The notes under the pieces: generated by a model
Databases searched by the model: none
What the model was told of the DNA's origin: nothing
What the model saw: the letters and a program-made list of their open reading frames with translations, nothing else
Made by a program: the position numbers and the translations under genes
In this document: positions 1 through 64,000 of the stretch, piece by piece
How positions within the stretch are numbered: position 1 is the first letter of the stretch
How the letters are laid out: each line of letters begins with the position of its first letter
NCBI GenBank assembly: GCA_016432405.1
Contig: CP066687.1
Coordinates: 515,065-579,064, forward strand
From: Candidatus Giovannonibacteria bacterium
GTDB lineage: Bacteria; Patescibacteriota; Minisyncoccia; UBA11713; 2-01-FULL-45-33
Reading direction: 5' to 3'
DNA: 64,000 nucleotides

Positions 1-276
1 CTTTCGCCGCTTTTTTTATCTCATATGACAGATTGTAATAAATAGCCGGTTCGCGTGCAGCGCTTAGCAATGTTATCGGACAATACTTGTCATCATCGCC
101 ACCTCCAAGAATAAATCTTAGCATGCATCCTCTGTCCAATACCGTCTTGCACCTTAGCGTCCTGACCGCCGCGCGTAGCGCTTTCAAAAACTGCTTTTCG
201 TCAATCATTTGCCCGCCTCCTTCCGAAACCAAAATTTTGCTTTCTTGGCCTATGCTAGCAAGAGGAACAAATTAAA

Positions 277-1953
277 TCAATAGTCCATGTGGCCACCCAT
301 GCCGCCGCCCATTGGATGTCCGCCAGCTGGCGGATTCTTTTCCGGAATCTCTGTGACGGCGGCGCCGACGGTGAGATAATTCGCCGCTACGGAAACGGCG
401 TTTTGAAAAGCGATTTTTACGACCTTCAGCGGGTCAATAATGCCGGCTTCTTTGAGGTCGCCGATTTTATTGGTTGCGGCGTTAAATCCCAGCCATTGCG
501 CTTTGTTATCGTCTCCATTATTTGCCTTTTTTTGCTTTACCAATTCATCAATAATTTTATTTACGGATTCTCCGCTATTTTGAATGATGGCCTCTACGGG
601 GGCTCTTAGCGCTTTATTCAAAATCCCGGTAGCGGCCAGGGTAGCAGAAACGGCATGTTCAATAATTTCTCCCTGTGCCGAAACAACCAAATTAAACAGG
701 GCGATTCCTCCGCCCGGAACAATTCCTTCCTCCATCGCGGCGCGGGTTGCCGAAACAGCATCTTCCACTCTTTGTTTTAATTCTTTCTGGGCGGATTCCG
801 TGGGCGCGCCTACTTTAATCACGGCAACGCCTCCGGAAAGTTTGCCGACTCGTTCCTGCAAATTTTTCTTTTCGTATTCCGAGTCCGTCTTTTTAATTTG
901 CGCGCGGATTTGGGCAACTCTTTCTTCTATCGCCTTTTTGTTTCCCTTTCCGCCCACAATCGTGGTGTTGTCTTTGTCCGCCACAACGCGGTGCGCGTGT
1001 CCCAGCTGGCTCACCTCCGTGTTCTCCAGCTTCCTCCCCAAATCCTCCGAGATAAATTCCGCGCCGGTCACAACTGCGATGTCCTGCAGCATCTCTTTTC
1101 TCCTGTCGCCGAATCCCGGCGCTTTTACGCCCAAAACATTAAGCACGCCCCGGAGTTTGTTGACCAAAAGGGCCGCGAGCGCCTCGCCCTCAATTTCATC
1201 GGCAATCAAAACCAGTTCTTTTTTGCCGGTTGCCAAAACCTTTTCCAATAATTTTAAAATATCCTGAATAGACGAAATTTTTTTATCGGTCACCAAAATA
1301 TAAGGGTCTTCCAGTTCGGCAGTCATTTTCTCCTGATTGGAAATCATGTAAGGAGAAACGTATCCGCGGTCAAACTGCAGGCCCTCAACCATTTCGTGCG
1401 AGCTGCCGACGGTGTTGGAATCCTCAATAGTCACAACGCCGTCCCGCCCGACTTTGGACATCACTTCCGCCAAAAGTTTGCCGATCTCCGCGTCTTTTGC
1501 CGCAAGCGTCGCCACCTCCTGCAATTTTTTATTGTCGGAAACGTCTTCTTTTTGCTGCTCCAGCGCCTTCACCACGTCCTCGCTTCCTTTTTTAAGTTCC
1601 TCGGCGAGCTGAATAACATTAAAGCCCTTTTCGTGTATCGCCCGCTCGCCTTCTTCAATAATCGCGTGCGTCAAAACAACGGCGGTTGTGGTGCCGTCGC
1701 CAACGCGGTCGTTGGTTTTGTCGGCGGCTTGTTTTATAAACTCCGCTCCCAAGTTTTCCCATTTGTCCGAAAGCTCAATTTCTTTGGCAACTGTCACCCC
1801 GTCAAAAGTCACCTGCGGCGCGCCGTATCCTTTTTCAATAACCACGGCTCGGCCGCGCGGTCCCAAAGTCATCCGCACCGCCTCGGCCAATTTGTCTATG
1901 CCTTTTTTAATGGCGCTCCGCGCCTCTTCGTTAAATTTTATTTGTTTTGCCAT
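277..1953 (-). CDS. groL: Chaperonin GroEL (60 kDa chaperonin)
   Basis: 558 aa. N-term MAKQIKF..., motif GDGTTTA, C-terminal GGM repeat tail (GGMGGHMDY). Immediately downstream of groES on the same strand. Confidence 0.97.
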   Translation of the reverse strand: MAKQIKFNEEARSAIKKGIDKLAEAVRMTLGPRGRAVVIEKGYGAPQVTFDGVTVAKEIELSDKWENLGAEFIKQAADKTNDRVGDGTTTAVVLTHAIIEEGERAIHEKGFNVIQLAEELKKGSEDVVKALEQQKEDVSDNKKLQEVATLAAKDAEIGKLLAEVMSKVGRDGVVTIEDSNTVGSSHEMVEGLQFDRGYVSPYMISNQEKMTAELEDPYILVTDKKISSIQDILKLLEKVLATGKKELVLIADEIEGEALAALLVNKLRGVLNVLGVKAPGFGDRRKEMLQDIAVVTGAEFISEDLGRKLENTEVSQLGHAHRVVADKDNTTIVGGKGNKKAIEERVAQIRAQIKKTDSEYEKKNLQERVGKLSGGVAVIKVGAPTESAQKELKQRVEDAVSATRAAMEEGIVPGGGIALFNLVVSAQGEIIEHAVSATLAATGILNKALRAPVEAIIQNSGESVNKIIDELVKQKKANNGDDNKAQWLGFNAATNKIGDLKEAGIIDPLKVVKIAFQNAVSVAANYLTVGAAVTEIPEKNPPAGGHPMGGGMGGHMDY

Positions 1954-1954
1954 G

Positions 1955-2278
1955 TTATTCTATAATCGCTAGAATATCCTCTTCTTTGGCTATTAAATAT
2001 TCCTTGTCGTCCCCGCCTGCCGACGAGGCAGGAATTTTTATCTCTGTCGGCCCGTATTTGGAAAATAAAACTTTATCGCCGGCTTTTACCGAAAGCGGCT
2101 GGAGCGTTCCGTTTTCTAATCTTTTCCCTTCCCCCACGGCAATAATTTTTCCCTCCTGTGGCTTTTCCTTGTCCGCGGTGTCCGGTATTAAAATCCCTCC
2201 CTTTGACTGCTTGGCTTTTTCCTCGTCAGACAATGGCTCAATCAAAACCCTGTCGCCTAACGGCTTGATATTAAGCAT
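1955..2278 (-). CDS. groS: Co-chaperonin GroES
   Basis: 107 aa, [15 protein letters not shown]... is the typical GroES N-terminus. 1 nt from the groEL start. Confidence 0.95.
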
Positions 2279-2391
2279 GGCTTAAAATTTCTAATTTCTA
2301 ATTATTCTAATTTCTAATCAAATCCCAATTTCTAATGTTTAATTAGGTCAATTAGAAATTAGGTTAATTAGTCATTCCCGCTTTAGCGGGG

Positions 2392-2418
2392 TTGGCACTC
2401 CTGACCTCCGAGTGCTAA
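2392..2418 (-). promoter_or_regulatory. CIRCE operator (HrcA binding site) upstream of groES-groEL
   Basis: TTGGCACTC-N9-GAGTGCTAA, a near-perfect match to the CIRCE consensus TTAGCACTC-N9-GAGTGCTAA. Lies in the groES leader on the minus strand. Confidence 0.85.
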
Positions 2419-2423
2419 TGGGT

Positions 2424-2453
2424 ATATTACCAAAACGCCCATATCTTAGTCAA
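2424..2453 (-). promoter_or_regulatory. Putative sigma70-type promoter of groES-groEL (minus strand)
   Basis: Minus strand reads TTGACT (2448-2453), 18 nt spacer, TAATAT (2424-2429). This places the transcription start inside CIRCE, as in Bacillus groESL. Confidence 0.5.
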
Positions 2454-2509
2454 GGTTTCAGGCCCCGCTGTGGATTTAAAAAATGGCATTTCTGCGCATA
2501 TTTTGCTTT

Positions 2510-3070
2510 TTATTTAAAATCAAGAATTTTTAATAATTTTTCTGCTATTGCTCTCCTTTCGGGTAAAGATTTTTTAATCGAGAGTTCATATCGTGCCGCA
2601 AGGTTAATAATTTTGCTAAAGCTGATTTTGGCCACTTTTTGATTATCAACAAAGAAGATATACATTACTTTTAGAGTTTTTGAATAACATTCCCAAAATT
2701 CTAAATTTCTAGCCAAATAATCAAATAAAATTTGATAAATACGGCTCATTTTATATTTCCTCCTTTTATAACCAAAACCAATCGCCCAACAAATAACAGA
2801 GTAACGGCTTCGGTACAGATTATTCTTCATTTTTTCAGGGCGATTAGTCAAAGGTGCTATAGTCAAGCCAGCAAAAGCAGAAGCAAACGGTCCTCGTATA
2901 TACTTTGCCTCAATTAATAAAACTTGTTTTTTTCGTTCGACTTGTAAATCCCATCCGGTTTCTGACATACCTCTTGACCGATCTTTTCTCGTCCATTTTG
3001 CCCCTGAGCGTTTGGGGTCTAAAAAATATTTTTCCAAAGGATTAACGACAAATTTTTCTTCTTGCGTCAT
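2510..3070 (-). CDS. Hypothetical protein, possible PD-(D/E)XK nuclease fold
   Basis: 186 aa ORF in an AT-rich segment between groES and uvrA. Contains GWDLQVERKKQVLLIEAKY, which resembles a D...(D/E)xK nuclease core. No family recognised with confidence. Confidence 0.55.
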   Translation of the reverse strand: MTQEEKFVVNPLEKYFLDPKRSGAKWTRKDRSRGMSETGWDLQVERKKQVLLIEAKYIRGPFASAFAGLTIAPLTNRPEKMKNNLYRSRYSVICWAIGFGYKRRKYKMSRIYQILFDYLARNLEFWECYSKTLKVMYIFFVDNQKVAKISFSKIINLAARYELSIKKSLPERRAIAEKLLKILDFK

Positions 3071-3201
3071 ACTTTATTATCCCAACAATCAATAGCTCTG
3101 TTTTTGCTTATTTTGCTTAATTTATTAGGCGACACTTTTTTGCCATACACTGTTTTCTCACGATCGTGGCAAAACGATGTATGTAGGAAATCGTTATGAT
3201 T

Positions 3202-6200
3202 TTATAGTATTCTACGCAACCACTCTCCGGTGTATGATTTTTTGTGGGAGGCGATCTCTTTCGGGGCGCCTTCGGCGACCACCTCCCCGCCGTTGCCGCC
3301 GCCGTCCGGACCGAGGTCAATTATCCAGTCGGCGTTTTTTAAGACGTCCAAATTATGTTCAACAACCAAGACGCTGTTGCCTTTATCCACCAGTGCGGAG
3401 AGAATATTTAAAAGTTTTTGGATATCGTCAAAATGGAGGCCAGTTGTCGGCTCGTCTAAAATATAAAGAGTTCGCCCCGTGGCTTTTTTGGAAAGCTCAA
3501 ACGCGAGCTTCACTCTCTGCGCCTCGCCGCCCGAAAGCGTCGTCGCCGGCTGGCCCAGCTTCATGTATCCCAAGCCAACCTCAACGAGAGTTTTCAGGCG
3601 CTGGTCAATTTGCGGAATGTCTTTAAAAAACTTATGCGCCTCTTCTATTGATAAATCCAAAACATCGGCGATATTTTTATTTTGATACAAAATTTCCAGC
3701 GCTTCTTTATTGTACCGCTTGCCGTGGCATTCCTCGCATTCCACGTAAATATCCGGCAAAAAATACATCTCTATTTTTTTAACCCCCTGCCCTTCGCAAA
3801 CCTCGCATCTCCCGCCTTTGACATTGAAGGAGAAGCGTCCCGATTTGTATCCACGGGCGCGCGCCTCAATAGTCCGCGCGTAAATTTCGCGTATAAACGA
3901 AAACACTCCGGTGTAAGTCGCGGGGTTGGAGCGCGGCGTGCGTCCGATGGGTGACTGGTCCACCAACACCGCCTTATCAATATTTTCCAAACCCTCAATT
4001 TTTTTATGCTTGCCCGGCTCTTCTTTTGAGCCGTAAAAATATTTCAAAAGCGCCTTTGCCAAAATGTCGGAGATGAGCGAGGATTTCCCCGACCCCGAAA
4101 CTCCGGAGACGGCGACCAGCTTGCCCAAAGGAATCTTTACGTCAATATTTTTAAGATTGTGCTCGGAAGCGCCTTTGATGGTCAACTTATCCGCACTTGC
4201 CTTGGCGCTAGGTTTTGCAAGGACACGCATATTCGCCTGCTGGCGAATTGCTCTGCTCGCCCCGTCGGTCTGCGCAAGGTCTTGCAAAACCTGCGCCTTC
4301 GGCTCGCTTTTCACTTCTTTTCTGCCAGACAAATATTCCCCAGTCAAAGTTCTCGCGCGTAAAAGTTCTTTATAAGTTCCTTCAAAAATAACTTGGCCGC
4401 CGCGCTTGCCGGCGCCTGGACCCAAATCAATTATCCAATCGGCTTCCTTCATCGTCTCGGCATCGTGCTCCACAACTAATACGGTATTCCCCAAATCGCG
4501 CAAATCTTTCAGCGTTTTAATCAGCCGCGCATGGTCTCTTGCATGGAGCCCGATTGACGGCTCGTCTAAAACGTAAATCACTCCCGTCAAGGCCGAGCCG
4601 ATCTGAGTCGCAAGCCGCACCCTCTGCGCTTCGCCACCTGCCAGCGTCGTGGACTCGCGGTCTATGGTCAGGTAATCCAAACCCACCTCCAACAAAAATT
4701 CCAGCCGCCGCAAAATTTCTCTAAGCAACGGACGCAAAGCGCCACCTCCCCCAACCCCCTCCTTCGTAAGGAGGGGAATAAAAAAATTTCTTGCATCCGA
4801 AATAGTAAGAGCGGAAATCTCGGCAATATTTTTGTCGGCGTAGGTTACGGCCAGCGCTTCCGGCTTAAGCCGCCTGCCCTTGCAGACGGGGCATTGCTCC
4901 ACGCGCATGTATTTTTCTATTTCTTCTCTAGTCCATTCCGATTCCGTTTCTTTCCACCTGCGTTTCAAGTTTTCGATTACTCCTTCGAAACCGCCCGGCT
5001 CCTCGAAACCGGGTTTTGGGACTGCCAAAAAACCCGGTTTCTTCCCGCCGGGCGGTGTTGAGGAGCGAGGCGAATCACCATACAAAATTATTTTCTTTAT
5101 TTTCTCCGGCAATTTCGCGTAAGGCGTGTTTAGAGAAAATCCGTGCCTCTCCGCCAAATCAGATAAAATCCACCAATACCAGGATTGCCGCCCGACTTTG
5201 TGCGAAGCCGTTGCCCATGCCCTGATAGCTCCTTCCGCCAGTGTCAAATTTTTATTTGGGATAACCAAATCCGGCTCAACCTCCAAGGTGCTTCCCAAAC
5301 CGGTGCAATGCGGACAGGCGCCGTAGGGAGAATTGAAAGAAAAAAGGCGCGGTTCAATCTCCGGCAAAGAAACGCCGCAATCCGGGCAGGCAAAGTGCTC
5401 GGAAAAAAGCTGGTCATTTACCCCCACACCAAAATCTTTGGTGTGGGGGTTTATCAATACCAGCCCTTTCCCAATCTTCAGCGCCGTCTCCAAGGACTCG
5501 CGGAGTCGCGGCCTGTCAAGCTCCTTGTCAATGACTAATCTGTCCACCACCACTTCAATATTATGGGCTTGTTTAGGATTCAATCCGCCAGCCGGCGGAT
5601 TTTCCGCTTCGTCCAAGCGCATTATTTCTCCGTCCATCCTCACTCGCAAAAATCCTCCGCGGCGAACCATTTCCAAAATGCTTTTGTGCTCGCCTTTTTT
5701 GCCTCTGACCACGGGCGCGAAAATATCTATCCGCGAGCCGTTCTTTAACCCGCCTGCGCGGGCAGGTTTCAAAATGTGATTTAAAATTTCGTCCGCGCTC
5801 TGCCTGCCTATTTTTTTGCCGCATTTCGGACAGTGCGGCTCACCGGCACGCGCGAATAAAATACGGAGGTAATCGTAAACTTCCGTAATTGTGCCGACGG
5901 TTGAGCGCGGATTTTTTGCCACGCTTTTCTGGTCAATGGCGATGGCCGGCGAAAGGCCGGAGATGGAATCGGCTTCCGGCTTTTCTTTAACGCCCAAAAA
6001 TTGCCGCGCGTAGGAAGAAAGCGACTCCACAAACCGCCTTTCGGCTTCGGCGTAAATAGTGTCAAAAGCCAGAGATGATTTTCCGGAGCCGGAAAGCCCG
6101 GTGATAACCACGAGTTTATTTTTCGGAATATCCAAATCAATATTTTTAAGGTTATGCACCCTCGCTCCCCTAATCCTTATAAAATTTTTGCCGCTCTCTC

Positions 6201-6210
6201 TCGCTTCCAT
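3202..6210 (-). CDS. uvrA: Excinuclease ABC subunit A (UvrA)
   Basis: 1002 aa, N-term [14 protein letters not shown], two ABC ATPase modules ([20 protein letters not shown]), zinc-finger cysteines. Carries two in-frame palindromic insertions (see repeat features). Confidence 0.97.
4745..4780. repeat. GC-rich hairpin mini-element (family 2: CCCCTCCTT-N4-AAGGAGGGG) inserted in-frame in uvrA
   Basis: CCTCCCCCAACCCCCTCCTTCGTAAGGAGGGGA. The same 33-mer occurs as reverse complement in uvrC (7488-7520). Confidence 0.7.
4984..5065. repeat. Nested palindromic mini-element (family 1, KPGF-encoding) inserted in-frame in uvrA
   Basis: Outer IR CCGCCCGGC/GCCGGGCGG and inner IR GAAACCGGGTTTT/AAAACCCGGTTTC. 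Encodes ...[24 protein letters not shown]... within UvrA. Related copies at 33986-34062 and 57282-57382. Confidence 0.75.
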
Positions 6211-6219
6211 AAAGTTTTA

Positions 6220-6270
6220 ATTATAGGACGGATGTCAAGAGATTGCAACTTGCCCCGCAAAGAGTATAAT
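6220..6270. promoter_or_regulatory. Divergent uvrA/uvrC promoter pair sharing one palindromic -35 hexamer
   Basis: TTGCAA (6243-6248) reads the same on both strands. +strand: TTGCAA, 16 nt, TATAAT (6265-6270) for uvrC. -strand: TTGCAA, 17 nt, TATAAT (6220-6225) for uvrA, with the ATG about 10 nt after the -10 (near-leaderless). Confidence 0.5.
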
Positions 6271-6356
6271 AAGCCCAGAAGTACAGTAGCGAGGTAATCT
6301 TTATGGAAGAAAGTCTTTTACGGCTTTCTTTTTTATAGTTATGTTATTATCCATTC

Positions 6357-7727
6357 ATGCTTACCCGAAAGGGCTTTAAAAAAGCGCCGAATGCGCCCGG
6401 GATTTACTTTTTTAGAGATAAGGGCGGGAAGATTTTATATATCGGCAAGGCGGCAAATCTGCGCGCGCGGATCAGATCATATTTCGGAAAAGCTGCTAAG
6501 CCGCCACTTGGCGGCTTAGCCGCCAAGTTAAACTTAAGTTGGGAAGTTTTGGGCTCGGAAACAGAAGCGCTGATTCGCGAAGCGGAGTTAATTAAAAAAC
6601 ACCTGCCTAAATACAATGTTTTGATGCGCGACGACAAGCAGTATTTTTACGTCGGGTTTACAAAAGAAAAATTTCCGAAAATATTTATCACGCATCAACA
6701 AAACCGCGAAGCAAATTATATCGGCCCGTTCACTGAAGGCGGGGCGTTACGCTCCGTCCTCAAAACTCTCCGCCGCGCATTTCCATATTGCACATGCAAA
6801 AAATCCCATCCGCGCCCGTGCCTCAACGCGCGGATTGGGAGATGTTTAGGGTTTTGCTGTTTACCTCCCCATTCCCCTCCTTATCAAGGAGGGGACCAAG
6901 GGGAGGTCTATAAAAATAACATCCGCGCAATCAAAAAAATCCTTTCCGGCAACAACAAATCGCTTGCGTTCACGCTCAAAAAAGAAATGCATAAGCTCTC
7001 CGACGCCAGAAAATACGAAGAGGCCGGCAAAATCCGCGACCAAATCCGCGCGCTGGAAAAAATTTTTGAACACAGGGGAGTAATCAAGCAGGACTTGCCC
7101 ACAGAGTACCAAAAAGCCCTGCGGGCGCTGGAATCAATTTTAGGCGTATCCGGCATAAACCCCCACACCAAAAAGTTTGGTGTGGGGGTAAATAGAATAG
7201 AATCCTACGACATCGCCAATATTCATGGCCGATTTGCCTATGGCTCAATGGCTGTTTTCGCGAACGGCAAAATTCAAAAAAATGCCTATCGCCTGTTTAA
7301 AATTAAAACGGTCAAAGAGTCCAACGATCCCGCGATGCTTAAAGAGGTTTTGGAACGGAGATTAAAGCATCGCGAATGGCCGTATCCTGAAATTATTTTA
7401 GTGGACGGAGGAAAAAGCCAGCTTAGCGCGGCACTAAAAGCAATACCTCCCCTTGCCCCTCCTTATAAAGGAGGGGATAAAAAGAATAAGCTCCCCTCCT
7501 TACGAAGGAGGGGGTTGGGGGAGGTTATAAAATTCATTGCCCTCACCAAAAATAAAAAACATGTCGGCGACCATATTTTTATTTCCGGAAAAGCATCTCC
7601 TATCTCACTTGCCCGCCTCCCCGAACCGCTCAAAAATTTTATTTTAATGCTGGACTCCGAAGCCCATAGATTTGCGATTTCGCATTACAGAAAACTCCAT
7701 CGCAAAAGCTTGACTTTTAAAACCTAG
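6357..7727 (+). CDS. uvrC: Excinuclease ABC subunit C (UvrC), short form lacking C-terminal HhH
   Basis: 456 aa. GIY-YIG N-term (GIYFFRD...LYIGKA), Cys cluster, RNase H-like motifs (LVDGGKSQL, SEAHRFAI). Two in-frame hairpin insertions. Confidence 0.92.
   Translation: MLTRKGFKKAPNAPGIYFFRDKGGKILYIGKAANLRARIRSYFGKAAKPPLGGLAAKLNLSWEVLGSETEALIREAELIKKHLPKYNVLMRDDKQYFYVGFTKEKFPKIFITHQQNREANYIGPFTEGGALRSVLKTLRRAFPYCTCKKSHPRPCLNARIGRCLGFCCLPPHSPPYQGGDQGEVYKNNIRAIKKILSGNNKSLAFTLKKEMHKLSDARKYEEAGKIRDQIRALEKIFEHRGVIKQDLPTEYQKALRALESILGVSGINPHTKKFGVGVNRIESYDIANIHGRFAYGSMAVFANGKIQKNAYRLFKIKTVKESNDPAMLKEVLERRLKHREWPYPEIILVDGGKSQLSAALKAIPPLAPPYKGGDKKNKLPSLRRRGLGEVIKFIALTKNKKHVGDHIFISGKASPISLARLPEPLKNFILMLDSEAHRFAISHYRKLHRKSLTFKT
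6864..6906. repeat. Family 2 hairpin mini-element in-frame in uvrC (copy 1)
   Basis: CCTCCCC-ATT-CCCCTCCTT-ATCA-AGGAGGGG-ACCAA-GGGGAGG, a nested palindrome. Encodes PPHSPPYQGGDQGEV. Confidence 0.7.
7446..7524. repeat. Family 2 hairpin mini-element in-frame in uvrC (copy 2, tandem hairpins)
   Basis: CCTCCCC...CCCCTCCTTATAAAGGAGGGG...CCCCTCCTTACGAAGGAGGGGG...GGGGAGG. The 33-nt core matches the uvrA copy in reverse complement. Confidence 0.7.
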
Positions 7728-7740
7728 GTGCTAATTTAAT

Positions 7741-8020
7741 CCTAGTTTGGCATGGAAACGGGAATGGGCTTTTAGAGAAACTTGATAGTCCGGTCTGCGG
7801 GTATGCGCACTATCATACCCTATCGAGGAGTAGCTAAAAGCAACTTCTATCCAGGAGGATGGAGGGTTCGAGTCCCTCTTTTGGACCGGTCTGAAACGGG
7901 GAATTTAGGTAAGCGTAGGATAGGTGGGAGGCGATGAGGTCTTGCCTCTGGGCAAGGATTAGCCAACCTTGAAATACCACCCTTTCTAAAAATCCTAAAG
8001 TAAGATTCCATGCTGAACTC
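7741..8020 (+). ncRNA. Candidate structured non-coding RNA of unknown class (contains tRNA-like T-arm GGAGGGTTCGAGTCCCTCT)
   Basis: About 320 nt non-coding stretch between uvrC and secG with several stable helices (GGTGGG/CCACCC, CTTGCC/GGCAAG) and a canonical T-loop at 7861-7879. Followed by an intrinsic terminator. No complete tRNA or tmRNA could be folded by hand. Confidence 0.3.
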
Positions 8021-8060
8021 GGGGAGAGTGTCCTAGTACCTCTCCCCGTTTTACTTTTTT
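8021..8060 (+). terminator. Rho-independent terminator
   Basis: GGGGAGAG-TGTCCTAGTACC-CTCTCCCC hairpin followed by GTTTTACTTTTTT. Confidence 0.65.
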
Positions 8061-8237
8061 GGCTCATTGACTTCCCTATTTACACATGCTAACCTTAATA
8101 AATAATGCCAGGTAGTGAAATTTCGCATCACGGCGAAGCCGTAAGCAACTACTTTGGCAATGCTCTCAAACGTGATATTGTTTGCAAAAAATAAATATGT
8201 TTAGATTATAAAATAATGCGAAATTCTACTACCTGGA

Positions 8238-8456
8238 ATGCGTAATTTACTCCTCTGGGCTCAAATCGTGATTTCAGCGCTCTTGGTCGCGGCTATTTTG
8301 CTCCAGCAAAAAGGCGTGGGTTTAGGCGCGGCTTTCGGCGGAAGCGGCCAGATTTACAGGTCAAAACGGGGGCTGGAGAAAGGATTATTTATTGCTACGA
8401 TTGTACTCGGAGTATTATTCACCTTGACCGCTTTTATCACCCTCATTATCAAATAA
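8238..8456 (+). CDS. secG: Preprotein translocase subunit SecG
   Basis: 72 aa, two TM segments flanking LLQQKGVGLGAAFGGSG, the SecG signature region. Candidate promoter TTGCAA (8182-8187) ... TATAAA upstream. Confidence 0.8.
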   Translation: MRNLLLWAQIVISALLVAAILLQQKGVGLGAAFGGSGQIYRSKRGLEKGLFIATIVLGVLFTLTAFITLIIK

Positions 8457-8465
8457 ATTATCCCC

Positions 8466-10052
8466 ATGCGGGCTGAAATTCTTGTGCTCATTGTGCTCGC
8501 GCTCATAGCGCTGGTGTCGTTTCTGGGCATACTTACTGAAATAAATAAAAAATTCGGGGTGGAAACTCCGGCTTTCGGAGGGACGCTGCGCGAAGGCGTT
8601 GTCGGGAGCCCGCGATTTATGAATCCGCTTCTCGCGCAATCGGACGCCGACCGCGACTTGGTTTCCCTGCTATATTCTGACCTCCTGCGCCACGACGGCG
8701 AGGGTAAGCCCAAGCCGGCGCTTGCGGAAAAATACGAAGTTTCCCCGGATGGACGGGAATACACGGTGACATTGAAAGACAAACTCTACTGGTCGGACGG
8801 CGAAAAGCTCACCGCGGACGACGTAATTTTCACAATCAGCATGGCGAAGAATCCGCTTGTACAGAGCATCCGCCGCGCCAACTGGGAAGGAGTTGAAGTT
8901 GAAAAAATAGACGAGCGCAGGGTCCGCTTCCGCCTCAACAAGGCCTACGCGCCGTTTTTGGAAAATTTGACGCTTGGTATTTTGCCGAAACACGTCTGGG
9001 AAAAAATCCCGGCGTCACAGATATCTTTGGCGGAGCTCAACACAAACCCCGTGGGAGCCGGGCCATACAAAATAAAGTCAGTTGATAAGGACTCTCGCGG
9101 CTCAATAGTTTCCGCAACGCTTACCGCAAATAGATATTTCGCTTTGGGCAAACCGCACATCAAAACCGTTTTTTTGAAATTTTATCCCGACGAAGATTCC
9201 GCGCTCAAAGGCCTGGAAAGCGGCGCGATAGACGCTTACGGCGCGATATCTCCGAAAAATATAGATAAGCTGGGGAGCAGGACGAAAGTTGAGGATATTT
9301 CGCTGGAACGCGTAATCGCCGTTTTTTTAAACCAGGGGGCCAAAAAAGAGTTCGCCTCCGCAGATGTCCGCAAGGCGCTTAACGCCGCGGTGGATAAAAA
9401 GGCGCTTTTGGACAGAGGGCTTTGGGGACGCGGGAAAATAATCGACGGGCCGCTTCCGGAAGCAGCGGAAAATAATTTATACGACCCGGATGCGGCGAGG
9501 AGCATTGTTAGTAAAAGTAAAAAAGAAATCAGCTTCACGCTTACAACGGCGAGGACAGCGGAACTTCTGGAGATTGCGGAAATCTTAAAAAACATGTGGA
9601 ACGAAGCCGGCTTTAAAGTTGAAGTAAAAAATTTCCCCGTAGGCGACCTTGAGCAAAGCGTAATCGGACCCAGAAGATACGACGCTTTTCTTTACGGCGA
9701 GGAGCTTGTCGGCAAAAACCCCGACCCCTTCGCTTTTTGGCATTCCAGCCAAAGGAACCATCCGGGATACAACATTGCGCTTTACGCCAATTCCCGCGTG
9801 GATAAGCTTTTGGAAGACGTCCGTGTTGAGCAAAGCGAAGAAAAGCGCGCCGAGCTTTATAAAAACATCCAGCGCGAGATAAAACGCGACCAGCCGGCGG
9901 TATTCCTTTTCTCTCCTTCCTATCTTTACGCAGTTCCGCGCGTTCTGGGCGGGATAGAAATAAAAAGCGTGAATACCGGTTCAGACCGGTATGACACGAT
10001 TCATAATTGGTATTTAGAAAGAATGTATGTTTGGAAAATATTTATTAAATAG
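8466..10052 (+). CDS. ABC transporter substrate-binding protein, family 5 (OppA/DppA-like), N-terminal membrane anchor
   Basis: 528 aa. N-terminal TM, and a body matching solute-binding family 5 layout (EKYEVSPDGREYTVTLKDKLYWSDGEKLTADDV...). Confidence 0.85.
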   Translation: MRAEILVLIVLALIALVSFLGILTEINKKFGVETPAFGGTLREGVVGSPRFMNPLLAQSDADRDLVSLLYSDLLRHDGEGKPKPALAEKYEVSPDGREYTVTLKDKLYWSDGEKLTADDVIFTISMAKNPLVQSIRRANWEGVEVEKIDERRVRFRLNKAYAPFLENLTLGILPKHVWEKIPASQISLAELNTNPVGAGPYKIKSVDKDSRGSIVSATLTANRYFALGKPHIKTVFLKFYPDEDSALKGLESGAIDAYGAISPKNIDKLGSRTKVEDISLERVIAVFLNQGAKKEFASADVRKALNAAVDKKALLDRGLWGRGKIIDGPLPEAAENNLYDPDAARSIVSKSKKEISFTLTTARTAELLEIAEILKNMWNEAGFKVEVKNFPVGDLEQSVIGPRRYDAFLYGEELVGKNPDPFAFWHSSQRNHPGYNIALYANSRVDKLLEDVRVEQSEEKRAELYKNIQREIKRDQPAVFLFSPSYLYAVPRVLGGIEIKSVNTGSDRYDTIHNWYLERMYVWKIFIK

Positions 10053-10743
10053 CGCAAGAAGTCCCGACATTTCCAAACGCATGGTTTTTGACATGAAGCC
10101 GGTGTTTAGAAATCCGGAGGCGGTCGGGAAAAACAGCGTTTTCTACGAAGTTTATAGAAACCTTGAAATCGTCGGCGGGAAAGTCAGATACGACATTACG
10201 GAAATACCGCAGCAAAAAATTGGCGGTGAATTCGCCAAGACATTCGGGCATTACCACCGCGGACCGCAGTCCGACCTTTACGAAGTTCTAGAGGGCCGTG
10301 CTTATTTCTTAATCCAACGGTATGAAAACGACCCCGCGGCAATAACGGAGGCCTACATAATAGAGGCAAGCGCAGGAGAAAAAGTTGTGACACCGCCGAA
10401 CTTCGGCCACCTTGCCATCAATATTGGCGACGCGAATTTGGTTCTGGCTAATTGGGTCGGGCTCGTGGATTACGATTATGAAACCATAAAAAAATACCGC
10501 GGGGGATGCTACTATGTCAGAGACGTCGGTGAAGCAATAGAGTTTGAAAAAAACCAAAATTACAAATCCGTTCCGGAAATTAAAAAACTAAAATTCCGCG
10601 ACCTGCCAGAATTTGGGATTAAAAACGGTGCGGAATATCCGATCTGGAATTTGCGCGAAACTCCTGAAAAATTGGATTGGCTGATAAATCCTGGAAAATA
10701 TTTAGACCTTTTAACAATAGACAAACTTTATAGAGCAATTTAA
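10027..10743 (+). CDS. Cupin-type sugar-phosphate isomerase (archaeal-type glucose-6-phosphate isomerase-like)
   Basis: 238 aa. Cupin metal motif GHYH-x7-E (FGHYHRGPQSDLYEV) as in cupin PGI. Start overlaps the upstream gene by 26 nt; an alternative start is at 10081. Confidence 0.6.
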   Translation: MFGKYLLNSARSPDISKRMVFDMKPVFRNPEAVGKNSVFYEVYRNLEIVGGKVRYDITEIPQQKIGGEFAKTFGHYHRGPQSDLYEVLEGRAYFLIQRYENDPAAITEAYIIEASAGEKVVTPPNFGHLAINIGDANLVLANWVGLVDYDYETIKKYRGGCYYVRDVGEAIEFEKNQNYKSVPEIKKLKFRDLPEFGIKNGAEYPIWNLRETPEKLDWLINPGKYLDLLTIDKLYRAI

Positions 10744-10748
10744 GACAA

Positions 10749-10830
10749 GCCCCAGTGGCGGAACTGGAATACGCGTACGGCTCAGAACCGTATCCCGCAA
10801 GGGTTAGAGGTTCAAATCCTCTCTGGGGCA
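10749..10830 (+). tRNA. tRNA-Leu (anticodon CAG)
   Basis: Hand-folded: acceptor GCCCCAG/CTGGGGC, anticodon arm TACGG-CTCAGAA-CCGTA, long variable arm CCCGCAAGGG, T-arm AGAGG-TTCAAAT-CCTCT, discriminator A. Confidence 0.9.
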
Positions 10831-10849
10831 AAAGTAAATACGCAAAAGC

Positions 10850-11329
10850 ATGAAAAAAAACAAAAATGACTACAGCATCTCTGTGTACGCAATAATCAAA
10901 AAGGGCGGTAGGGTACTTTTAACAGAAGATCACTATCGACACGGCTGGAAATTGCCTGGCGGCGGAGTACAGCCTAAAGAATTATTGTTGGATGCGTTAG
11001 TTCGCGAAACAAAAGAAGAGGTCGGGTTCAATATAAAACCGACCAGTTTAATATATATATCAAACTGGTTCAATAAAGAAAAGGGCGAAGTAAGATTAAG
11101 AATATATTTTATAGCTAAAATTAAATCTGGTGTAATTAAATTTCACGATGGCGAAGTAAAAGAAGCAAAGTGGTTTACTAAAAGACAACTCAAGTCACTA
11201 AAAGAAAAAGATTTTTTGTTTCCACATCACTATTTCGTCGCTGTTCAATCCTATTTGAAATGCAAGGAAGCAAACATAATCGTGAAGAAAGACGCTAAAA
11301 ATCGTTATAACTTATTTATTACTAATTAA
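10850..11329 (+). CDS. NUDIX hydrolase
   Basis: 159 aa. Nudix box GGVQPKELLLDALVRETKEEVG (Gx5Ex7REUxEExGU). AT-rich relative to its neighbours. Confidence 0.85.
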   Translation: MKKNKNDYSISVYAIIKKGGRVLLTEDHYRHGWKLPGGGVQPKELLLDALVRETKEEVGFNIKPTSLIYISNWFNKEKGEVRLRIYFIAKIKSGVIKFHDGEVKEAKWFTKRQLKSLKEKDFLFPHHYFVAVQSYLKCKEANIIVKKDAKNRYNLFITN

Positions 11330-11339
11330 ATAAAAAAAT

Positions 11340-13124
11340 ATGCCGCCGAGACAATCGAGACCAAGAATCAGAACATTAAATAGAACCTCCGACCGCAAAT
11401 TTTATAAAGAGGGCTCGCTTACCGGCCATGAAGCGCGCGGCCACGCCGCGGCTCTTAAGCGCGACACGCTTTATTATGTCCCATTGGGCGGGCTGGAGGA
11501 AGTCGGACGCAACTGCTCGTTTTTTGAATACAATGACGAAATCGTAATTATTGACATGGGCATACAGTTTCCCGAGGAAGAAACCCCGGGCGTGGATTGG
11601 ATTATCCCTAACACGAGCTATCTTGAGAAAAAGAAGAAAAACATCAGGGCGCTTCTCATAACCCACGGGCATTATGACCACTACGGCGCAGTCCCTTATG
11701 TGCTGGAGCGGCTCGGAAATCCGCCGATTTATGGCACGCGGCTCATCAGAGAAATCCTCCAAAAACGCTTAAGCGAGATGCCGAATGTCCCGAAAATGCG
11801 CTTTATAGAAATAAAAAACCGCGACAAAATCAAGCTCTCCGAGCATTTGACCGCCGAGTTTTTCGGCGTAAGCCACACCGTGCCGGACACGACCGGAGTG
11901 GCGTTCCATACTCCTGCAGGCATTATGGTGCATTTCGCCGATTTCCGGCTTGACTACGACCAGGAAGACACGGTTCAAAATATCCAGGAATTTGAACGGC
12001 TCTCTAAACTCAGCGTCCATACATTGTTTTTGGACAGCACCAATGCTGACGTGGAAGGCCATTCTGTTTCGGAAAAATTGGTTGAGGCCAATCTTGAAAA
12101 AACTTTTCTGGAAGCCAAGGGTCGGATTGTCCTTTCAACATTTTCATCAATGATTACCCGCATGGCCGAAATCGTGAAAATTGCCGAAAAACTGGGCCGC
12201 AAAGTCGTAATCAATGGCAGAAGCATGAAAGACAATCTTGAAATCGCCAAACAGCTCGGCTATATCAAATACAAGCCCGGAACGCTCGTGCAGGTTGAAG
12301 AAATAAATAAATACAAAGACGATAAAATACTCATTCTCTCAACCGGGGCGCAGGGACAGGAAAACTCCGGGCTGATGCGCATAGCGAACAGCGAGCATAA
12401 GCATATTCACATCAAGCCAGGCGACACGATTATGTTTTCTTCCTCGGTAATCCCCGGCAACGAGCGCGGCGTGCAGACGCTCAAAGACAATTTCACGCGC
12501 CAAGGCGCGATTGTTATCACAAATGACGACCTTGACATCCATTCATCCGGCCACGCCCCCGGCGACGACCTGACGATAGTCGCTAAAATCTGTAAGCCGA
12601 AATTCATTGTCCCCATCCACGGCTTCTATTTCAAGCGCGCCGCCAACATCCAAAATATGAAACCGATAGGCATCGGCAAAGAGCGCATCGTTTTAATGGA
12701 CAACGGCCAGATTTTAGAACTTGGCAAAAACAGCGCGGTCATTACCGACAAAACCGTTGACGCTTTTTATGTCATGGTGGACGGCCTCGGCATCGGAGAC
12801 GTGCAGGAGGTGGTTCTGCGCGACCGCCGGATGCTCTCGCAGGACGGCATTTTCGTGGTCATCGCGGCGGTTGATTCAAAAACCGGACAGGTGAAGGGCT
12901 CGCCCGACATAATTTCGCGCGGTTTTATTTATCTAAAAGAATCGCATGAACTCCTCGCGCACACGCGCCACCTCGTAAAGCGCGTGGTGGAAGAATCCAC
13001 GAATAAAATGCATCCGATAAATTATACCCATGTCCGCGACAATGTCCGCGAGCGACTGGGCTCCTACCTTTTCCAAAAAACCAACCGCCGCCCCATGGTA
13101 TTGCCGGTGATTATTGAGGTATGA
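11340..13124 (+). CDS. rnj: Ribonuclease J (metallo-beta-lactamase / beta-CASP RNase)
   Basis: 594 aa. HxHxDH motif (LITHGHYDHYG), N-terminal and domain architecture typical of RNase J. Confidence 0.92.
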   Translation: MPPRQSRPRIRTLNRTSDRKFYKEGSLTGHEARGHAAALKRDTLYYVPLGGLEEVGRNCSFFEYNDEIVIIDMGIQFPEEETPGVDWIIPNTSYLEKKKKNIRALLITHGHYDHYGAVPYVLERLGNPPIYGTRLIREILQKRLSEMPNVPKMRFIEIKNRDKIKLSEHLTAEFFGVSHTVPDTTGVAFHTPAGIMVHFADFRLDYDQEDTVQNIQEFERLSKLSVHTLFLDSTNADVEGHSVSEKLVEANLEKTFLEAKGRIVLSTFSSMITRMAEIVKIAEKLGRKVVINGRSMKDNLEIAKQLGYIKYKPGTLVQVEEINKYKDDKILILSTGAQGQENSGLMRIANSEHKHIHIKPGDTIMFSSSVIPGNERGVQTLKDNFTRQGAIVITNDDLDIHSSGHAPGDDLTIVAKICKPKFIVPIHGFYFKRAANIQNMKPIGIGKERIVLMDNGQILELGKNSAVITDKTVDAFYVMVDGLGIGDVQEVVLRDRRMLSQDGIFVVIAAVDSKTGQVKGSPDIISRGFIYLKESHELLAHTRHLVKRVVEESTNKMHPINYTHVRDNVRERLGSYLFQKTNRRPMVLPVIIEV

Positions 13125-13132
13125 TTTAAGTT

Positions 13133-13822
13133 GTGATACCTGTCTCGACCTTAATCTACATTTTTAACGGCACAATGGCTTTGTGGTATGGGCTTAGAAA
13201 CCTCCGCGCTTACCAACAAACCAAAAATGACTACTCTTTGATGTTTTTCCGGGTAGGACTCGGGGTGGCGATTGCGGAATATTTTTACGGCATTCCGCTT
13301 TTATTCCTTCCTATCAATTCCTATTTGAATGGTTTATCTTATCTTTTAGCCATATTCCCGCTTTTTGTCGGTCTTAATTATGCGCTGCGTTTTATTTTGA
13401 AAGCGTGGGACTATCACAATACCGAGAAAGTGGTTGCAGTTCTAATTCCCTTTGTTGTGTTAATTTTCTTTTTGTTTCATCTGCACGCCGTCCCTATGCC
13501 CCTCTATTTTCTTCTAGGCTTGTTCAGATTTGTCGACTGGCGCGTACTTTATCCTTACGACCTGATTTGGGCCGCGCTGCTTTTCTTGACCACGGTACTT
13601 CCCGGCATTTATTTCCTTGCGGTGAAAGTAGAGACAAAAAAGGCGTTTCTGAAAAAAATTCTGTTTGGGATTGTGTTTGTTCTCGGCGGTTTAGGCGGGA
13701 TTGTGATTGTGGTTTTTTCGGGTTATCCCATATTGCTGGTTTGGGCATTTATAATTCAGTTTATTGGGTTTTCCGCTTTGGGAAGCATTTTCTTGGTTGA
13801 TATTTTTCTGAAAGAAACCTAA
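13133..13822 (+). CDS. Hypothetical integral membrane protein
   Basis: 229 aa, about 6 hydrophobic helices, no recognisable family. Confidence 0.55.
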   Translation: MIPVSTLIYIFNGTMALWYGLRNLRAYQQTKNDYSLMFFRVGLGVAIAEYFYGIPLLFLPINSYLNGLSYLLAIFPLFVGLNYALRFILKAWDYHNTEKVVAVLIPFVVLIFFLFHLHAVPMPLYFLLGLFRFVDWRVLYPYDLIWAALLFLTTVLPGIYFLAVKVETKKAFLKKILFGIVFVLGGLGGIVIVVFSGYPILLVWAFIIQFIGFSALGSIFLVDIFLKET

Positions 13823-13831
13823 AATTATACA

Positions 13832-14821
13832 ATGAAACAAACAGTGGTAAGCGGGGTCAGGCCAACGGGAGATTTGCACATAGGAAATTACCTCGGGGCC
13901 ATTAAGCAATTTGTGGAACTTCAAAAAAAATACAAGGCGTATTTTTTTATAGCGGACCTGCATGCCATCAACGAGCCACAGGACCCCGAAAAATTGGGGA
14001 ATCAAACACTGGAAGTCGCGGCGCTTTATTTAGCTTGCGGGCTAGAACCCGCCAACACAACGCTTTTTCTCCAATCGCATATCTCGGAGCATCTTGAGTT
14101 AGCCCATATTTTAAGCACCATCACTCCGGTCGGAGAACTTTCCCGCATGACGCAGTATAAAGACAAAGTTGCTTCCGGAAAACCGGCTAATTTGGGCTTG
14201 TTGGCGTACCCGGCGCTTATGGCCGCGGATATTTTAATCTACAACGCGGACGCCGTGCCGGTCGGCAAAGACCAGCTGCAACATTTGGAATTCGCTCGGA
14301 TGATCGCAAGAAAATTCAACGCGCGATTCGGAGAAACTTTCAAAGAGCCGAGGGCGTTAATCCAAAAAGAGGGCGCGCGCATAATGGGTTTGGATGACCC
14401 TTCAAAGAAAATGTCCAAATCGGCCGCAAGTTCAAATAATTATATCGGAATTTTGGATAGCGAAGAAGAAATTCGGAGAAAAATAAAAATCGCCGTGACG
14501 GATTCCGGAAAAGAAATAAAATTTGAGCCGAAAACAAAGCCAGCCATCTCCAATTTGCTTGCTATCTACAGCAACGTGGCGAACGTATCTATTTCGGAGC
14601 TTGAAAAAAAATATGCGGGCAAAACATATGCCGATTTTAAGTCGGATCTAGCGGACGCGCTAGTCAAAACCCTCTCCCCTATCCAAAAAAAATATAAAGC
14701 GCTGGCCAAGGACAAAGAAAGTGTTCTTAAAATCCTAAAAAACGGGGCGGATGCGGCTAAAGACGCGGCCGAGCTGAAAATGCACGAAGTGCGCCAAAAA
14801 ATCGGGTTACTTCATTATTAA
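13832..14821 (+). CDS. trpS: Tryptophan--tRNA ligase
   Basis: 329 aa, class I motifs HIGN (GDLHIGNYLG) and KMSKS. Confidence 0.95.
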   Translation: MKQTVVSGVRPTGDLHIGNYLGAIKQFVELQKKYKAYFFIADLHAINEPQDPEKLGNQTLEVAALYLACGLEPANTTLFLQSHISEHLELAHILSTITPVGELSRMTQYKDKVASGKPANLGLLAYPALMAADILIYNADAVPVGKDQLQHLEFARMIARKFNARFGETFKEPRALIQKEGARIMGLDDPSKKMSKSAASSNNYIGILDSEEEIRRKIKIAVTDSGKEIKFEPKTKPAISNLLAIYSNVANVSISELEKKYAGKTYADFKSDLADALVKTLSPIQKKYKALAKDKESVLKILKNGADAAKDAAELKMHEVRQKIGLLHY

Positions 14822-16048
14822 ATCAGCTAGAATTTTTCTTTTTTCTTCCAGAAGCTCCGAAGTGGACGCCTCAATATTTAAACGGAGCAGGTCTTCGGTG
14901 TTGGACGGGCGCAAATTGAACCACCAGTCGGGATATTCTATCTTGATTCCGTCCGAATATGACGCCTTGCCGTCAGTAAAATGCGCAGCGACTTTGTCTA
15001 TTATTTTTTCCTTATCTTTTATTTTGAAATTTATTTCTTCGGATTTAAAATAGCGCGCCAGCGGCTTGATGAGCTCGCTTAATGGCTTCTTAGTTTCTCT
15101 CAACAAATCCAACACGGCGAGAGCCGCGAAAATCCCAGAATCGGAGTAGAAAAAATCGCGGAAATAATAATGTCCGGAAAGCTCTCCGCCGAAAACCGCG
15201 TTTTCTTTTTTCATCAGCGCCTTAACAAATGAATGCCCCACCCGGCTCTCTACCGCGACTCCGCCGGCCGCCTCTATTTCTTCCCTAACCGCTCTGCTTG
15301 AAGGAATATCGTAGATGATTTTCTCGCCGGGCTTGGCGTATTTTCGCGCCAAAAGCGCCGTAATCATGTCTCCGGGCGCTGCTTTCCCGCTTTCGTCGCG
15401 GAACATCACCCTATCTCCGTCAAAATCAAAAGACTCTCCGGGTATCTTATCCGCCAGCGCAAATTTAATAATATAAGATTTTAAATGCGGGAAGCTCCCT
15501 GCCAGAAATTTGGTATATTCATCTGAAAAATCTTTTTTAACAACACTCCCGCGATTTTCAGAATTTTGGAAAATACCGCGCAGAGAATCATTTTTTATTT
15601 CTTCCATCCCCGAGCCGGCGCCGATAGAAACCGCGGATTTTTTTGAGAGCTTCATGCCATTAAATTCCGGCGGGTTATGCGAAGCAGTAATCATCGCGCC
15701 GCCGTCCGCTTCTGTTTTATTTAAGATGAAATAATGCATCGGCGTTGTCGTCAGCCCTGCGTCAATAATTTCCGCGCCCTCATCCGAAAGCCCGTCCGAG
15801 AAAGCCTCTTTAAGCGCTGGTGATGATTCGCGCGCGTCGGAGCTCACAACAATTTCCAACTTCTCATCTCTTACTTCTAACCTCAAATACCGCGCAAAAG
15901 CGCGGGCTATTTTATACGCCGCGTCTTCATTGATTTCTTCCGGATAAATCCCCCGAATATCATACGCCCTAAAAATCCCCTCGGGGGGTAGTGAAGCGCG
16001 AGCTCTACTACCCCCCTCGCTCCACGACTTTTGCGCAATTTTGTGCAT
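14807..16048 (-). CDS. Phosphomannomutase / phosphoglucomutase
   Basis: 413 aa. Active-site loop TASHNPPEFNGMK, N-terminal IFRAYDIRG. The N-terminus carries an in-frame palindrome insertion. Confidence 0.9.
   Translation of the reverse strand: MHKIAQKSWSEGGSRARASLPPEGIFRAYDIRGIYPEEINEDAAYKIARAFARYLRLEVRDEKLEIVVSSDARESSPALKEAFSDGLSDEGAEIIDAGLTTTPMHYFILNKTEADGGAMITASHNPPEFNGMKLSKKSAVSIGAGSGMEEIKNDSLRGIFQNSENRGSVVKKDFSDEYTKFLAGSFPHLKSYIIKFALADKIPGESFDFDGDRVMFRDESGKAAPGDMITALLARKYAKPGEKIIYDIPSSRAVREEIEAAGGVAVESRVGHSFVKALMKKENAVFGGELSGHYYFRDFFYSDSGIFAALAVLDLLRETKKPLSELIKPLARYFKSEEINFKIKDKEKIIDKVAAHFTDGKASYSDGIKIEYPDWWFNLRPSNTEDLLRLNIEASTSELLEEKRKILADLIMK
15983..16016. repeat. In-frame GC-rich inverted repeat in the N-terminus of the phosphomannomutase gene
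   Basis: GGGGGGTAGTG-aagcgcgagctct-ACTACCCCCC, encoding SWSEGGSRARASLPPEG ahead of the conserved IFRAYDIRG. Confidence 0.6.
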
Positions 16049-16084
16049 TACCTTATTCTATAATTTAGGCCTATTTTTAGACAC

Positions 16085-16113
16085 TTGACACAGCATTTGT
16101 TTGGGTGTATAAT
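16085..16113 (+). promoter_or_regulatory. Consensus sigma70 promoter
   Basis: TTGACA (16085-16090), 17 nt spacer, TATAAT (16108-16113). Perfect -35/-10 consensus. About 75 nt structured leader before the SD AAGGGGGTG. Confidence 0.65.
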
Positions 16114-16193
16114 AGGAGCAAGATGGCGTGACGCCGTCTGGCCTAAGGGAATAGGCCCTTAAGCCAACTTCTTTGACAAGAAGGGGGTGCTAT

Positions 16194-16655
16194 ATGTTTG
16201 GAAAAGCAAAGGTCCAGAAAATGGACGTAACTGAATGGTTCTATGCCGCCATTAAAACAACTGAGAAAGTTTTAGTATGCGCGGTAAAAGACATTTCTCC
16301 AGATTCATTTCAGAGCAACGAGCTTTATAGCATGAACATCAACATAGTTGCTAAGCCAGGAGAAAAGAGTTGTGCAGGAGACACAGCAGTAGAAAGACGA
16401 GAATTTAGACTTCATTGCAAGTTTAAACTAGCATCTTATGGTGGCCACGGAAGTGCCAATGTGATTTTATACTTCCGCAAGATCAGCACAAGCCAAGTTG
16501 ACCTTTGGGACGACGAACACAGCTACGCCCAAGTCAGATTTGGCAGTCGCGGAGATTACTTCTTTGTAATAGAGGGGTTATTTTCAGAACCTCGCATCAC
16601 TGAACGCGCCTCCTCATCTCAAGTGGGTATAGCAAAATGCTTTGAAACGGGATAA
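16194..16655 (+). CDS. Hypothetical protein (self-contained transcription unit)
   Basis: 153 aa from the ATG at 16194, preceded by the strong SD AAGGGGGTG (the track's 16173 start lacks an SD). Bracketed by a consensus promoter and an intrinsic terminator. No recognisable family. Confidence 0.6.
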   Translation: MFGKAKVQKMDVTEWFYAAIKTTEKVLVCAVKDISPDSFQSNELYSMNINIVAKPGEKSCAGDTAVERREFRLHCKFKLASYGGHGSANVILYFRKISTSQVDLWDDEHSYAQVRFGSRGDYFFVIEGLFSEPRITERASSSQVGIAKCFETG

Positions 16656-16671
16656 GGTCATCACCTGCTTT

Positions 16672-16708
16672 GCCGCCGAGGACAGTGCGCCTCGGCGGTT
16701 TTTTTATT
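16672..16708 (+). terminator. Rho-independent terminator
   Basis: GCCGCCGAGG-acagtgcg-CCTCGGCGG followed by TTTTTTTATTTT. Confidence 0.7.
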
Positions 16709-16757
16709 TTTACGACGAACGCGCGTTAAAGCCACGGTAAAACCGTAGTGCAAATTT

Positions 16758-16784
16758 CACCGCTATAGCTGTCAAACTTGCACT
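16758..16784 (+). promoter_or_regulatory. Operator-like repeat, copy 1 (GCTATAGC palindrome core)
   Basis: CACCGCTATAGCTGTCAAACTTGCACT upstream of the PaaX-like gene. Near-identical copy at 17414-17440 upstream of ychF. Confidence 0.45.
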
Positions 16785-16804
16785 AGTAATTGGCACGCGC
16801 TACT

Positions 16805-17380
16805 ATGGCATTAATGCGAAAACGTTATTCAGAACTGCGGATAGGTCCGACGGCTCAAAAAGTGGTGCTTTTGCTTTGGGGCGGTTTAGCGCTTGGGCTT
16901 ACGCATTCCCCGCGGCAATACTTTAAAATTATAAAAATGATTGGCAAAGAATGGCATAATATTAACCGGCGAGCGCTTTACAACGCCATAAAAAGTTTAT
17001 ACCGCTCTCGTCTCATAGATGCCGAAGATAATGCAAGCGGCGTCACCACACTTGTCTTAACCGAGCGCGGCAAAAAGAAAGCTCTGACCTATCAAATTGA
17101 CGAATTGAAAATACCGCCGATGAAAAAATGGGATCGCAAATGGCGCATAGTTCTTTTTGACATACCGGAGAGCATGAAAAAAGCCAGAGACGCCTTGGCA
17201 AGAACACTGAAAAACGCCGGGTTTATAAAATTTCAAAAAAGCGTATTTATTCATCCATTTGAATGTAGAAATGAAGTTGATTTTATTATAGAATTTTTTA
17301 ACGTAAGACCCCATGTCCGATTTATTACAGCGACCGAAATCGACAATGAACTTCATCTGAAGAATAAGTTTAATTTATAA
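16805..17380 (+). CDS. PaaX-family-like transcriptional regulator (winged HTH plus Cas2-like PaaX_C domain)
   Basis: Matches the PaaX C-terminal pattern W(x)RIVLFDIPE...R...L...GF...Q.SVF, with a wHTH-like N-terminus. The track start at 16790 is TTG; the first ATG is at 16805. Confidence 0.6.
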   Translation: MALMRKRYSELRIGPTAQKVVLLLWGGLALGLTHSPRQYFKIIKMIGKEWHNINRRALYNAIKSLYRSRLIDAEDNASGVTTLVLTERGKKKALTYQIDELKIPPMKKWDRKWRIVLFDIPESMKKARDALARTLKNAGFIKFQKSVFIHPFECRNEVDFIIEFFNVRPHVRFITATEIDNELHLKNKFNL

Positions 17381-17413
17381 CGATTATTGTTTACGAAATC
17401 CAATTACAAGTTT

Positions 17414-17440
17414 CAGCGCTATAGCTGTCAGATTTGCACT
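17414..17440 (+). promoter_or_regulatory. Operator-like repeat, copy 2
   Basis: CAGCGCTATAGCTGTCAGATTTGCACT, 24 of 27 identical to copy 1. Sits 35 nt upstream of the ychF ATG. Confidence 0.45.
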
Positions 17441-17475
17441 TCAGTTTTTAGTGCGGCGGTGATAAAATAGCGTGC

Positions 17476-18510
17476 ATGAAGATAGGAATTGTCGGCCTGC
17501 CAAATGTGGGAAAATCGACGCTTTTTCAGGCGCTGACGAAAAAACAGGTGGATACTTCAAATTATCCATTCGCTACCATTGACCCCAATGTAGGTGTGGT
17601 TAGTGTGCCGGACGAACGGTTGGGCCAGCTCGCTTCGCTCTGCCGTTCAAAGAAAATTGTCCCAGCAATAATTGAATTTGTTGACATCGCGGGGCTTGTG
17701 AAAGGCGCGGCCGAAGGCGGGGGTCTGGGGAATAAATTTTTATCCCACATCCGGGAAGTAGACGCAATTTGCCACATTGCGCGCGCGTTTGAAAATGAAA
17801 ATATCGCCCATGTTGCCGGCAAACCCGATCCCCTTTCCGATATTGAGACAATTAAAACCGAGCTCGCACTGAAAGATCTGGAAACTGTCGCGAAAATAAA
17901 AGCCAACGCTCAAAAAGAAGCAAGGAGCGGCAAAAAAGAGGCCGCGGAACTTACGCAAAATCTGGAAGCGCTGGAAAAGTTACTGCAAGAATCTACCCCC
18001 CCTCTCCCCCTCTTGCCAATCGCAGACCAGTATCAGCTTTTGTCTTTCAAGCCAACCCTCTACGTTTTTAATATTTCTTCAAAAGCCAATCTGCCTCTGC
18101 CGAACCTGCCGAACGCCATTTCATTGGATATCGGCCAGGAAAACGATATTTCGGCGATGTCTGATAAAGAACGGCGCGAACTCGGCGTCGAATCAGAACT
18201 GCCCAAGCTTATAAAAGCCGCTTACGAACTTTTAGGGCTTATAACTTTTTTTACCACCGGCGAGGATGAAACCCGTGCTTGGACAATCCCCTCGGGTTCA
18301 ACAGCCAAGCGCGCCGGGCGCGCGATTCACTCTGATTTTGAGGAAAAATTTATCCGCGCAGACGTGATTTTGTGGGAAAAGCTCATGGAAGCCGGCTCCC
18401 TGCCCGACGGCAAGGCGGGATGGGCAAAAGCCCGGGAACTGGGATGGCTGCGCTCCGAAGGCAAAGAATATATTGTGAAAGACGGGGATGTAATTGAATT
18501 TAAAATATAA
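17476..18510 (+). CDS. ychF: Ribosome-binding ATPase YchF (Obg-family GTPase with C-terminal TGS domain)
   Basis: 344 aa. G1 GLPNVGKST, N-term MKIGIVGLPNVGKSTLF identical in style to YchF. C-terminal TGS-like domain. Confidence 0.9.
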   Translation: MKIGIVGLPNVGKSTLFQALTKKQVDTSNYPFATIDPNVGVVSVPDERLGQLASLCRSKKIVPAIIEFVDIAGLVKGAAEGGGLGNKFLSHIREVDAICHIARAFENENIAHVAGKPDPLSDIETIKTELALKDLETVAKIKANAQKEARSGKKEAAELTQNLEALEKLLQESTPPLPLLPIADQYQLLSFKPTLYVFNISSKANLPLPNLPNAISLDIGQENDISAMSDKERRELGVESELPKLIKAAYELLGLITFFTTGEDETRAWTIPSGSTAKRAGRAIHSDFEEKFIRADVILWEKLMEAGSLPDGKAGWAKARELGWLRSEGKEYIVKDGDVIEFKI

Positions 18511-18988
18511 CTATGCTACCATAAACCCAATGGACAAAAGCCAAAATTTATACGAAATTGCCTATCTGGTAAGCCCGGCCTATTCGGCGGAAGAGGCCCA
18601 AAATTTTCAGCAGACCGTCAAAAATCACGTTCAGGCGTTGGGCGGGTTTATTGACCATGAAGGAGAACTCCTAAAGCGCCGGCTATTTTACCCGATAAAA
18701 AAAATGGCGGAGGCGTATGCGGCAGGATTTCGTTTTACTCTCGGCCCGGAAAAGATCGGCGAATTAGAATCACGCCTAAAAGCGCCGCAAGTGCTAAGAT
18801 CAATGATAGTCCACACCAAAAGACAGCCCGCTAGAACTTTCAGACCGAGAATAGAAAAAGTTTCCGACGCGGAAAGACCAAAGCTTAAACATGCTATCGC
18901 AGTGCCAAAACCGGAGCAACCAAAGCTTGAATCCGCCGCCGACATTGAGGAAATAGATAAAAAATTAGAAGAAATCTTGGGAAAATAA
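18494..18988 (+). CDS. rpsF: 30S ribosomal protein S6
   Basis: YEIAYLVSP core of S6. Gene order rpsF-ssb-rpsR. TTG start at 18494 has SD GGGGA; alternative ATG at 18530. Confidence 0.8.
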   Translation: MNLKYNYATINPMDKSQNLYEIAYLVSPAYSAEEAQNFQQTVKNHVQALGGFIDHEGELLKRRLFYPIKKMAEAYAAGFRFTLGPEKIGELESRLKAPQVLRSMIVHTKRQPARTFRPRIEKVSDAERPKLKHAIAVPKPEQPKLESAADIEEIDKKLEEILGK

Positions 18989-18991
18989 TTT

Positions 18992-19438
18992 ATGAATTTA
19001 AATAAAGTATTTTTAATAGGAAACCTTACCCGGGACCCGGAGCTCCGCACCATGCCCAACGGCAATCCGGTGACGAGCTTCGGGCTTGCCACAAACAGGA
19101 TGTGGAAAAGTAAAGACGGCTCGCAACAAAAACAGACGGAATTTCATAACATCGTAATGTTCGGGCGCCTTGCGGAAATCGCCAAGCAATATCTGCAAAA
19201 GGGAGCCATGGCAATGATAGAAGGCAGGATTCAAAACAGGTCCTGGGAAGGGCAGGACGGCCAGAAAAAATACCGTACAGAAATCATCGCCGAGGCCATG
19301 CAGATGGGGCCCAGGGGCGGAGGCGCTGGCAAGCCAACCGCCGAAAGTCCCGCTAAACAGGAAGAAGACGCCCCGGAAGTTTTAGCTACGGTCGAATACC
19401 CGGAAGACGAAATCAAACCAGATGAAATCCCCTTCTAA
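18992..19438 (+). CDS. ssb: Single-stranded DNA-binding protein
   Basis: 148 aa. OB-fold N-terminus NKVFLIGNLTRDPELR, acidic tail ending DEIPF. Confidence 0.93.
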   Translation: MNLNKVFLIGNLTRDPELRTMPNGNPVTSFGLATNRMWKSKDGSQQKQTEFHNIVMFGRLAEIAKQYLQKGAMAMIEGRIQNRSWEGQDGQKKYRTEIIAEAMQMGPRGGGAGKPTAESPAKQEEDAPEVLATVEYPEDEIKPDEIPF

Positions 19439-19634
19439 ACAGTGTTATTTTTGCGCGGCCAATATCAAAGTGGTTGATTTTAAGGACTCGCAGATGCTCC
19501 GGAAATTCATGACCCCGCAAGCGCAAATTCAAGGGCGCAAAAAGACGGGGGCCTGCTCGCTCCATCAGCGCAAGCTCTCCAAGGCCATCAAGCGCGCCCG
19601 CCAAATGGGCTTCGCGCCCTTTATCTCCCGATAA
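19422..19634 (+). CDS. rpsR: 30S ribosomal protein S18
   Basis: 70 aa, CYFC...KFMTPQAQIQGRKKTG...RKLSKAIKRAR is a typical S18. Confidence 0.9.
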   Translation: MKSPSKQCYFCAANIKVVDFKDSQMLRKFMTPQAQIQGRKKTGACSLHQRKLSKAIKRARQMGFAPFISR

Positions 19635-19638
19635 ATTA

Positions 19639-20661
19639 TTATTGCCCTTCGGCTTTAGTTTTCTCTTTTATTGCCTTAACCAGCTCCTGAGCGGTTTTTT
19701 TGTTCTCGTGGAGATGCTGCCGGGCGGCGTCGTAGCCGCGGCCTAAAGATGTGCCGGCGAAGCTGTACGAGGCGCCAGATTTGGCAACCACGCCGTGTTT
19801 TTCTCCGAGCCCCAAAAGATCACCCTCGTAGGAAATTCCTTCGTTGTACAAAATGTCAAACTCGGCGATTTTAAACGGCGGCGCGACTTTGTTTTTCACA
19901 ACCTTGGCTTTTACGCGGTTGCCTATGATGTCCTCGCCTTTTTTAATCTGGGCGAGGCGGCGCAAATCAATCCGCACCGAAGAATAAAACTTGAGCGCGT
20001 TGCCTCCGGGAGTGGTTTCGGGATTTCCGAACATAATCCCGATTTTCATGCGGATTTGGTTTAGAAAAATTACGGCAGTGCTGGACTTACCGACTACGGC
20101 AGTAAGCTTCCGGAGCGCGTGCGACATAAGCCGCGCCTGAAGCCCCACGTGCTGCTGGCCCATATCCCCTTCTATCTCCGCTTTCGGGGTAAGCGCGGCA
20201 ACCGAGTCAACAATGATAACATCAATTTTTCCTGAACGCACTAGTGACTCAATTATTTCCAGTGCCTGCTCGCCGGTATCGGGCTGTGATATTAAAAGGT
20301 CGTCTATGCGCACGCCGATTTTTTTAGCGTAATCCGGGTCCAGCGCGTGCTCAGCATCAACGAAAGCGCAGATGCCGCCCTTTTTTTGGGCTTCGGCGAC
20401 TACATGCAAAGCCAGTGTGGTTTTCCCCGATGACTCGGGGCCGAAAATCTCAATAATCCTTCCCCGCGGCATTCCGCCGACCCCTAAAGCCATATCCAAC
20501 GAGAGGGCACCGGTGGGGATGACGTCAACATCCACCTTGGACACGTCTCCCAATTTCATCAGAACTCCCTCGCCGTATTTGGACTGCAAATCCTTCACCG
20601 CCGCCTCCACATCGTGCCATTTATCCGCCCGCGAATCTTTGTCTTTTATTTGTTTTGCCAT
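19639..20661 (-). CDS. recA: Recombinase RecA
   Basis: 340 aa. Walker [13 protein letters not shown], start MAKQIKDKD...[12 protein letters not shown]. Confidence 0.97.
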
Positions 20662-20668
20662 AATAAAA

Positions 20669-20998
20669 CTATTTTACCACCACCCTCAAAACTTTGCGAG
20701 TTTCGTTACCGAAGCGGTCGCGCGCTGAAACGCCGATTTGGTTGAGCCCCGGCCAAACCGGCAAATCATCTTCAAAAATCCCCCGCTCGTCGGCTTGCTT
20801 CTCACGGCCGGAAATCCAGACCTTCAGCATCGGCGCCGTGCGCCCAGCGATGTGAATCAGGCCGCCGGAAACAGCTGCCCCGTCTTGGGGCTCAAAAATT
20901 TCAAGTTTCGGCGCGAAAAGCACCCCCTTTGCTTCATAAAAAAAATATCCCCCAGCCAAAATTATTATCCCCAAAAAAATCCAACGCCGAATGTGCAT
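20669..20998 (-). CDS. Hypothetical membrane-anchored protein upstream of recA
   Basis: 109 aa, N-terminal TM helix, co-oriented with recA 8 nt upstream. Confidence 0.5.
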
Positions 20999-21083
20999 AG
21001 AGATATTTTACAACTTTATAATTCGGTTTTACTACTTGACAATAATCAACACCGGTGCTAAACTCGCATAAGAAACATAAAGG

Positions 21084-21605
21084 GGGTGTAATGTGATCAA
21101 TATATACTCACTCGGTATTGAAGAAATTAACAAAATAATCTCGGCAGCAGCTTTTGCTGTTAGGGAGGCCAATTTCTTATTTTCTAACACTAGCAACTGG
21201 ACAGATCGCAAGGGCGGATATTTCTGTCTCGCTGGGCCAGGGAGCGGATTGCCGCAACTTATAGTGCCTATTGGGAACATCTCCGAGGAAAAAGCAGAAA
21301 AGTATCTTTCTTTCTGCCAAGAAAAAGCTAAGCGCCTAGCACAGCATGCCGAACACCTAAGTAGTTGGGAAAGCCGGTGCCCAGACCAAAACCGATGGGG
21401 CGGGGCAGTCCGTGTCGGCGATTTTATCTTCTCAATGTCTGGTTTCCCAGAACTGGGCGATGAGGCGATTATGCTTGCCACAGCGGGGATATACTATAAA
21501 GGGTGGCAATCGCCAAAAGCAATTGACACTATAAACATCATCGCAGAGCGTAGCCAAAACCCCTATTGGTCAAATCTGCTTGCGTTTTTGAGCCGATGGA
21601 TATAA
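21084..21605 (+). CDS. Hypothetical protein
   Basis: About 173 aa. Reading the track protein MINIYSLG... against the sequence places a GTG start at 21084, preceded by SD AAGGGGGTG; the track coordinate 21093 seems offset. No family recognised. Confidence 0.5.
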   Translation, partial: GCNVINIYSLGIEEINKIISAAAFAVREANFLFSNTSNWTDRKGGYFCLAGPGSGLPQLIVPIGNISEEKAEKYLSFCQEKAKRLAQHAEHLSSWESRCPDQNRWGGAVRVGDFIFSMSGFPELGDEAIMLATAGIYYKGWQSPKAIDTINIIAERSQNPYWSNLLAFLSRWI

Positions 21606-21622
21606 TCACTAGCCCTGACCAA

Positions 21623-21658
21623 TCAAAAATCAAAGTTAGTGTAGGGCACATTCTCATC
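21623..21658. repeat. Direct repeat: partial duplicate of the ftsK 3' end
   Basis: TCAAAAATCAAAGTTAGTGTAGGGCACATTCTCATC is almost identical to 21786-21823, the last codons of ftsK (...VPYTNFDF*) read on the other strand. Confidence 0.6.
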
Positions 21659-21720
21659 GCCGCTTGACTAATCTCTAGCCAGCGGTTTTTTTATTCCGAA
21701 GCGCATCGGAGTTTACTAAG

Positions 21721-21762
21721 TTTACTAAAATTATAGAGCGATCGTTTTATAATTTTAGTAAA
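21721..21762. repeat. Perfect 15-bp inverted repeat between convergent genes
   Basis: TTTACTAAAATTATA-gagcgatcgttt-TATAATTTTAGTAAA, preceded by tandem GTTTACTAA GTTTACTAA. Confidence 0.7.
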
Positions 21763-21785
21763 AGAATATTCACTAATTAGCGGGT

Positions 21786-24026
21786 CTAAAAATCAAAGTT
21801 AGTGTAGGGGACATCTCCATCATCACCAGTTGCTTTTTTAGCGGCGGATTTTTTATTTTCAAATTCTTCGGCTTCTTCTTCGCCAACAACATCCTCATTC
21901 CGCTTGGCAGTTTCACCGTTAAGCGGCTCTCCAGCCGGCCTTTTAACCAAAACCTCTCTCGGCTTCGCTCCTTCGCCGGGGCCGATGACGCCGCGCTCCT
22001 CCAGCATATCCAAAAGCCGCGCGGCGCGGGCATAGCCCACGCGAAGCCGACGCTGGAGGTAAGACGCCGACGCTTTTTGCGCTTCCACCACCAATTTTTT
22101 CGCTCCCTCGTAAAGCTCATCGTCAACATCGTCTTCGTCCCATTCGCTAGCTGGCGGGCCGTTTCCTCCGGCGGGCAATTTTATGTCCAAATCAATCTGC
22201 TCCGCCTCAAACTTATCCCCCGCTTCGGCGGCATAGCTCGCCACTTTTTTCACTTCACGCTCCGAAATAAACGCTCCCTGGATTCTTTTCGGCTTTGACG
22301 TATCGCCGGCCAGATAAAGCATGTCTCCGTTGCCCAAAAGCTTCTCCGCGCCGGACATATCCAAAATCGTCCGTGAGTCCACGCCGGAAGCAACCTGCAA
22401 GGCGATTCTGAAGGTAATGTTCGCTTTTATAAGCCCGGTAATCACCTCCACAGACGGGCGCTGGGTGGAAACCACTAAATGAATCCCCACGGCTCTGGAC
22501 ATTTGCGCCAAGCGCACGATTGATGCTTCCATCTCGCGCGGATATGTGGCCATAAGGTCGGCCAACTCGTCTATAATGATTACGATATTCGGCAAAACCT
22601 CCTCGCGATTTTTCTCTCTAACCATCTCCGCGTTGTAAGAATTTATGTCGCGCGCGCCGGTTTCCGAAAGTCGTTCGTATCTTCTTTCCATCTCTCTCGC
22701 CGCCCAGCGCAGGGAAATAATGGCTTTTTTCGCGTCGGTTATAACTGGCGCGAGAAGGTGAGGAGCGGCATTGTAAATCGTAAGCTCAACCCTTTTTGGG
22801 TCAACCATCAAAAAACGGAGAAACTCCGGAGAATTTTTATAAAGCAAGCTGACAATTAAAGTGTGAATGGCAATTGACTTGCCCGAACCGGTCGCGCCGG
22901 CAATTAAAAGGTGCGGCATTCTGGCAATGTCGGCAAATATCGCCCGCCCGGAAACGTCTCTGCCCAAAGAAAAAGTCAGAGGTGCCGCGTTTTTAAATTC
23001 ATCCAAAGAAAGTAAGCTCCGGAGTCCCACGAGAGCGATTGACCTGTTGGGAACCTCTATGCCAACCAAAGATTTTCCGGGAATCGGCGCCTCAATCCTC
23101 AAAGGGTGCGCCGCCAAAGCCAGCGCCAAATCGTTATGAAGGGCTGTGATGCGGGAAAGTTTAACTCCCTCCGCCGGCTTCAGGGTGTACTGCGTAACCG
23201 AAGGACCGATGTTCACCTCGGACATCTCCACATCAATGCCGAAGTTCTGCAATGTTCTCTTTATAATGTTTGCATTCGCTTTTATGTCGCCAGACGAGGG
23301 CGTTCCCTTATCGTCTTCCAAAAGGTCAATAGGCGGGACGGTGTATTCAAACGACTTGCTTATGTCCAAACGCTGCTGTTTATAAGATTTTTTTCCGCCA
23401 AAGGCGGAAAAAATATTTTCTTCTTCATCCTTTTTTTCTTCAATCTTCGCGGGGGGTAAGGGGGACACGGAAGGAGCAGGCAGCGGCGCGAAAACTCTCT
23501 CTTCAGCCCTTTTTTCTTCTTTTTCTCCCTTTTCTTTTCTTTTCGGCTTTAAAGAAACATTTAGAGCGATTAAAAAGGACACCAAAAGAAATGCGGAGAA
23601 AATAAGAAGCGAGGCCCAAAAATCAAAAAGCCGGAGAAATGGGTAAGAAACCAAAAAGCCGGCGTATCCCCCAGTATATTCCCCGAAAACGATGTCCGCG
23701 AGCCCCAGCGAGCTTAATAGAAACAAAGTCCCGCCGACGGCAGTGGCGGCGACGAAATGCTCGCCTAAGGCGAGCAGAAAAGAAACGCCTGATAGAAAAA
23801 ACGCCAGAGGCGCAAGAAAAAAACCTTTGCCGAAAACAAAAAAAAGCGACCGGCGGGCGGCGTTGCCCACCATCCCCGCCCCGCCAAAATAAGCCATTGC
23901 CAAAATAGCGGAAACCGCGAAAGATAAAACCGCCCACAAAGAATGCTTCGTCTCCGGCTTTAAATTATGGTGCCAAGCCCCAATCCCCGCTCCGCTTTTC
24001 CCGTTATTCCGTTTCTTTTTGGCCAT
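21786..24026 (-). CDS. ftsK: DNA translocase FtsK/SpoIIIE
   Basis: 746 aa. N-terminal TM helices, motor domain with Walker A LIAGATGSGKS, C-terminal winged-helix gamma domain. Confidence 0.93.
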   Translation of the reverse strand: MAKKKRNNGKSGAGIGAWHHNLKPETKHSLWAVLSFAVSAILAMAYFGGAGMVGNAARRSLFFVFGKGFFLAPLAFFLSGVSFLLALGEHFVAATAVGGTLFLLSSLGLADIVFGEYTGGYAGFLVSYPFLRLFDFWASLLIFSAFLLVSFLIALNVSLKPKRKEKGEKEEKRAEERVFAPLPAPSVSPLPPAKIEEKKDEEENIFSAFGGKKSYKQQRLDISKSFEYTVPPIDLLEDDKGTPSSGDIKANANIIKRTLQNFGIDVEMSEVNIGPSVTQYTLKPAEGVKLSRITALHNDLALALAAHPLRIEAPIPGKSLVGIEVPNRSIALVGLRSLLSLDEFKNAAPLTFSLGRDVSGRAIFADIARMPHLLIAGATGSGKSIAIHTLIVSLLYKNSPEFLRFLMVDPKRVELTIYNAAPHLLAPVITDAKKAIISLRWAAREMERRYERLSETGARDINSYNAEMVREKNREEVLPNIVIIIDELADLMATYPREMEASIVRLAQMSRAVGIHLVVSTQRPSVEVITGLIKANITFRIALQVASGVDSRTILDMSGAEKLLGNGDMLYLAGDTSKPKRIQGAFISEREVKKVASYAAEAGDKFEAEQIDLDIKLPAGGNGPPASEWDEDDVDDELYEGAKKLVVEAQKASASYLQRRLRVGYARAARLLDMLEERGVIGPGEGAKPREVLVKRPAGEPLNGETAKRNEDVVGEEEAEEFENKKSAAKKATGDDGDVPYTNFDF

Positions 24027-24053
24027 TTACTTATTATAGCAAATGGACAGCGA

Positions 24054-27000
24054 TTATTCCTCCTCTTCTTTTGCCGCCGCTTCCAGCTTTTTGAGGTATT
24101 CTTTTCGGTAGCCGGTGCCGGCGGGGATAAGCCGGCCGATGATTACGTTTTCTTTAAGCCCGCGCAGCTTGTCTTCCTTCCCTTCAATAGCCGCGTTGGT
24201 CAAAACGCGCATTGTCTGCATAAATGACGCGGCCGAAAGAAAGCTCTCGGTGGTCAGAGCAACATTGGTTATGCCCATCATCAGCTGCACCGCCTTCGCC
24301 GGCAGGACTCCGGCACCGCCTTCTTTTCTTGCTTTTATGTTTTCCTCGCGAAGTTTTGATTTTTCAATAATTTCCCCGACTGCCAGTTTTGTTGACCCCG
24401 GGTCTTTGACTCTTACGCGGGAGAACATCTGTCTGACTATCGCCTCAATGTGCTTGTCGTTTATTGAAGCGCCCTGGAAAGTGTAAAGCTGCTGGATTTC
24501 CGACAAAATGTAGTTTTGCGCCGCTTTCGCGCCCGCCACGCTCAAAAGTTCTTTTATATCAACGGAGCCCTCCGTGATGCGCGAGCCCGGTTCAACTTTT
24601 TCGCCCGGGGAAACAAGTATTGTCCTGCCGAACGGCACCAAAAACTCAAACTCGCCCCCTGCTGCGTCCCCCAGAATTTTTACCATTTTATCCCTGCTGC
24701 CGCCGTTAGTGTCTCCGGCATCCGCGACAGAAAGCACCGTGCCGGACGCGTTGGAGATAATCGCCGGCGCTCGCGGCGTGCGGAGCTCAAAAATTTCCTC
24801 CACTCTCGGAAGGCCCATGGTAATGTCCGCCGCTCCGGCGATACCCCCCACGTGGAAAGTTCTCATTGTAAGCTGCGTGCCGGGCTCGCCGATGGCCTGC
24901 GCGGCGACTATCCCTACTGCTTCCCCCAACTTAACAGGGGTGTTGGAGCCGAGATCATATCCGTAGCAAAGCTGGCAGATGCCGCGCACGGCCCTGCACG
25001 AAATCGGGGACCGCAAAAGCACGCTCTGAATGTCCAAAGAAGCAATTTTCTCGGCATCGGCCATGGTAAGCAGATGTCCGCGCTTAAAGAGCGGCTTTTT
25101 GGACTCCGGGTCGGCGATATCCGCCGCCAAAACCCTGCCGAACACGCGCGTCGCGAAGCTTTTGCCAAGCCGCTCGTAATCTGCTTTTCTGACCTCAAAA
25201 CCGACTTCGTCTTTGCAATCCGGCTCGCTTATTATGATGTCCTGCACAACGTCCACCAAGCGGCGCGTCAGATATCCCGCCGCCGCGGTTTTAAGCGCGG
25301 TGTCGGCCGTGCCTTTTCTGGAAGCGTGGGTGGATATAAAATACTCCAAAACCGCCAGCCCTTCCTTGAAGCTCGCAAGTATTGGGAGCTCAATCGTGCG
25401 CCCGGAGGGATTAACCACCAAGCCCTTCATTGAGGCCAGCTGATTTATCTGCGCCCAGTTGCCTCTCGCGCCGGAGGAAACCATATACTGAACCGGCCCG
25501 AAAGGATCCAGCGCCCCCGGCGCGAGCTTATCCACCTCCGTTTTAACGTTCGTCCACACCTCTATTATTTTTTCATAGCGCTCGCGGTCGGTGAGCAGGC
25601 CCTGTTCGTATTGTTTTTCTATGACGCGCGCTTCCTCTTTCGCTTTTTCAATAAACGCCTGCTTTTCCTGGGGCACCTGTATGTCATCCATCCCCCAGCT
25701 AATGCCGGATTCCGTGGAATGCTTAAAGCCCAAGGATTTGATGCGGTCTAAAATGCCGGGCGTCTCGTCAATTCCGTATCTTTGTATCAGATTAGAAACC
25801 AGCCGATCCAAGTCCTTCTTTTTCATCTCCTGGTTCAAAAACGCAAAATCCCTTGGCAGGACGCTGTTGAAAAGCAGCCGCCCGACGGAGGTTTCCAGTA
25901 TTTCTTTGCCGGCACTCTGGTATTTCGGCGTTTTGGTGACTTTGACGAAAATTTTCGCGTGGATGTCCACACGCTCAAAATCATGCGCCAGGATTGCCTC
26001 GTTTGGCGAAGCGAAATACTTGCCCTCGCCCTTGGCGCCCGGCCTGATTCTGGTGAGATACGCAATGCCCATTACTATATCCTGCCTCGGTGTTGCCACC
26101 GGTTCGCCATTGCCGGGCTTGAGCAGATTTCTGACAGAGGCGATGATGTCGCGCGCCTCTTTTTGCGCTTCATCCGTCAATGGAACATGCACAGCCATCT
26201 GGTCGCCGTCAAAATCCGCGTTAAATGCCTCGCAAACCAAAGGATGAAGCTGTATGGCGCTGCCCTCAACAAGTATCGGCTGAAACGCCTGTATGCCCAA
26301 GCGATGCAGGGTCGGCGCGCGGTTTAAAAGCACGTATTTGTCTTTAATGGCATTTTCCAAGCTTTCCCATATCTCCTCTTTCAAATCGTCAATAAGCCGC
26401 CCCGCGCCTTTTATCGTGTGCGCCAGGCCGCGGCTTATCAAATCGTGTATGACTAGGGGCCTGAAAAGCTCAAGCGCCATATGTTTTGGAAGTCCGCATT
26501 GGTGGAGCTTTAACTCCGGCCCTACCACTATGACAGACCTGCCGGAGTAATCCACGCGCTTGCCCAAAAGATTCTGCCTGAATCTCCCCTGCTTGCCTTT
26601 CAACATATCCGCCAAAGAGCGCAGCGGCCTTTTTTGGGCTTGCGAGGTGGCCGCCGGACCCTGCGTGCGCTTGATGGAATTATCAATCAGGGCGTCCACG
26701 GACTCCTGAAGCATTCTTTTTTCGTTTCTAACAATCACTTCCGGCGCTTTTATCTCCAGAAGTTTTTTTAAGCGGTTGTTTCTGTTTATCACGCGGCGAT
26801 AAAGGTCGTTTATGTCGGAGGTCGCGTGCCTGCCCCCCTCCAACTGCACCATCGGGCGCAAAGCCGGCGGAATGACGGGTATCACCGTAAGGAACATCCA
26901 TTCCGGCCGGACGCCGGACCTCAACATGGACTGCGCGAGACGCAATCTGCGCAAAATCTTTTTTTTCTGAAGAGGCGAGGCGCTCTCCGCTTCTGCAGAA

Positions 27001-27698
27001 AGCTGGGGGACAAGCCGGCTTAAATTAATCTCTGACGCGAGCTTACGGAGAGCTTCCGAGCCGATGCCCGCCTCAAAAATGTGCGCGTATTTTAAGCTGA
27101 AGCGGTGATATTCCACTTCGGAGATAACCGCCTTCTCGCAGAGCCCCTTGATTTCGCCGACGGTGGCGTCGTAGACGGATTTAAGTGCCTCCGCTTCGGC
27201 CGGGGCGGCCGACTTCATCTTGGATTTAAATTCTTTCTCAACCGCGGCCAAGACCTCTTTCCTTGCTTTTTCGTCAATCTTGGTAATAACGTATCCACCG
27301 AAATAAATCACTTTTTCCAAATCCGGCACGGACATGTCCAAAATCAAGCCGATTCTTGAAGGCACCCCCCTTAAAAACCAGATATGCGAAACGGGGGAAG
27401 CAAGCTCAATGTGCCCCATTCTTTCCCTGCGGACGATTGACCTGGTCACTTCCACTCCGCATTTGTCGCAGACGATTCCCTTGTACCTGACGCGCTTGTA
27501 TTTTCCGCAATAGCATTCGTAATCTTTCTCCGGCCCGAAGATGCGCTCGTCAAAGAGCCCGTCTTTTTCCGGGCGCTGGGTCCTGTAATTTATGGTTTCC
27601 GGTTTTGTGATTTCGCCTCTGGACCAGCTCAAAACCTTCTCGCGCGAAGCGAGGCGGATTGCCAACGATTTAAAATCAGCTATTTTTTGCGACTCCAT
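24054..27698 (-). CDS. rpoC: DNA-directed RNA polymerase subunit beta'
   Basis: 1214 aa. Zn-binding CxxC N-terminus, catalytic NADFDGDQM. Confidence 0.97.
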
Positions 27699-37972: not shown

Positions 37973-38297
37973 GGTTTTCCGCTGATAATCAATTTATCGA
38001 CCTTGTTAACTATTCTGAAATTTACAAACTAAACTTTTTATAATTCCGAAACCCATATTCATTTTTCAAGGTTCTCTTTTCCAGAAGTAAGTCGTTTAGC
38101 TTCTGGCACCCTGCCGCCAAATCTTAACGTGGTAGCAAGATGCCATAAGCCAAGAAACTCTCCGCCACGGAGCGGGTTTTTTAGCCCTATTTTAACCTAA
38201 TCCCTTATTGCGGTTTTATTCGTATTCATCCCGCGTAATTTAAGTATAACATAGCCGATAATCACCGATGCAAGCGCCCGTTGTGGATAACCCTTTT

Positions 38298-38840
38298 TCA
38301 GATAAAATACCTCCTCCAGCGCTTCTCTCCATCTTGCTTTATTGCCCCGGAAGCCACAAGCGAAGAAAGCTCCCTCTGCACTGTTTTCTCGCTGATTTGG
38401 CCTCCCAGCATTTTAGCCAGTTCGCCTGCGCTTCTGCGCCCATTTTCTCTAAGCTTGGCCAAAAGCAACTCATGTCTGTCCGATACGCGGCTTATTGGCT
38501 TACCTATCTGCTTAGAATCAATGCCAGCGATGCTGTCCAATAGATTCCTATAGCTGTCCGATAGAAACACGGCTTCGCGCATGAGTTCTGAATACGCCTT
38601 GGTCAGAACCTCAAAATTTGCTTTTGAGATAAACGTGCCCGAGGAAGCAAGCTCCAGCTTCAAAAGCATGCTCTTGGCCATCCTTTCCATTCTGGCAATA
38701 TCCCCCGCGTCTGCACCCATAATCTCCAGCGCGTTTTCGCGCAAAGCCCATTTTAATGGCTCGGCGTCGGAAAAAAGGTCGGTAGTCCGGTATAACGCTT
38801 CGGTTATTTTAAGCGCCTTTTCTTTAAGATTTTCCGACAT
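38298..38840 (-). CDS. Hypothetical protein with C-terminal winged-helix DNA-binding domain
   Basis: 180 aa. C-terminal SAGELAKMLGGQISEKTVQRELSSLVASGAIKQDGEKRWRRY resembles a wHTH. Confidence 0.6.
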   Translation of the reverse strand: MSENLKEKALKITEALYRTTDLFSDAEPLKWALRENALEIMGADAGDIARMERMAKSMLLKLELASSGTFISKANFEVLTKAYSELMREAVFLSDSYRNLLDSIAGIDSKQIGKPISRVSDRHELLLAKLRENGRRSAGELAKMLGGQISEKTVQRELSSLVASGAIKQDGEKRWRRYFI

Positions 38841-38936
38841 ACCAATAGTTTATCCGCGCGCGATTTCCCGTCAACTTCACAAATACGGAAAAAATGGTGC
38901 AATAAAAAAGGGCTGAAAGCCCCATTGCTTGATGTC

Positions 38937-39080
38937 TTACGGTCTGACACTGAAACTAGTGGTTAAAAGGTGTCTGATTATTAAGCCGCTGATGGCAAAC
39001 ATCGCGACGATAAACGCAATCAGCCAGCCGCTCATTTTTTCTTGGGCTTTTCCGCCCCCATTCTTTGTTAGTTCAGTCAT
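38937..39080 (-). CDS. Small membrane protein (47 aa), not in the ORF track
   Basis: MTELTKNGGGKAQEKMSGWLIAFIVAMFAISGLIIRHLLTTSFSVRP. SD GGAGG 6 nt upstream. Minus-strand terminator GGGGCTTTCAGCCC plus T-run at 38900-38926. Confidence 0.35.
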   Translation of the reverse strand: MTELTKNGGGKAQEKMSGWLIAFIVAMFAISGLIIRHLLTTSFSVRP

Positions 39081-39161
39081 AGTTCACCTCCATCCTCCAA
39101 TCTAATATAGAAGGCGGGTTTTATCAAATCCGAAATTCTGCTAATATGGCTTCATTATTAT

Positions 39162-39235
39162 TGCGGGGTCGGCTAATGGTAGGCCATGCGGCTCTGAACC
39201 GCAGAATCTAGGTTCGAATCCTAGCCCCGCAGCCA
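39162..39235 (+). tRNA. tRNA-Gln (anticodon CUG), CCA encoded
   Basis: Acceptor TGCGGGG/CCCCGCA (U1-A72 as in E. coli tRNA-Gln), anticodon arm TGCGG-CTCTGAA-CCGCA, T-arm CTAGG-TTCGAAT-CCTAG, 3' GCCA. Confidence 0.88.
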
Positions 39236-39307
39236 ATTAAATACGATAAAAACAACAACAAACTTTTGACATTATTTTACCAAATCTGATACACAAAACA
39301 AAATCCG

Positions 39308-39332
39308 GAGTATCCCGGATTTTGTTTGTTGA
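39308..39332. terminator. Bidirectional terminator hairpin
   Basis: ATCCGG-agtatc-CCGGAT flanked by T-runs on both strands. Terminates tRNA-Gln (+) and the zinc-ribbon minigene (-). Confidence 0.5.
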
Positions 39333-39485
39333 CTACTTTTGTTTCTCTGAACCTGGAGGTGCTTGCGGTTGAGGGGTTTCGGGGGTTTTTTCTTCAGATG
39401 TTTCTTCGCTCATCGGAACGTTACAGGTCGGACAATTTCCCGCCTGTTCCGACTCGTGGCCACACTTTGGACATTTGTATTTCAT
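39333..39485 (-). CDS. Small zinc-ribbon protein (about 50 aa), not in the ORF track
   Basis: MKYKCPKCGHESEQAGNCPTCNVPMSEE..., two CxxC pairs. Confidence 0.4.
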   Translation of the reverse strand: MKYKCPKCGHESEQAGNCPTCNVPMSEETSEEKTPETPQPQAPPGSEKQK

Positions 39486-39567
39486 AATCTTATTTCAAAC
39501 TAATTATGTCTTTTTTGTGCCGCAACTTACGACTATCGCCACGACCTTTTTATGATAGCAGTTTATT

Positions 39568-40857
39568 TTACTTTAAACAAGATTGGTAAAGTTTGAGATG
39601 ATCTAAAACGAGACGGGGGAACAAAAACTTCTTCAAAACAGTTTTCCGCGCATATTCTCCCAACATTTTTCTTTTCTCGGGATGAGATAAAAGAAAAACT
39701 ATTTTTTCAGCCAAGTCCTCGGGGGTTTTCGCCACAAAGCCGTTTTTCCCGTCCCGAATCTGTTTGCGGATACCGGACGCCGTACCGCCGATCACCGGTT
39801 TCCGTTTCCACATAGCTTCCGTAACCACCAGGCCGAATCCCTCCTTGATAGAATTTTGAATAATCACATCGGCGGCGTTTTGCGCCATAACGGTAAATTT
39901 CAGAACGTCTTTGCCCTTCGCGTTAAAAAATAAAAAAATATCGCGGGATCTGCCGGCGACAGCGGCAATATCTTTGTAAATTGTAGAAGAAGCCGGGTTA
40001 TCATTTGCCGTATTGAAACCAACCAAAGCCAGCCGAGCTTCGGGATGCGTTTGTTGCACTATACGGAATGCCTGAATGACTCCGAGCGGATTTTTCCAAA
40101 TATCAAAACGCGAAACTTGTACGATAAGCGGGCAATCTACCGGTATGCCGCCGTGCTTTTTGAGATACAATCGCGCCTCGTTTAGAGCAACGATTTTCTG
40201 TTTTGGCGAGAGGGGGTCAATGGCCGGGGTGAAAATTTTCACTTTACGGCGAGGCAAATCGCCGTTGACAAAATCGCGGTTTGAAAAAACAATGCGGCGG
40301 TAAGACGCAATGCAGGGAAATAACTTTTTCCAAACGGGTCCGAAGACTGCGGATGTATCAATGTGACTGAAGTATATTTTGTGTTTATTGAGATGTGAAC
40401 GGCACCCTGCGAGAAGCGGCTGGGGATCGTTGATAACCAAAACGTCGCAATCGATTTTATCAAGTTCTCCGGCGATAAGTTTACTCGTTCGTTCGTACTC
40501 TTTCCATTCCTTGCCAGTTATTTTAACTGCCGCTCCTTGCATTGCGTCATGAATCTTATTGGTTACGGAGAAAAAACTATTGCCTATTTTTGGATTAATA
40601 ACATACCAGTCGCCTTCTATGCCCAAAGCACGCAGATAAGTGATCAAGCTTTGCAAAATCTCGGCCACTCCGCCGCCCTCTGCCGTCGCGTTTATATGCA
40701 CCACCCTTTTGCCCCGCATATAGGCGGCTTGCCTTACCAACTTTTTTTTCTGGGGCGCGGGAGGATATTTTAAAAAATCAGCCGGACGGATCTGTTTTGA
40801 AATGGAAATTTTTTCTAAAAATAGGGGCTTCATGTTTTTTATTATATCTCCAAACAA
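39568..40857 (-). CDS. Glycosyltransferase family 4 (GT-B fold, retaining)
   Basis: 429 aa. C-terminal EGFGLVVTEAMWKRKPVIGGTASGIRKQIRDGKNGF matches the GT4 E-x7-E donor-binding motif. Confidence 0.9.
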   Translation of the reverse strand: MFGDIIKNMKPLFLEKISISKQIRPADFLKYPPAPQKKKLVRQAAYMRGKRVVHINATAEGGGVAEILQSLITYLRALGIEGDWYVINPKIGNSFFSVTNKIHDAMQGAAVKITGKEWKEYERTSKLIAGELDKIDCDVLVINDPQPLLAGCRSHLNKHKIYFSHIDTSAVFGPVWKKLFPCIASYRRIVFSNRDFVNGDLPRRKVKIFTPAIDPLSPKQKIVALNEARLYLKKHGGIPVDCPLIVQVSRFDIWKNPLGVIQAFRIVQQTHPEARLALVGFNTANDNPASSTIYKDIAAVAGRSRDIFLFFNAKGKDVLKFTVMAQNAADVIIQNSIKEGFGLVVTEAMWKRKPVIGGTASGIRKQIRDGKNGFVAKTPEDLAEKIVFLLSHPEKRKMLGEYARKTVLKKFLFPRLVLDHLKLYQSCLK

Positions 40858-40888
40858 TTTAAACGTGAAGAGGTGCTATAATAAACCT

Positions 40889-41029
40889 ATGATGGGATAT
40901 GGGTATGGGTTCGGGTCTATGATGGGAGGGGGCGGCCTTTTCGGGTTTTTCGGCGTGCTGACCTGGCTGGTCTGGCTCGCCGTGGGAATCCTCCTCGCCG
41001 TCTGGCTCTGGAAAAAAATCAACCAATAG
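40889..41029 (+). CDS. Small Gly/Tyr-rich membrane protein (46 aa)
   Basis: MMGYGYGFGSMMGGGGLFGFFGVLTWLVWLAVGILLAVWLWKKINQ. SD GAAGAGGTG upstream of the ATG at 40889 (the track's longer start is unsupported). Confidence 0.35.
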   Translation: MMGYGYGFGSMMGGGGLFGFFGVLTWLVWLAVGILLAVWLWKKINQ

Positions 41030-41084
41030 TCGGGTAATCGCAAAAACCATTGCTTTTTGGGGCGTTTTCTGCTATCATAAGAGT

Positions 41085-41333
41085 GTGGTTAAACGTAAAG
41101 ACCCGGTATTGGAACAAAACAAAGCAGTCGTAACTCTTGCTGATTTTCTCGCCGCCTACAATAAGAGCGCGCCCGATGGTTTTCCGCGCGCGACTCCGGA
41201 GATTTTGCGGAGATTTCAAGCGGCGCACGCTTCGCTTTTTTCCGCCGGAGGCGGAAAAAACGCCAGAAATTGGTCAATAGAAAAACACAGAAAAAAACTG
41301 ATGGACTGGCTCCCCTCTTATCACGATGCTTAA
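41085..41333 (+). CDS. Hypothetical small protein
   Basis: 82 aa, GTG start, immediately upstream of and overlapping the DEAD-box helicase gene. Confidence 0.35.
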   Translation: MVKRKDPVLEQNKAVVTLADFLAAYNKSAPDGFPRATPEILRRFQAAHASLFSAGGGKNARNWSIEKHRKKLMDWLPSYHDA

Positions 41334-42564
41334 TAGAAACAACCCTGCGTCTTTCTACGGCTTGGGCATCGCCCCGGCGCTTTTGGAAATTCTTGGGCGC
41401 CTCCATTTTAAAATTCCCACCCCGATTCAGGAGCGGGCGATTCCCGTCGCCAACGAAGGGAAGGATTTAATCGGCATCGCCCAAACCGGCACCGGCAAAA
41501 CCTTGGCCTTCGGCATTCCCATGATTCAGCGTATCGCCCAGACAAAAGCCAAGGGGCTGATTCTTTTGCCGACAAGGGAGCTGGCGCTGCAGGTTGATGA
41601 AGCCATCCGAAAAATCGGGCGCACTCTGGGTCTCAAAACCGCCGTGCTCATAGGCGGCGCGGCCATGCGGCCCCAAATAGACGCCCTCCGCCGCCAGCCG
41701 CACATTATAATAGGAACGCCCGGGCGGATTATTGACCACCTGGAACAAAAAACTCTTTCTTTGGAAAAAATCGCCATACTTGTTTTAGACGAAGCGGACA
41801 GAATGCTGGATATGGGTTTCGCGCCGCAAATCAGGATAATTTTAAACAAAGTGCCGAAAGCGCGGCAGACAATGCTTTTTTCGGCAACCATGCCGGACGA
41901 TATCGTGCGCATTGCCACCCAGCACATGAAGCTTCCCTTCCGCGTGGAGATCGCGCGGCCGGGAACGGCGCCTGAAAAAGTGGCGCAGGAATTATTTATC
42001 GTAAAAAAAGAAGACAAAAATAAATTGCTGGCGAAATTGCTTTCCGAATACCGCGGTTCGGTTTTGATTTTTTCGCGCACAAAATACGGCGCGCAGAAAA
42101 TCTGCCACGCGCTGCGGAACATGGGCCACCGCGCCGCTGAAATTCATTCCAACCGTTCGCTTGGCCAGCGCCGGGAAGCGCTGGAAGGGTTTAAGTCCGG
42201 CAGATACCGCGTGCTTGTGGCAACGGACATCGCCTCGCGCGGAATTGATGTCGTGGGGATTGAAGTGGTTATCAATTACGATTTACCTGATGACCCCGGA
42301 GATTATGTCCATAGGATTGGAAGAACCGGCAGAGCTGGCGCGCCCGGGCGGGCGATTTCTTTCGCCACACCCGACCAAAAAAGCGCCGTCCGCGATATTG
42401 AAAAACTTCTCCGCACGGCGATTGCCATATCAAAGCACCCGGAATTTTCGGAAGAGAAATTTATAGAATACAAAATTATCCCGCGTCATTTTTCACATAA
42501 GCGCTTCGGCCGGGGCTTTTCGCGCCCGTCCTACGGCGGCAGAGGCGGATTTTTCAGGAAATAA
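41326..42564 (+). CDS. ATP-dependent DEAD-box RNA helicase
   Basis: 412 aa. Motifs AQTGTGKT, DEAD, SAT, HRIGRTGRAG. Short basic C-tail. Confidence 0.95.
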   Translation: MLNRNNPASFYGLGIAPALLEILGRLHFKIPTPIQERAIPVANEGKDLIGIAQTGTGKTLAFGIPMIQRIAQTKAKGLILLPTRELALQVDEAIRKIGRTLGLKTAVLIGGAAMRPQIDALRRQPHIIIGTPGRIIDHLEQKTLSLEKIAILVLDEADRMLDMGFAPQIRIILNKVPKARQTMLFSATMPDDIVRIATQHMKLPFRVEIARPGTAPEKVAQELFIVKKEDKNKLLAKLLSEYRGSVLIFSRTKYGAQKICHALRNMGHRAAEIHSNRSLGQRREALEGFKSGRYRVLVATDIASRGIDVVGIEVVINYDLPDDPGDYVHRIGRTGRAGAPGRAISFATPDQKSAVRDIEKLLRTAIAISKHPEFSEEKFIEYKIIPRHFSHKRFGRGFSRPSYGGRGGFFRK

Positions 42565-42651
42565 AATAAAAGCCATTAAATAAATAAAAGTGTATAGGTT
42601 GACTCAAAAGTAAATAAACGCTAAGTTTTGGATAGAAACGGAGGTGCAGCC

Positions 42652-43023
42652 ATGTCAGTAAGAGGAATGATACGAAAGGAGCTTGAGAAAAAATTAAAGG
42701 AGCATCGGAAAGAGGCCTCCCGCTTGGCAAAAGACCTTGGCTACCTAAAACGCGCAAGATACCTCGCTTTCTACGTGTTCATCGGAACCGGATGGGAAGA
42801 ACGAGCCCCAAAAATTCACTTTAAGGCCCGCGGCGAATTGAAAAACGTAATGTGCGCCGCTCTTGAAGAATTCAAGCGCAAAAACGGCAATGGCGCCGCG
42901 CAGGGCAAATATGTATGCGTGGTAACGGCGCTACTGCCAAACGGCAATCCGGTTTTTATCCATGACAAATTTTTCAAGTCCTATCTTGAGAAATACGGCA
43001 AACCCTCCCAGCCCGGCGCCTAG
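42652..43023 (+). CDS. Hypothetical protein
   Basis: 123 aa from the ATG at 42652 with SD GGAGGTG. Intrinsic terminator GCCCG...CGGGC plus T7 at 43012-43038. Confidence 0.55.
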   Translation: MSVRGMIRKELEKKLKEHRKEASRLAKDLGYLKRARYLAFYVFIGTGWEERAPKIHFKARGELKNVMCAALEEFKRKNGNGAAQGKYVCVVTALLPNGNPVFIHDKFFKSYLEKYGKPSQPGA

Positions 43024-43076
43024 CTCGGGCTTTTTTTAATATGATAAAATAAGGAGATAATGTTAAAAACGTAATT

Positions 43077-43154
43077 ATGGACATAGTATCGCACAAGCTT
43101 TGGGGAAGCGCGGTGTTCGGAAGAAAAATTAAAAAACGCAAAAACGCGCTTTAA
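43077..43154 (+). pseudogene. Remnant mini-ORF: N-terminus plus C-terminus of the downstream hydrolase gene
   Basis: MDIVSHKLWGSAVFGRKIKKRKNAL*. Compare MDIISHGLW...VIKKRKNAL* of the 43254-43799 gene. Followed by the same 78-bp downstream repeat. Confidence 0.5.
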
Positions 43155-43208
43155 AATCTATACTACGCAAGTTGGACGATAGGCTAGAATACGTAGTATG
43201 CGTATTAA
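43131..43208. repeat. 78-bp direct repeat, copy 1 (contains internal 8-bp IR ATACTACG/CGTAGTAT)
   Basis: AAAAAACGCAAAAACGCGCTTTAAAATCTATACTACGCAAGTTGGACGATAGGCTAGAATACGTAGTATGCGTATTAA. Copy 2 at 43776-43853 has 4 mismatches. Confidence 0.8.
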
Positions 43209-43253
43209 AAATAGAGAGGTGTAAAAAAAATAAAAAAGCAGTATCATTACCCA

Positions 43254-43799
43254 ATGGACATCATATCGCACGGGCTGTGGACGGGGGCGATTGCCAAAGC
43301 CGCCAACGAAAAAATAAAAAAGCCGCTCAATTTCTGGGCGGCGGTTTGGTGGGGCGTTTCCCCGGATTTGTTCGCTTTTACTATCCCGTTTTTGGGGCTT
43401 TTGTGGAATTTTACTTTCCGCGGCGTGAATCTCGCGGACATCCCAGGACCGTCCGCAACCGAGCCGCCGTCCTCCGGCACTTTATGGATTTTCCAGCTCG
43501 CGACCGTACTTTATAACATCAGCCACAGCGCCATTATTTTTTTGATTGTTTTCGGACTGGTCTGGCTGGTTCTGAAGCGCCCGGTTTGGGAGATGGGGGG
43601 ATGGATTTTCCACGTTTTTCTGGACGTGCTGACCCATTCTTTTCGTTTCTTTCCGACACCGGTCTTCTGGCCGCTTTTCGGCTGGAAATTTAACGGCATT
43701 TCCTGGGCCAATCCTCAGTTTCTTGCCATAAATTATGCTGCCCTGATTTTGCTTTATCTCTGGTTTTTTGTAATTAAAAAACGCAAAAACGCGCTTTAA
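43254..43799 (+). CDS. Membrane-bound metal-dependent hydrolase (DUF457/YdjM-like)
   Basis: 181 aa. MDIISHGLWTGAI N-terminus and His-rich TM segments typical of the family. The C-terminal codons lie inside repeat copy 2. Confidence 0.7.
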   Translation: MDIISHGLWTGAIAKAANEKIKKPLNFWAAVWWGVSPDLFAFTIPFLGLLWNFTFRGVNLADIPGPSATEPPSSGTLWIFQLATVLYNISHSAIIFLIVFGLVWLVLKRPVWEMGGWIFHVFLDVLTHSFRFFPTPVFWPLFGWKFNGISWANPQFLAINYAALILLYLWFFVIKKRKNAL

Positions 43800-43853
43800 A
43801 ATCTATACTACGCAAATTGGACGATAGGTTAAAATACGTAGTATGCGTACTAA
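43776..43853. repeat. 78-bp direct repeat, copy 2
   Basis: See copy 1. Overlaps the 3' end of the hydrolase gene. Confidence 0.8.
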
Positions 43854-43867
43854 TGAGTTAAAAAAAG

Positions 43868-44806
43868 CTAAACCTTAAGGTGGCGCTTCACCGCGAAGTA
43901 GGCCGAAAGCACGCCTAAAAGGACTCCCGAGATTAGCAAGATAAAGAAAATCTGGAAAATGTTTTCGGAAAAATACGTAAAAATATTGAATCCGCCGAAA
44001 AGCGCGGAGGTTCTTGCACCGGCAAACCAAAAAACCGGATAGAAAACCGCCAAAGTAAACGCCGCCGCTATCACCCCGTGTATCACCCCCTCAACCAAAA
44101 ACGGCCCGCGGATGAATTGGCGCGAAGCGCCGACCAATTGCATCACGGAAATCTCGTCGCGGGAATTGTAAATCGCAAGCCGCACGGTGCTGTAGGCGAC
44201 CATTAAGGATATTACCGACAAAATCAAGCTGACTGCAAGCCCGGCGCGGCGGGATGCGGCGAGGAGCGCCGAGAGCTTGTCAATCACAAACTGGTTTTGG
44301 CGGTAAGTTATTTTCTTCTCTCCCGAGTCGTCCGTATCCAAAATATTGTCGTACCGCCCGCTCTCCAAAAACTTGCTTATTGAGCCGTATTTTGCCGGGT
44401 CTTTCGCTTTTATCTCAATGCTCGGAGAAAACGGATTCTCGCCTACAACCTCCAAGGATTGCAAAATGATTTCGTCGCCCTTGTGCCGTTCCTTAAAAAC
44501 AACAAGCGCCTCCTCCGCCGAAACATATTTTACCGAGCGGACTTCCGGCAGCGCCTCCAAGTCCTTTTTGAGCGCCAAAATCTGCTCCTCTTTGGCGGAC
44601 GGCTTGAAATAAGCGCTGATGTCCACTTTTTCTTCCAAAGAAGAAATCACGCCGGAAAGAAATGAGCTCCCGACGACGACCGAACCGATCACAAAAATTG
44701 AAAGCGACATAACCAGCACCGTGGCCAAACTGACCACGCCGTTCCTGAAAAAATTAATCACCCCCCACTTCAGAATCCTTCTGAAAGTTATCTTATCCAT
44801 CGCCAT
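43868..44806 (-). CDS. ftsX: Cell division ABC transporter permease FtsX
   Basis: 312 aa. N-terminal TM, large extracellular loop, three C-terminal TMs. Follows ftsE. Confidence 0.88.
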   Translation of the reverse strand: MAMDKITFRRILKWGVINFFRNGVVSLATVLVMSLSIFVIGSVVVGSSFLSGVISSLEEKVDISAYFKPSAKEEQILALKKDLEALPEVRSVKYVSAEEALVVFKERHKGDEIILQSLEVVGENPFSPSIEIKAKDPAKYGSISKFLESGRYDNILDTDDSGEKKITYRQNQFVIDKLSALLAASRRAGLAVSLILSVISLMVAYSTVRLAIYNSRDEISVMQLVGASRQFIRGPFLVEGVIHGVIAAAFTLAVFYPVFWFAGARTSALFGGFNIFTYFSENIFQIFFILLISGVLLGVLSAYFAVKRHLKV

Positions 44807-44813
44807 TATTCAA

Positions 44814-45494
44814 TTATAGCACATATCTCCCGCGCTGTTCGTCTCGGACGACTTTGCCTTTTTCCAGCGTCACCACCCGGCGCTCCAGAGAATTGATGAT
44901 TTCCTTGTCGTGGGTGGCCAAAATAACCGTCGTGCCCAAGTCGTTTATTTTTTCCAGAAGGCGGATTATATCCCAGGTATTTAAAGGGTCCAAATTCCCC
45001 GTCGGCTCATCGGCGATAACGACGTCCGGGCGGGTCACAATGGCGCGGGCGATGGCGACGCGCTGTTTTTCGCCGCCGGAAAGTTCGTGCGGGAAATGCC
45101 AGGCCTTGTCCATAAGTCCCACAAGCTCCAAAACCTGCGGAGCGTCCTGTTTTATGTCGTCATCGCCTTTTCCGGCCGCCTCAAGCGCGAACGAAACGTT
45201 TTCGTAAGCGGTTTTTTGCGGCAGGAGCCGGTAGTCCTGAAACACAACGCCCATTCGCCTGCGCAGCGCCGGGAGCTCTCCCGGAGGGACGGCGTGCACG
45301 TCGCTGGATTCAAAAAAGACCTTGCCCGATGTGGGCCGGTCTTCGGCCAAAAGCAGCTTCAAAAGCGTGGATTTGCCGGCGCCGGACTGCCCGACTATTG
45401 AAACAAACTCGTTCGGCGAAATCGCAAACGAAACATCCTCAAGGGCAATTGAGGTCGGAGAATAAACTTTTGAGACCTTATCAAAATAAATCAT
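44814..45494 (-). CDS. ftsE: Cell division ATP-binding protein FtsE
   Basis: 226 aa. Walker [16 protein letters not shown] signature [14 protein letters not shown], Walker [13 protein letters not shown]. Confidence 0.95.
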
Positions 45495-46558
45495 TTAATT
45501 CTGATTCTATAAAATTATCCAGCTCGCCCGCAAGTACCCCCTCAACATCGGCGGTTTCGGCGCCGGTGCGGTGGTCTTTCACCAATTTATACGGGTGAAA
45601 AACATAGGAACGGATTTGGTGGCCCCACTCGGCCTGCGGAATCTGCCCACCCCTCACCAACTTTTTCTCCGCTTCGGTTTTGGCAATTTCCAATTCATAG
45701 AGCTTCGCGCGCAAAATATCAAGCGCGGCCTTGCGATTTTGGGCCTGCGAGCGCTCGGCGCTCGCGTGCGCCGAGATGCCCGTGGGTTTGTGCAAAATCC
45801 GGACAGCAGTTTCCCTTTTATTCACGTTCTGCCCTCCGGGGCCGCCGGCCCTCGCGAAGCTTACCTCCAAATCTTCTTCTTTGAGCGGAGCTTCCGCTGG
45901 GTCGGTTATCTCCGGCAAAATCTCAACCAAAGCGAAGGAGGTGTGCCGTCTTTTATTCGCGTCATAGGGCGAAATCCGCACCAGGCGGTGCACGCCGTAT
46001 TCTTTCTTCAAATAGCCGTAGGAAAATTTTCCCGCAATCCTTGCGGCGGAGTTTTTTATGCCCCCGAATTCGTTCGGATGCGTGTGCAAAACCTTAAAGC
46101 TCCATCCTTTTCGGGCGGCGAATTTCTCGTACATTTTAAACAAAATGCCCGCCCAATCCTCGGCGTCGTCGCCTCCCGCACCCGCGAAAATCCGGAGGAG
46201 CGCGCTTCCTTTGTCATATTTGCCGGAGAAAAGTTCCGCGCGCTCCAAGGCCAGAAGACGGCTTTCCAGTTTTTTCGCTTCATCCAAAATCTCCGCCTTC
46301 GCGTCAAGCTGCGCCAGTTCCCAAAGCTCCTCGGCTTCTCCTATGATATCCTCCCAGGCCTTTACGTCAGCTTTGACCTCCGAAATTTCAGAGGAAATTT
46401 TCTGCGCCCTCGCCGAATTCTTCCAAAACTCGGGGTTTGACGCCTCCGCCTCCAATTTTAAAAGGTCTTCCCTTTTTTGGCGCAAGTCAAAGACGGCCCG
46501 CCGCGCGGCGGACCTTTTCTGTCAATTCCTGAATATACTTCCTGTCTTTCGCTTCCAT
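45481..46558 (-). CDS. prfB: Peptide chain release factor 2, with programmed +1 ribosomal frameshift
   Basis: ORF1 (ATG 46558) [23 protein letters not shown] ends at the shifty CTT TGA C site (46486-46492). The +1 frame continues DLRQKRED...GGQ...RHTSF to 45481. N-terminal peptide parallels E. coli RF2. Confidence 0.9.
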
Positions 46559-46607
46559 ATTCAAAGCATATCATAAATCCCAAAAAAATGCTAGAAAAGA
46601 AGAGCGG

Positions 46608-46680
46608 GCCACCTTAGCTCAGTTGGCAGAGCAATGCTTTCGTAAAGCAGAGGTCCCCGGTTCGAATCCGGGAGGTGGCT
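46608..46680 (+). tRNA. tRNA-Thr (anticodon CGU)
   Basis: Acceptor GCCACCT/AGGTGGC, D-arm GCTC-AGTTGGCA-GAGC, anticodon loop TTCGTAA, T-arm CCCGG-TTCGAAT-CCGGG. Confidence 0.9.
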
Positions 46681-46688
46681 AAAAAAGC

Positions 46689-46759
46689 GCGGGTATAGTT
46701 TAGTGGCAGAATGATTGCTTCCCAAGCAATAGATCGGGGTTCGATTCCCCGTACCCGCA
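46689..46759 (+). tRNA. tRNA-Gly (anticodon CCC)
   Basis: Acceptor GCGGGTA/TACCCGC, anticodon arm ATTGC-TTCCCAA-GCAAT, T-arm CGGGG-TTCGATT-CCCCG. 8 nt after tRNA-Thr. Confidence 0.85.
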
Positions 46760-46763
46760 TAAA

Positions 46764-47336
46764 TTATTTAATTTTCACATCCCCATCTTGCCAGTAAAAT
46801 CCCGGGTAGTAAATTTTCACTGCCGTGTTTTTTTTGAGCGCCAGCCAAGTCCCGGAGAGCTTTTCTTCGTCGCCTTTATAATAATCGGTAAGGGCGTCGC
46901 GCTTTGCTTGCGGCAACAAAACGAATTTTTTAAAATCCTCCAGTTTCAAGCCGTAAAGCTCTTCGGATGCTCTGCCCAAAGAGCTATTCTTGCCGTCTTT
47001 TAAAACCGTCTCCGCTATCTCCTCCGCTTTTTTAAAAATCCCCGGGTCGGTTTTTGAAATCATCTCGTCCAAAAAAAGATTATCCGCCAGCTCCGCCAAC
47101 GCCAGACGTTTTAATTCCCGCACTTGCGTCGCGGGCGCATCGCGCGCCTTGCTCCGGGGAGAAGCGCGCTCCTCAAAAGTTTTGAGCGCCCCGTAAACGC
47201 TCAAAAACTCGGCGTAGCTTGCCGCCCGCCCGCCCACTTTCAAAACCGGCAAAAAACTAAACCCCATTATTGCCGCGCCGCCCAACAAGAGCAAAACAAC
47301 CGCCAAAACAAAATATCCCTTTCTAAAAATATTCAT
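46764..47336 (-). CDS. Hypothetical membrane-anchored protein
   Basis: 190 aa, N-terminal TM helix, no family recognised. Confidence 0.55.
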   Translation of the reverse strand: MNIFRKGYFVLAVVLLLLGGAAIMGFSFLPVLKVGGRAASYAEFLSVYGALKTFEERASPRSKARDAPATQVRELKRLALAELADNLFLDEMISKTDPGIFKKAEEIAETVLKDGKNSSLGRASEELYGLKLEDFKKFVLLPQAKRDALTDYYKGDEEKLSGTWLALKKNTAVKIYYPGFYWQDGDVKIK

Positions 47337-47343
47337 GCTCGCC

Positions 47344-47733
47344 TTAGAAAATTTTATCTTTCAACGCTTGCCATAAAACCCCGAACCATTTCCTTACCGA
47401 ACCTTCCGGCGACGACGCCTCCGCCTCGCCGAGAAAAATAACCACCGCTTCGCCGGGTTTTTTCAAATTAAACCGGCCCCTGGCGTCGCGGTCCGCGCCC
47501 TCTGGCGTTTCCAGCTCCGCGAGGCGCTCTTCATAATTTTTTCTGGATGCCTCCGCTTCGGCGATTTTTTTCTCCAAATCCTTGATTTCCCGCTTTAGCG
47601 CCAGCTCAACGTTGAATGTCTTCCAGGCGCCCGCCAAAGCCACAAACATCAACGTCCCCACGATTAATATTACCGGCCAGGAGAAAATTGACCGCTCAAT
47701 CTCTTTTTCTTCTTGAAAATCGCGCAACGCCAT
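47344..47733 (-). CDS. Septum-formation initiator-like protein (FtsB/DivIC-like: TM plus coiled coil)
   Basis: 129 aa. Single TM followed by a coiled coil (LKREIKDLEKKIAEAEASRKNYEERLAELE). Confidence 0.5.
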   Translation of the reverse strand: MALRDFQEEKEIERSIFSWPVILIVGTLMFVALAGAWKTFNVELALKREIKDLEKKIAEAEASRKNYEERLAELETPEGADRDARGRFNLKKPGEAVVIFLGEAEASSPEGSVRKWFGVLWQALKDKIF

Positions 47734-47750
47734 GATACTCTATTTTTATC

Positions 47751-47852
47751 ATGAAATTCGGCTCAAAAAAAGCAAAAATGGTGTGGAATACGATAACGGT
47801 AATCGCCGTCATCGCCATGCTGGCGTTTTTGATAGTGCCCTACTACATCTAA
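47751..47852 (+). CDS. Possible small membrane protein (33 aa)
   Basis: MKFGSKKAKMVWNTITVIAVIAMLAFLIVPYYI. Not in the ORF track. Speculative. Confidence 0.2.
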   Translation: MKFGSKKAKMVWNTITVIAVIAMLAFLIVPYYI

Positions 47853-49700
47853 TCATCTCTTGATTGCTTTGAGATAAACCTCCGCGGGGATTTGGTAATC
47901 AGCGCGCTCTTTCAGACGTTTTTTGCCTTCTTTTTGCTTTTTCCAAAGCTTCATTTTCCGGCTTCTGTCGCCCCCGTAAAGATGCCCCGTGACATTTTTG
48001 GAAAGCGCCGGAAGCGAACGCGAAGCCAAAATCCTCCCGCCGGCGCGCGCCTGTATTTTGAGTGCGAAAACCGCCCGCGGCAGAATTTTGCGGAGTTTTT
48101 CCACCGCCTCTCTGGCTTCCTGCTCCGCGCGCCGGCGGGGAATTATTTTTGAAAACGCCGGCTGGATTTCCTCGGCTATAAGCACGTCCAGCCGCAGCAA
48201 ATCCGCCGGCCGCGTATCCAAAAATTCGTAATTGAGTGAAGCGTATCCGGCAGAGACGCTTTTTAATTCGTCAAAAAAATCGCGCATCAGCTCCCGAAGC
48301 GGCATTTGGGCGCCCAGCTTAACTCTGGACTCCGAAAATTTATGCGTGTCTCCGACTCTCGCCTCGTGCGCTTCCAGCAGTTTCAAGACCTTCGGCAGGC
48401 GCTCCGGCGGAGTAAGTATTTCAATCTTGAGCCACGGCTCCAAAACTTCCAAAATCTCCTGCCCGCCTGCCTGCCGGCTAGGCAGGTCCGGAAATTTGCT
48501 CGGCGCGTATATTTCCATCGTCCCCCGCCTTGTTTTTACGGCGTATTTTACCGTCGGCGAAGCGGCGATCGTTTTTATTTTAAAATCGCGCGCAAGCTTT
48601 TCCACGACAATCTCCAGATGCAGCTGCCCCAAAAATCCGCACCTAAAGCCCCGTCCCAACCCCGCCGCGGCGGGGCCGCCGGATTCCTCCTCAAAAAAAA
48701 GCGCGCTGTCCAGAAGCTTCAGCCGCTCAAGCGCCTTTTTCAAATCCTCAAAGGCGTTCTGATCCTCCGGATACAAACTTGAAAAAACCACCGGCCTTGG
48801 CTCGCGGTAACCCGGCAAAGCATTAAGCGAGCTGCCATCTTCCAATATTGTGTCACCAACGCGCACCGCTCTCGCTTCTTTTATCCCAGTGACGACGTAG
48901 CCAATCTCGCCCGCGGACAGGATTTCCATAGGCGAAAGCTCCGGCCTGAACACCCCGACCTCGCTTGCGGCAAATTTAATATTGGAATGAACCAACTTTA
49001 ATCTACTGCCTTTCCCAATCTCTCCGCCAAAAACCCGCACATGCGCGACTATCCCTTTATGCAAAGAGTATTCAAAATCAAAAATTAATGCCCGTGTTCC
49101 GCCGCCCGGGAAAACACTCGGTGTTTGAAGCCCGCCAACACCGAGTGTTGAGGAGGGCGGCGGAATTTTTTCAACAACTTTCTCAAGCAATTTTTCCACC
49201 CCCTCGCCGGTTTTCGCGGAAAGTTCCAGAATCTCCCCGGCGGACTCACCCAAAAGATTTTTGATTTCTTCTTTTGTCTCCGCGATTCTTGCCTGCGGCA
49301 GGTCAATTTTATTTACCGCCGGAATTATTTTCAAATTAAGCGATTTCGCCAGCTCCACGTTGGAGAGCGTCTGCGCCTCCACTCCCTGGGTCGCGTCCAC
49401 AAGCAAAACCGCGCCCTCCGCGGCGGCCAGCGCCCTAGAGACCTCGTAGTTAAAATCAATATGCCCGGGCGTGTCAATTAAATTCAAAATATACGGCTTA
49501 TGGCTTACGGCATATAGCATTCTAACCGGCTGCATCTTGATTGTTATCCCCCGCTCGCGCTCAAGCGGATGCATATCCAAAAATTGCGCGCGCATTTTGC
49601 GGGCTTCAACTGTCTTGGTAATCTCCAGCATCCTGTCGGCCAAGGTGGATTTTCCGTGGTCAATATGCGCGATTATGCAGAAGTTCCTGATATTCGGCAT
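47853..49700 (-). CDS. lepA: Elongation factor 4 (LepA)
   Basis: 615 aa. N-term NIRNFCIIAHIDHGKSTLADR, LepA-specific C-terminal domain. Contains an in-frame palindromic insertion. Confidence 0.95.
   Translation of the reverse strand: MPNIRNFCIIAHIDHGKSTLADRMLEITKTVEARKMRAQFLDMHPLERERGITIKMQPVRMLYAVSHKPYILNLIDTPGHIDFNYEVSRALAAAEGAVLLVDATQGVEAQTLSNVELAKSLNLKIIPAVNKIDLPQARIAETKEEIKNLLGESAGEILELSAKTGEGVEKLLEKVVEKIPPPSSTLGVGGLQTPSVFPGGGTRALIFDFEYSLHKGIVAHVRVFGGEIGKGSRLKLVHSNIKFAASEVGVFRPELSPMEILSAGEIGYVVTGIKEARAVRVGDTILEDGSSLNALPGYREPRPVVFSSLYPEDQNAFEDLKKALERLKLLDSALFFEEESGGPAAAGLGRGFRCGFLGQLHLEIVVEKLARDFKIKTIAASPTVKYAVKTRRGTMEIYAPSKFPDLPSRQAGGQEILEVLEPWLKIEILTPPERLPKVLKLLEAHEARVGDTHKFSESRVKLGAQMPLRELMRDFFDELKSVSAGYASLNYEFLDTRPADLLRLDVLIAEEIQPAFSKIIPRRRAEQEAREAVEKLRKILPRAVFALKIQARAGGRILASRSLPALSKNVTGHLYGGDRSRKMKLWKKQKEGKKRLKERADYQIPAEVYLKAIKR
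49101..49161. repeat. In-frame nested palindrome in lepA
   Basis: GCCGCCCGGG...AACACTCGGTGTT-tgaagcccgcc-AACACCGAGTGTT...GGGCGGCGG. Encodes STLGVGGLQTPSVFPGGGTRA in domain II of EF4. Confidence 0.65.
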
Positions 49701-49781
49701 AAATAGAGTTTATAGAAAATTTTAAAAATAAAAAAGAGGAGAAGAATTTTTTCCTCCCCTCTTGTTTCTGACCATCCTTTA

Positions 49782-50342
49782 TTAAAGCGGCGCTTTAGAC
49801 AATGTCGGCCCCGGACGCTCGTAAACTTTCTCGAGTCTCCGTCTTATCTCCGCAATCCGAGAGTCCTTAAACCACGACCTTGTAGCTTTTAGATCTGCGA
49901 TCGCTTTCCCGACAATCTCCCGGTATTCGATAAGCAACAGCCCAATGTCGTTATCGTCGACCTGCCTTAAGCAAAAAAATTCAAAACTCTTGAAAACGAT
50001 TTTTTGGAGTTGCTCGCTAAGGATAACGGCGATCCGGAAATCATCGCAATCTATATACACCTCGTTAAAATCCCGTACCGTCCGATAAAGAACGGACTGA
50101 CCGAATTGGTCAGAGATGTATGGGGAAATTCTATCAGCTACCACTCGCGGCTCTAAGCCACCTTTCCATTGCACTCCAGCTCGATGCATATATCCTCCAT
50201 TGCCGTTTTTTGACCTAAGCAGGCAAACGGCCGCCGTTATTCTTCCAATTTCTTGGAATACAGCTAGGCATAAAAGACCAAGCATTCTAGAACCCATAAT
50301 ACACCCAAAACAATATTTTGTCAAGTGCCTGTCGTGGCTCAA
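49782..50342 (-). CDS. Hypothetical protein
   Basis: 186 aa, 4-nt overlap with the murJ stop, no family recognised. Confidence 0.45.
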   Translation of the reverse strand: MSHDRHLTKYCFGCIMGSRMLGLLCLAVFQEIGRITAAVCLLRSKNGNGGYMHRAGVQWKGGLEPRVVADRISPYISDQFGQSVLYRTVRDFNEVYIDCDDFRIAVILSEQLQKIVFKSFEFFCLRQVDDNDIGLLLIEYREIVGKAIADLKATRSWFKDSRIAEIRRRLEKVYERPGPTLSKAPL

Positions 50343-52030
50343 AGCAATCTTTCCGGTTCGGGGGCGGGGACCATGTCTGCTTTGCTTTTTTCTCTCTCCA
50401 AAAAAATATCCAGCAAGCTTCCGGAAAATTCTTTCAGTTCTTTGCTACCCAGCGCCCAAAGCGACGCCGCCGTCGCCAAAATCCCCAAAACACCGGCCAA
50501 AAACCCTTGCCCGAAAACCCCAAAAAATGTGTGCAGGTCAAAAACGCGCGAAAAAATATCCAGCCCCAAGTAAGCCGCGAGTCCGCCCACGGCGCTCGCG
50601 GAAAGAACCTGCAAAAACGCCCGCCCAATCCCGCGCCAGCTAAACCCCACGAAAACATTTTTAAAAACAAACGCCAGAAAAATGAAATTAAAAACACTGC
50701 CCGCCAAAATCCCCAAAGGCAAAGACACGGCGCGTATGTCGGAGATGTCTTCTATCCGGAGCAGGGAGCCAAAAACATCTTTTAAAAATCCTCCCTCCCC
50801 GAGCGCAGCCGAAAACCAAAAGACGGCGCCCACGGAAAGAACCGACGACACGGCATTGATGATAAGCGGCCTCCACGATTCCCCCTCCGCGTAAAAAGCG
50901 CGAGTTAAGAGCATAAATACACTTTGAAAAACTATGGCTAAACTCAATATTGAAAGCGCCGCGGCTGTAAGCCGCGTATCGGTCCAGCTGAAAGCCCCGC
51001 TCCCCAAAACAACCCTGACTATCTGCGCCCGCAGCACCAAAATCAAAACCGCCATCGGCAGAGTCCAGAAAATTATATGCCGCATGGCCGCGGAGAAATG
51101 TTTTTCAAACTCCTCTTTTGATTTTTTGAGAGACGAAGCAACCAAATCCGGAAAAGCGGCCACGCTGTAAGAAAGCCCAATGATCGTCACCGGAATAAAT
51201 TCCAGGTTGAGCGCCAGATTAAACACGGCGATGCTCCCCTGCGAAAAAGTTGAGGCAATGCCGGTTAAAATAAAAGTGGTGATTTGTGTAATCTGGAGCC
51301 CCAGGGTTCTGGGCAAAGAAAGCCGGGCGATTTTTTTTATATCTTCGCTCCATATTTTTCCAAACCGGAGAGAAATTCCAAGCCCCCGAAGCGACGGCGC
51401 CTGCGCGCCGAGGTGCAAAAACGCCCCAAAAGCAACCCCCCAGGCAAGGCCCGAGATGCCAAAAAAATCATAGAAAACCAGTATGCCCAAAAGTATCCCG
51501 ACGTTGTAAAAAACAGGCGCGAGGCCGTAAGCAAAAAATCTCCTCACGGCCTGCGTCGCGCTGGACAAGATGTTTGAAAGGCCCAAAAAAAACGGCGAGA
51601 GGAGTAAAATGCGGGAAAGCAAGACGGTGCGGCCGATCTCGCCTTCTGAAAATCCCGGCAGAGAGCGGTCGGTTATCCACGGCATCAAAAAAAACGCCGC
51701 GGCGCTCAAAATAACCACAAAAAAAGAAAAAAAGGCGAAGATTGAACCCAAAAGCTCTTCTGCGCCTTTCTTCTCCTCGCCGAATTTTTTTAAAAAAATC
51801 GGGATAATCGCGGTTGAGGCGGTAAAAAGCAGCATAAAAGTGTAAAGAAAGTCCGGCACGCGGAAAGCCGCGTAGTAAATGTCAAGTTCGCGGGATGCGC
51901 CGAAAGTCCCGGCGAGCGCCCTGTCTCTTAAAAGCCCGAGGGCATCGGCCAAAATGCCGAAAAATCCGAGCCAAAAAGCCGCGTGGTGGACATTTCCTAA
52001 ATCGGCGTGGAAGAGTTTTACGAACCTCAT
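50339..52030 (-). CDS. murJ: Lipid II flippase MurJ (MviN)
   Basis: 563 aa polytopic protein. N-terminal GTFGASRELDIYYAAFRVPDFLY is characteristic of MurJ. Confidence 0.9.
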   Translation of the reverse strand: MRFVKLFHADLGNVHHAAFWLGFFGILADALGLLRDRALAGTFGASRELDIYYAAFRVPDFLYTFMLLFTASTAIIPIFLKKFGEEKKGAEELLGSIFAFFSFFVVILSAAAFFLMPWITDRSLPGFSEGEIGRTVLLSRILLLSPFFLGLSNILSSATQAVRRFFAYGLAPVFYNVGILLGILVFYDFFGISGLAWGVAFGAFLHLGAQAPSLRGLGISLRFGKIWSEDIKKIARLSLPRTLGLQITQITTFILTGIASTFSQGSIAVFNLALNLEFIPVTIIGLSYSVAAFPDLVASSLKKSKEEFEKHFSAAMRHIIFWTLPMAVLILVLRAQIVRVVLGSGAFSWTDTRLTAAALSILSLAIVFQSVFMLLTRAFYAEGESWRPLIINAVSSVLSVGAVFWFSAALGEGGFLKDVFGSLLRIEDISDIRAVSLPLGILAGSVFNFIFLAFVFKNVFVGFSWRGIGRAFLQVLSASAVGGLAAYLGLDIFSRVFDLHTFFGVFGQGFLAGVLGILATAASLWALGSKELKEFSGSLLDIFLEREKSKADMVPAPEPERLL

Positions 52031-54339
52031 CGCCCTTTCACTGGCGGCTCGCTTCTTTTCTCCGGAGCGGGGCCTGCTATGCCGGCGAGCGCAGCTTTTT
52101 TGGCGCGTAGGTTGGACAAAATCTGCTTAACCTCGCCGTTGTCCGGGTTGAGCGCCAGAATTTTTTCAAATTCTGAAACCGCCTCCGCCCTCCTCCCGCC
52201 GCGGTCGTAAATCAGCCCCAAAAAGTACCGGGCGTTGGAATAATTCGCGTTAATTTCAACCGCGCGCCCGAAAACTATCTCCGCGTCGCTTAAGCGATTG
52301 GCTCGGTAATACAAAAGCCCGAGCTGAAAAAGCGTTCCGATATCGTTGGGCGCCAAAAGCGCCGCCGCCTCTCCTCTTTTTATGGCCTCCGCGGCCTGGC
52401 CTTCCGCGTCGTAAACCTGCGCCAAAAGGAAATGGCCTTCAACATAGTCGGGTTTTAAAGAAACCGCCTTCAGCAAATTCTCTTCGGCTTTTTTCAAAGA
52501 GTCGCGATTGTTACGCATAGCGGCGTCGCTAAGATAGACCACGGCTTTGTCTCTCCAAAGAAGCGGATTTGAGGGCGCGCGCTTCAGCGCCTCGTCGTAT
52601 TGCGCCTGGGCCGCCTCCATTCCGCCGGCGGCGCCCAACTGGACCAAAAAGGAGTAAATCTGCCCAAGCGCGCGGTAATTCAAAAAGTCCTGCGGCTCCG
52701 CCTTTTCGGCGGCTTGCGCCGCCGAAACCGCGCGGTCAAGAAAATCTTTAAAGCGCGACCCAAGAATGTCCGGGGGCGTTGCCCTGTCCTGCAGCAAAAG
52801 CTGGCCCTTAGACATATAGACCTGCGAGAGCGTGCGGAGGTAAAGATCATTGGCGCCGTCGGTTTGCGCCGCAATCAATATTTTTCTCTCCGCTTCGTCC
52901 AAATTTCCGGCGTTTATCGCCTCCAGCCCCTTGGCGTAAGCAAGCTGGCCGACATAGCGGACCGAAACCAAGTAAAGCCCTAATGCGCCCAGGATTATAA
53001 AAAAGACGACAACAAGCGCCGAAATAAATCCTCTCGGCCCTTCTTCTTTAACCAAAGAAAATTCGTAAATTTTAAACGCCCCGGAGATGCGCAGCGCCGC
53101 CAAAAGAAGCCCCATGGCAAAGAATCCCAAGGCCGCCAAAACATACCCCGCAGAGTAAAACATAAACATCAAAATCGCCAAGGAAAAAAGCAGGAACGCC
53201 GCGAAAACCAAGGTCTCCGCGCGCGAATCATGCGCGGAAGCAAGCGCCTTCAAACCCAGATACCAAAGCCAGCCAAAAAACGCGAGCAGCAAAGCCCATC
53301 CCAAAACGCCCGTCTCTCCAAGCGCGCTCAAAATATAAGAGGACCCGAGAGTAAAGCGCAGCCCCCAAAACAAAGTGTTATTGACTTCGGCCGGCTTGTA
53401 TTTATCCCAAAGGTAGCCGAAGGACGCCGGGCCGGTTCCAAAAACGGTGTTTTCTTTAAGCGCTTTCCCCGCAACCTGCAAAGTGGCGCTGTGGGAAACT
53501 CCGACTTCCAAGGGCGCCGGGAAAGCAATTGAGGAAGCGATGAGCGCCGTAAATAAAAAAGCAAAAAGCGCGACCAAAAGAAGCGCCAAAGGAAACCCGA
53601 CTCCGGCGAGCGAAGTATTTTTGCGCCAGATGCCGTAGCTCAAAAGCAAAATCGCAAAAAATCCGATAATGCCCCAAAGCACCGGGAAATTAACCACCAG
53701 TACCAAAAGCAAAGAAAGTAAAAACAGCGCCGCCATAACCCACCTCGCCGCGCCGGACGAAACAGATAAAAAAGGATAAAGCAGCATAAGAAAAAACGCC
53801 GCCGTAAATCCAACGCTGTTCCATGAGCCAACGGGATTAAAAGCGCGCGCCGCGAAAAGACCGCCTAAGGATTGGCCGAGCCCGAAAACGGAAAATATCC
53901 ATACCATTGCCAAAAAGACAGTGAGCCCCAAGCCCAGAGCGACCATGAGCCGCGAGAAATGAGCCGGCTCGGAAAAAAGCGTCATTATCATAAAACTCAT
54001 CAAAGAAAAAGTAAGCAGCGCCAAAAAACTGGAGGGCTCGGCGGCAATTCCCCAAAGCGAAGCGCCCGAGCGGGAAATAACCGCCGAAGCCAAAACGGAA
54101 AGCAAAAACGCGCCCCATATTATAAAAACATGATGGTACGGCAGAGAAACGCTGCCCGCTCTTATGGAATGCGCGAGGTATAAAACGAAAGACAAAAACA
54201 CCAAAACCGAGACCATGAGCAGTTTGTTGAATTCAACCGGAGCTATGGTTACGGGCAAAAACCATACCGGCAGTAAAAAAGCGAGCGCCAAGAGGCACCA
54301 CTCTGCCGCTTTGTGTAGAGAATCGCTTGATATAGTCAT
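52027..54339 (-). CDS. O-antigen ligase-like (Wzy_C) membrane protein with C-terminal TPR repeats
   Basis: True start is most likely the ATG at 54339 (MTISSDSLHKAAEW...). The track's longer N-terminal extension (to 54600) overlaps the RNase P RNA and is spurious. Multiple TM helices, then TPR repeats (SDAAMRNNRDSLKKAEENLLKAV...). Confidence 0.8.
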   Translation of the reverse strand: MTISSDSLHKAAEWCLLALAFLLPVWFLPVTIAPVEFNKLLMVSVLVFLSFVLYLAHSIRAGSVSLPYHHVFIIWGAFLLSVLASAVISRSGASLWGIAAEPSSFLALLTFSLMSFMIMTLFSEPAHFSRLMVALGLGLTVFLAMVWIFSVFGLGQSLGGLFAARAFNPVGSWNSVGFTAAFFLMLLYPFLSVSSGAARWVMAALFLLSLLLVLVVNFPVLWGIIGFFAILLLSYGIWRKNTSLAGVGFPLALLLVALFAFLFTALIASSIAFPAPLEVGVSHSATLQVAGKALKENTVFGTGPASFGYLWDKYKPAEVNNTLFWGLRFTLGSSYILSALGETGVLGWALLLAFFGWLWYLGLKALASAHDSRAETLVFAAFLLFSLAILMFMFYSAGYVLAALGFFAMGLLLAALRISGAFKIYEFSLVKEEGPRGFISALVVVFFIILGALGLYLVSVRYVGQLAYAKGLEAINAGNLDEAERKILIAAQTDGANDLYLRTLSQVYMSKGQLLLQDRATPPDILGSRFKDFLDRAVSAAQAAEKAEPQDFLNYRALGQIYSFLVQLGAAGGMEAAQAQYDEALKRAPSNPLLWRDKAVVYLSDAAMRNNRDSLKKAEENLLKAVSLKPDYVEGHFLLAQVYDAEGQAAEAIKRGEAAALLAPNDIGTLFQLGLLYYRANRLSDAEIVFGRAVEINANYSNARYFLGLIYDRGGRRAEAVSEFEKILALNPDNGEVKQILSNLRAKKAALAGIAGPAPEKRSEPPVKGR

Positions 54340-54341
54340 AT

Positions 54342-54378
54342 AGAAGATTATAAAAATAACCCAGCCCCGACGCAAGGT
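54342..54378 (-). terminator. Rho-independent terminator of rnpB
   Basis: Minus strand reads CCCAGCCCCGAC-cttgc-GTCGGGGCTGGG followed by TTATTTTTAT. Confidence 0.7.
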
Positions 54379-54381
54379 CGG

Positions 54382-54882
54382 GGCTGGGGATTTGGATTCT
54401 CCGCTCATAAGCCGAGTTCTGTTTAAATAGCCATCTGTCTGGTCCCGCGATTGCTCTGCGGGATCTAGCGTCCGACTACCGAGGTTAACTCGACGTCGGA
54501 CTTGCACCGGGCCCCGACGTAAAGCCGGGGTCCCGACTTCGCTATCAAAAATTTTAATAGTGCGTCGGGACAAGTGTTTTTCACCGCGCGCTGTCACCAA
54601 CGCGCGCTGTGAGCTTTTACCTCACCTCTTTTCACCCTTGCGCTATCAACGCTTCCGGCTTTAGACCGAAAATGATGACGTCCGCGGTATTGTCTCTGTG
54701 ACACTCTCTCGTCCCGCCGTTGGCGGGAGGTGGCCGTTAGCCACTGCCTCTGCCAAAGTTGCCCGAAGCGCAGCGAGGCCGCAACTTTGAGCATCCCGAC
54801 TTTACGTCGGGATTACCTTAGCGGTGCTCGGACTTTCCTCCCTTCCCAAAGCTTGCGCATTGTGGCGGGCGGCTATCCGGCG
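54382..54882 (-). ncRNA. rnpB: RNase P RNA, bacterial type A (M1 RNA)
   Basis: Minus strand contains GGAGGAAAGTCCGAGC (P4 5' strand/CR-I), AGGGTGAAAAGAGGTGAGGTAAAAGCTCAC (CR-II/III), ACAGAACTCGGCTTA (CR-V, P4 3' strand), and P1 pairing GATTCTTCGC/GCGGAGAATC. Consensus promoter upstream and terminator downstream. Length about 500 nt suggests lineage-specific insertions. Confidence 0.8.
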
Positions 54883-54886
54883 AAGA

Positions 54887-54914
54887 ATCTTCCTACATTA
54901 TAGCAGCGTCCCAA
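54887..54914 (-). promoter_or_regulatory. rnpB promoter
   Basis: Minus strand reads TTGCAA (54909-54914), 16 nt, TATAAT (54887-54892). The transcription start coincides with the P1 5' strand. Confidence 0.65.
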
Positions 54915-54928
54915 AAAATTGCAAGCAT

Positions 54929-57900
54929 CTAAAAAGCGTCTGCCGGGGACTTGTCGGTTGTGTTTCCGCTGAAAGTCGCGCCAGTCGCCTGAATCGTTGA
55001 GTTGGAAGAAGAAACCCCCAGGAAGTTATCGGAAAACGAAACTGTGTTCAAAACCACTCCGGCGTTGGCGGCAACCAGCGCCGTTGAATTGCTCGCGGGC
55101 GAGGCGTGGTTATTAAATTCAAAATTGGTGAGCGTTGAGGTCGCGTGGTCGTAAAGCCGCATTCCGGCCTTGTAATTATTCTCAATCCGCCCGTCCGACA
55201 AACTGACGCTCCCGCCAAAAACTCCGATGCCCGCTATGGCGTTAGGGTTGCCTCCCGCGCCATATCCGCCGTAGCGCAAAGTGAACCCGCCGCCATACAT
55301 ATATCCGCCGGAATTTACCACAATGCCGTACCACTCGCCGGGCGCCGTGTCCGCCAAAGAAGTGAAAACGATACTGCTTTTGCTCGCGCCTTCAAGTTTT
55401 AACGCGCCGTTTACGGTGAGCCGCGAAGAGCTGTCCTCGCCGGCAAACCGCGCGCCCGCTTCCAAAACCAAACCCGCTCCGGCGGAAATTTCGGCATTTG
55501 ACGAAGAAATTGTTAGGTAAGCCAGAGAATTAGAAGCGAGCGTCGTCGTCCCGCCCGCTGCAGAAATCGTCCCCAAAAGCGCTATGCCGTTTTTGCCGTT
55601 GCCCGCGCCGGAATTCCCAGAAAAAGTGCTGGAGCCGTTTGATGAATACAAAGCGTAAGAAATATTATTGTTAAAAATATTATTCGCGTAAGACGCGGCC
55701 GCCCCTTCCGCCTTTGCTCCAAAATAATTTTCCGAAAACGTGTTTCCGGAAACGGTCGGCGCTCCGCCCACGACGTAAAACCCGACGTTATCCGCCGTCG
55801 TCGTGCCCACAGAGAAGGTATTGTTCTGAATTGTGGAGTTAGAAGTCGTCAATCTTGCTCCCGCCGAAAAAGAATTTTCAAAAATTGAATTGGAAATGGT
55901 TATGGAGTTGTCAATAACGCTCAAAAGCGCTCTGCGTTCCTGCGGGATATTGCTGGCAAACCCGCCGCCGTATTTAAAACGGGTATGGCTTACGCTGGAA
56001 TTCTGGCTGCTGGAGGTAATCCGCACGTTTCTCCAGCTGCCCGCCGCGGGAGAGCCCGACAAAGCGGTAAATAAAATATTGTTTGCCGCAGTGCCGTCTG
56101 ATTTTAGAGTGCCGTCCACAATCAAATCAGCCGAGTCGCCCATCTTCACCGTAACTCCCGGCTCAATCGTCAAAGTTTTGCCGCTCGCGATTGTCAGAGT
56201 TTCGTTGTCTTTTATAATGTAGGTTCCGAAAGATTGTTTTAACGTTTTGTCGGAAGATAAAGTCGCGCCCTGCGAAATTAAATAATGAAGTGAGTTGCGC
56301 GCCCGCGGAGTCGCAGTAAGCGCCGCGCCCGCCGAATCCAAGCCGTTTTTCACAACGCCGTTTGATGTCCCCCAGTTCCCCGTGTCCGTCCCCACGGCTT
56401 CCATATCAATTCTTTCCATTGATGAATAAGTCGGCGAGGCAAGTCCTCCGCACCAAGCGTTGGAGCAAAGAACAGTTTGGTCAATCGTCGTTGATGCGCG
56501 GGATAAAACCAAAGTTTCTCCGCCGTTCCCAAGACCGGAGCCCGCACCCGAGCCGGAAAAAGGCGCAGTGAGGTCGGCGGTCACGTCGCTTACGGTGTCA
56601 TTATCCGTCCTTTCTATTAAATAATATCCTCCGGCGGAAATTGTTCCCGAAAGATTAATATACGGAACGCCGTCGCCCGCGTATAAAACCCAATTCGCGA
56701 TACTCACGCTTTTTGAACTTCTATTATAAAGCTCAATCCACTCGTCGGCGCTGTTCGCAGAAGTTCCCGCCCAGGCGATTTCATTTATGACAACAGGGCG
56801 AGTGAAAAACACGACCGTCTTAGTCGTTTGCGCGCTCTCGTTGCCGGCATTGTCCACCGCTTTTGCTTTGAAAATATAAGTGGAATCGTCCGCGGGCAAA
56901 GAATAAATTGTGGAAGTCGCCGTGGTGCTCGCAAAATTAAATCCGTCGCAACTTACACCTCCCACTTCACACCTCACATCGTAATGATTCAGGTCGCCCG
57001 CGGCGCTGGACCAGGAAACAGTGGCGGTTGAGCTTGCCACAAGGCATTCGCCGGCAACGGAAGCCAGCCCGGGGCATTCCGAAACGTCCAAAGAAATATC
57101 CGGAGCGGTTGTGTCGGAAGCCGGAGTTTCCGCAGGCGGCGTCGGCGTGCCTCCGCCAAAGCCGGGAGAACCGCCTCCGCCCGCCGCCTGCAACTGCAAA
57201 AAAGGCGGTAAATCCTCATTCGGGGACTTAGTTTCCAAGTTGGCTGCTTCACTTGGTTGTTGGACAACCAAATTGGTTACGCCGCCCGGCGAGAGAACAC
57301 TGCCCGACTCCTCGAAACCTGGTTTTGAGACTTCCAAAAAACCAGGTTTCTTCCCGTCGGGCAGTTTTAAGAAGTCGGGCGGCTCACTTGGCGGTGAAAC
57401 CGCCAAGTGGGGCTCAAATGCGCTTTGAGGAATCTCTTCAACCAACGGCTTCGGCTCTTCTTTATTATTTAAACCGACCGCGCCGCTAACTTGCGACGGA
57501 AGCAAACTCGCCACCCTGTCAAAAATCGTTTTATTTTTCGCCAACAATCTTTTGTTCTCTCTCTCCTCCTCAACCGCCTCAAAAAACAATCTCACCACCC
57601 CAACCCCATGCAAAACCGCTTGTTTGGAAAGATGAGACCAGTAGTCATTCATTACATAAGTATTATCGTCAAATTTAGTTATAAATTTTGAGTTATCTCC
57701 TTTCAGAGTCTCTAATTTAACCAAACGCAATTTCTTGCTATCAAGTTCTCCGTATGCAAAGTAATATTGAACCCCATCAATATGTTCTACACTGATACTC
57801 TTGATAATTGGATTAAAATACTCTTTTGATTTTTCTGGCGTTGTATCCTTGCTAAAAAAATTATTATTAGAATAAGTCGCCATTGAATCAAAATATTCCC

Positions 57901-58540
57901 CAAGAGAAGAAAAACGCGCCGGTTGCGAACCACTATGATATATCATAGTGGATAAACCGGCCATGGTTTCCGCATTCCATTTACTCGCCCAGTGTTCATA
58001 GGGGCTTGCCTGATGAAAAAGCTTATCGGCATAAGGCGGGTGCGCATCGTTTCTGGTATGGTCGGGCACGGACATATCTTCAATCAAATGCAAAATGTGC
58101 CCCAAGCCGTCCAGCCCGCGCGATTTGTCCACCCAGACATAATCATAAACCGCGCGGTCCCAAGAATAATCTGTAGGCGCTCCGAAAACCCCGGTGATTG
58201 CCCCGGCCAATGGCCGGAAAACGCTCGCCTGCGCCAAAGTGTTCTGGGCCCAGTCCTTCGCGGAAAGCTGTCCAAACAAACCGCGGTTATAAACAGGGTC
58301 ATAAAAATGATGCAGCGCCCTTGCTCCGTTGTCTTCTCCGACGCTCCCTATCTCCACCGCGCTTCCATCAACCTCGCCCATTTTAAGATTCGGATAATAA
58401 GAGTTAAATGCTTTGACAATTTCTTGCGTCAGCGCCCTATGTGTTGTTTCCGGCGAGTATGCCAGTGTAAAAAATGGGGACAGCGCCAGCGTCCCCATGA
58501 TTAGAATTTTCCAAATTTTCAGAGTTCTAAAATTTTCCAT
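54929..58540 (-). CDS. Giant secreted protein: zinc-dependent phospholipase C / S1-P1 nuclease-like domain, lamin-tail domain (LTD), right-handed parallel beta-helix repeats
   Basis: 1203 aa. Signal peptide, then HHFYDP and HLIEDMSVPDH motifs (PLC/P1-nuclease zinc ligands), LTD signature INEIAWAGT...DEWIELYN, PbH1-like NNTFS/GNTFSEN repeats. Contains an in-frame family 1 element. Confidence 0.85.
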   Translation of the reverse strand: MENFRTLKIWKILIMGTLALSPFFTLAYSPETTHRALTQEIVKAFNSYYPNLKMGEVDGSAVEIGSVGEDNGARALHHFYDPVYNRGLFGQLSAKDWAQNTLAQASVFRPLAGAITGVFGAPTDYSWDRAVYDYVWVDKSRGLDGLGHILHLIEDMSVPDHTRNDAHPPYADKLFHQASPYEHWASKWNAETMAGLSTMIYHSGSQPARFSSLGEYFDSMATYSNNNFFSKDTTPEKSKEYFNPIIKSISVEHIDGVQYYFAYGELDSKKLRLVKLETLKGDNSKFITKFDDNTYVMNDYWSHLSKQAVLHGVGVVRLFFEAVEEERENKRLLAKNKTIFDRVASLLPSQVSGAVGLNNKEEPKPLVEEIPQSAFEPHLAVSPPSEPPDFLKLPDGKKPGFLEVSKPGFEESGSVLSPGGVTNLVVQQPSEAANLETKSPNEDLPPFLQLQAAGGGGSPGFGGGTPTPPAETPASDTTAPDISLDVSECPGLASVAGECLVASSTATVSWSSAAGDLNHYDVRCEVGGVSCDGFNFASTTATSTIYSLPADDSTYIFKAKAVDNAGNESAQTTKTVVFFTRPVVINEIAWAGTSANSADEWIELYNRSSKSVSIANWVLYAGDGVPYINLSGTISAGGYYLIERTDNDTVSDVTADLTAPFSGSGAGSGLGNGGETLVLSRASTTIDQTVLCSNAWCGGLASPTYSSMERIDMEAVGTDTGNWGTSNGVVKNGLDSAGAALTATPRARNSLHYLISQGATLSSDKTLKQSFGTYIIKDNETLTIASGKTLTIEPGVTVKMGDSADLIVDGTLKSDGTAANNILFTALSGSPAAGSWRNVRITSSSQNSSVSHTRFKYGGGFASNIPQERRALLSVIDNSITISNSIFENSFSAGARLTTSNSTIQNNTFSVGTTTADNVGFYVVGGAPTVSGNTFSENYFGAKAEGAAASYANNIFNNNISYALYSSNGSSTFSGNSGAGNGKNGIALLGTISAAGGTTTLASNSLAYLTISSSNAEISAGAGLVLEAGARFAGEDSSSRLTVNGALKLEGASKSSIVFTSLADTAPGEWYGIVVNSGGYMYGGGFTLRYGGYGAGGNPNAIAGIGVFGGSVSLSDGRIENNYKAGMRLYDHATSTLTNFEFNNHASPASNSTALVAANAGVVLNTVSFSDNFLGVSSSNSTIQATGATFSGNTTDKSPADAF
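57282..57382. repeat. Family 1 nested palindromic mini-element in-frame in the giant secreted-protein gene
   Basis: CCGCCCGGC...CTCGAAACCTGGTTTTGAGACTTCCAAAAAACCAGGTTTC...GTCGGGCGG. Encodes LPDGKKPGFLEVSKPGFEESGSV. Confidence 0.75.
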
Positions 58541-59061
58541 AAACCAGTGGGAAAATGCCCTAACCTGATAGTGTTGGTAATATTACCAGCCGGGACATTA
58601 AATTTTTGTCCTTGTAATTCTACAATACCACCATCGGAATAAATTGTGTACTCAAAAATCGCTATTTTATCACTAGATTCTTTTAGATTTTGTTGTGCAT
58701 TCTCAAAATCTTTTAGAAAATTTGATGTCCTATTATTTATTTGCATTTCTTTTAGATCTATAGTGGCTTTTTCTTGTTCCTCAATCACAAAATACTTCGC
58801 CGCCAAATCTGTGTCCCCCTTTTTCAGAGCGTCAATAAAAAGCGCCAGTGTTTCTTCCGGCGTTTTGCCGCCGTAGGTATCCTCTTCATAAAGTTTTTTC
58901 AGCGCCTCGTATTCGTTTTGCGCTTTCTTCGCGTTCCACCAATCGCGGAGCGCCCCTGAATTATCGTAAATCCCGGCGCCATAAACCGCCAAAAATCCCA
59001 GCGCCAAAATCCCCAGCATCCCCGCGAAAAATTTCCAAAAATGCTTGTTTAATGAACTCAT
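58519..59061 (-). CDS. Hypothetical membrane-anchored protein
   Basis: 180 aa, N-terminal TM, no family recognised. Confidence 0.55.
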   Translation of the reverse strand: MSSLNKHFWKFFAGMLGILALGFLAVYGAGIYDNSGALRDWWNAKKAQNEYEALKKLYEEDTYGGKTPEETLALFIDALKKGDTDLAAKYFVIEEQEKATIDLKEMQINNRTSNFLKDFENAQQNLKESSDKIAIFEYTIYSDGGIVELQGQKFNVPAGNITNTIRLGHFPTGLWKILEL

Positions 59062-59183
59062 AACTCAAAAATAACTCACAAAGCCTAGCCAGTCAACATT
59101 AGTTTTCATCTACTAATTTTAGCATAAAACCCTGCCCCGTTAATTTTCTCGCCTCTCCGCCGAACACCGCAATTTCACTTTTT

Positions 59184-59999
59184 TTATTTCTTTTTACTCT
59201 TTTTTAATCTTTTTTCTATTTTCCTTAATCTTGCTTCAAGTTTTTTAAAATTTTCGTTAATTAATATTCTAGAATCTCTTATTAAATCTGTTGCTTTAAT
59301 TTCTTTAATCATACTTTCTTTAGACAAATTAGCTATATTTTTCATTGTAGTTTCAAGATTATTAATAATTTTTTCTCCAAGTATAGTAACTTTTTTAGAA
59401 TCATTATGCAGTTCATTAAATTTCCGATACTTATGAAGGGCTTTATGAGTTATGTCGTTGCGCATAGAATTAAAGTTTTCTAAATCGCTCACCAACATGC
59501 TGTCATTTAAAAAAACGCTTAAAAAATGTATAAGTTTGCCCAGTGTCTCTTTTTGTAATTTTTTACTGGAAAGTTTTATCCAAATCTTTGTTTCAAATAA
59601 ATGGCTGTTGGAAATACAATCGAGATTTATGATGGACTGTATAAATATCAATAAAGATATTACGTTATATGAGATTAAATTTTCTTGTAATACCAGTCTT
59701 GCATAATTCGATTTCTCCTCTCTGAGATACTTTAGAAAATCTTCACGGAATCTCTCCCTCTCATCTAGATCACTAACAATCTTTTTAACTAAATGTTCTC
59801 TTTCTTTTTGCCAAAATAGGCCGTTTTCTATTTTGTTGCCATCCTCATCTTTGATAAGGCCGCCTAGTTTATCATAATGAGCCAAAATCTTTTCTGGCGT
59901 AGCATTTTCTCCAGCATCCTTTTTAGCCCTATCGTATTTATCGCTATTATTATTGAGCGTGTATTCTCGTCCCCGAACTTTGATTTTTATTTCTTGCAT
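59184..59999 (-). CDS. Abi_2-family (AbiD/AbiF-like) abortive-infection protein with HEPN R-x4-H motif
   Basis: From the ATG at 59999 with SD AGGAG (the track start 60023 lacks an SD). AT-rich. LRNDITH fits the R-x4-6-H HEPN motif conserved in AbiD/AbiF. Driven by promoter module copy B. Confidence 0.6.
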   Translation of the reverse strand: MQEIKIKVRGREYTLNNNSDKYDRAKKDAGENATPEKILAHYDKLGGLIKDEDGNKIENGLFWQKEREHLVKKIVSDLDERERFREDFLKYLREEKSNYARLVLQENLISYNVISLLIFIQSIINLDCISNSHLFETKIWIKLSSKKLQKETLGKLIHFLSVFLNDSMLVSDLENFNSMRNDITHKALHKYRKFNELHNDSKKVTILGEKIINNLETTMKNIANLSKESMIKEIKATDLIRDSRILINENFKKLEARLRKIEKRLKKSKKK

Positions 60000-60025
60000 A
60001 ATGTCTCCTAGTTTTTTGAACAAAC

Positions 60026-60086
60026 TTATTAATCCCCTAAATCTTAGCGGATTTTGGGTTTTTATTCAAGCAGTTTTCGGTTTTTT
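60026..60086 (-). promoter_or_regulatory. Conserved promoter module, copy B
   Basis: Minus strand reads TTGAAT (60064-60069), 17 nt, TAAGAT (60041-60046), then TTAGGGGATTAATAA. Paralogous to 31657-31717. Confidence 0.55.
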
Positions 60087-60284
60087 GCGCGGCACGCCGC
60101 AATGCTCGGCAATAATTGGAGCGTCAATCCAAAAAATGATTTCTAAATAAGCATCCGCCATCTTAGAGGCGATTTGTTCCATTGTGCCGTCGTCAACCTC
60201 CGAAACGTCAAAACCTATCCCTTCTAAATCTTCCCGGCAAATAGATGTAATAGGAAACTGTTTAAATTTTTTATTATTGGCCAT
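60066..60284 (-). CDS. Hypothetical small protein (island gene)
   Basis: 72 aa. Its 3' end overlaps promoter module B. Confidence 0.4.
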   Translation of the reverse strand: MANNKKFKQFPITSICREDLEGIGFDVSEVDDGTMEQIASKMADAYLEIIFWIDAPIIAEHCGVPRKKPKTA

Positions 60285-60298
60285 ACTAATAAAATTTA

Positions 60299-60508
60299 TT
60301 ATTTAAGCGCATTTTTGATTTTAGCGAGGATTTCCGTACCACATCGGAAGCAAAAATTTTTAAGTTTTAGGCCTATTACATTAACCTTTTCGACGCGTTC
60401 TGGATAATATATTTCACCTTTTCGAATTTCACCGCCGCATGTATTACAAAAATGAGAAACCCTTGCTTTTGTTTCCTTTAGAATTTTTAAATTATTATAT
60501 TTGCTCAC
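60299..60508 (-). CDS. Small zinc-ribbon protein
   Basis: 69 aa, CNTCGG...CFRCG (two CxxC pairs). Confidence 0.45.
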   Translation of the reverse strand: MSKYNNLKILKETKARVSHFCNTCGGEIRKGEIYYPERVEKVNVIGLKLKNFCFRCGTEILAKIKNALK

Positions 60509-60517
60509 GCTATCAAA

Positions 60518-60751
60518 CTAGCTTAAGTATTTTCGCGGATCATTTTTATATGTCCACTCATTCTGGATTTCGCCATTCAAGCCGTGAATTTTCACTTGGC
60601 TTGGTTGCATAGACTTAGCCAATGCTACAGCCGTTCTAACAGCGTCTGCTTTTTTAGGAGTAGAGATGACGGGGAAGCTGACGCCAGCTTGCTTCACGAG
60701 CCAGTTTTCAGAAGTATTGTTGTGCACAACATGTAAAACTTTTCTTGCCAT
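60518..60751 (-). CDS. DUF2188-family small protein
   Basis: 77 aa. VHVVHN...W.VKQ.G...P.S.TKKADAV.TA.ALAK...I.HG.NG.I..E.TY..DP pattern typical of DUF2188. Confidence 0.55.
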   Translation of the reverse strand: MARKVLHVVHNNTSENWLVKQAGVSFPVISTPKKADAVRTAVALAKSMQPSQVKIHGLNGEIQNEWTYKNDPRKYLS

Positions 60752-60868
60752 GGTATTAGGATTTTAGATTAATAATCTCGACCATTTTCAATTATAATAC
60801 CAAACTACCGAAAATAAACCGAAAGTTATCCACAGGCCAATAGCAACCGCTTGGTATAAAATAAATAT

Positions 60869-62392
60869 ATGCTCACCCCTCGTCAAAAACAGGTACTGGA
60901 TTTTGTAAGCTCCTACACCAAAAAGCGGGGTTTTGCGCCCTCCATTAAAGAAATGGGGCAAAGGATTGGCTTGGCCATATCTACAATTCATCAGCATTTA
61001 ACGGCGCTGCAAAATAAGGGTTATCTGCAACGACAAAAAAATCAAAAAAGAGGCATTGAAGTATCTTCATCAGAGAAGCTAGTAAAAATTCCTTTATGGG
61101 GAACAATAGCCGCAGGCGAACCAATCCATGTATTTGAAGCACATAAAGAAGCCATTGCTGTCCCAAAAAGTAAAATCCCCTCTTCATCGGAGGTCTACGC
61201 CCTCCGCGTTGTGGGCAACAGCATGATTGATGAAAATATAAACGACGGAGACGTCGTTTTGGTGCGCCAGCAAGAAACTGCCGAGAATGGAGAAAGGGTA
61301 GTGGCTCTCATTGATAATCACGAAGCAACCTTAAAGAAATTTTATAAAGAGCGCGGACATATTCGCTTACAACCGGCAAACAAAAACATGGAGCCGCTTA
61401 TTTTCAGAAATGGGAGGGATGTTTCAATACAAGGAATTGTACTTGATGTTATCCGTGAAGAAACACCAATATCTATTGTCTTTCCAGAAATTAAGACGGA
61501 AATCAAACAATATAAAAAACTTCCTATTAACAAAATAATTTTAGGAGATGCGATGCAAGAATTAAAGAAACTTCCTGATGAAAGTTGTGATGTTATCGTT
61601 ATTGATCCCCCATACAATATCGGGAAAGATTTTGGAAATAATCTTGATAAGCGAGAACTGAGCGAATATGTTGCGTGGTGTAAAAAATGGATAAATGAAT
61701 GCGTTAGAGCAATGAAACCAACTGGAACAATGTTTATTTATGGTTTTAGCGAAATTTTAGCCCATCTTTCTGTTGAAATTCCTATAAATAAACGCTGGCT
61801 TATTTGGCATTATACAAACAAAAACGTTGCCTCACTCAATTTTTGGCAGAGAAGTCATGAAGCAATTATCTGTGCATGGAAAAACAAACCAATTTTCAAT
61901 AGAGACGAAGTTAGAGAGCCCTACACGGAGGGGTTTTTGAATGGGGCCGCAGGAAAAATAAGAAAGGGCACATTAGGGAGATTTAGTGGGAGCGGTGTAG
62001 AAACTGTTTACAAAGCCCATGAGGGCGGCGCGTTGCCGCGAGATGTCATCAAAGCTCCTGCCCTGGCTGGAGGAGCCGGAATGGTAGAAAGATGGTTTTT
62101 GTGCAAAACGTGCGATGATGTTTTTGAACCGCGACAATTGAAAAAACACAATGGACACAAAATAATTAAACATCCCACGCAAAAGCCCCTTGAATTATCA
62201 AAAAAATTGATCGCATCAGCTATGCCTAAAAAGGATGGCGTTGTCTTAGTGCCATTTGTCGGTACTGGTTCGGAGTGCGTAGCGGCAAAAGAGTTAGGCC
62301 AATCGTATATTGGATTTGAAATCAATCAAGATTATATAAAAATTGCTGAAAAATTTTTGAGCTCCACTAACTTTGCGCCAAAATTATTTTAA
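60869..62392 (+). CDS. LexA-like repressor (wHTH plus S24 peptidase) translationally fused to a beta-class N6-adenine (DPPY) DNA methyltransferase
   Basis: Continuous 507 aa ORF. Residues 1 to about 200 form a complete LexA: LTPRQKQVLDF wHTH, Ala-Gly cleavage site IAAGEPI, catalytic Ser in VVGNSM and Lys in ATLKKF. Residues about 225-507 form an MTase with motif IV DPPY then motif I FVGTGS (beta-class order). Confidence 0.8.
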   Translation: MLTPRQKQVLDFVSSYTKKRGFAPSIKEMGQRIGLAISTIHQHLTALQNKGYLQRQKNQKRGIEVSSSEKLVKIPLWGTIAAGEPIHVFEAHKEAIAVPKSKIPSSSEVYALRVVGNSMIDENINDGDVVLVRQQETAENGERVVALIDNHEATLKKFYKERGHIRLQPANKNMEPLIFRNGRDVSIQGIVLDVIREETPISIVFPEIKTEIKQYKKLPINKIILGDAMQELKKLPDESCDVIVIDPPYNIGKDFGNNLDKRELSEYVAWCKKWINECVRAMKPTGTMFIYGFSEILAHLSVEIPINKRWLIWHYTNKNVASLNFWQRSHEAIICAWKNKPIFNRDEVREPYTEGFLNGAAGKIRKGTLGRFSGSGVETVYKAHEGGALPRDVIKAPALAGGAGMVERWFLCKTCDDVFEPRQLKKHNGHKIIKHPTQKPLELSKKLIASAMPKKDGVVLVPFVGTGSECVAAKELGQSYIGFEINQDYIKIAEKFLSSTNFAPKLF

Positions 62393-62408
62393 ATAATTTT
62401 ATATAAAA

Positions 62409-63077
62409 TCAGCTATCGCTTTTTAAATAATTAATAAGTCCTTTCCCCAATTCTTTAATAGATATAGAAATATTAATTAATTTTTCATCCTTAGAAAAAT
62501 AATTGAGTGGGATTAAATACCATAATTGATCAGACATTTTAAATACTATTTTAGCAGCAAGGCCCAAACCTTGTTTTAACTCATAGCCTGTTTTTGTTTT
62601 TTTCCAGTTGTTTTTGTTAAGCATTTTAGTTGGAGCCAGTTTGATGGCTGGGGTTTTAATAACATTATAGATTATGCGTTGATGCTCTTTATCTAATTCT
62701 CGCGCGCATATTAAATAAAAGTCGAAATTATTGTGTTGAGCTTTTATAAAAGCTAGTTTCTTTTCTAATGAGCTAAATGTGGTTAAACGATAAGACGATA
62801 GCGTAAGAAAATTATTTTTTATAACGCTACCCTTGGCAGAAATTTTTAGAATAGAACCATTAATTTTTGCCTTAATATCAACACTTTTTTCATGCGATTG
62901 AGAATTCCATACAACTTTATCGTCTCCATAGAGAAAGACAAGGGCAGCCCATATAAGTTCTTCCCAACTTGTATCTTTAATTGGAAGTGTTGTTGTACTA
63001 GATTTAAATTTTATTAGTTTCTCAATAGTACTTGAGAATTTTGTCTCATTAAAACTCATATAATCAAATTCTCCCAC
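62409..63077 (-). CDS. Putative type II restriction endonuclease (partner of the methyltransferase)
   Basis: 222 aa AT-rich ORF convergent with, and 16 nt from, the MTase gene. Possible D...D-x-K core (GDD...VDIK). Alternative ATG start at 63059 with SD GGGAG. Function inferred from context only. Confidence 0.45.
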   Translation of the reverse strand: MGEFDYMSFNETKFSSTIEKLIKFKSSTTTLPIKDTSWEELIWAALVFLYGDDKVVWNSQSHEKSVDIKAKINGSILKISAKGSVIKNNFLTLSSYRLTTFSSLEKKLAFIKAQHNNFDFYLICARELDKEHQRIIYNVIKTPAIKLAPTKMLNKNNWKKTKTGYELKQGLGLAAKIVFKMSDQLWYLIPLNYFSKDEKLINISISIKELGKGLINYLKSDS

Positions 63078-63116
63078 AAAATCATTTATTTATCAAACCA
63101 AACCCCGCCTCCCTAT

Positions 63117-63144
63117 CTATTCTCTTATTCTCACGAATTAGCCG
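63117..63144. promoter_or_regulatory. Operator-like repeat upstream of the putative REase gene
   Basis: CTATTCTCTTATTCTCACGAATTAGCCG. 27 of 28 identical to 63444-63471 upstream of the ArsR-family gene. Confidence 0.5.
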
Positions 63145-63153
63145 GAGTATAAT

Positions 63154-63426
63154 TTATAAAATAGACAAAATATATTTTGCCGCGTGCCGAAGCGCGCCGA
63201 GGCGGTAAAAAACCTGAAGGCTTCTTTGGTCACGTTCCAAAATATCAGCTGCAGCGAGCACCGACAAGTGCCGGGAAGTTGATTTAAACGACAAACGAAT
63301 TTCTTCGGCAATGTCCCCAACCGGCGCCTCCTTAACCTTTTTTAAATACCGCAAAATTTGCAGCCGTCTTTTATTGGCCAGCGCTTTTAACGCCTTTTCC
63401 AGCTCTTTTTCATTCATAGTAAACAT
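63154..63426 (-). CDS. ArsR/SmtB-family transcriptional regulator (candidate controller of the R-M system)
   Basis: 90 aa. HTH VGDIAEEIRLSFKSTSRHLSVLAAADIL, typical ArsR length. Confidence 0.75.
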   Translation of the reverse strand: MFTMNEKELEKALKALANKRRLQILRYLKKVKEAPVGDIAEEIRLSFKSTSRHLSVLAAADILERDQRSLQVFYRLGALRHAAKYILSIL

Positions 63427-63443
63427 ACTAGCATATCCCCCAA

Positions 63444-63488
63444 CTATTCTCTAATTCTCACGAATTAGCCGATAGAGAATAGAGAATT
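63444..63488. promoter_or_regulatory. Operator-like repeat plus inverted partner upstream of the ArsR-family gene
   Basis: CTATTCTCTAATTCTCACGAATTAGCCG followed by ATAGAGAATAGAGAAT (inverted partner of ATTCTCTAATTCTC). Confidence 0.5.

Positions 63489-64000: not shown

Follow-up and report, generated by a model that had tools for sequence, protein, structure and literature searches.

One reading frame of the window, as we call the whole stretch of 64,000 nucleotides that was analysed, joins a LexA repressor to a DNA methyltransferase (MTase). It is accompanied by the convergent gene of a putative restriction endonuclease and by a gene for an ArsR-type regulator (Table 1). Whereas an ordinary LexA is a two-domain protein of about 200 aa, the protein of the window is 507 aa long and ends in an MTase of approximately 290-300 aa. 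Its head scores 199 bits against the lexA equivalog model TIGR00498 of NCBIfam (cutoff 110.95), and LexA structures (3k2z, 1jhh and others) align to residues 2-197. In the MTase body the Pfam model N6_N4_Mtase (PF01555) matches residues 241-495 (1.2e-38, 133.7 bits against a gathering score of 26.7), with M.MboIIA, M.RsrI and CcrM as relatives in the PDB. Motif IV is located ahead of motif I, which is the order of the beta class and is conserved in the MTase cluster of this protein. A sequence-only reading of this DNA had described a full LexA with winged helix-turn-helix (wHTH), Ala-Gly site and Ser/Lys dyad on a DPPY MTase of the beta class whose motif IV precedes motif I. Both parts were confirmed, the LexA by Pfam and TIGR00498 scores above cutoff and the MTase by its PF01555 match and motifs; the S24, LexA_DNA_bind and N6_N4_Mtase models are all significant on the 507 aa protein. 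The AlphaFold model of the whole fusion is poor (pLDDT 59) owing to an alignment of little diversity, and the sole use made of it concerns the disorder of the linker (pLDDT <50 at residues 198-215). The junction motif that follows the linker (KLPxNxIxxGD) is common to several MTase clusters.

Table 1. Features of the fusion gene, its upstream region and its neighbours
Feature	Position	Strand	Evidence
Predicted sigma-70-type promoter, TTAATA-N18-TATAAT	60769..60798	+	consensus match alone
Candidate LexA-head operator, TTTCGGT-TTAT-TTTCGGT, two direct repeats, 11-bp period	60807..60824	-	
DnaA-box-like decamer TGTGGATAAC (TTATCCACA on plus strand), abuts operator	60825..60834	-	
LexA-MTase fusion gene, 507 aa	60869..62392	+	one uninterrupted ORF
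LexA winged-HTH DNA-binding domain, residues 2-62, recognition helix ...AISTIHQHL...	60872..61054	+	PF01726, 1.2e-18
Peptidase S24 catalytic/dimerisation domain, residues 75-191	61091..61441	+	Pfam PF00717, 6.5e-31
Ala82-Gly83 self-cleavage site, GTIA-A82/G83-EP	61112..61117	+	sequence motif
Ser118 in GNSM	61220-61222	+	sequence motif, within S24 domain
Lys156 in TLKKF	61334-61336	+	sequence motif, within S24 domain
Linker (residues 199-217, predicted disordered) and junction motif KLPINKIILGD (217-227)	61463..61549	+	
Exchangeable beta-class N6-adenine MTase body	61550..62392	+	Pfam, PDB relatives, L044 comparison
Motif IV DPPY, residues 246-249	61604-61615	+	
Motif I FVGTGS, residues 463-468	62255-62272	+	
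Convergent putative restriction endonuclease, PD-(D/E)XK fold, unannotated family, 222 aa	62409..63077	-	
ArsR/SmtB-type wHTH regulator, upstream of and co-directional with the endonuclease gene	63154..63426	-	NF033788

Neighbouring genes and MTase target

A restriction-endonuclease fold was assigned to the convergent 222 aa ORF by a fold search, and no Pfam match was obtained for it. The true start of this gene is probably the ATG at 63059. A relationship to TaqI (RE_TaqI, PF09573) was considered and rejected, as hhalign gave a probability of 1.4% against RE_TaqI-type partners; at best, the nuclease could be an isoschizomer that belongs to a different family. The ArsR-type regulator reaches 63.5 bits with NF033788 (cutoff 55) and fills the slot in which many homologous loci have a C protein; the window has no XRE-type C gene there. 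The genes lie in a patch with a GC content of 0.30-0.39 compared with 0.48 for the window, and no flanking inverted repeats are present within 56000-64000. Accordingly, the AT-rich island with a convergent restriction endonuclease and an ArsR-type neighbour described earlier holds.

The pairing of the MTase gene with an adjoining gene for a putative restriction endonuclease is kept across homologs. Every MTase cluster goes with one or more partner clusters of its own, mostly convergent, and the nuclease families across loci include RE_TaqI, RE_MamI, His-Me and MutH-like enzymes; an XRE-type C-protein-like gene occurs in 29 of 68 related loci. Most MTases of the window's cluster stand beside RE_TaqI-family partners, among palindromic 4-mers TCGA is depleted most strongly (O/E 0.25 in the window), and in locus L020 the window's MTase type is fused with an M.TaqI-like MTase. 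The target of the MTase is therefore probably TCGA. In loci with the window's MTase cluster the O/E of TCGA is 0.45, compared with 0.70-0.77 in four of five other clusters and 0.54 in the remaining one (MT4).

Upstream region and candidate operator

The predicted promoter of the fusion gene agrees with the consensus at 10 of 12 positions and is the best site in 60400-63600, an interval in which the number of promoter-like sites equals the shuffle expectation. The candidate operator is a perfect copy and the only match with up to two mismatches in 64 kb. Counted from the predicted transcript start it lies at about +2 to +20, right after the -10, whereas in most related loci the operator is found between the DnaA-like box and the -10; moreover, most homologous loci have the operator unit in the opposite orientation to that of the window. 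Homology with L044, a related fusion at the same locus, begins only 12 nt before the ATG, so the promoter of this copy has been rearranged. The DnaA-box-like decamer has three exact copies in the window. As a 9-mer it is exact in 65 of 84 upstream regions and present with at most one mismatch in 77 of 84 (shuffles 0.2% and 4%), and it forms the left border of homology between loci. A search for the upstream SOS box envisaged in the sequence-only reading revealed no palindromic box but the direct-repeat candidate instead. Another palindrome, TATACT-N3-AGTATA, overlaps the -10 in about 30 related loci; it was rejected as a general operator because the window lacks it (the best score there is 1.0 bit).

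All loci with a recognition helix of the STIHQHL/TIHEHL type share the repeat type of the window, while other helices go with other repeats. Across 84 loci both repeat copies change together with the recognition helix, a covariation that is partly confounded by the co-inheritance of head and promoter, and at least five repeat types occur among closely related heads. This comparative evidence supports the binding of the head to the candidate tandem repeat in its own promoter, and the head would therefore repress its own synthesis. Patescibacteria are listed among the lineages whose LexA recognises a direct repeat (cited in PMC7739468). No further operator copies above chance were found in the 64 kb window, including the C/R promoter and the neighbouring genes, and 652 kb of related loci contain two sites with 1.0 expected. 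Likewise, no repair-gene targets of the head were detected in these sequences.

Spread of the fusion and exchange of its parts

Over 120 distinct clusters at 90% identity have this full-length architecture, with 71-78% identity. As regards the share of the clade that is fused, clustering at 50% inflates the count of fused forms, and the word-indexed search leant towards short or truncated entries. The fusion is present in all 84 related loci examined, and the in-frame junction recurs in hundreds of assemblies made independently by different projects. The database search for homologous fusions suggested earlier thus uncovered a very large Patescibacteria family with MTases of all classes, of which the present protein is one member, and the supposed rarity of the fusion had to be given up. 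Names in databases are partial, namely 'LexA' at NCBI and 'DNA methyltransferase' at JGI. Across the clade, LexA heads are joined to alpha, beta, gamma and C5 MTases, each with its own nuclease and frequently a C protein; the 43 distant representatives include 30 N6_N4, about seven gamma, five D12 and two C5 enzymes. Two variants without S24 (L042, L043) carry the wHTH alone on the same MTase. Where lexA stands alone in this clade, the next gene of its operon is DpnI or another nuclease-like ORF, and the promoter architecture is that of the fusion heads. Some MAGs hold two fusions with different heads and operators, and here different recognition helices are accompanied by different repeats, which points to orthogonality. 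No record with at least 80% coverage of the fusion was found among 72,556 plasmids, and in viral data one IMG/VR contig matches. In phages the fusion was not found, and the sole related case is an unfused pair of neighbours in Marinitoga phage MPV1.

At the same locus in L044 the LexA head is 93.5% identical to that of the window, the MTase shares about 30% identity and the nuclease is also different. The block swapped between the two spans 61550-63063, with borders at 61549/61550 and 63063/63064, and the ArsR-like gene is 80% identical at the nucleotide level although the endonuclease differs. We therefore rejected acquisition of the island as one block, as L044 retains both lexA head and ArsR-like gene, and only MTase body and endonuclease are exchanged. 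At least nine MTase clusters exist, and many pairs of fusions have LexA heads at least 90% identical but MTases of only 20-45% identity. Other locus pairs show the frame/cassette pattern too, and their homology sets in again at the C gene. These comparisons show that the two halves of the fusion evolve separately. M-R cassettes would recombine at KLPxNxIxxGD into a conserved docking frame made up of the lexA head and the small regulator. The head moves too, because heads that are more than 95% identical sit among unrelated flanks in differently named lineages.

Proposed function and comparison with known systems

Ala-Gly, Ser and Lys of the cleavage machinery are invariant in 78 of 78 heads and in 43 of 43 distant representatives, and pairs of heads that are 97% identical as protein are only 80-88% identical as DNA. 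Invariant residues as well as the excess of protein over DNA identity indicate that the cleavage machinery is under selection. From its sequence, the LexA head is probably a cleavage-competent, self-repressing and RecA-cleavable control of the M gene. A cut between Ala82 and Gly83 would shed only the wHTH of about 82 aa, and S24 would remain covalently on the MTase. This does not agree with the earlier idea that the MTase is physically released, as the cut would detach the wHTH only and leave S24-MTase (83-507) in one piece. The remark that the window has no other lexA proved correct, since tblastn detected no second LexA in the 64 kb.

We favour, with moderate confidence, a Type II restriction-modification (R-M) methyltransferase that carries a complete, cleavage-competent LexA as the control head of its M gene. 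DNA damage would lead to RecA filaments, which would stimulate self-cleavage at Ala82-Gly83 and part the wHTH (1-82) from S24-MTase (83-507). Cleavage of the head would then derepress the promoter and yield more MTase. Breaks made by the system's own nuclease would thus raise methylation capacity in a negative feedback, for example when methylation lags, when the system enters a new host or once a cassette has been exchanged. The nuclease would be controlled by the ArsR-like protein here and by a C protein elsewhere. The recurrent fusion design with interchangeable cassettes suggests that Patescibacteria (CPR) tie restriction self-protection to a DNA-damage sensor. More broadly, we tentatively put forward that the LexA lineage of Patescibacteria has largely been recruited as an R-M control head, with a two-regulator frame that takes cassettes of any class and a RecA-triggered autoimmunity loop. 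One side of this frame would comprise the lexA head with its linker, preceded by operator and DnaA-like box, and the other side the C or ArsR-like regulator; in the loop, cuts by the own nuclease would cause an SOS signal and hence more methylase. In the standalone operons of lexA with DpnI or a nuclease-like gene, damage would induce the nuclease, and these operons fit damage-induced defence better than protective feedback.

The head might instead be an ordinary global SOS repressor, with selfish R-M cassettes recombining into the 3' end of lexA. Such cassettes would gain a damage-inducible promoter and resist loss, and the fusion would serve co-expression only. In line with this, the head passes the LexA equivalog threshold, standalone LexAs of the clade have the same promoter architecture, the head shared by the window and L044 keeps its chromosomal position next to different cassettes, and the window lacks a second lexA. 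However, the variety of repeat types between close heads is hard to square with a large conserved regulon, and MAGs with two fusions whose heads and operators differ, the lack of extra operator copies in the window and related loci and the mobility of the head itself also argue against a global role. Besides, the in-frame fusion is kept with every MTase class, while a stop codon would suffice for co-expression. Considering both sides, we regard a global repressor as unlikely.

Invariant cleavage machinery would also be expected if damage triggered shutdown or suicide, with cleavage exposing degrons, the S24-MTase being degraded and methylation coming to a halt. New phage DNA could then not escape restriction, or the cell would kill itself as in abortive infection. 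The new C-terminus ...IAA resembles the end ...VAA of the E. coli LexA N-fragment, which is recognised by ClpXP, and the standalone lexA-DpnI operons imply that damage increases the nuclease. Nevertheless, cleavage would derepress the promoter as well and more fusion protein would be made, and what is known of the degrons relates to the N-terminal fragment while nothing points to instability of the MTase part; we find this course of events quite improbable. There is very little chance of a purely structural role, in which S24 is a dimerisation module and the wHTH tethers the MTase to DNA without any damage sensing. Beta-class MTases such as CcrM and M.MboIIA, both PDB matches of the fusion, work as dimers, and the variants without S24 would be compatible with this role, but pure dimerisation does not need the invariant Ala-Gly site and Ser/Lys dyad, and the partners include gamma and C5 MTases of monomeric type. 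An artefact, whether a missed stop, a frameshift or a chimeric assembly joining two genes, could be suspected from the drop in GC along the junction (0.43, then 0.25, then 0.39). Its probability is practically nil, since the same junction is present in the many independent assemblies and its motif is common across MTase clusters; with the architecture shared by the more than 120 clusters and every related locus fused, a sequencing error is ruled out and the single uninterrupted ORF stands as first read.

R-M systems must balance methylase and nuclease or they kill the host, a task for which C proteins and methylases with short HTH heads are known. If the methylase carries a self-cleaving LexA, this would add a direct input of DNA damage to this balance. 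The fusion family occurs in a huge branch of uncultured bacteria that largely relies on R-M for defence, and it offers a clean natural case of plug-in cassette exchange with borders at base-pair level. Analyses of SOS regulons in CPR should allow for many such LexAs being fused to R-M methyltransferases. Furthermore, together with the tandem-repeat operators that match them, the heads resemble a set of orthogonal damage-responsive repressors, which may be useful parts. If true, docking frame and autoimmunity loop would amount to a new principle of R-M regulation and to an evolutionary fate that is new for LexA.

Full-text searches of the literature revealed neither a natural LexA-MTase fusion nor LexA-controlled R-M in CPR; a study of the Patescibacteria SOS network may mention these fusions (Sanchez-Osuna et al. 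2017, Environ Microbiol 19:3465). The head resembles LexA (TIGR00498; 3k2z, 1jhh) in its wHTH, Ala-Gly site, S24 Ser/Lys dyad, equivalog score and candidate operator in its own promoter, but the fusion sits in an R-M cassette and its operator specificity diversifies between close relatives. In Marinitoga phage MPV1 the CI-like S24 repressor MPV1_56 is followed on the same strand by the DNA methyltransferase MPV1_55. Unlike the fusion, these are two genes with a gap of 78 nt, and the repressor is of the phage CI type, belongs to a lysogeny module and shows 25% identity. In MTases of the M.SsoII, M.EcoRII and M.MspI type a short N-terminal HTH on a C5-MTase represses the M promoter and sets the M level. 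The fusion likewise has an N-terminal DNA-binding domain on an R-M methyltransferase, with putative self-repression. No sequence relationship between its head and M.SsoII-type heads was found; the latter have neither protease nor signal input, whereas the head of the fusion is a full LexA that is portable across MTase classes. R-M systems with C proteins (PvuII, BamHI, Esp1396I type) possess a small HTH regulator upstream of and co-directional with the nuclease and convergent with M. The regulator of the window is similarly located directly upstream of the nuclease and convergent with M, but here the slot is occupied by an ArsR-type wHTH, and M would be under its own LexA head and not under C. 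Gating of defence by damage-responsive repressors is known from CapH/CapP (CBASS) and from BrxR/CapW of the WYL type, in the case of CapP via proteolysis of the repressor. The fusion would gate defence in a comparable manner; however, those unrelated proteins are encoded by separate genes and act on a whole operon, while in the fusion the sensor is covalently joined to the protective enzyme.

Domain content and spread of the fusion

The fusion gene is a single unbroken reading frame of 507 aa, in which a full LexA precedes a beta-class DPPY methyltransferase (MTase), as the sequence-only reading of this stretch had claimed. HMM searches found all three domains in the protein, and the NCBIfam LexA equivalog model scored 199 bits against a cutoff of 110.95. 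The closest solved structures were LexA for residues 2-197 and the beta-class MTases M.MboIIA, M.RsrI and CcrM for the remainder; linker residues 198-215 are predicted to be disordered. The wHTH, Ala-Gly site and Ser/Lys pair of that reading were all recovered, and since DPPY lies ahead of FVGTGS the motif order (IV before I) is that of the beta class. Judged by its sequence, the protein has everything expected of the LexA family except the two-domain size of ~200 aa.

Positions of features in the window and in the related locus L044
Feature	Window position	Residues	L044 position	Evidence or identity
Fusion gene	60869-62392 (+)
LexA_DNA_bind		2-62		Pfam, 1.2e-18
Peptidase_S24		75-191		Pfam, 6.5e-31
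N6_N4_Mtase		241-495		Pfam, 1.2e-38
Scissile Ala-Gly	61112-61117	82-83		sequence reading
Ser	61220-61222	118		sequence reading
Lys	61334-61336	156		sequence reading
DPPY	61604-61615	246-249		sequence reading
FVGTGS	62255-62272	463-468		sequence reading
Convergent nuclease ORF	62409-63077 (-)
Promoter match	60769-60798 (+)
Candidate operator	60807-60824 (-)
DnaA-like decamer	60825-60834
DnaA-like decamer	31729-31738 (-)
DnaA-like decamer	38282-38291 (+)
Left flank	52530-54926		4-2370	68-96% nt
Between left flank and lexA	54929-60856		2363-5988	wholly different
lexA head + linker to codon 227	60857-61549		5989-6681	85% nt
MTase body + nuclease	61550-63063		6682-8310	no homology
ArsR-like gene	63064-63487		8311-8790	80% nt

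The fusion is neither an error nor a rarity. Among 5.8 billion proteins searched, more than 120 distinct clusters (at 90% identity) shared the three-domain architecture of ~507 aa at 71-78% identity, in MAGs named Liptonbacteria, Falkowbacteria, Jorgensenbacteria, Nealsonbacteria, Gribaldobacteria and Parcubacteria. With each GTDB species represented by one genome, a scan turned up 196 loci encoding a relative, and in all 84 loci analysed (80 retained of the 196, plus 4 obtained separately) the LexA-matching ORF also bore an MTase. Nine CPR-type fusions carry non-CPR names (L010, L011, L012, L024, L032, L036, L054, L061 and L065, e.g. Gammaproteobacteria, Ignavibacteria, Melioribacter, Bacteroidetes, Hyphomicrobiales and Legionellaceae), probably through faulty binning or labelling and not because the fusion truly occurs outside the CPR.

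An exhaustive HMMER search of 1.84 billion cluster representatives was also made with the head alone. Of the 60 nearest (at least 47% identity), about 40 were 390-890 aa long with LexA at residues 1-198, a fused-form count that is inflated by the 50% clustering; representatives below 47% identity were ordinary LexAs of ~200 aa. All 43 long representatives contained LexA_DNA_bind and S24, and their C-terminal parts comprised N6_N4_Mtase (30), gamma MTases of the Eco57I/N6_Mtase/TaqI_C/MmeI type (~7), D12/Dam-type (5) and C5 DNA_methylase (2), so LexA has been fused to every DNA MTase class. Standalone LexAs of the same clade were present on long contigs as well.

Variant fusions were found too. 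One 1129 aa ORF (L020, 6001-9390) joins LexA to a beta MTase of the window's type and to a second MTase, which is gamma-class and built like M.TaqI (N6_Mtase/Eco57I + TaqI_C), and the protein P0423 combines LexA with a C5 MTase and a segment resembling Eco57I. Two proteins of 389-409 aa (L042, 6001-7170; L043, 3497-4726) carry the wHTH alone (residues 1-65) on the same MTase and, lacking S24, are natural 'plain HTH-MTase' derivatives.

Restriction-modification context and cassette exchange

The convergent ORF had no match in a Pfam search, and its 76 homologs are all labelled 'hypothetical'. Its structure, modelled from 46 sequences, was confident (pLDDT 93.7), and the invariant H61, D66 and K81 (in ISAK) are compatible with a PD...(S/E)xK site, which bears out the earlier proposal of a convergent putative restriction enzyme. 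Homologs begin with MSFN, and the probable start codon is the ATG at 63059. The MTase bodies of 80 loci formed at least nine clusters, each with its own downstream partner family, nearly always convergent; these include RE_TaqI, RE_MamI (6e-36), a His-Me/EndoVII nuclease and a MutH/Sau3AI-like nuclease. A small XRE-type protein of typical C-protein sequence is encoded immediately upstream of the nuclease, in the same orientation, in 29 of the 68 loci that have a convergent partner, and in the window and L044 this slot is occupied by an ArsR-type wHTH, the neighbouring regulator that had been proposed. Taken together, the fusion locus appears to be a restriction-modification system. Partners in the window's MTase cluster (40 loci) are mostly of the RE_TaqI family, with two other families, the window's included; the window nuclease as a sequence relative of TaqI was ruled out (hhalign probability 1.4%).

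The probable target of the window's MTase cluster is TCGA. Among the palindromic tetranucleotides of the window it shows the strongest depletion (41 observed, 165 expected under a second-order model; O/E 0.25), its O/E was 0.45 in pooled loci with this cluster compared to 0.70-0.77 in four and 0.54 in the fifth (MT4) of five other clusters tallied, and depletion extended to all three partner families (0.40-0.53). GATC ranked second in the window (63 observed, 182 expected; O/E 0.35), with GTAC and GGCC next (0.66), which hints at other restriction systems acting on this genome.

Within the window's cluster the MTase halves were 70-100% identical (mean 80%) and the LexA halves 45-98% (mean 66%), while many locus pairs showed the reverse, with LexA at least 90% and MTases only 20-45% identical. 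L044, from Parcubacteria GW2011_GWC1_45_13, has a head 93.5% identical to the window's and an MTase of ~30% identity. The two loci are syntenic by blastn, and the homology pattern indicates that exactly the MTase body and nuclease were exchanged for another pair. The left border is the end of KLPINKIILGD, a junction motif common to several MTase clusters, and on the right 5 nt separate the border from the nuclease's probable start codon. In other pairs homology spans the DnaA-like box, head and linker, breaks off, and restarts at the C gene 140-320 bp past the nuclease; all sequence outside the shared segments is unrelated. Heads that share 97% identity as proteins share just 80-88% at the DNA level, a sign that the head is under strong purifying selection. 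GC content (head 0.43, linker 0.25, MTase 0.39, nuclease 0.30, ArsR-like gene 0.44, whole window 0.48) agrees with a conserved frame of head and small regulator around an exchangeable cassette.

The unmatched stretch upstream of the window's lexA includes a 1203 aa ORF (54929-58540), an AT-rich 279 aa ORF without Pfam match (59184-60023) and small zinc-ribbon and DUF2188 ORFs. Because homology restarts no more than 12 nt ahead of the lexA start codon, the promoter region of this gene has undergone rearrangement in the window. In L081 a perfect 296 nt inverted repeat (4762-5057 and 8760-9055) brackets an extra ORF, LexA-MTase, REase and C gene, and L075 has an imperfect counterpart around the same kind of unit (2317-2633 and 7268-7598), which suggests an invertible or mobile element. 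No bracketing inverted repeat was found in window 56000-64000.

Candidate operator and predicted promoter

The 84 loci share an upstream layout of a DnaA-box-like motif, an immediately adjoining pair of direct repeats (period 11 bp) and then a TATAAT box. The motif TGTGGATAA(C) was exact in 65/84 loci and had at most one mismatch in 77/84 (shuffles, 0.2% and 4%). Both repeat copies vary in step, and together with the wHTH recognition helix: ...STAHFHV occurs with CTTTCTAT / CTTTCGAT, ...STIHQHL and TIHEHL with CTTTCGG(T), ...ST(A/T)HEHL with TGCTCGGG, ...STxHHHL with TTTCGA(A/T)A, and ...LVKST(V/I)HQH with GTTCGGTA. In PMC7739468, the passage on LexAs evolved to direct-repeat recognition cites a 2017 Patescibacteria SOS paper among its cases. 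The perfect repeat TTTCGGT-TTAT-TTTCGGT is present in single copy in the window and adjoins the box; compared with most loci, the whole unit is turned around. The repeat follows shortly after the best promoter match on the plus strand (TTAATA-N18-TATAAT), which would be a suitable place for a repressor to act. These observations support the view that the head represses its own gene through the tandem repeat.

Two MAGs contain two fusions each (L006 and L050 in JACOXY01; L067 and L077 in JASEIC01). Their heads are 55-65% identical, and recognition helices, operators and MTase/REase cassettes all differ, consistent with independent circuits without cross-talk.

Upstream of the genes in the L001-L089 set, the decamer TGTGGATAAC, which fits the DnaA-box consensus TTATCCACA, abuts the LexA operator in 65/84 loci exactly (77/84 allowing one mismatch) and is the exact left border of homology between loci. 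Three exact copies occur in the window (~0.1 expected); those at 31729 and 38282 lie in or beside its other AT-rich patches, the former in a promoter-like region ahead of ORF 31299-31634(-). The decamer could reflect DnaA co-regulation or a recombination border. Additional to the direct repeats, ~30 related loci (e.g. L010, L020, L021, L039) carry a strong palindrome, TATTATACT-N3-AGTATA, ~25 nt before the ATG and overlapping the -10 box (12-23 bits; null 99th percentile 10). The window lacks this palindrome, which might serve as a second operator or be bound by another regulator.

Proposed function and known systems

RecA filaments stimulate LexA self-cleavage. By analogy, they would stimulate cleavage of the fusion protein at Ala82-Gly83, taking off the wHTH; the promoter would open and more MTase would be made, while the timing of the nuclease would fall to the C or ArsR-like protein. 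The earlier claim that cleavage physically frees the MTase body was inaccurate, since the expected fragment (residues 83-507) keeps S24 joined to the MTase. The most economical purpose would be feedback against self-restriction, which would also let the system establish itself safely once it has been transferred or its cassette exchanged. A rival outcome of the same damage signal would be a shutdown of methylation, although cleavage would be expected to open the promoter as well. The head might also serve for dimerisation or tethering only; the Ala-Gly, Ser and Lys residues are, however, invariant in 78/78 heads and 43/43 distant representatives.

Alternatively, the protein could be an ordinary SOS LexA carrying passenger cassettes, and standalone lexA genes of the clade do have an upstream layout like that of the fusion loci. 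Further operator copies were not found across the 64-kb window, and 652 kb of related loci held 2 sites against 1.0 expected, so its own promoter is the only detectable target, though there may be a distant regulon outside the regions scanned. The main counter-observation to feedback against self-restriction comes from standalone lexA-nuclease operons, in which damage would raise the nuclease. In L085 (5001-6412) lexA is followed 6 nt downstream on the same strand by DpnI, which is methyl-directed and requires no MTase, and in L089 (5001-6691) it overlaps a same-strand 355 aa ORF with weak SfsA-type nuclease and wHTH signals. With these two loci, the link of lexA with restriction genes reaches beyond the fusion. 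We are highly confident in the structural and regulatory description, and consider the full functional reading, with a damage-cleaved head providing feedback against self-restriction, about as likely as not or slightly more so.

No plasmid among 72,556 records carried the fusion at ≥80% coverage, and IMG/VR held it on one contig only. A description of the fusion was not found in the full-text literature searched, which did not include the 2017 paper. The nearest phage analogue is Marinitoga phage MPV1, where a CI-like repressor and an MTase form an unfused gene pair. In its working the fusion would resemble the HTH-headed autoregulatory MTases of the M.SsoII type but differs in having a full LexA as head, and it sits inside an arrangement similar to that of C-protein-type restriction-modification systems. 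The modules are known, yet the proposed regulatory logic appears new and the modular evolution striking.
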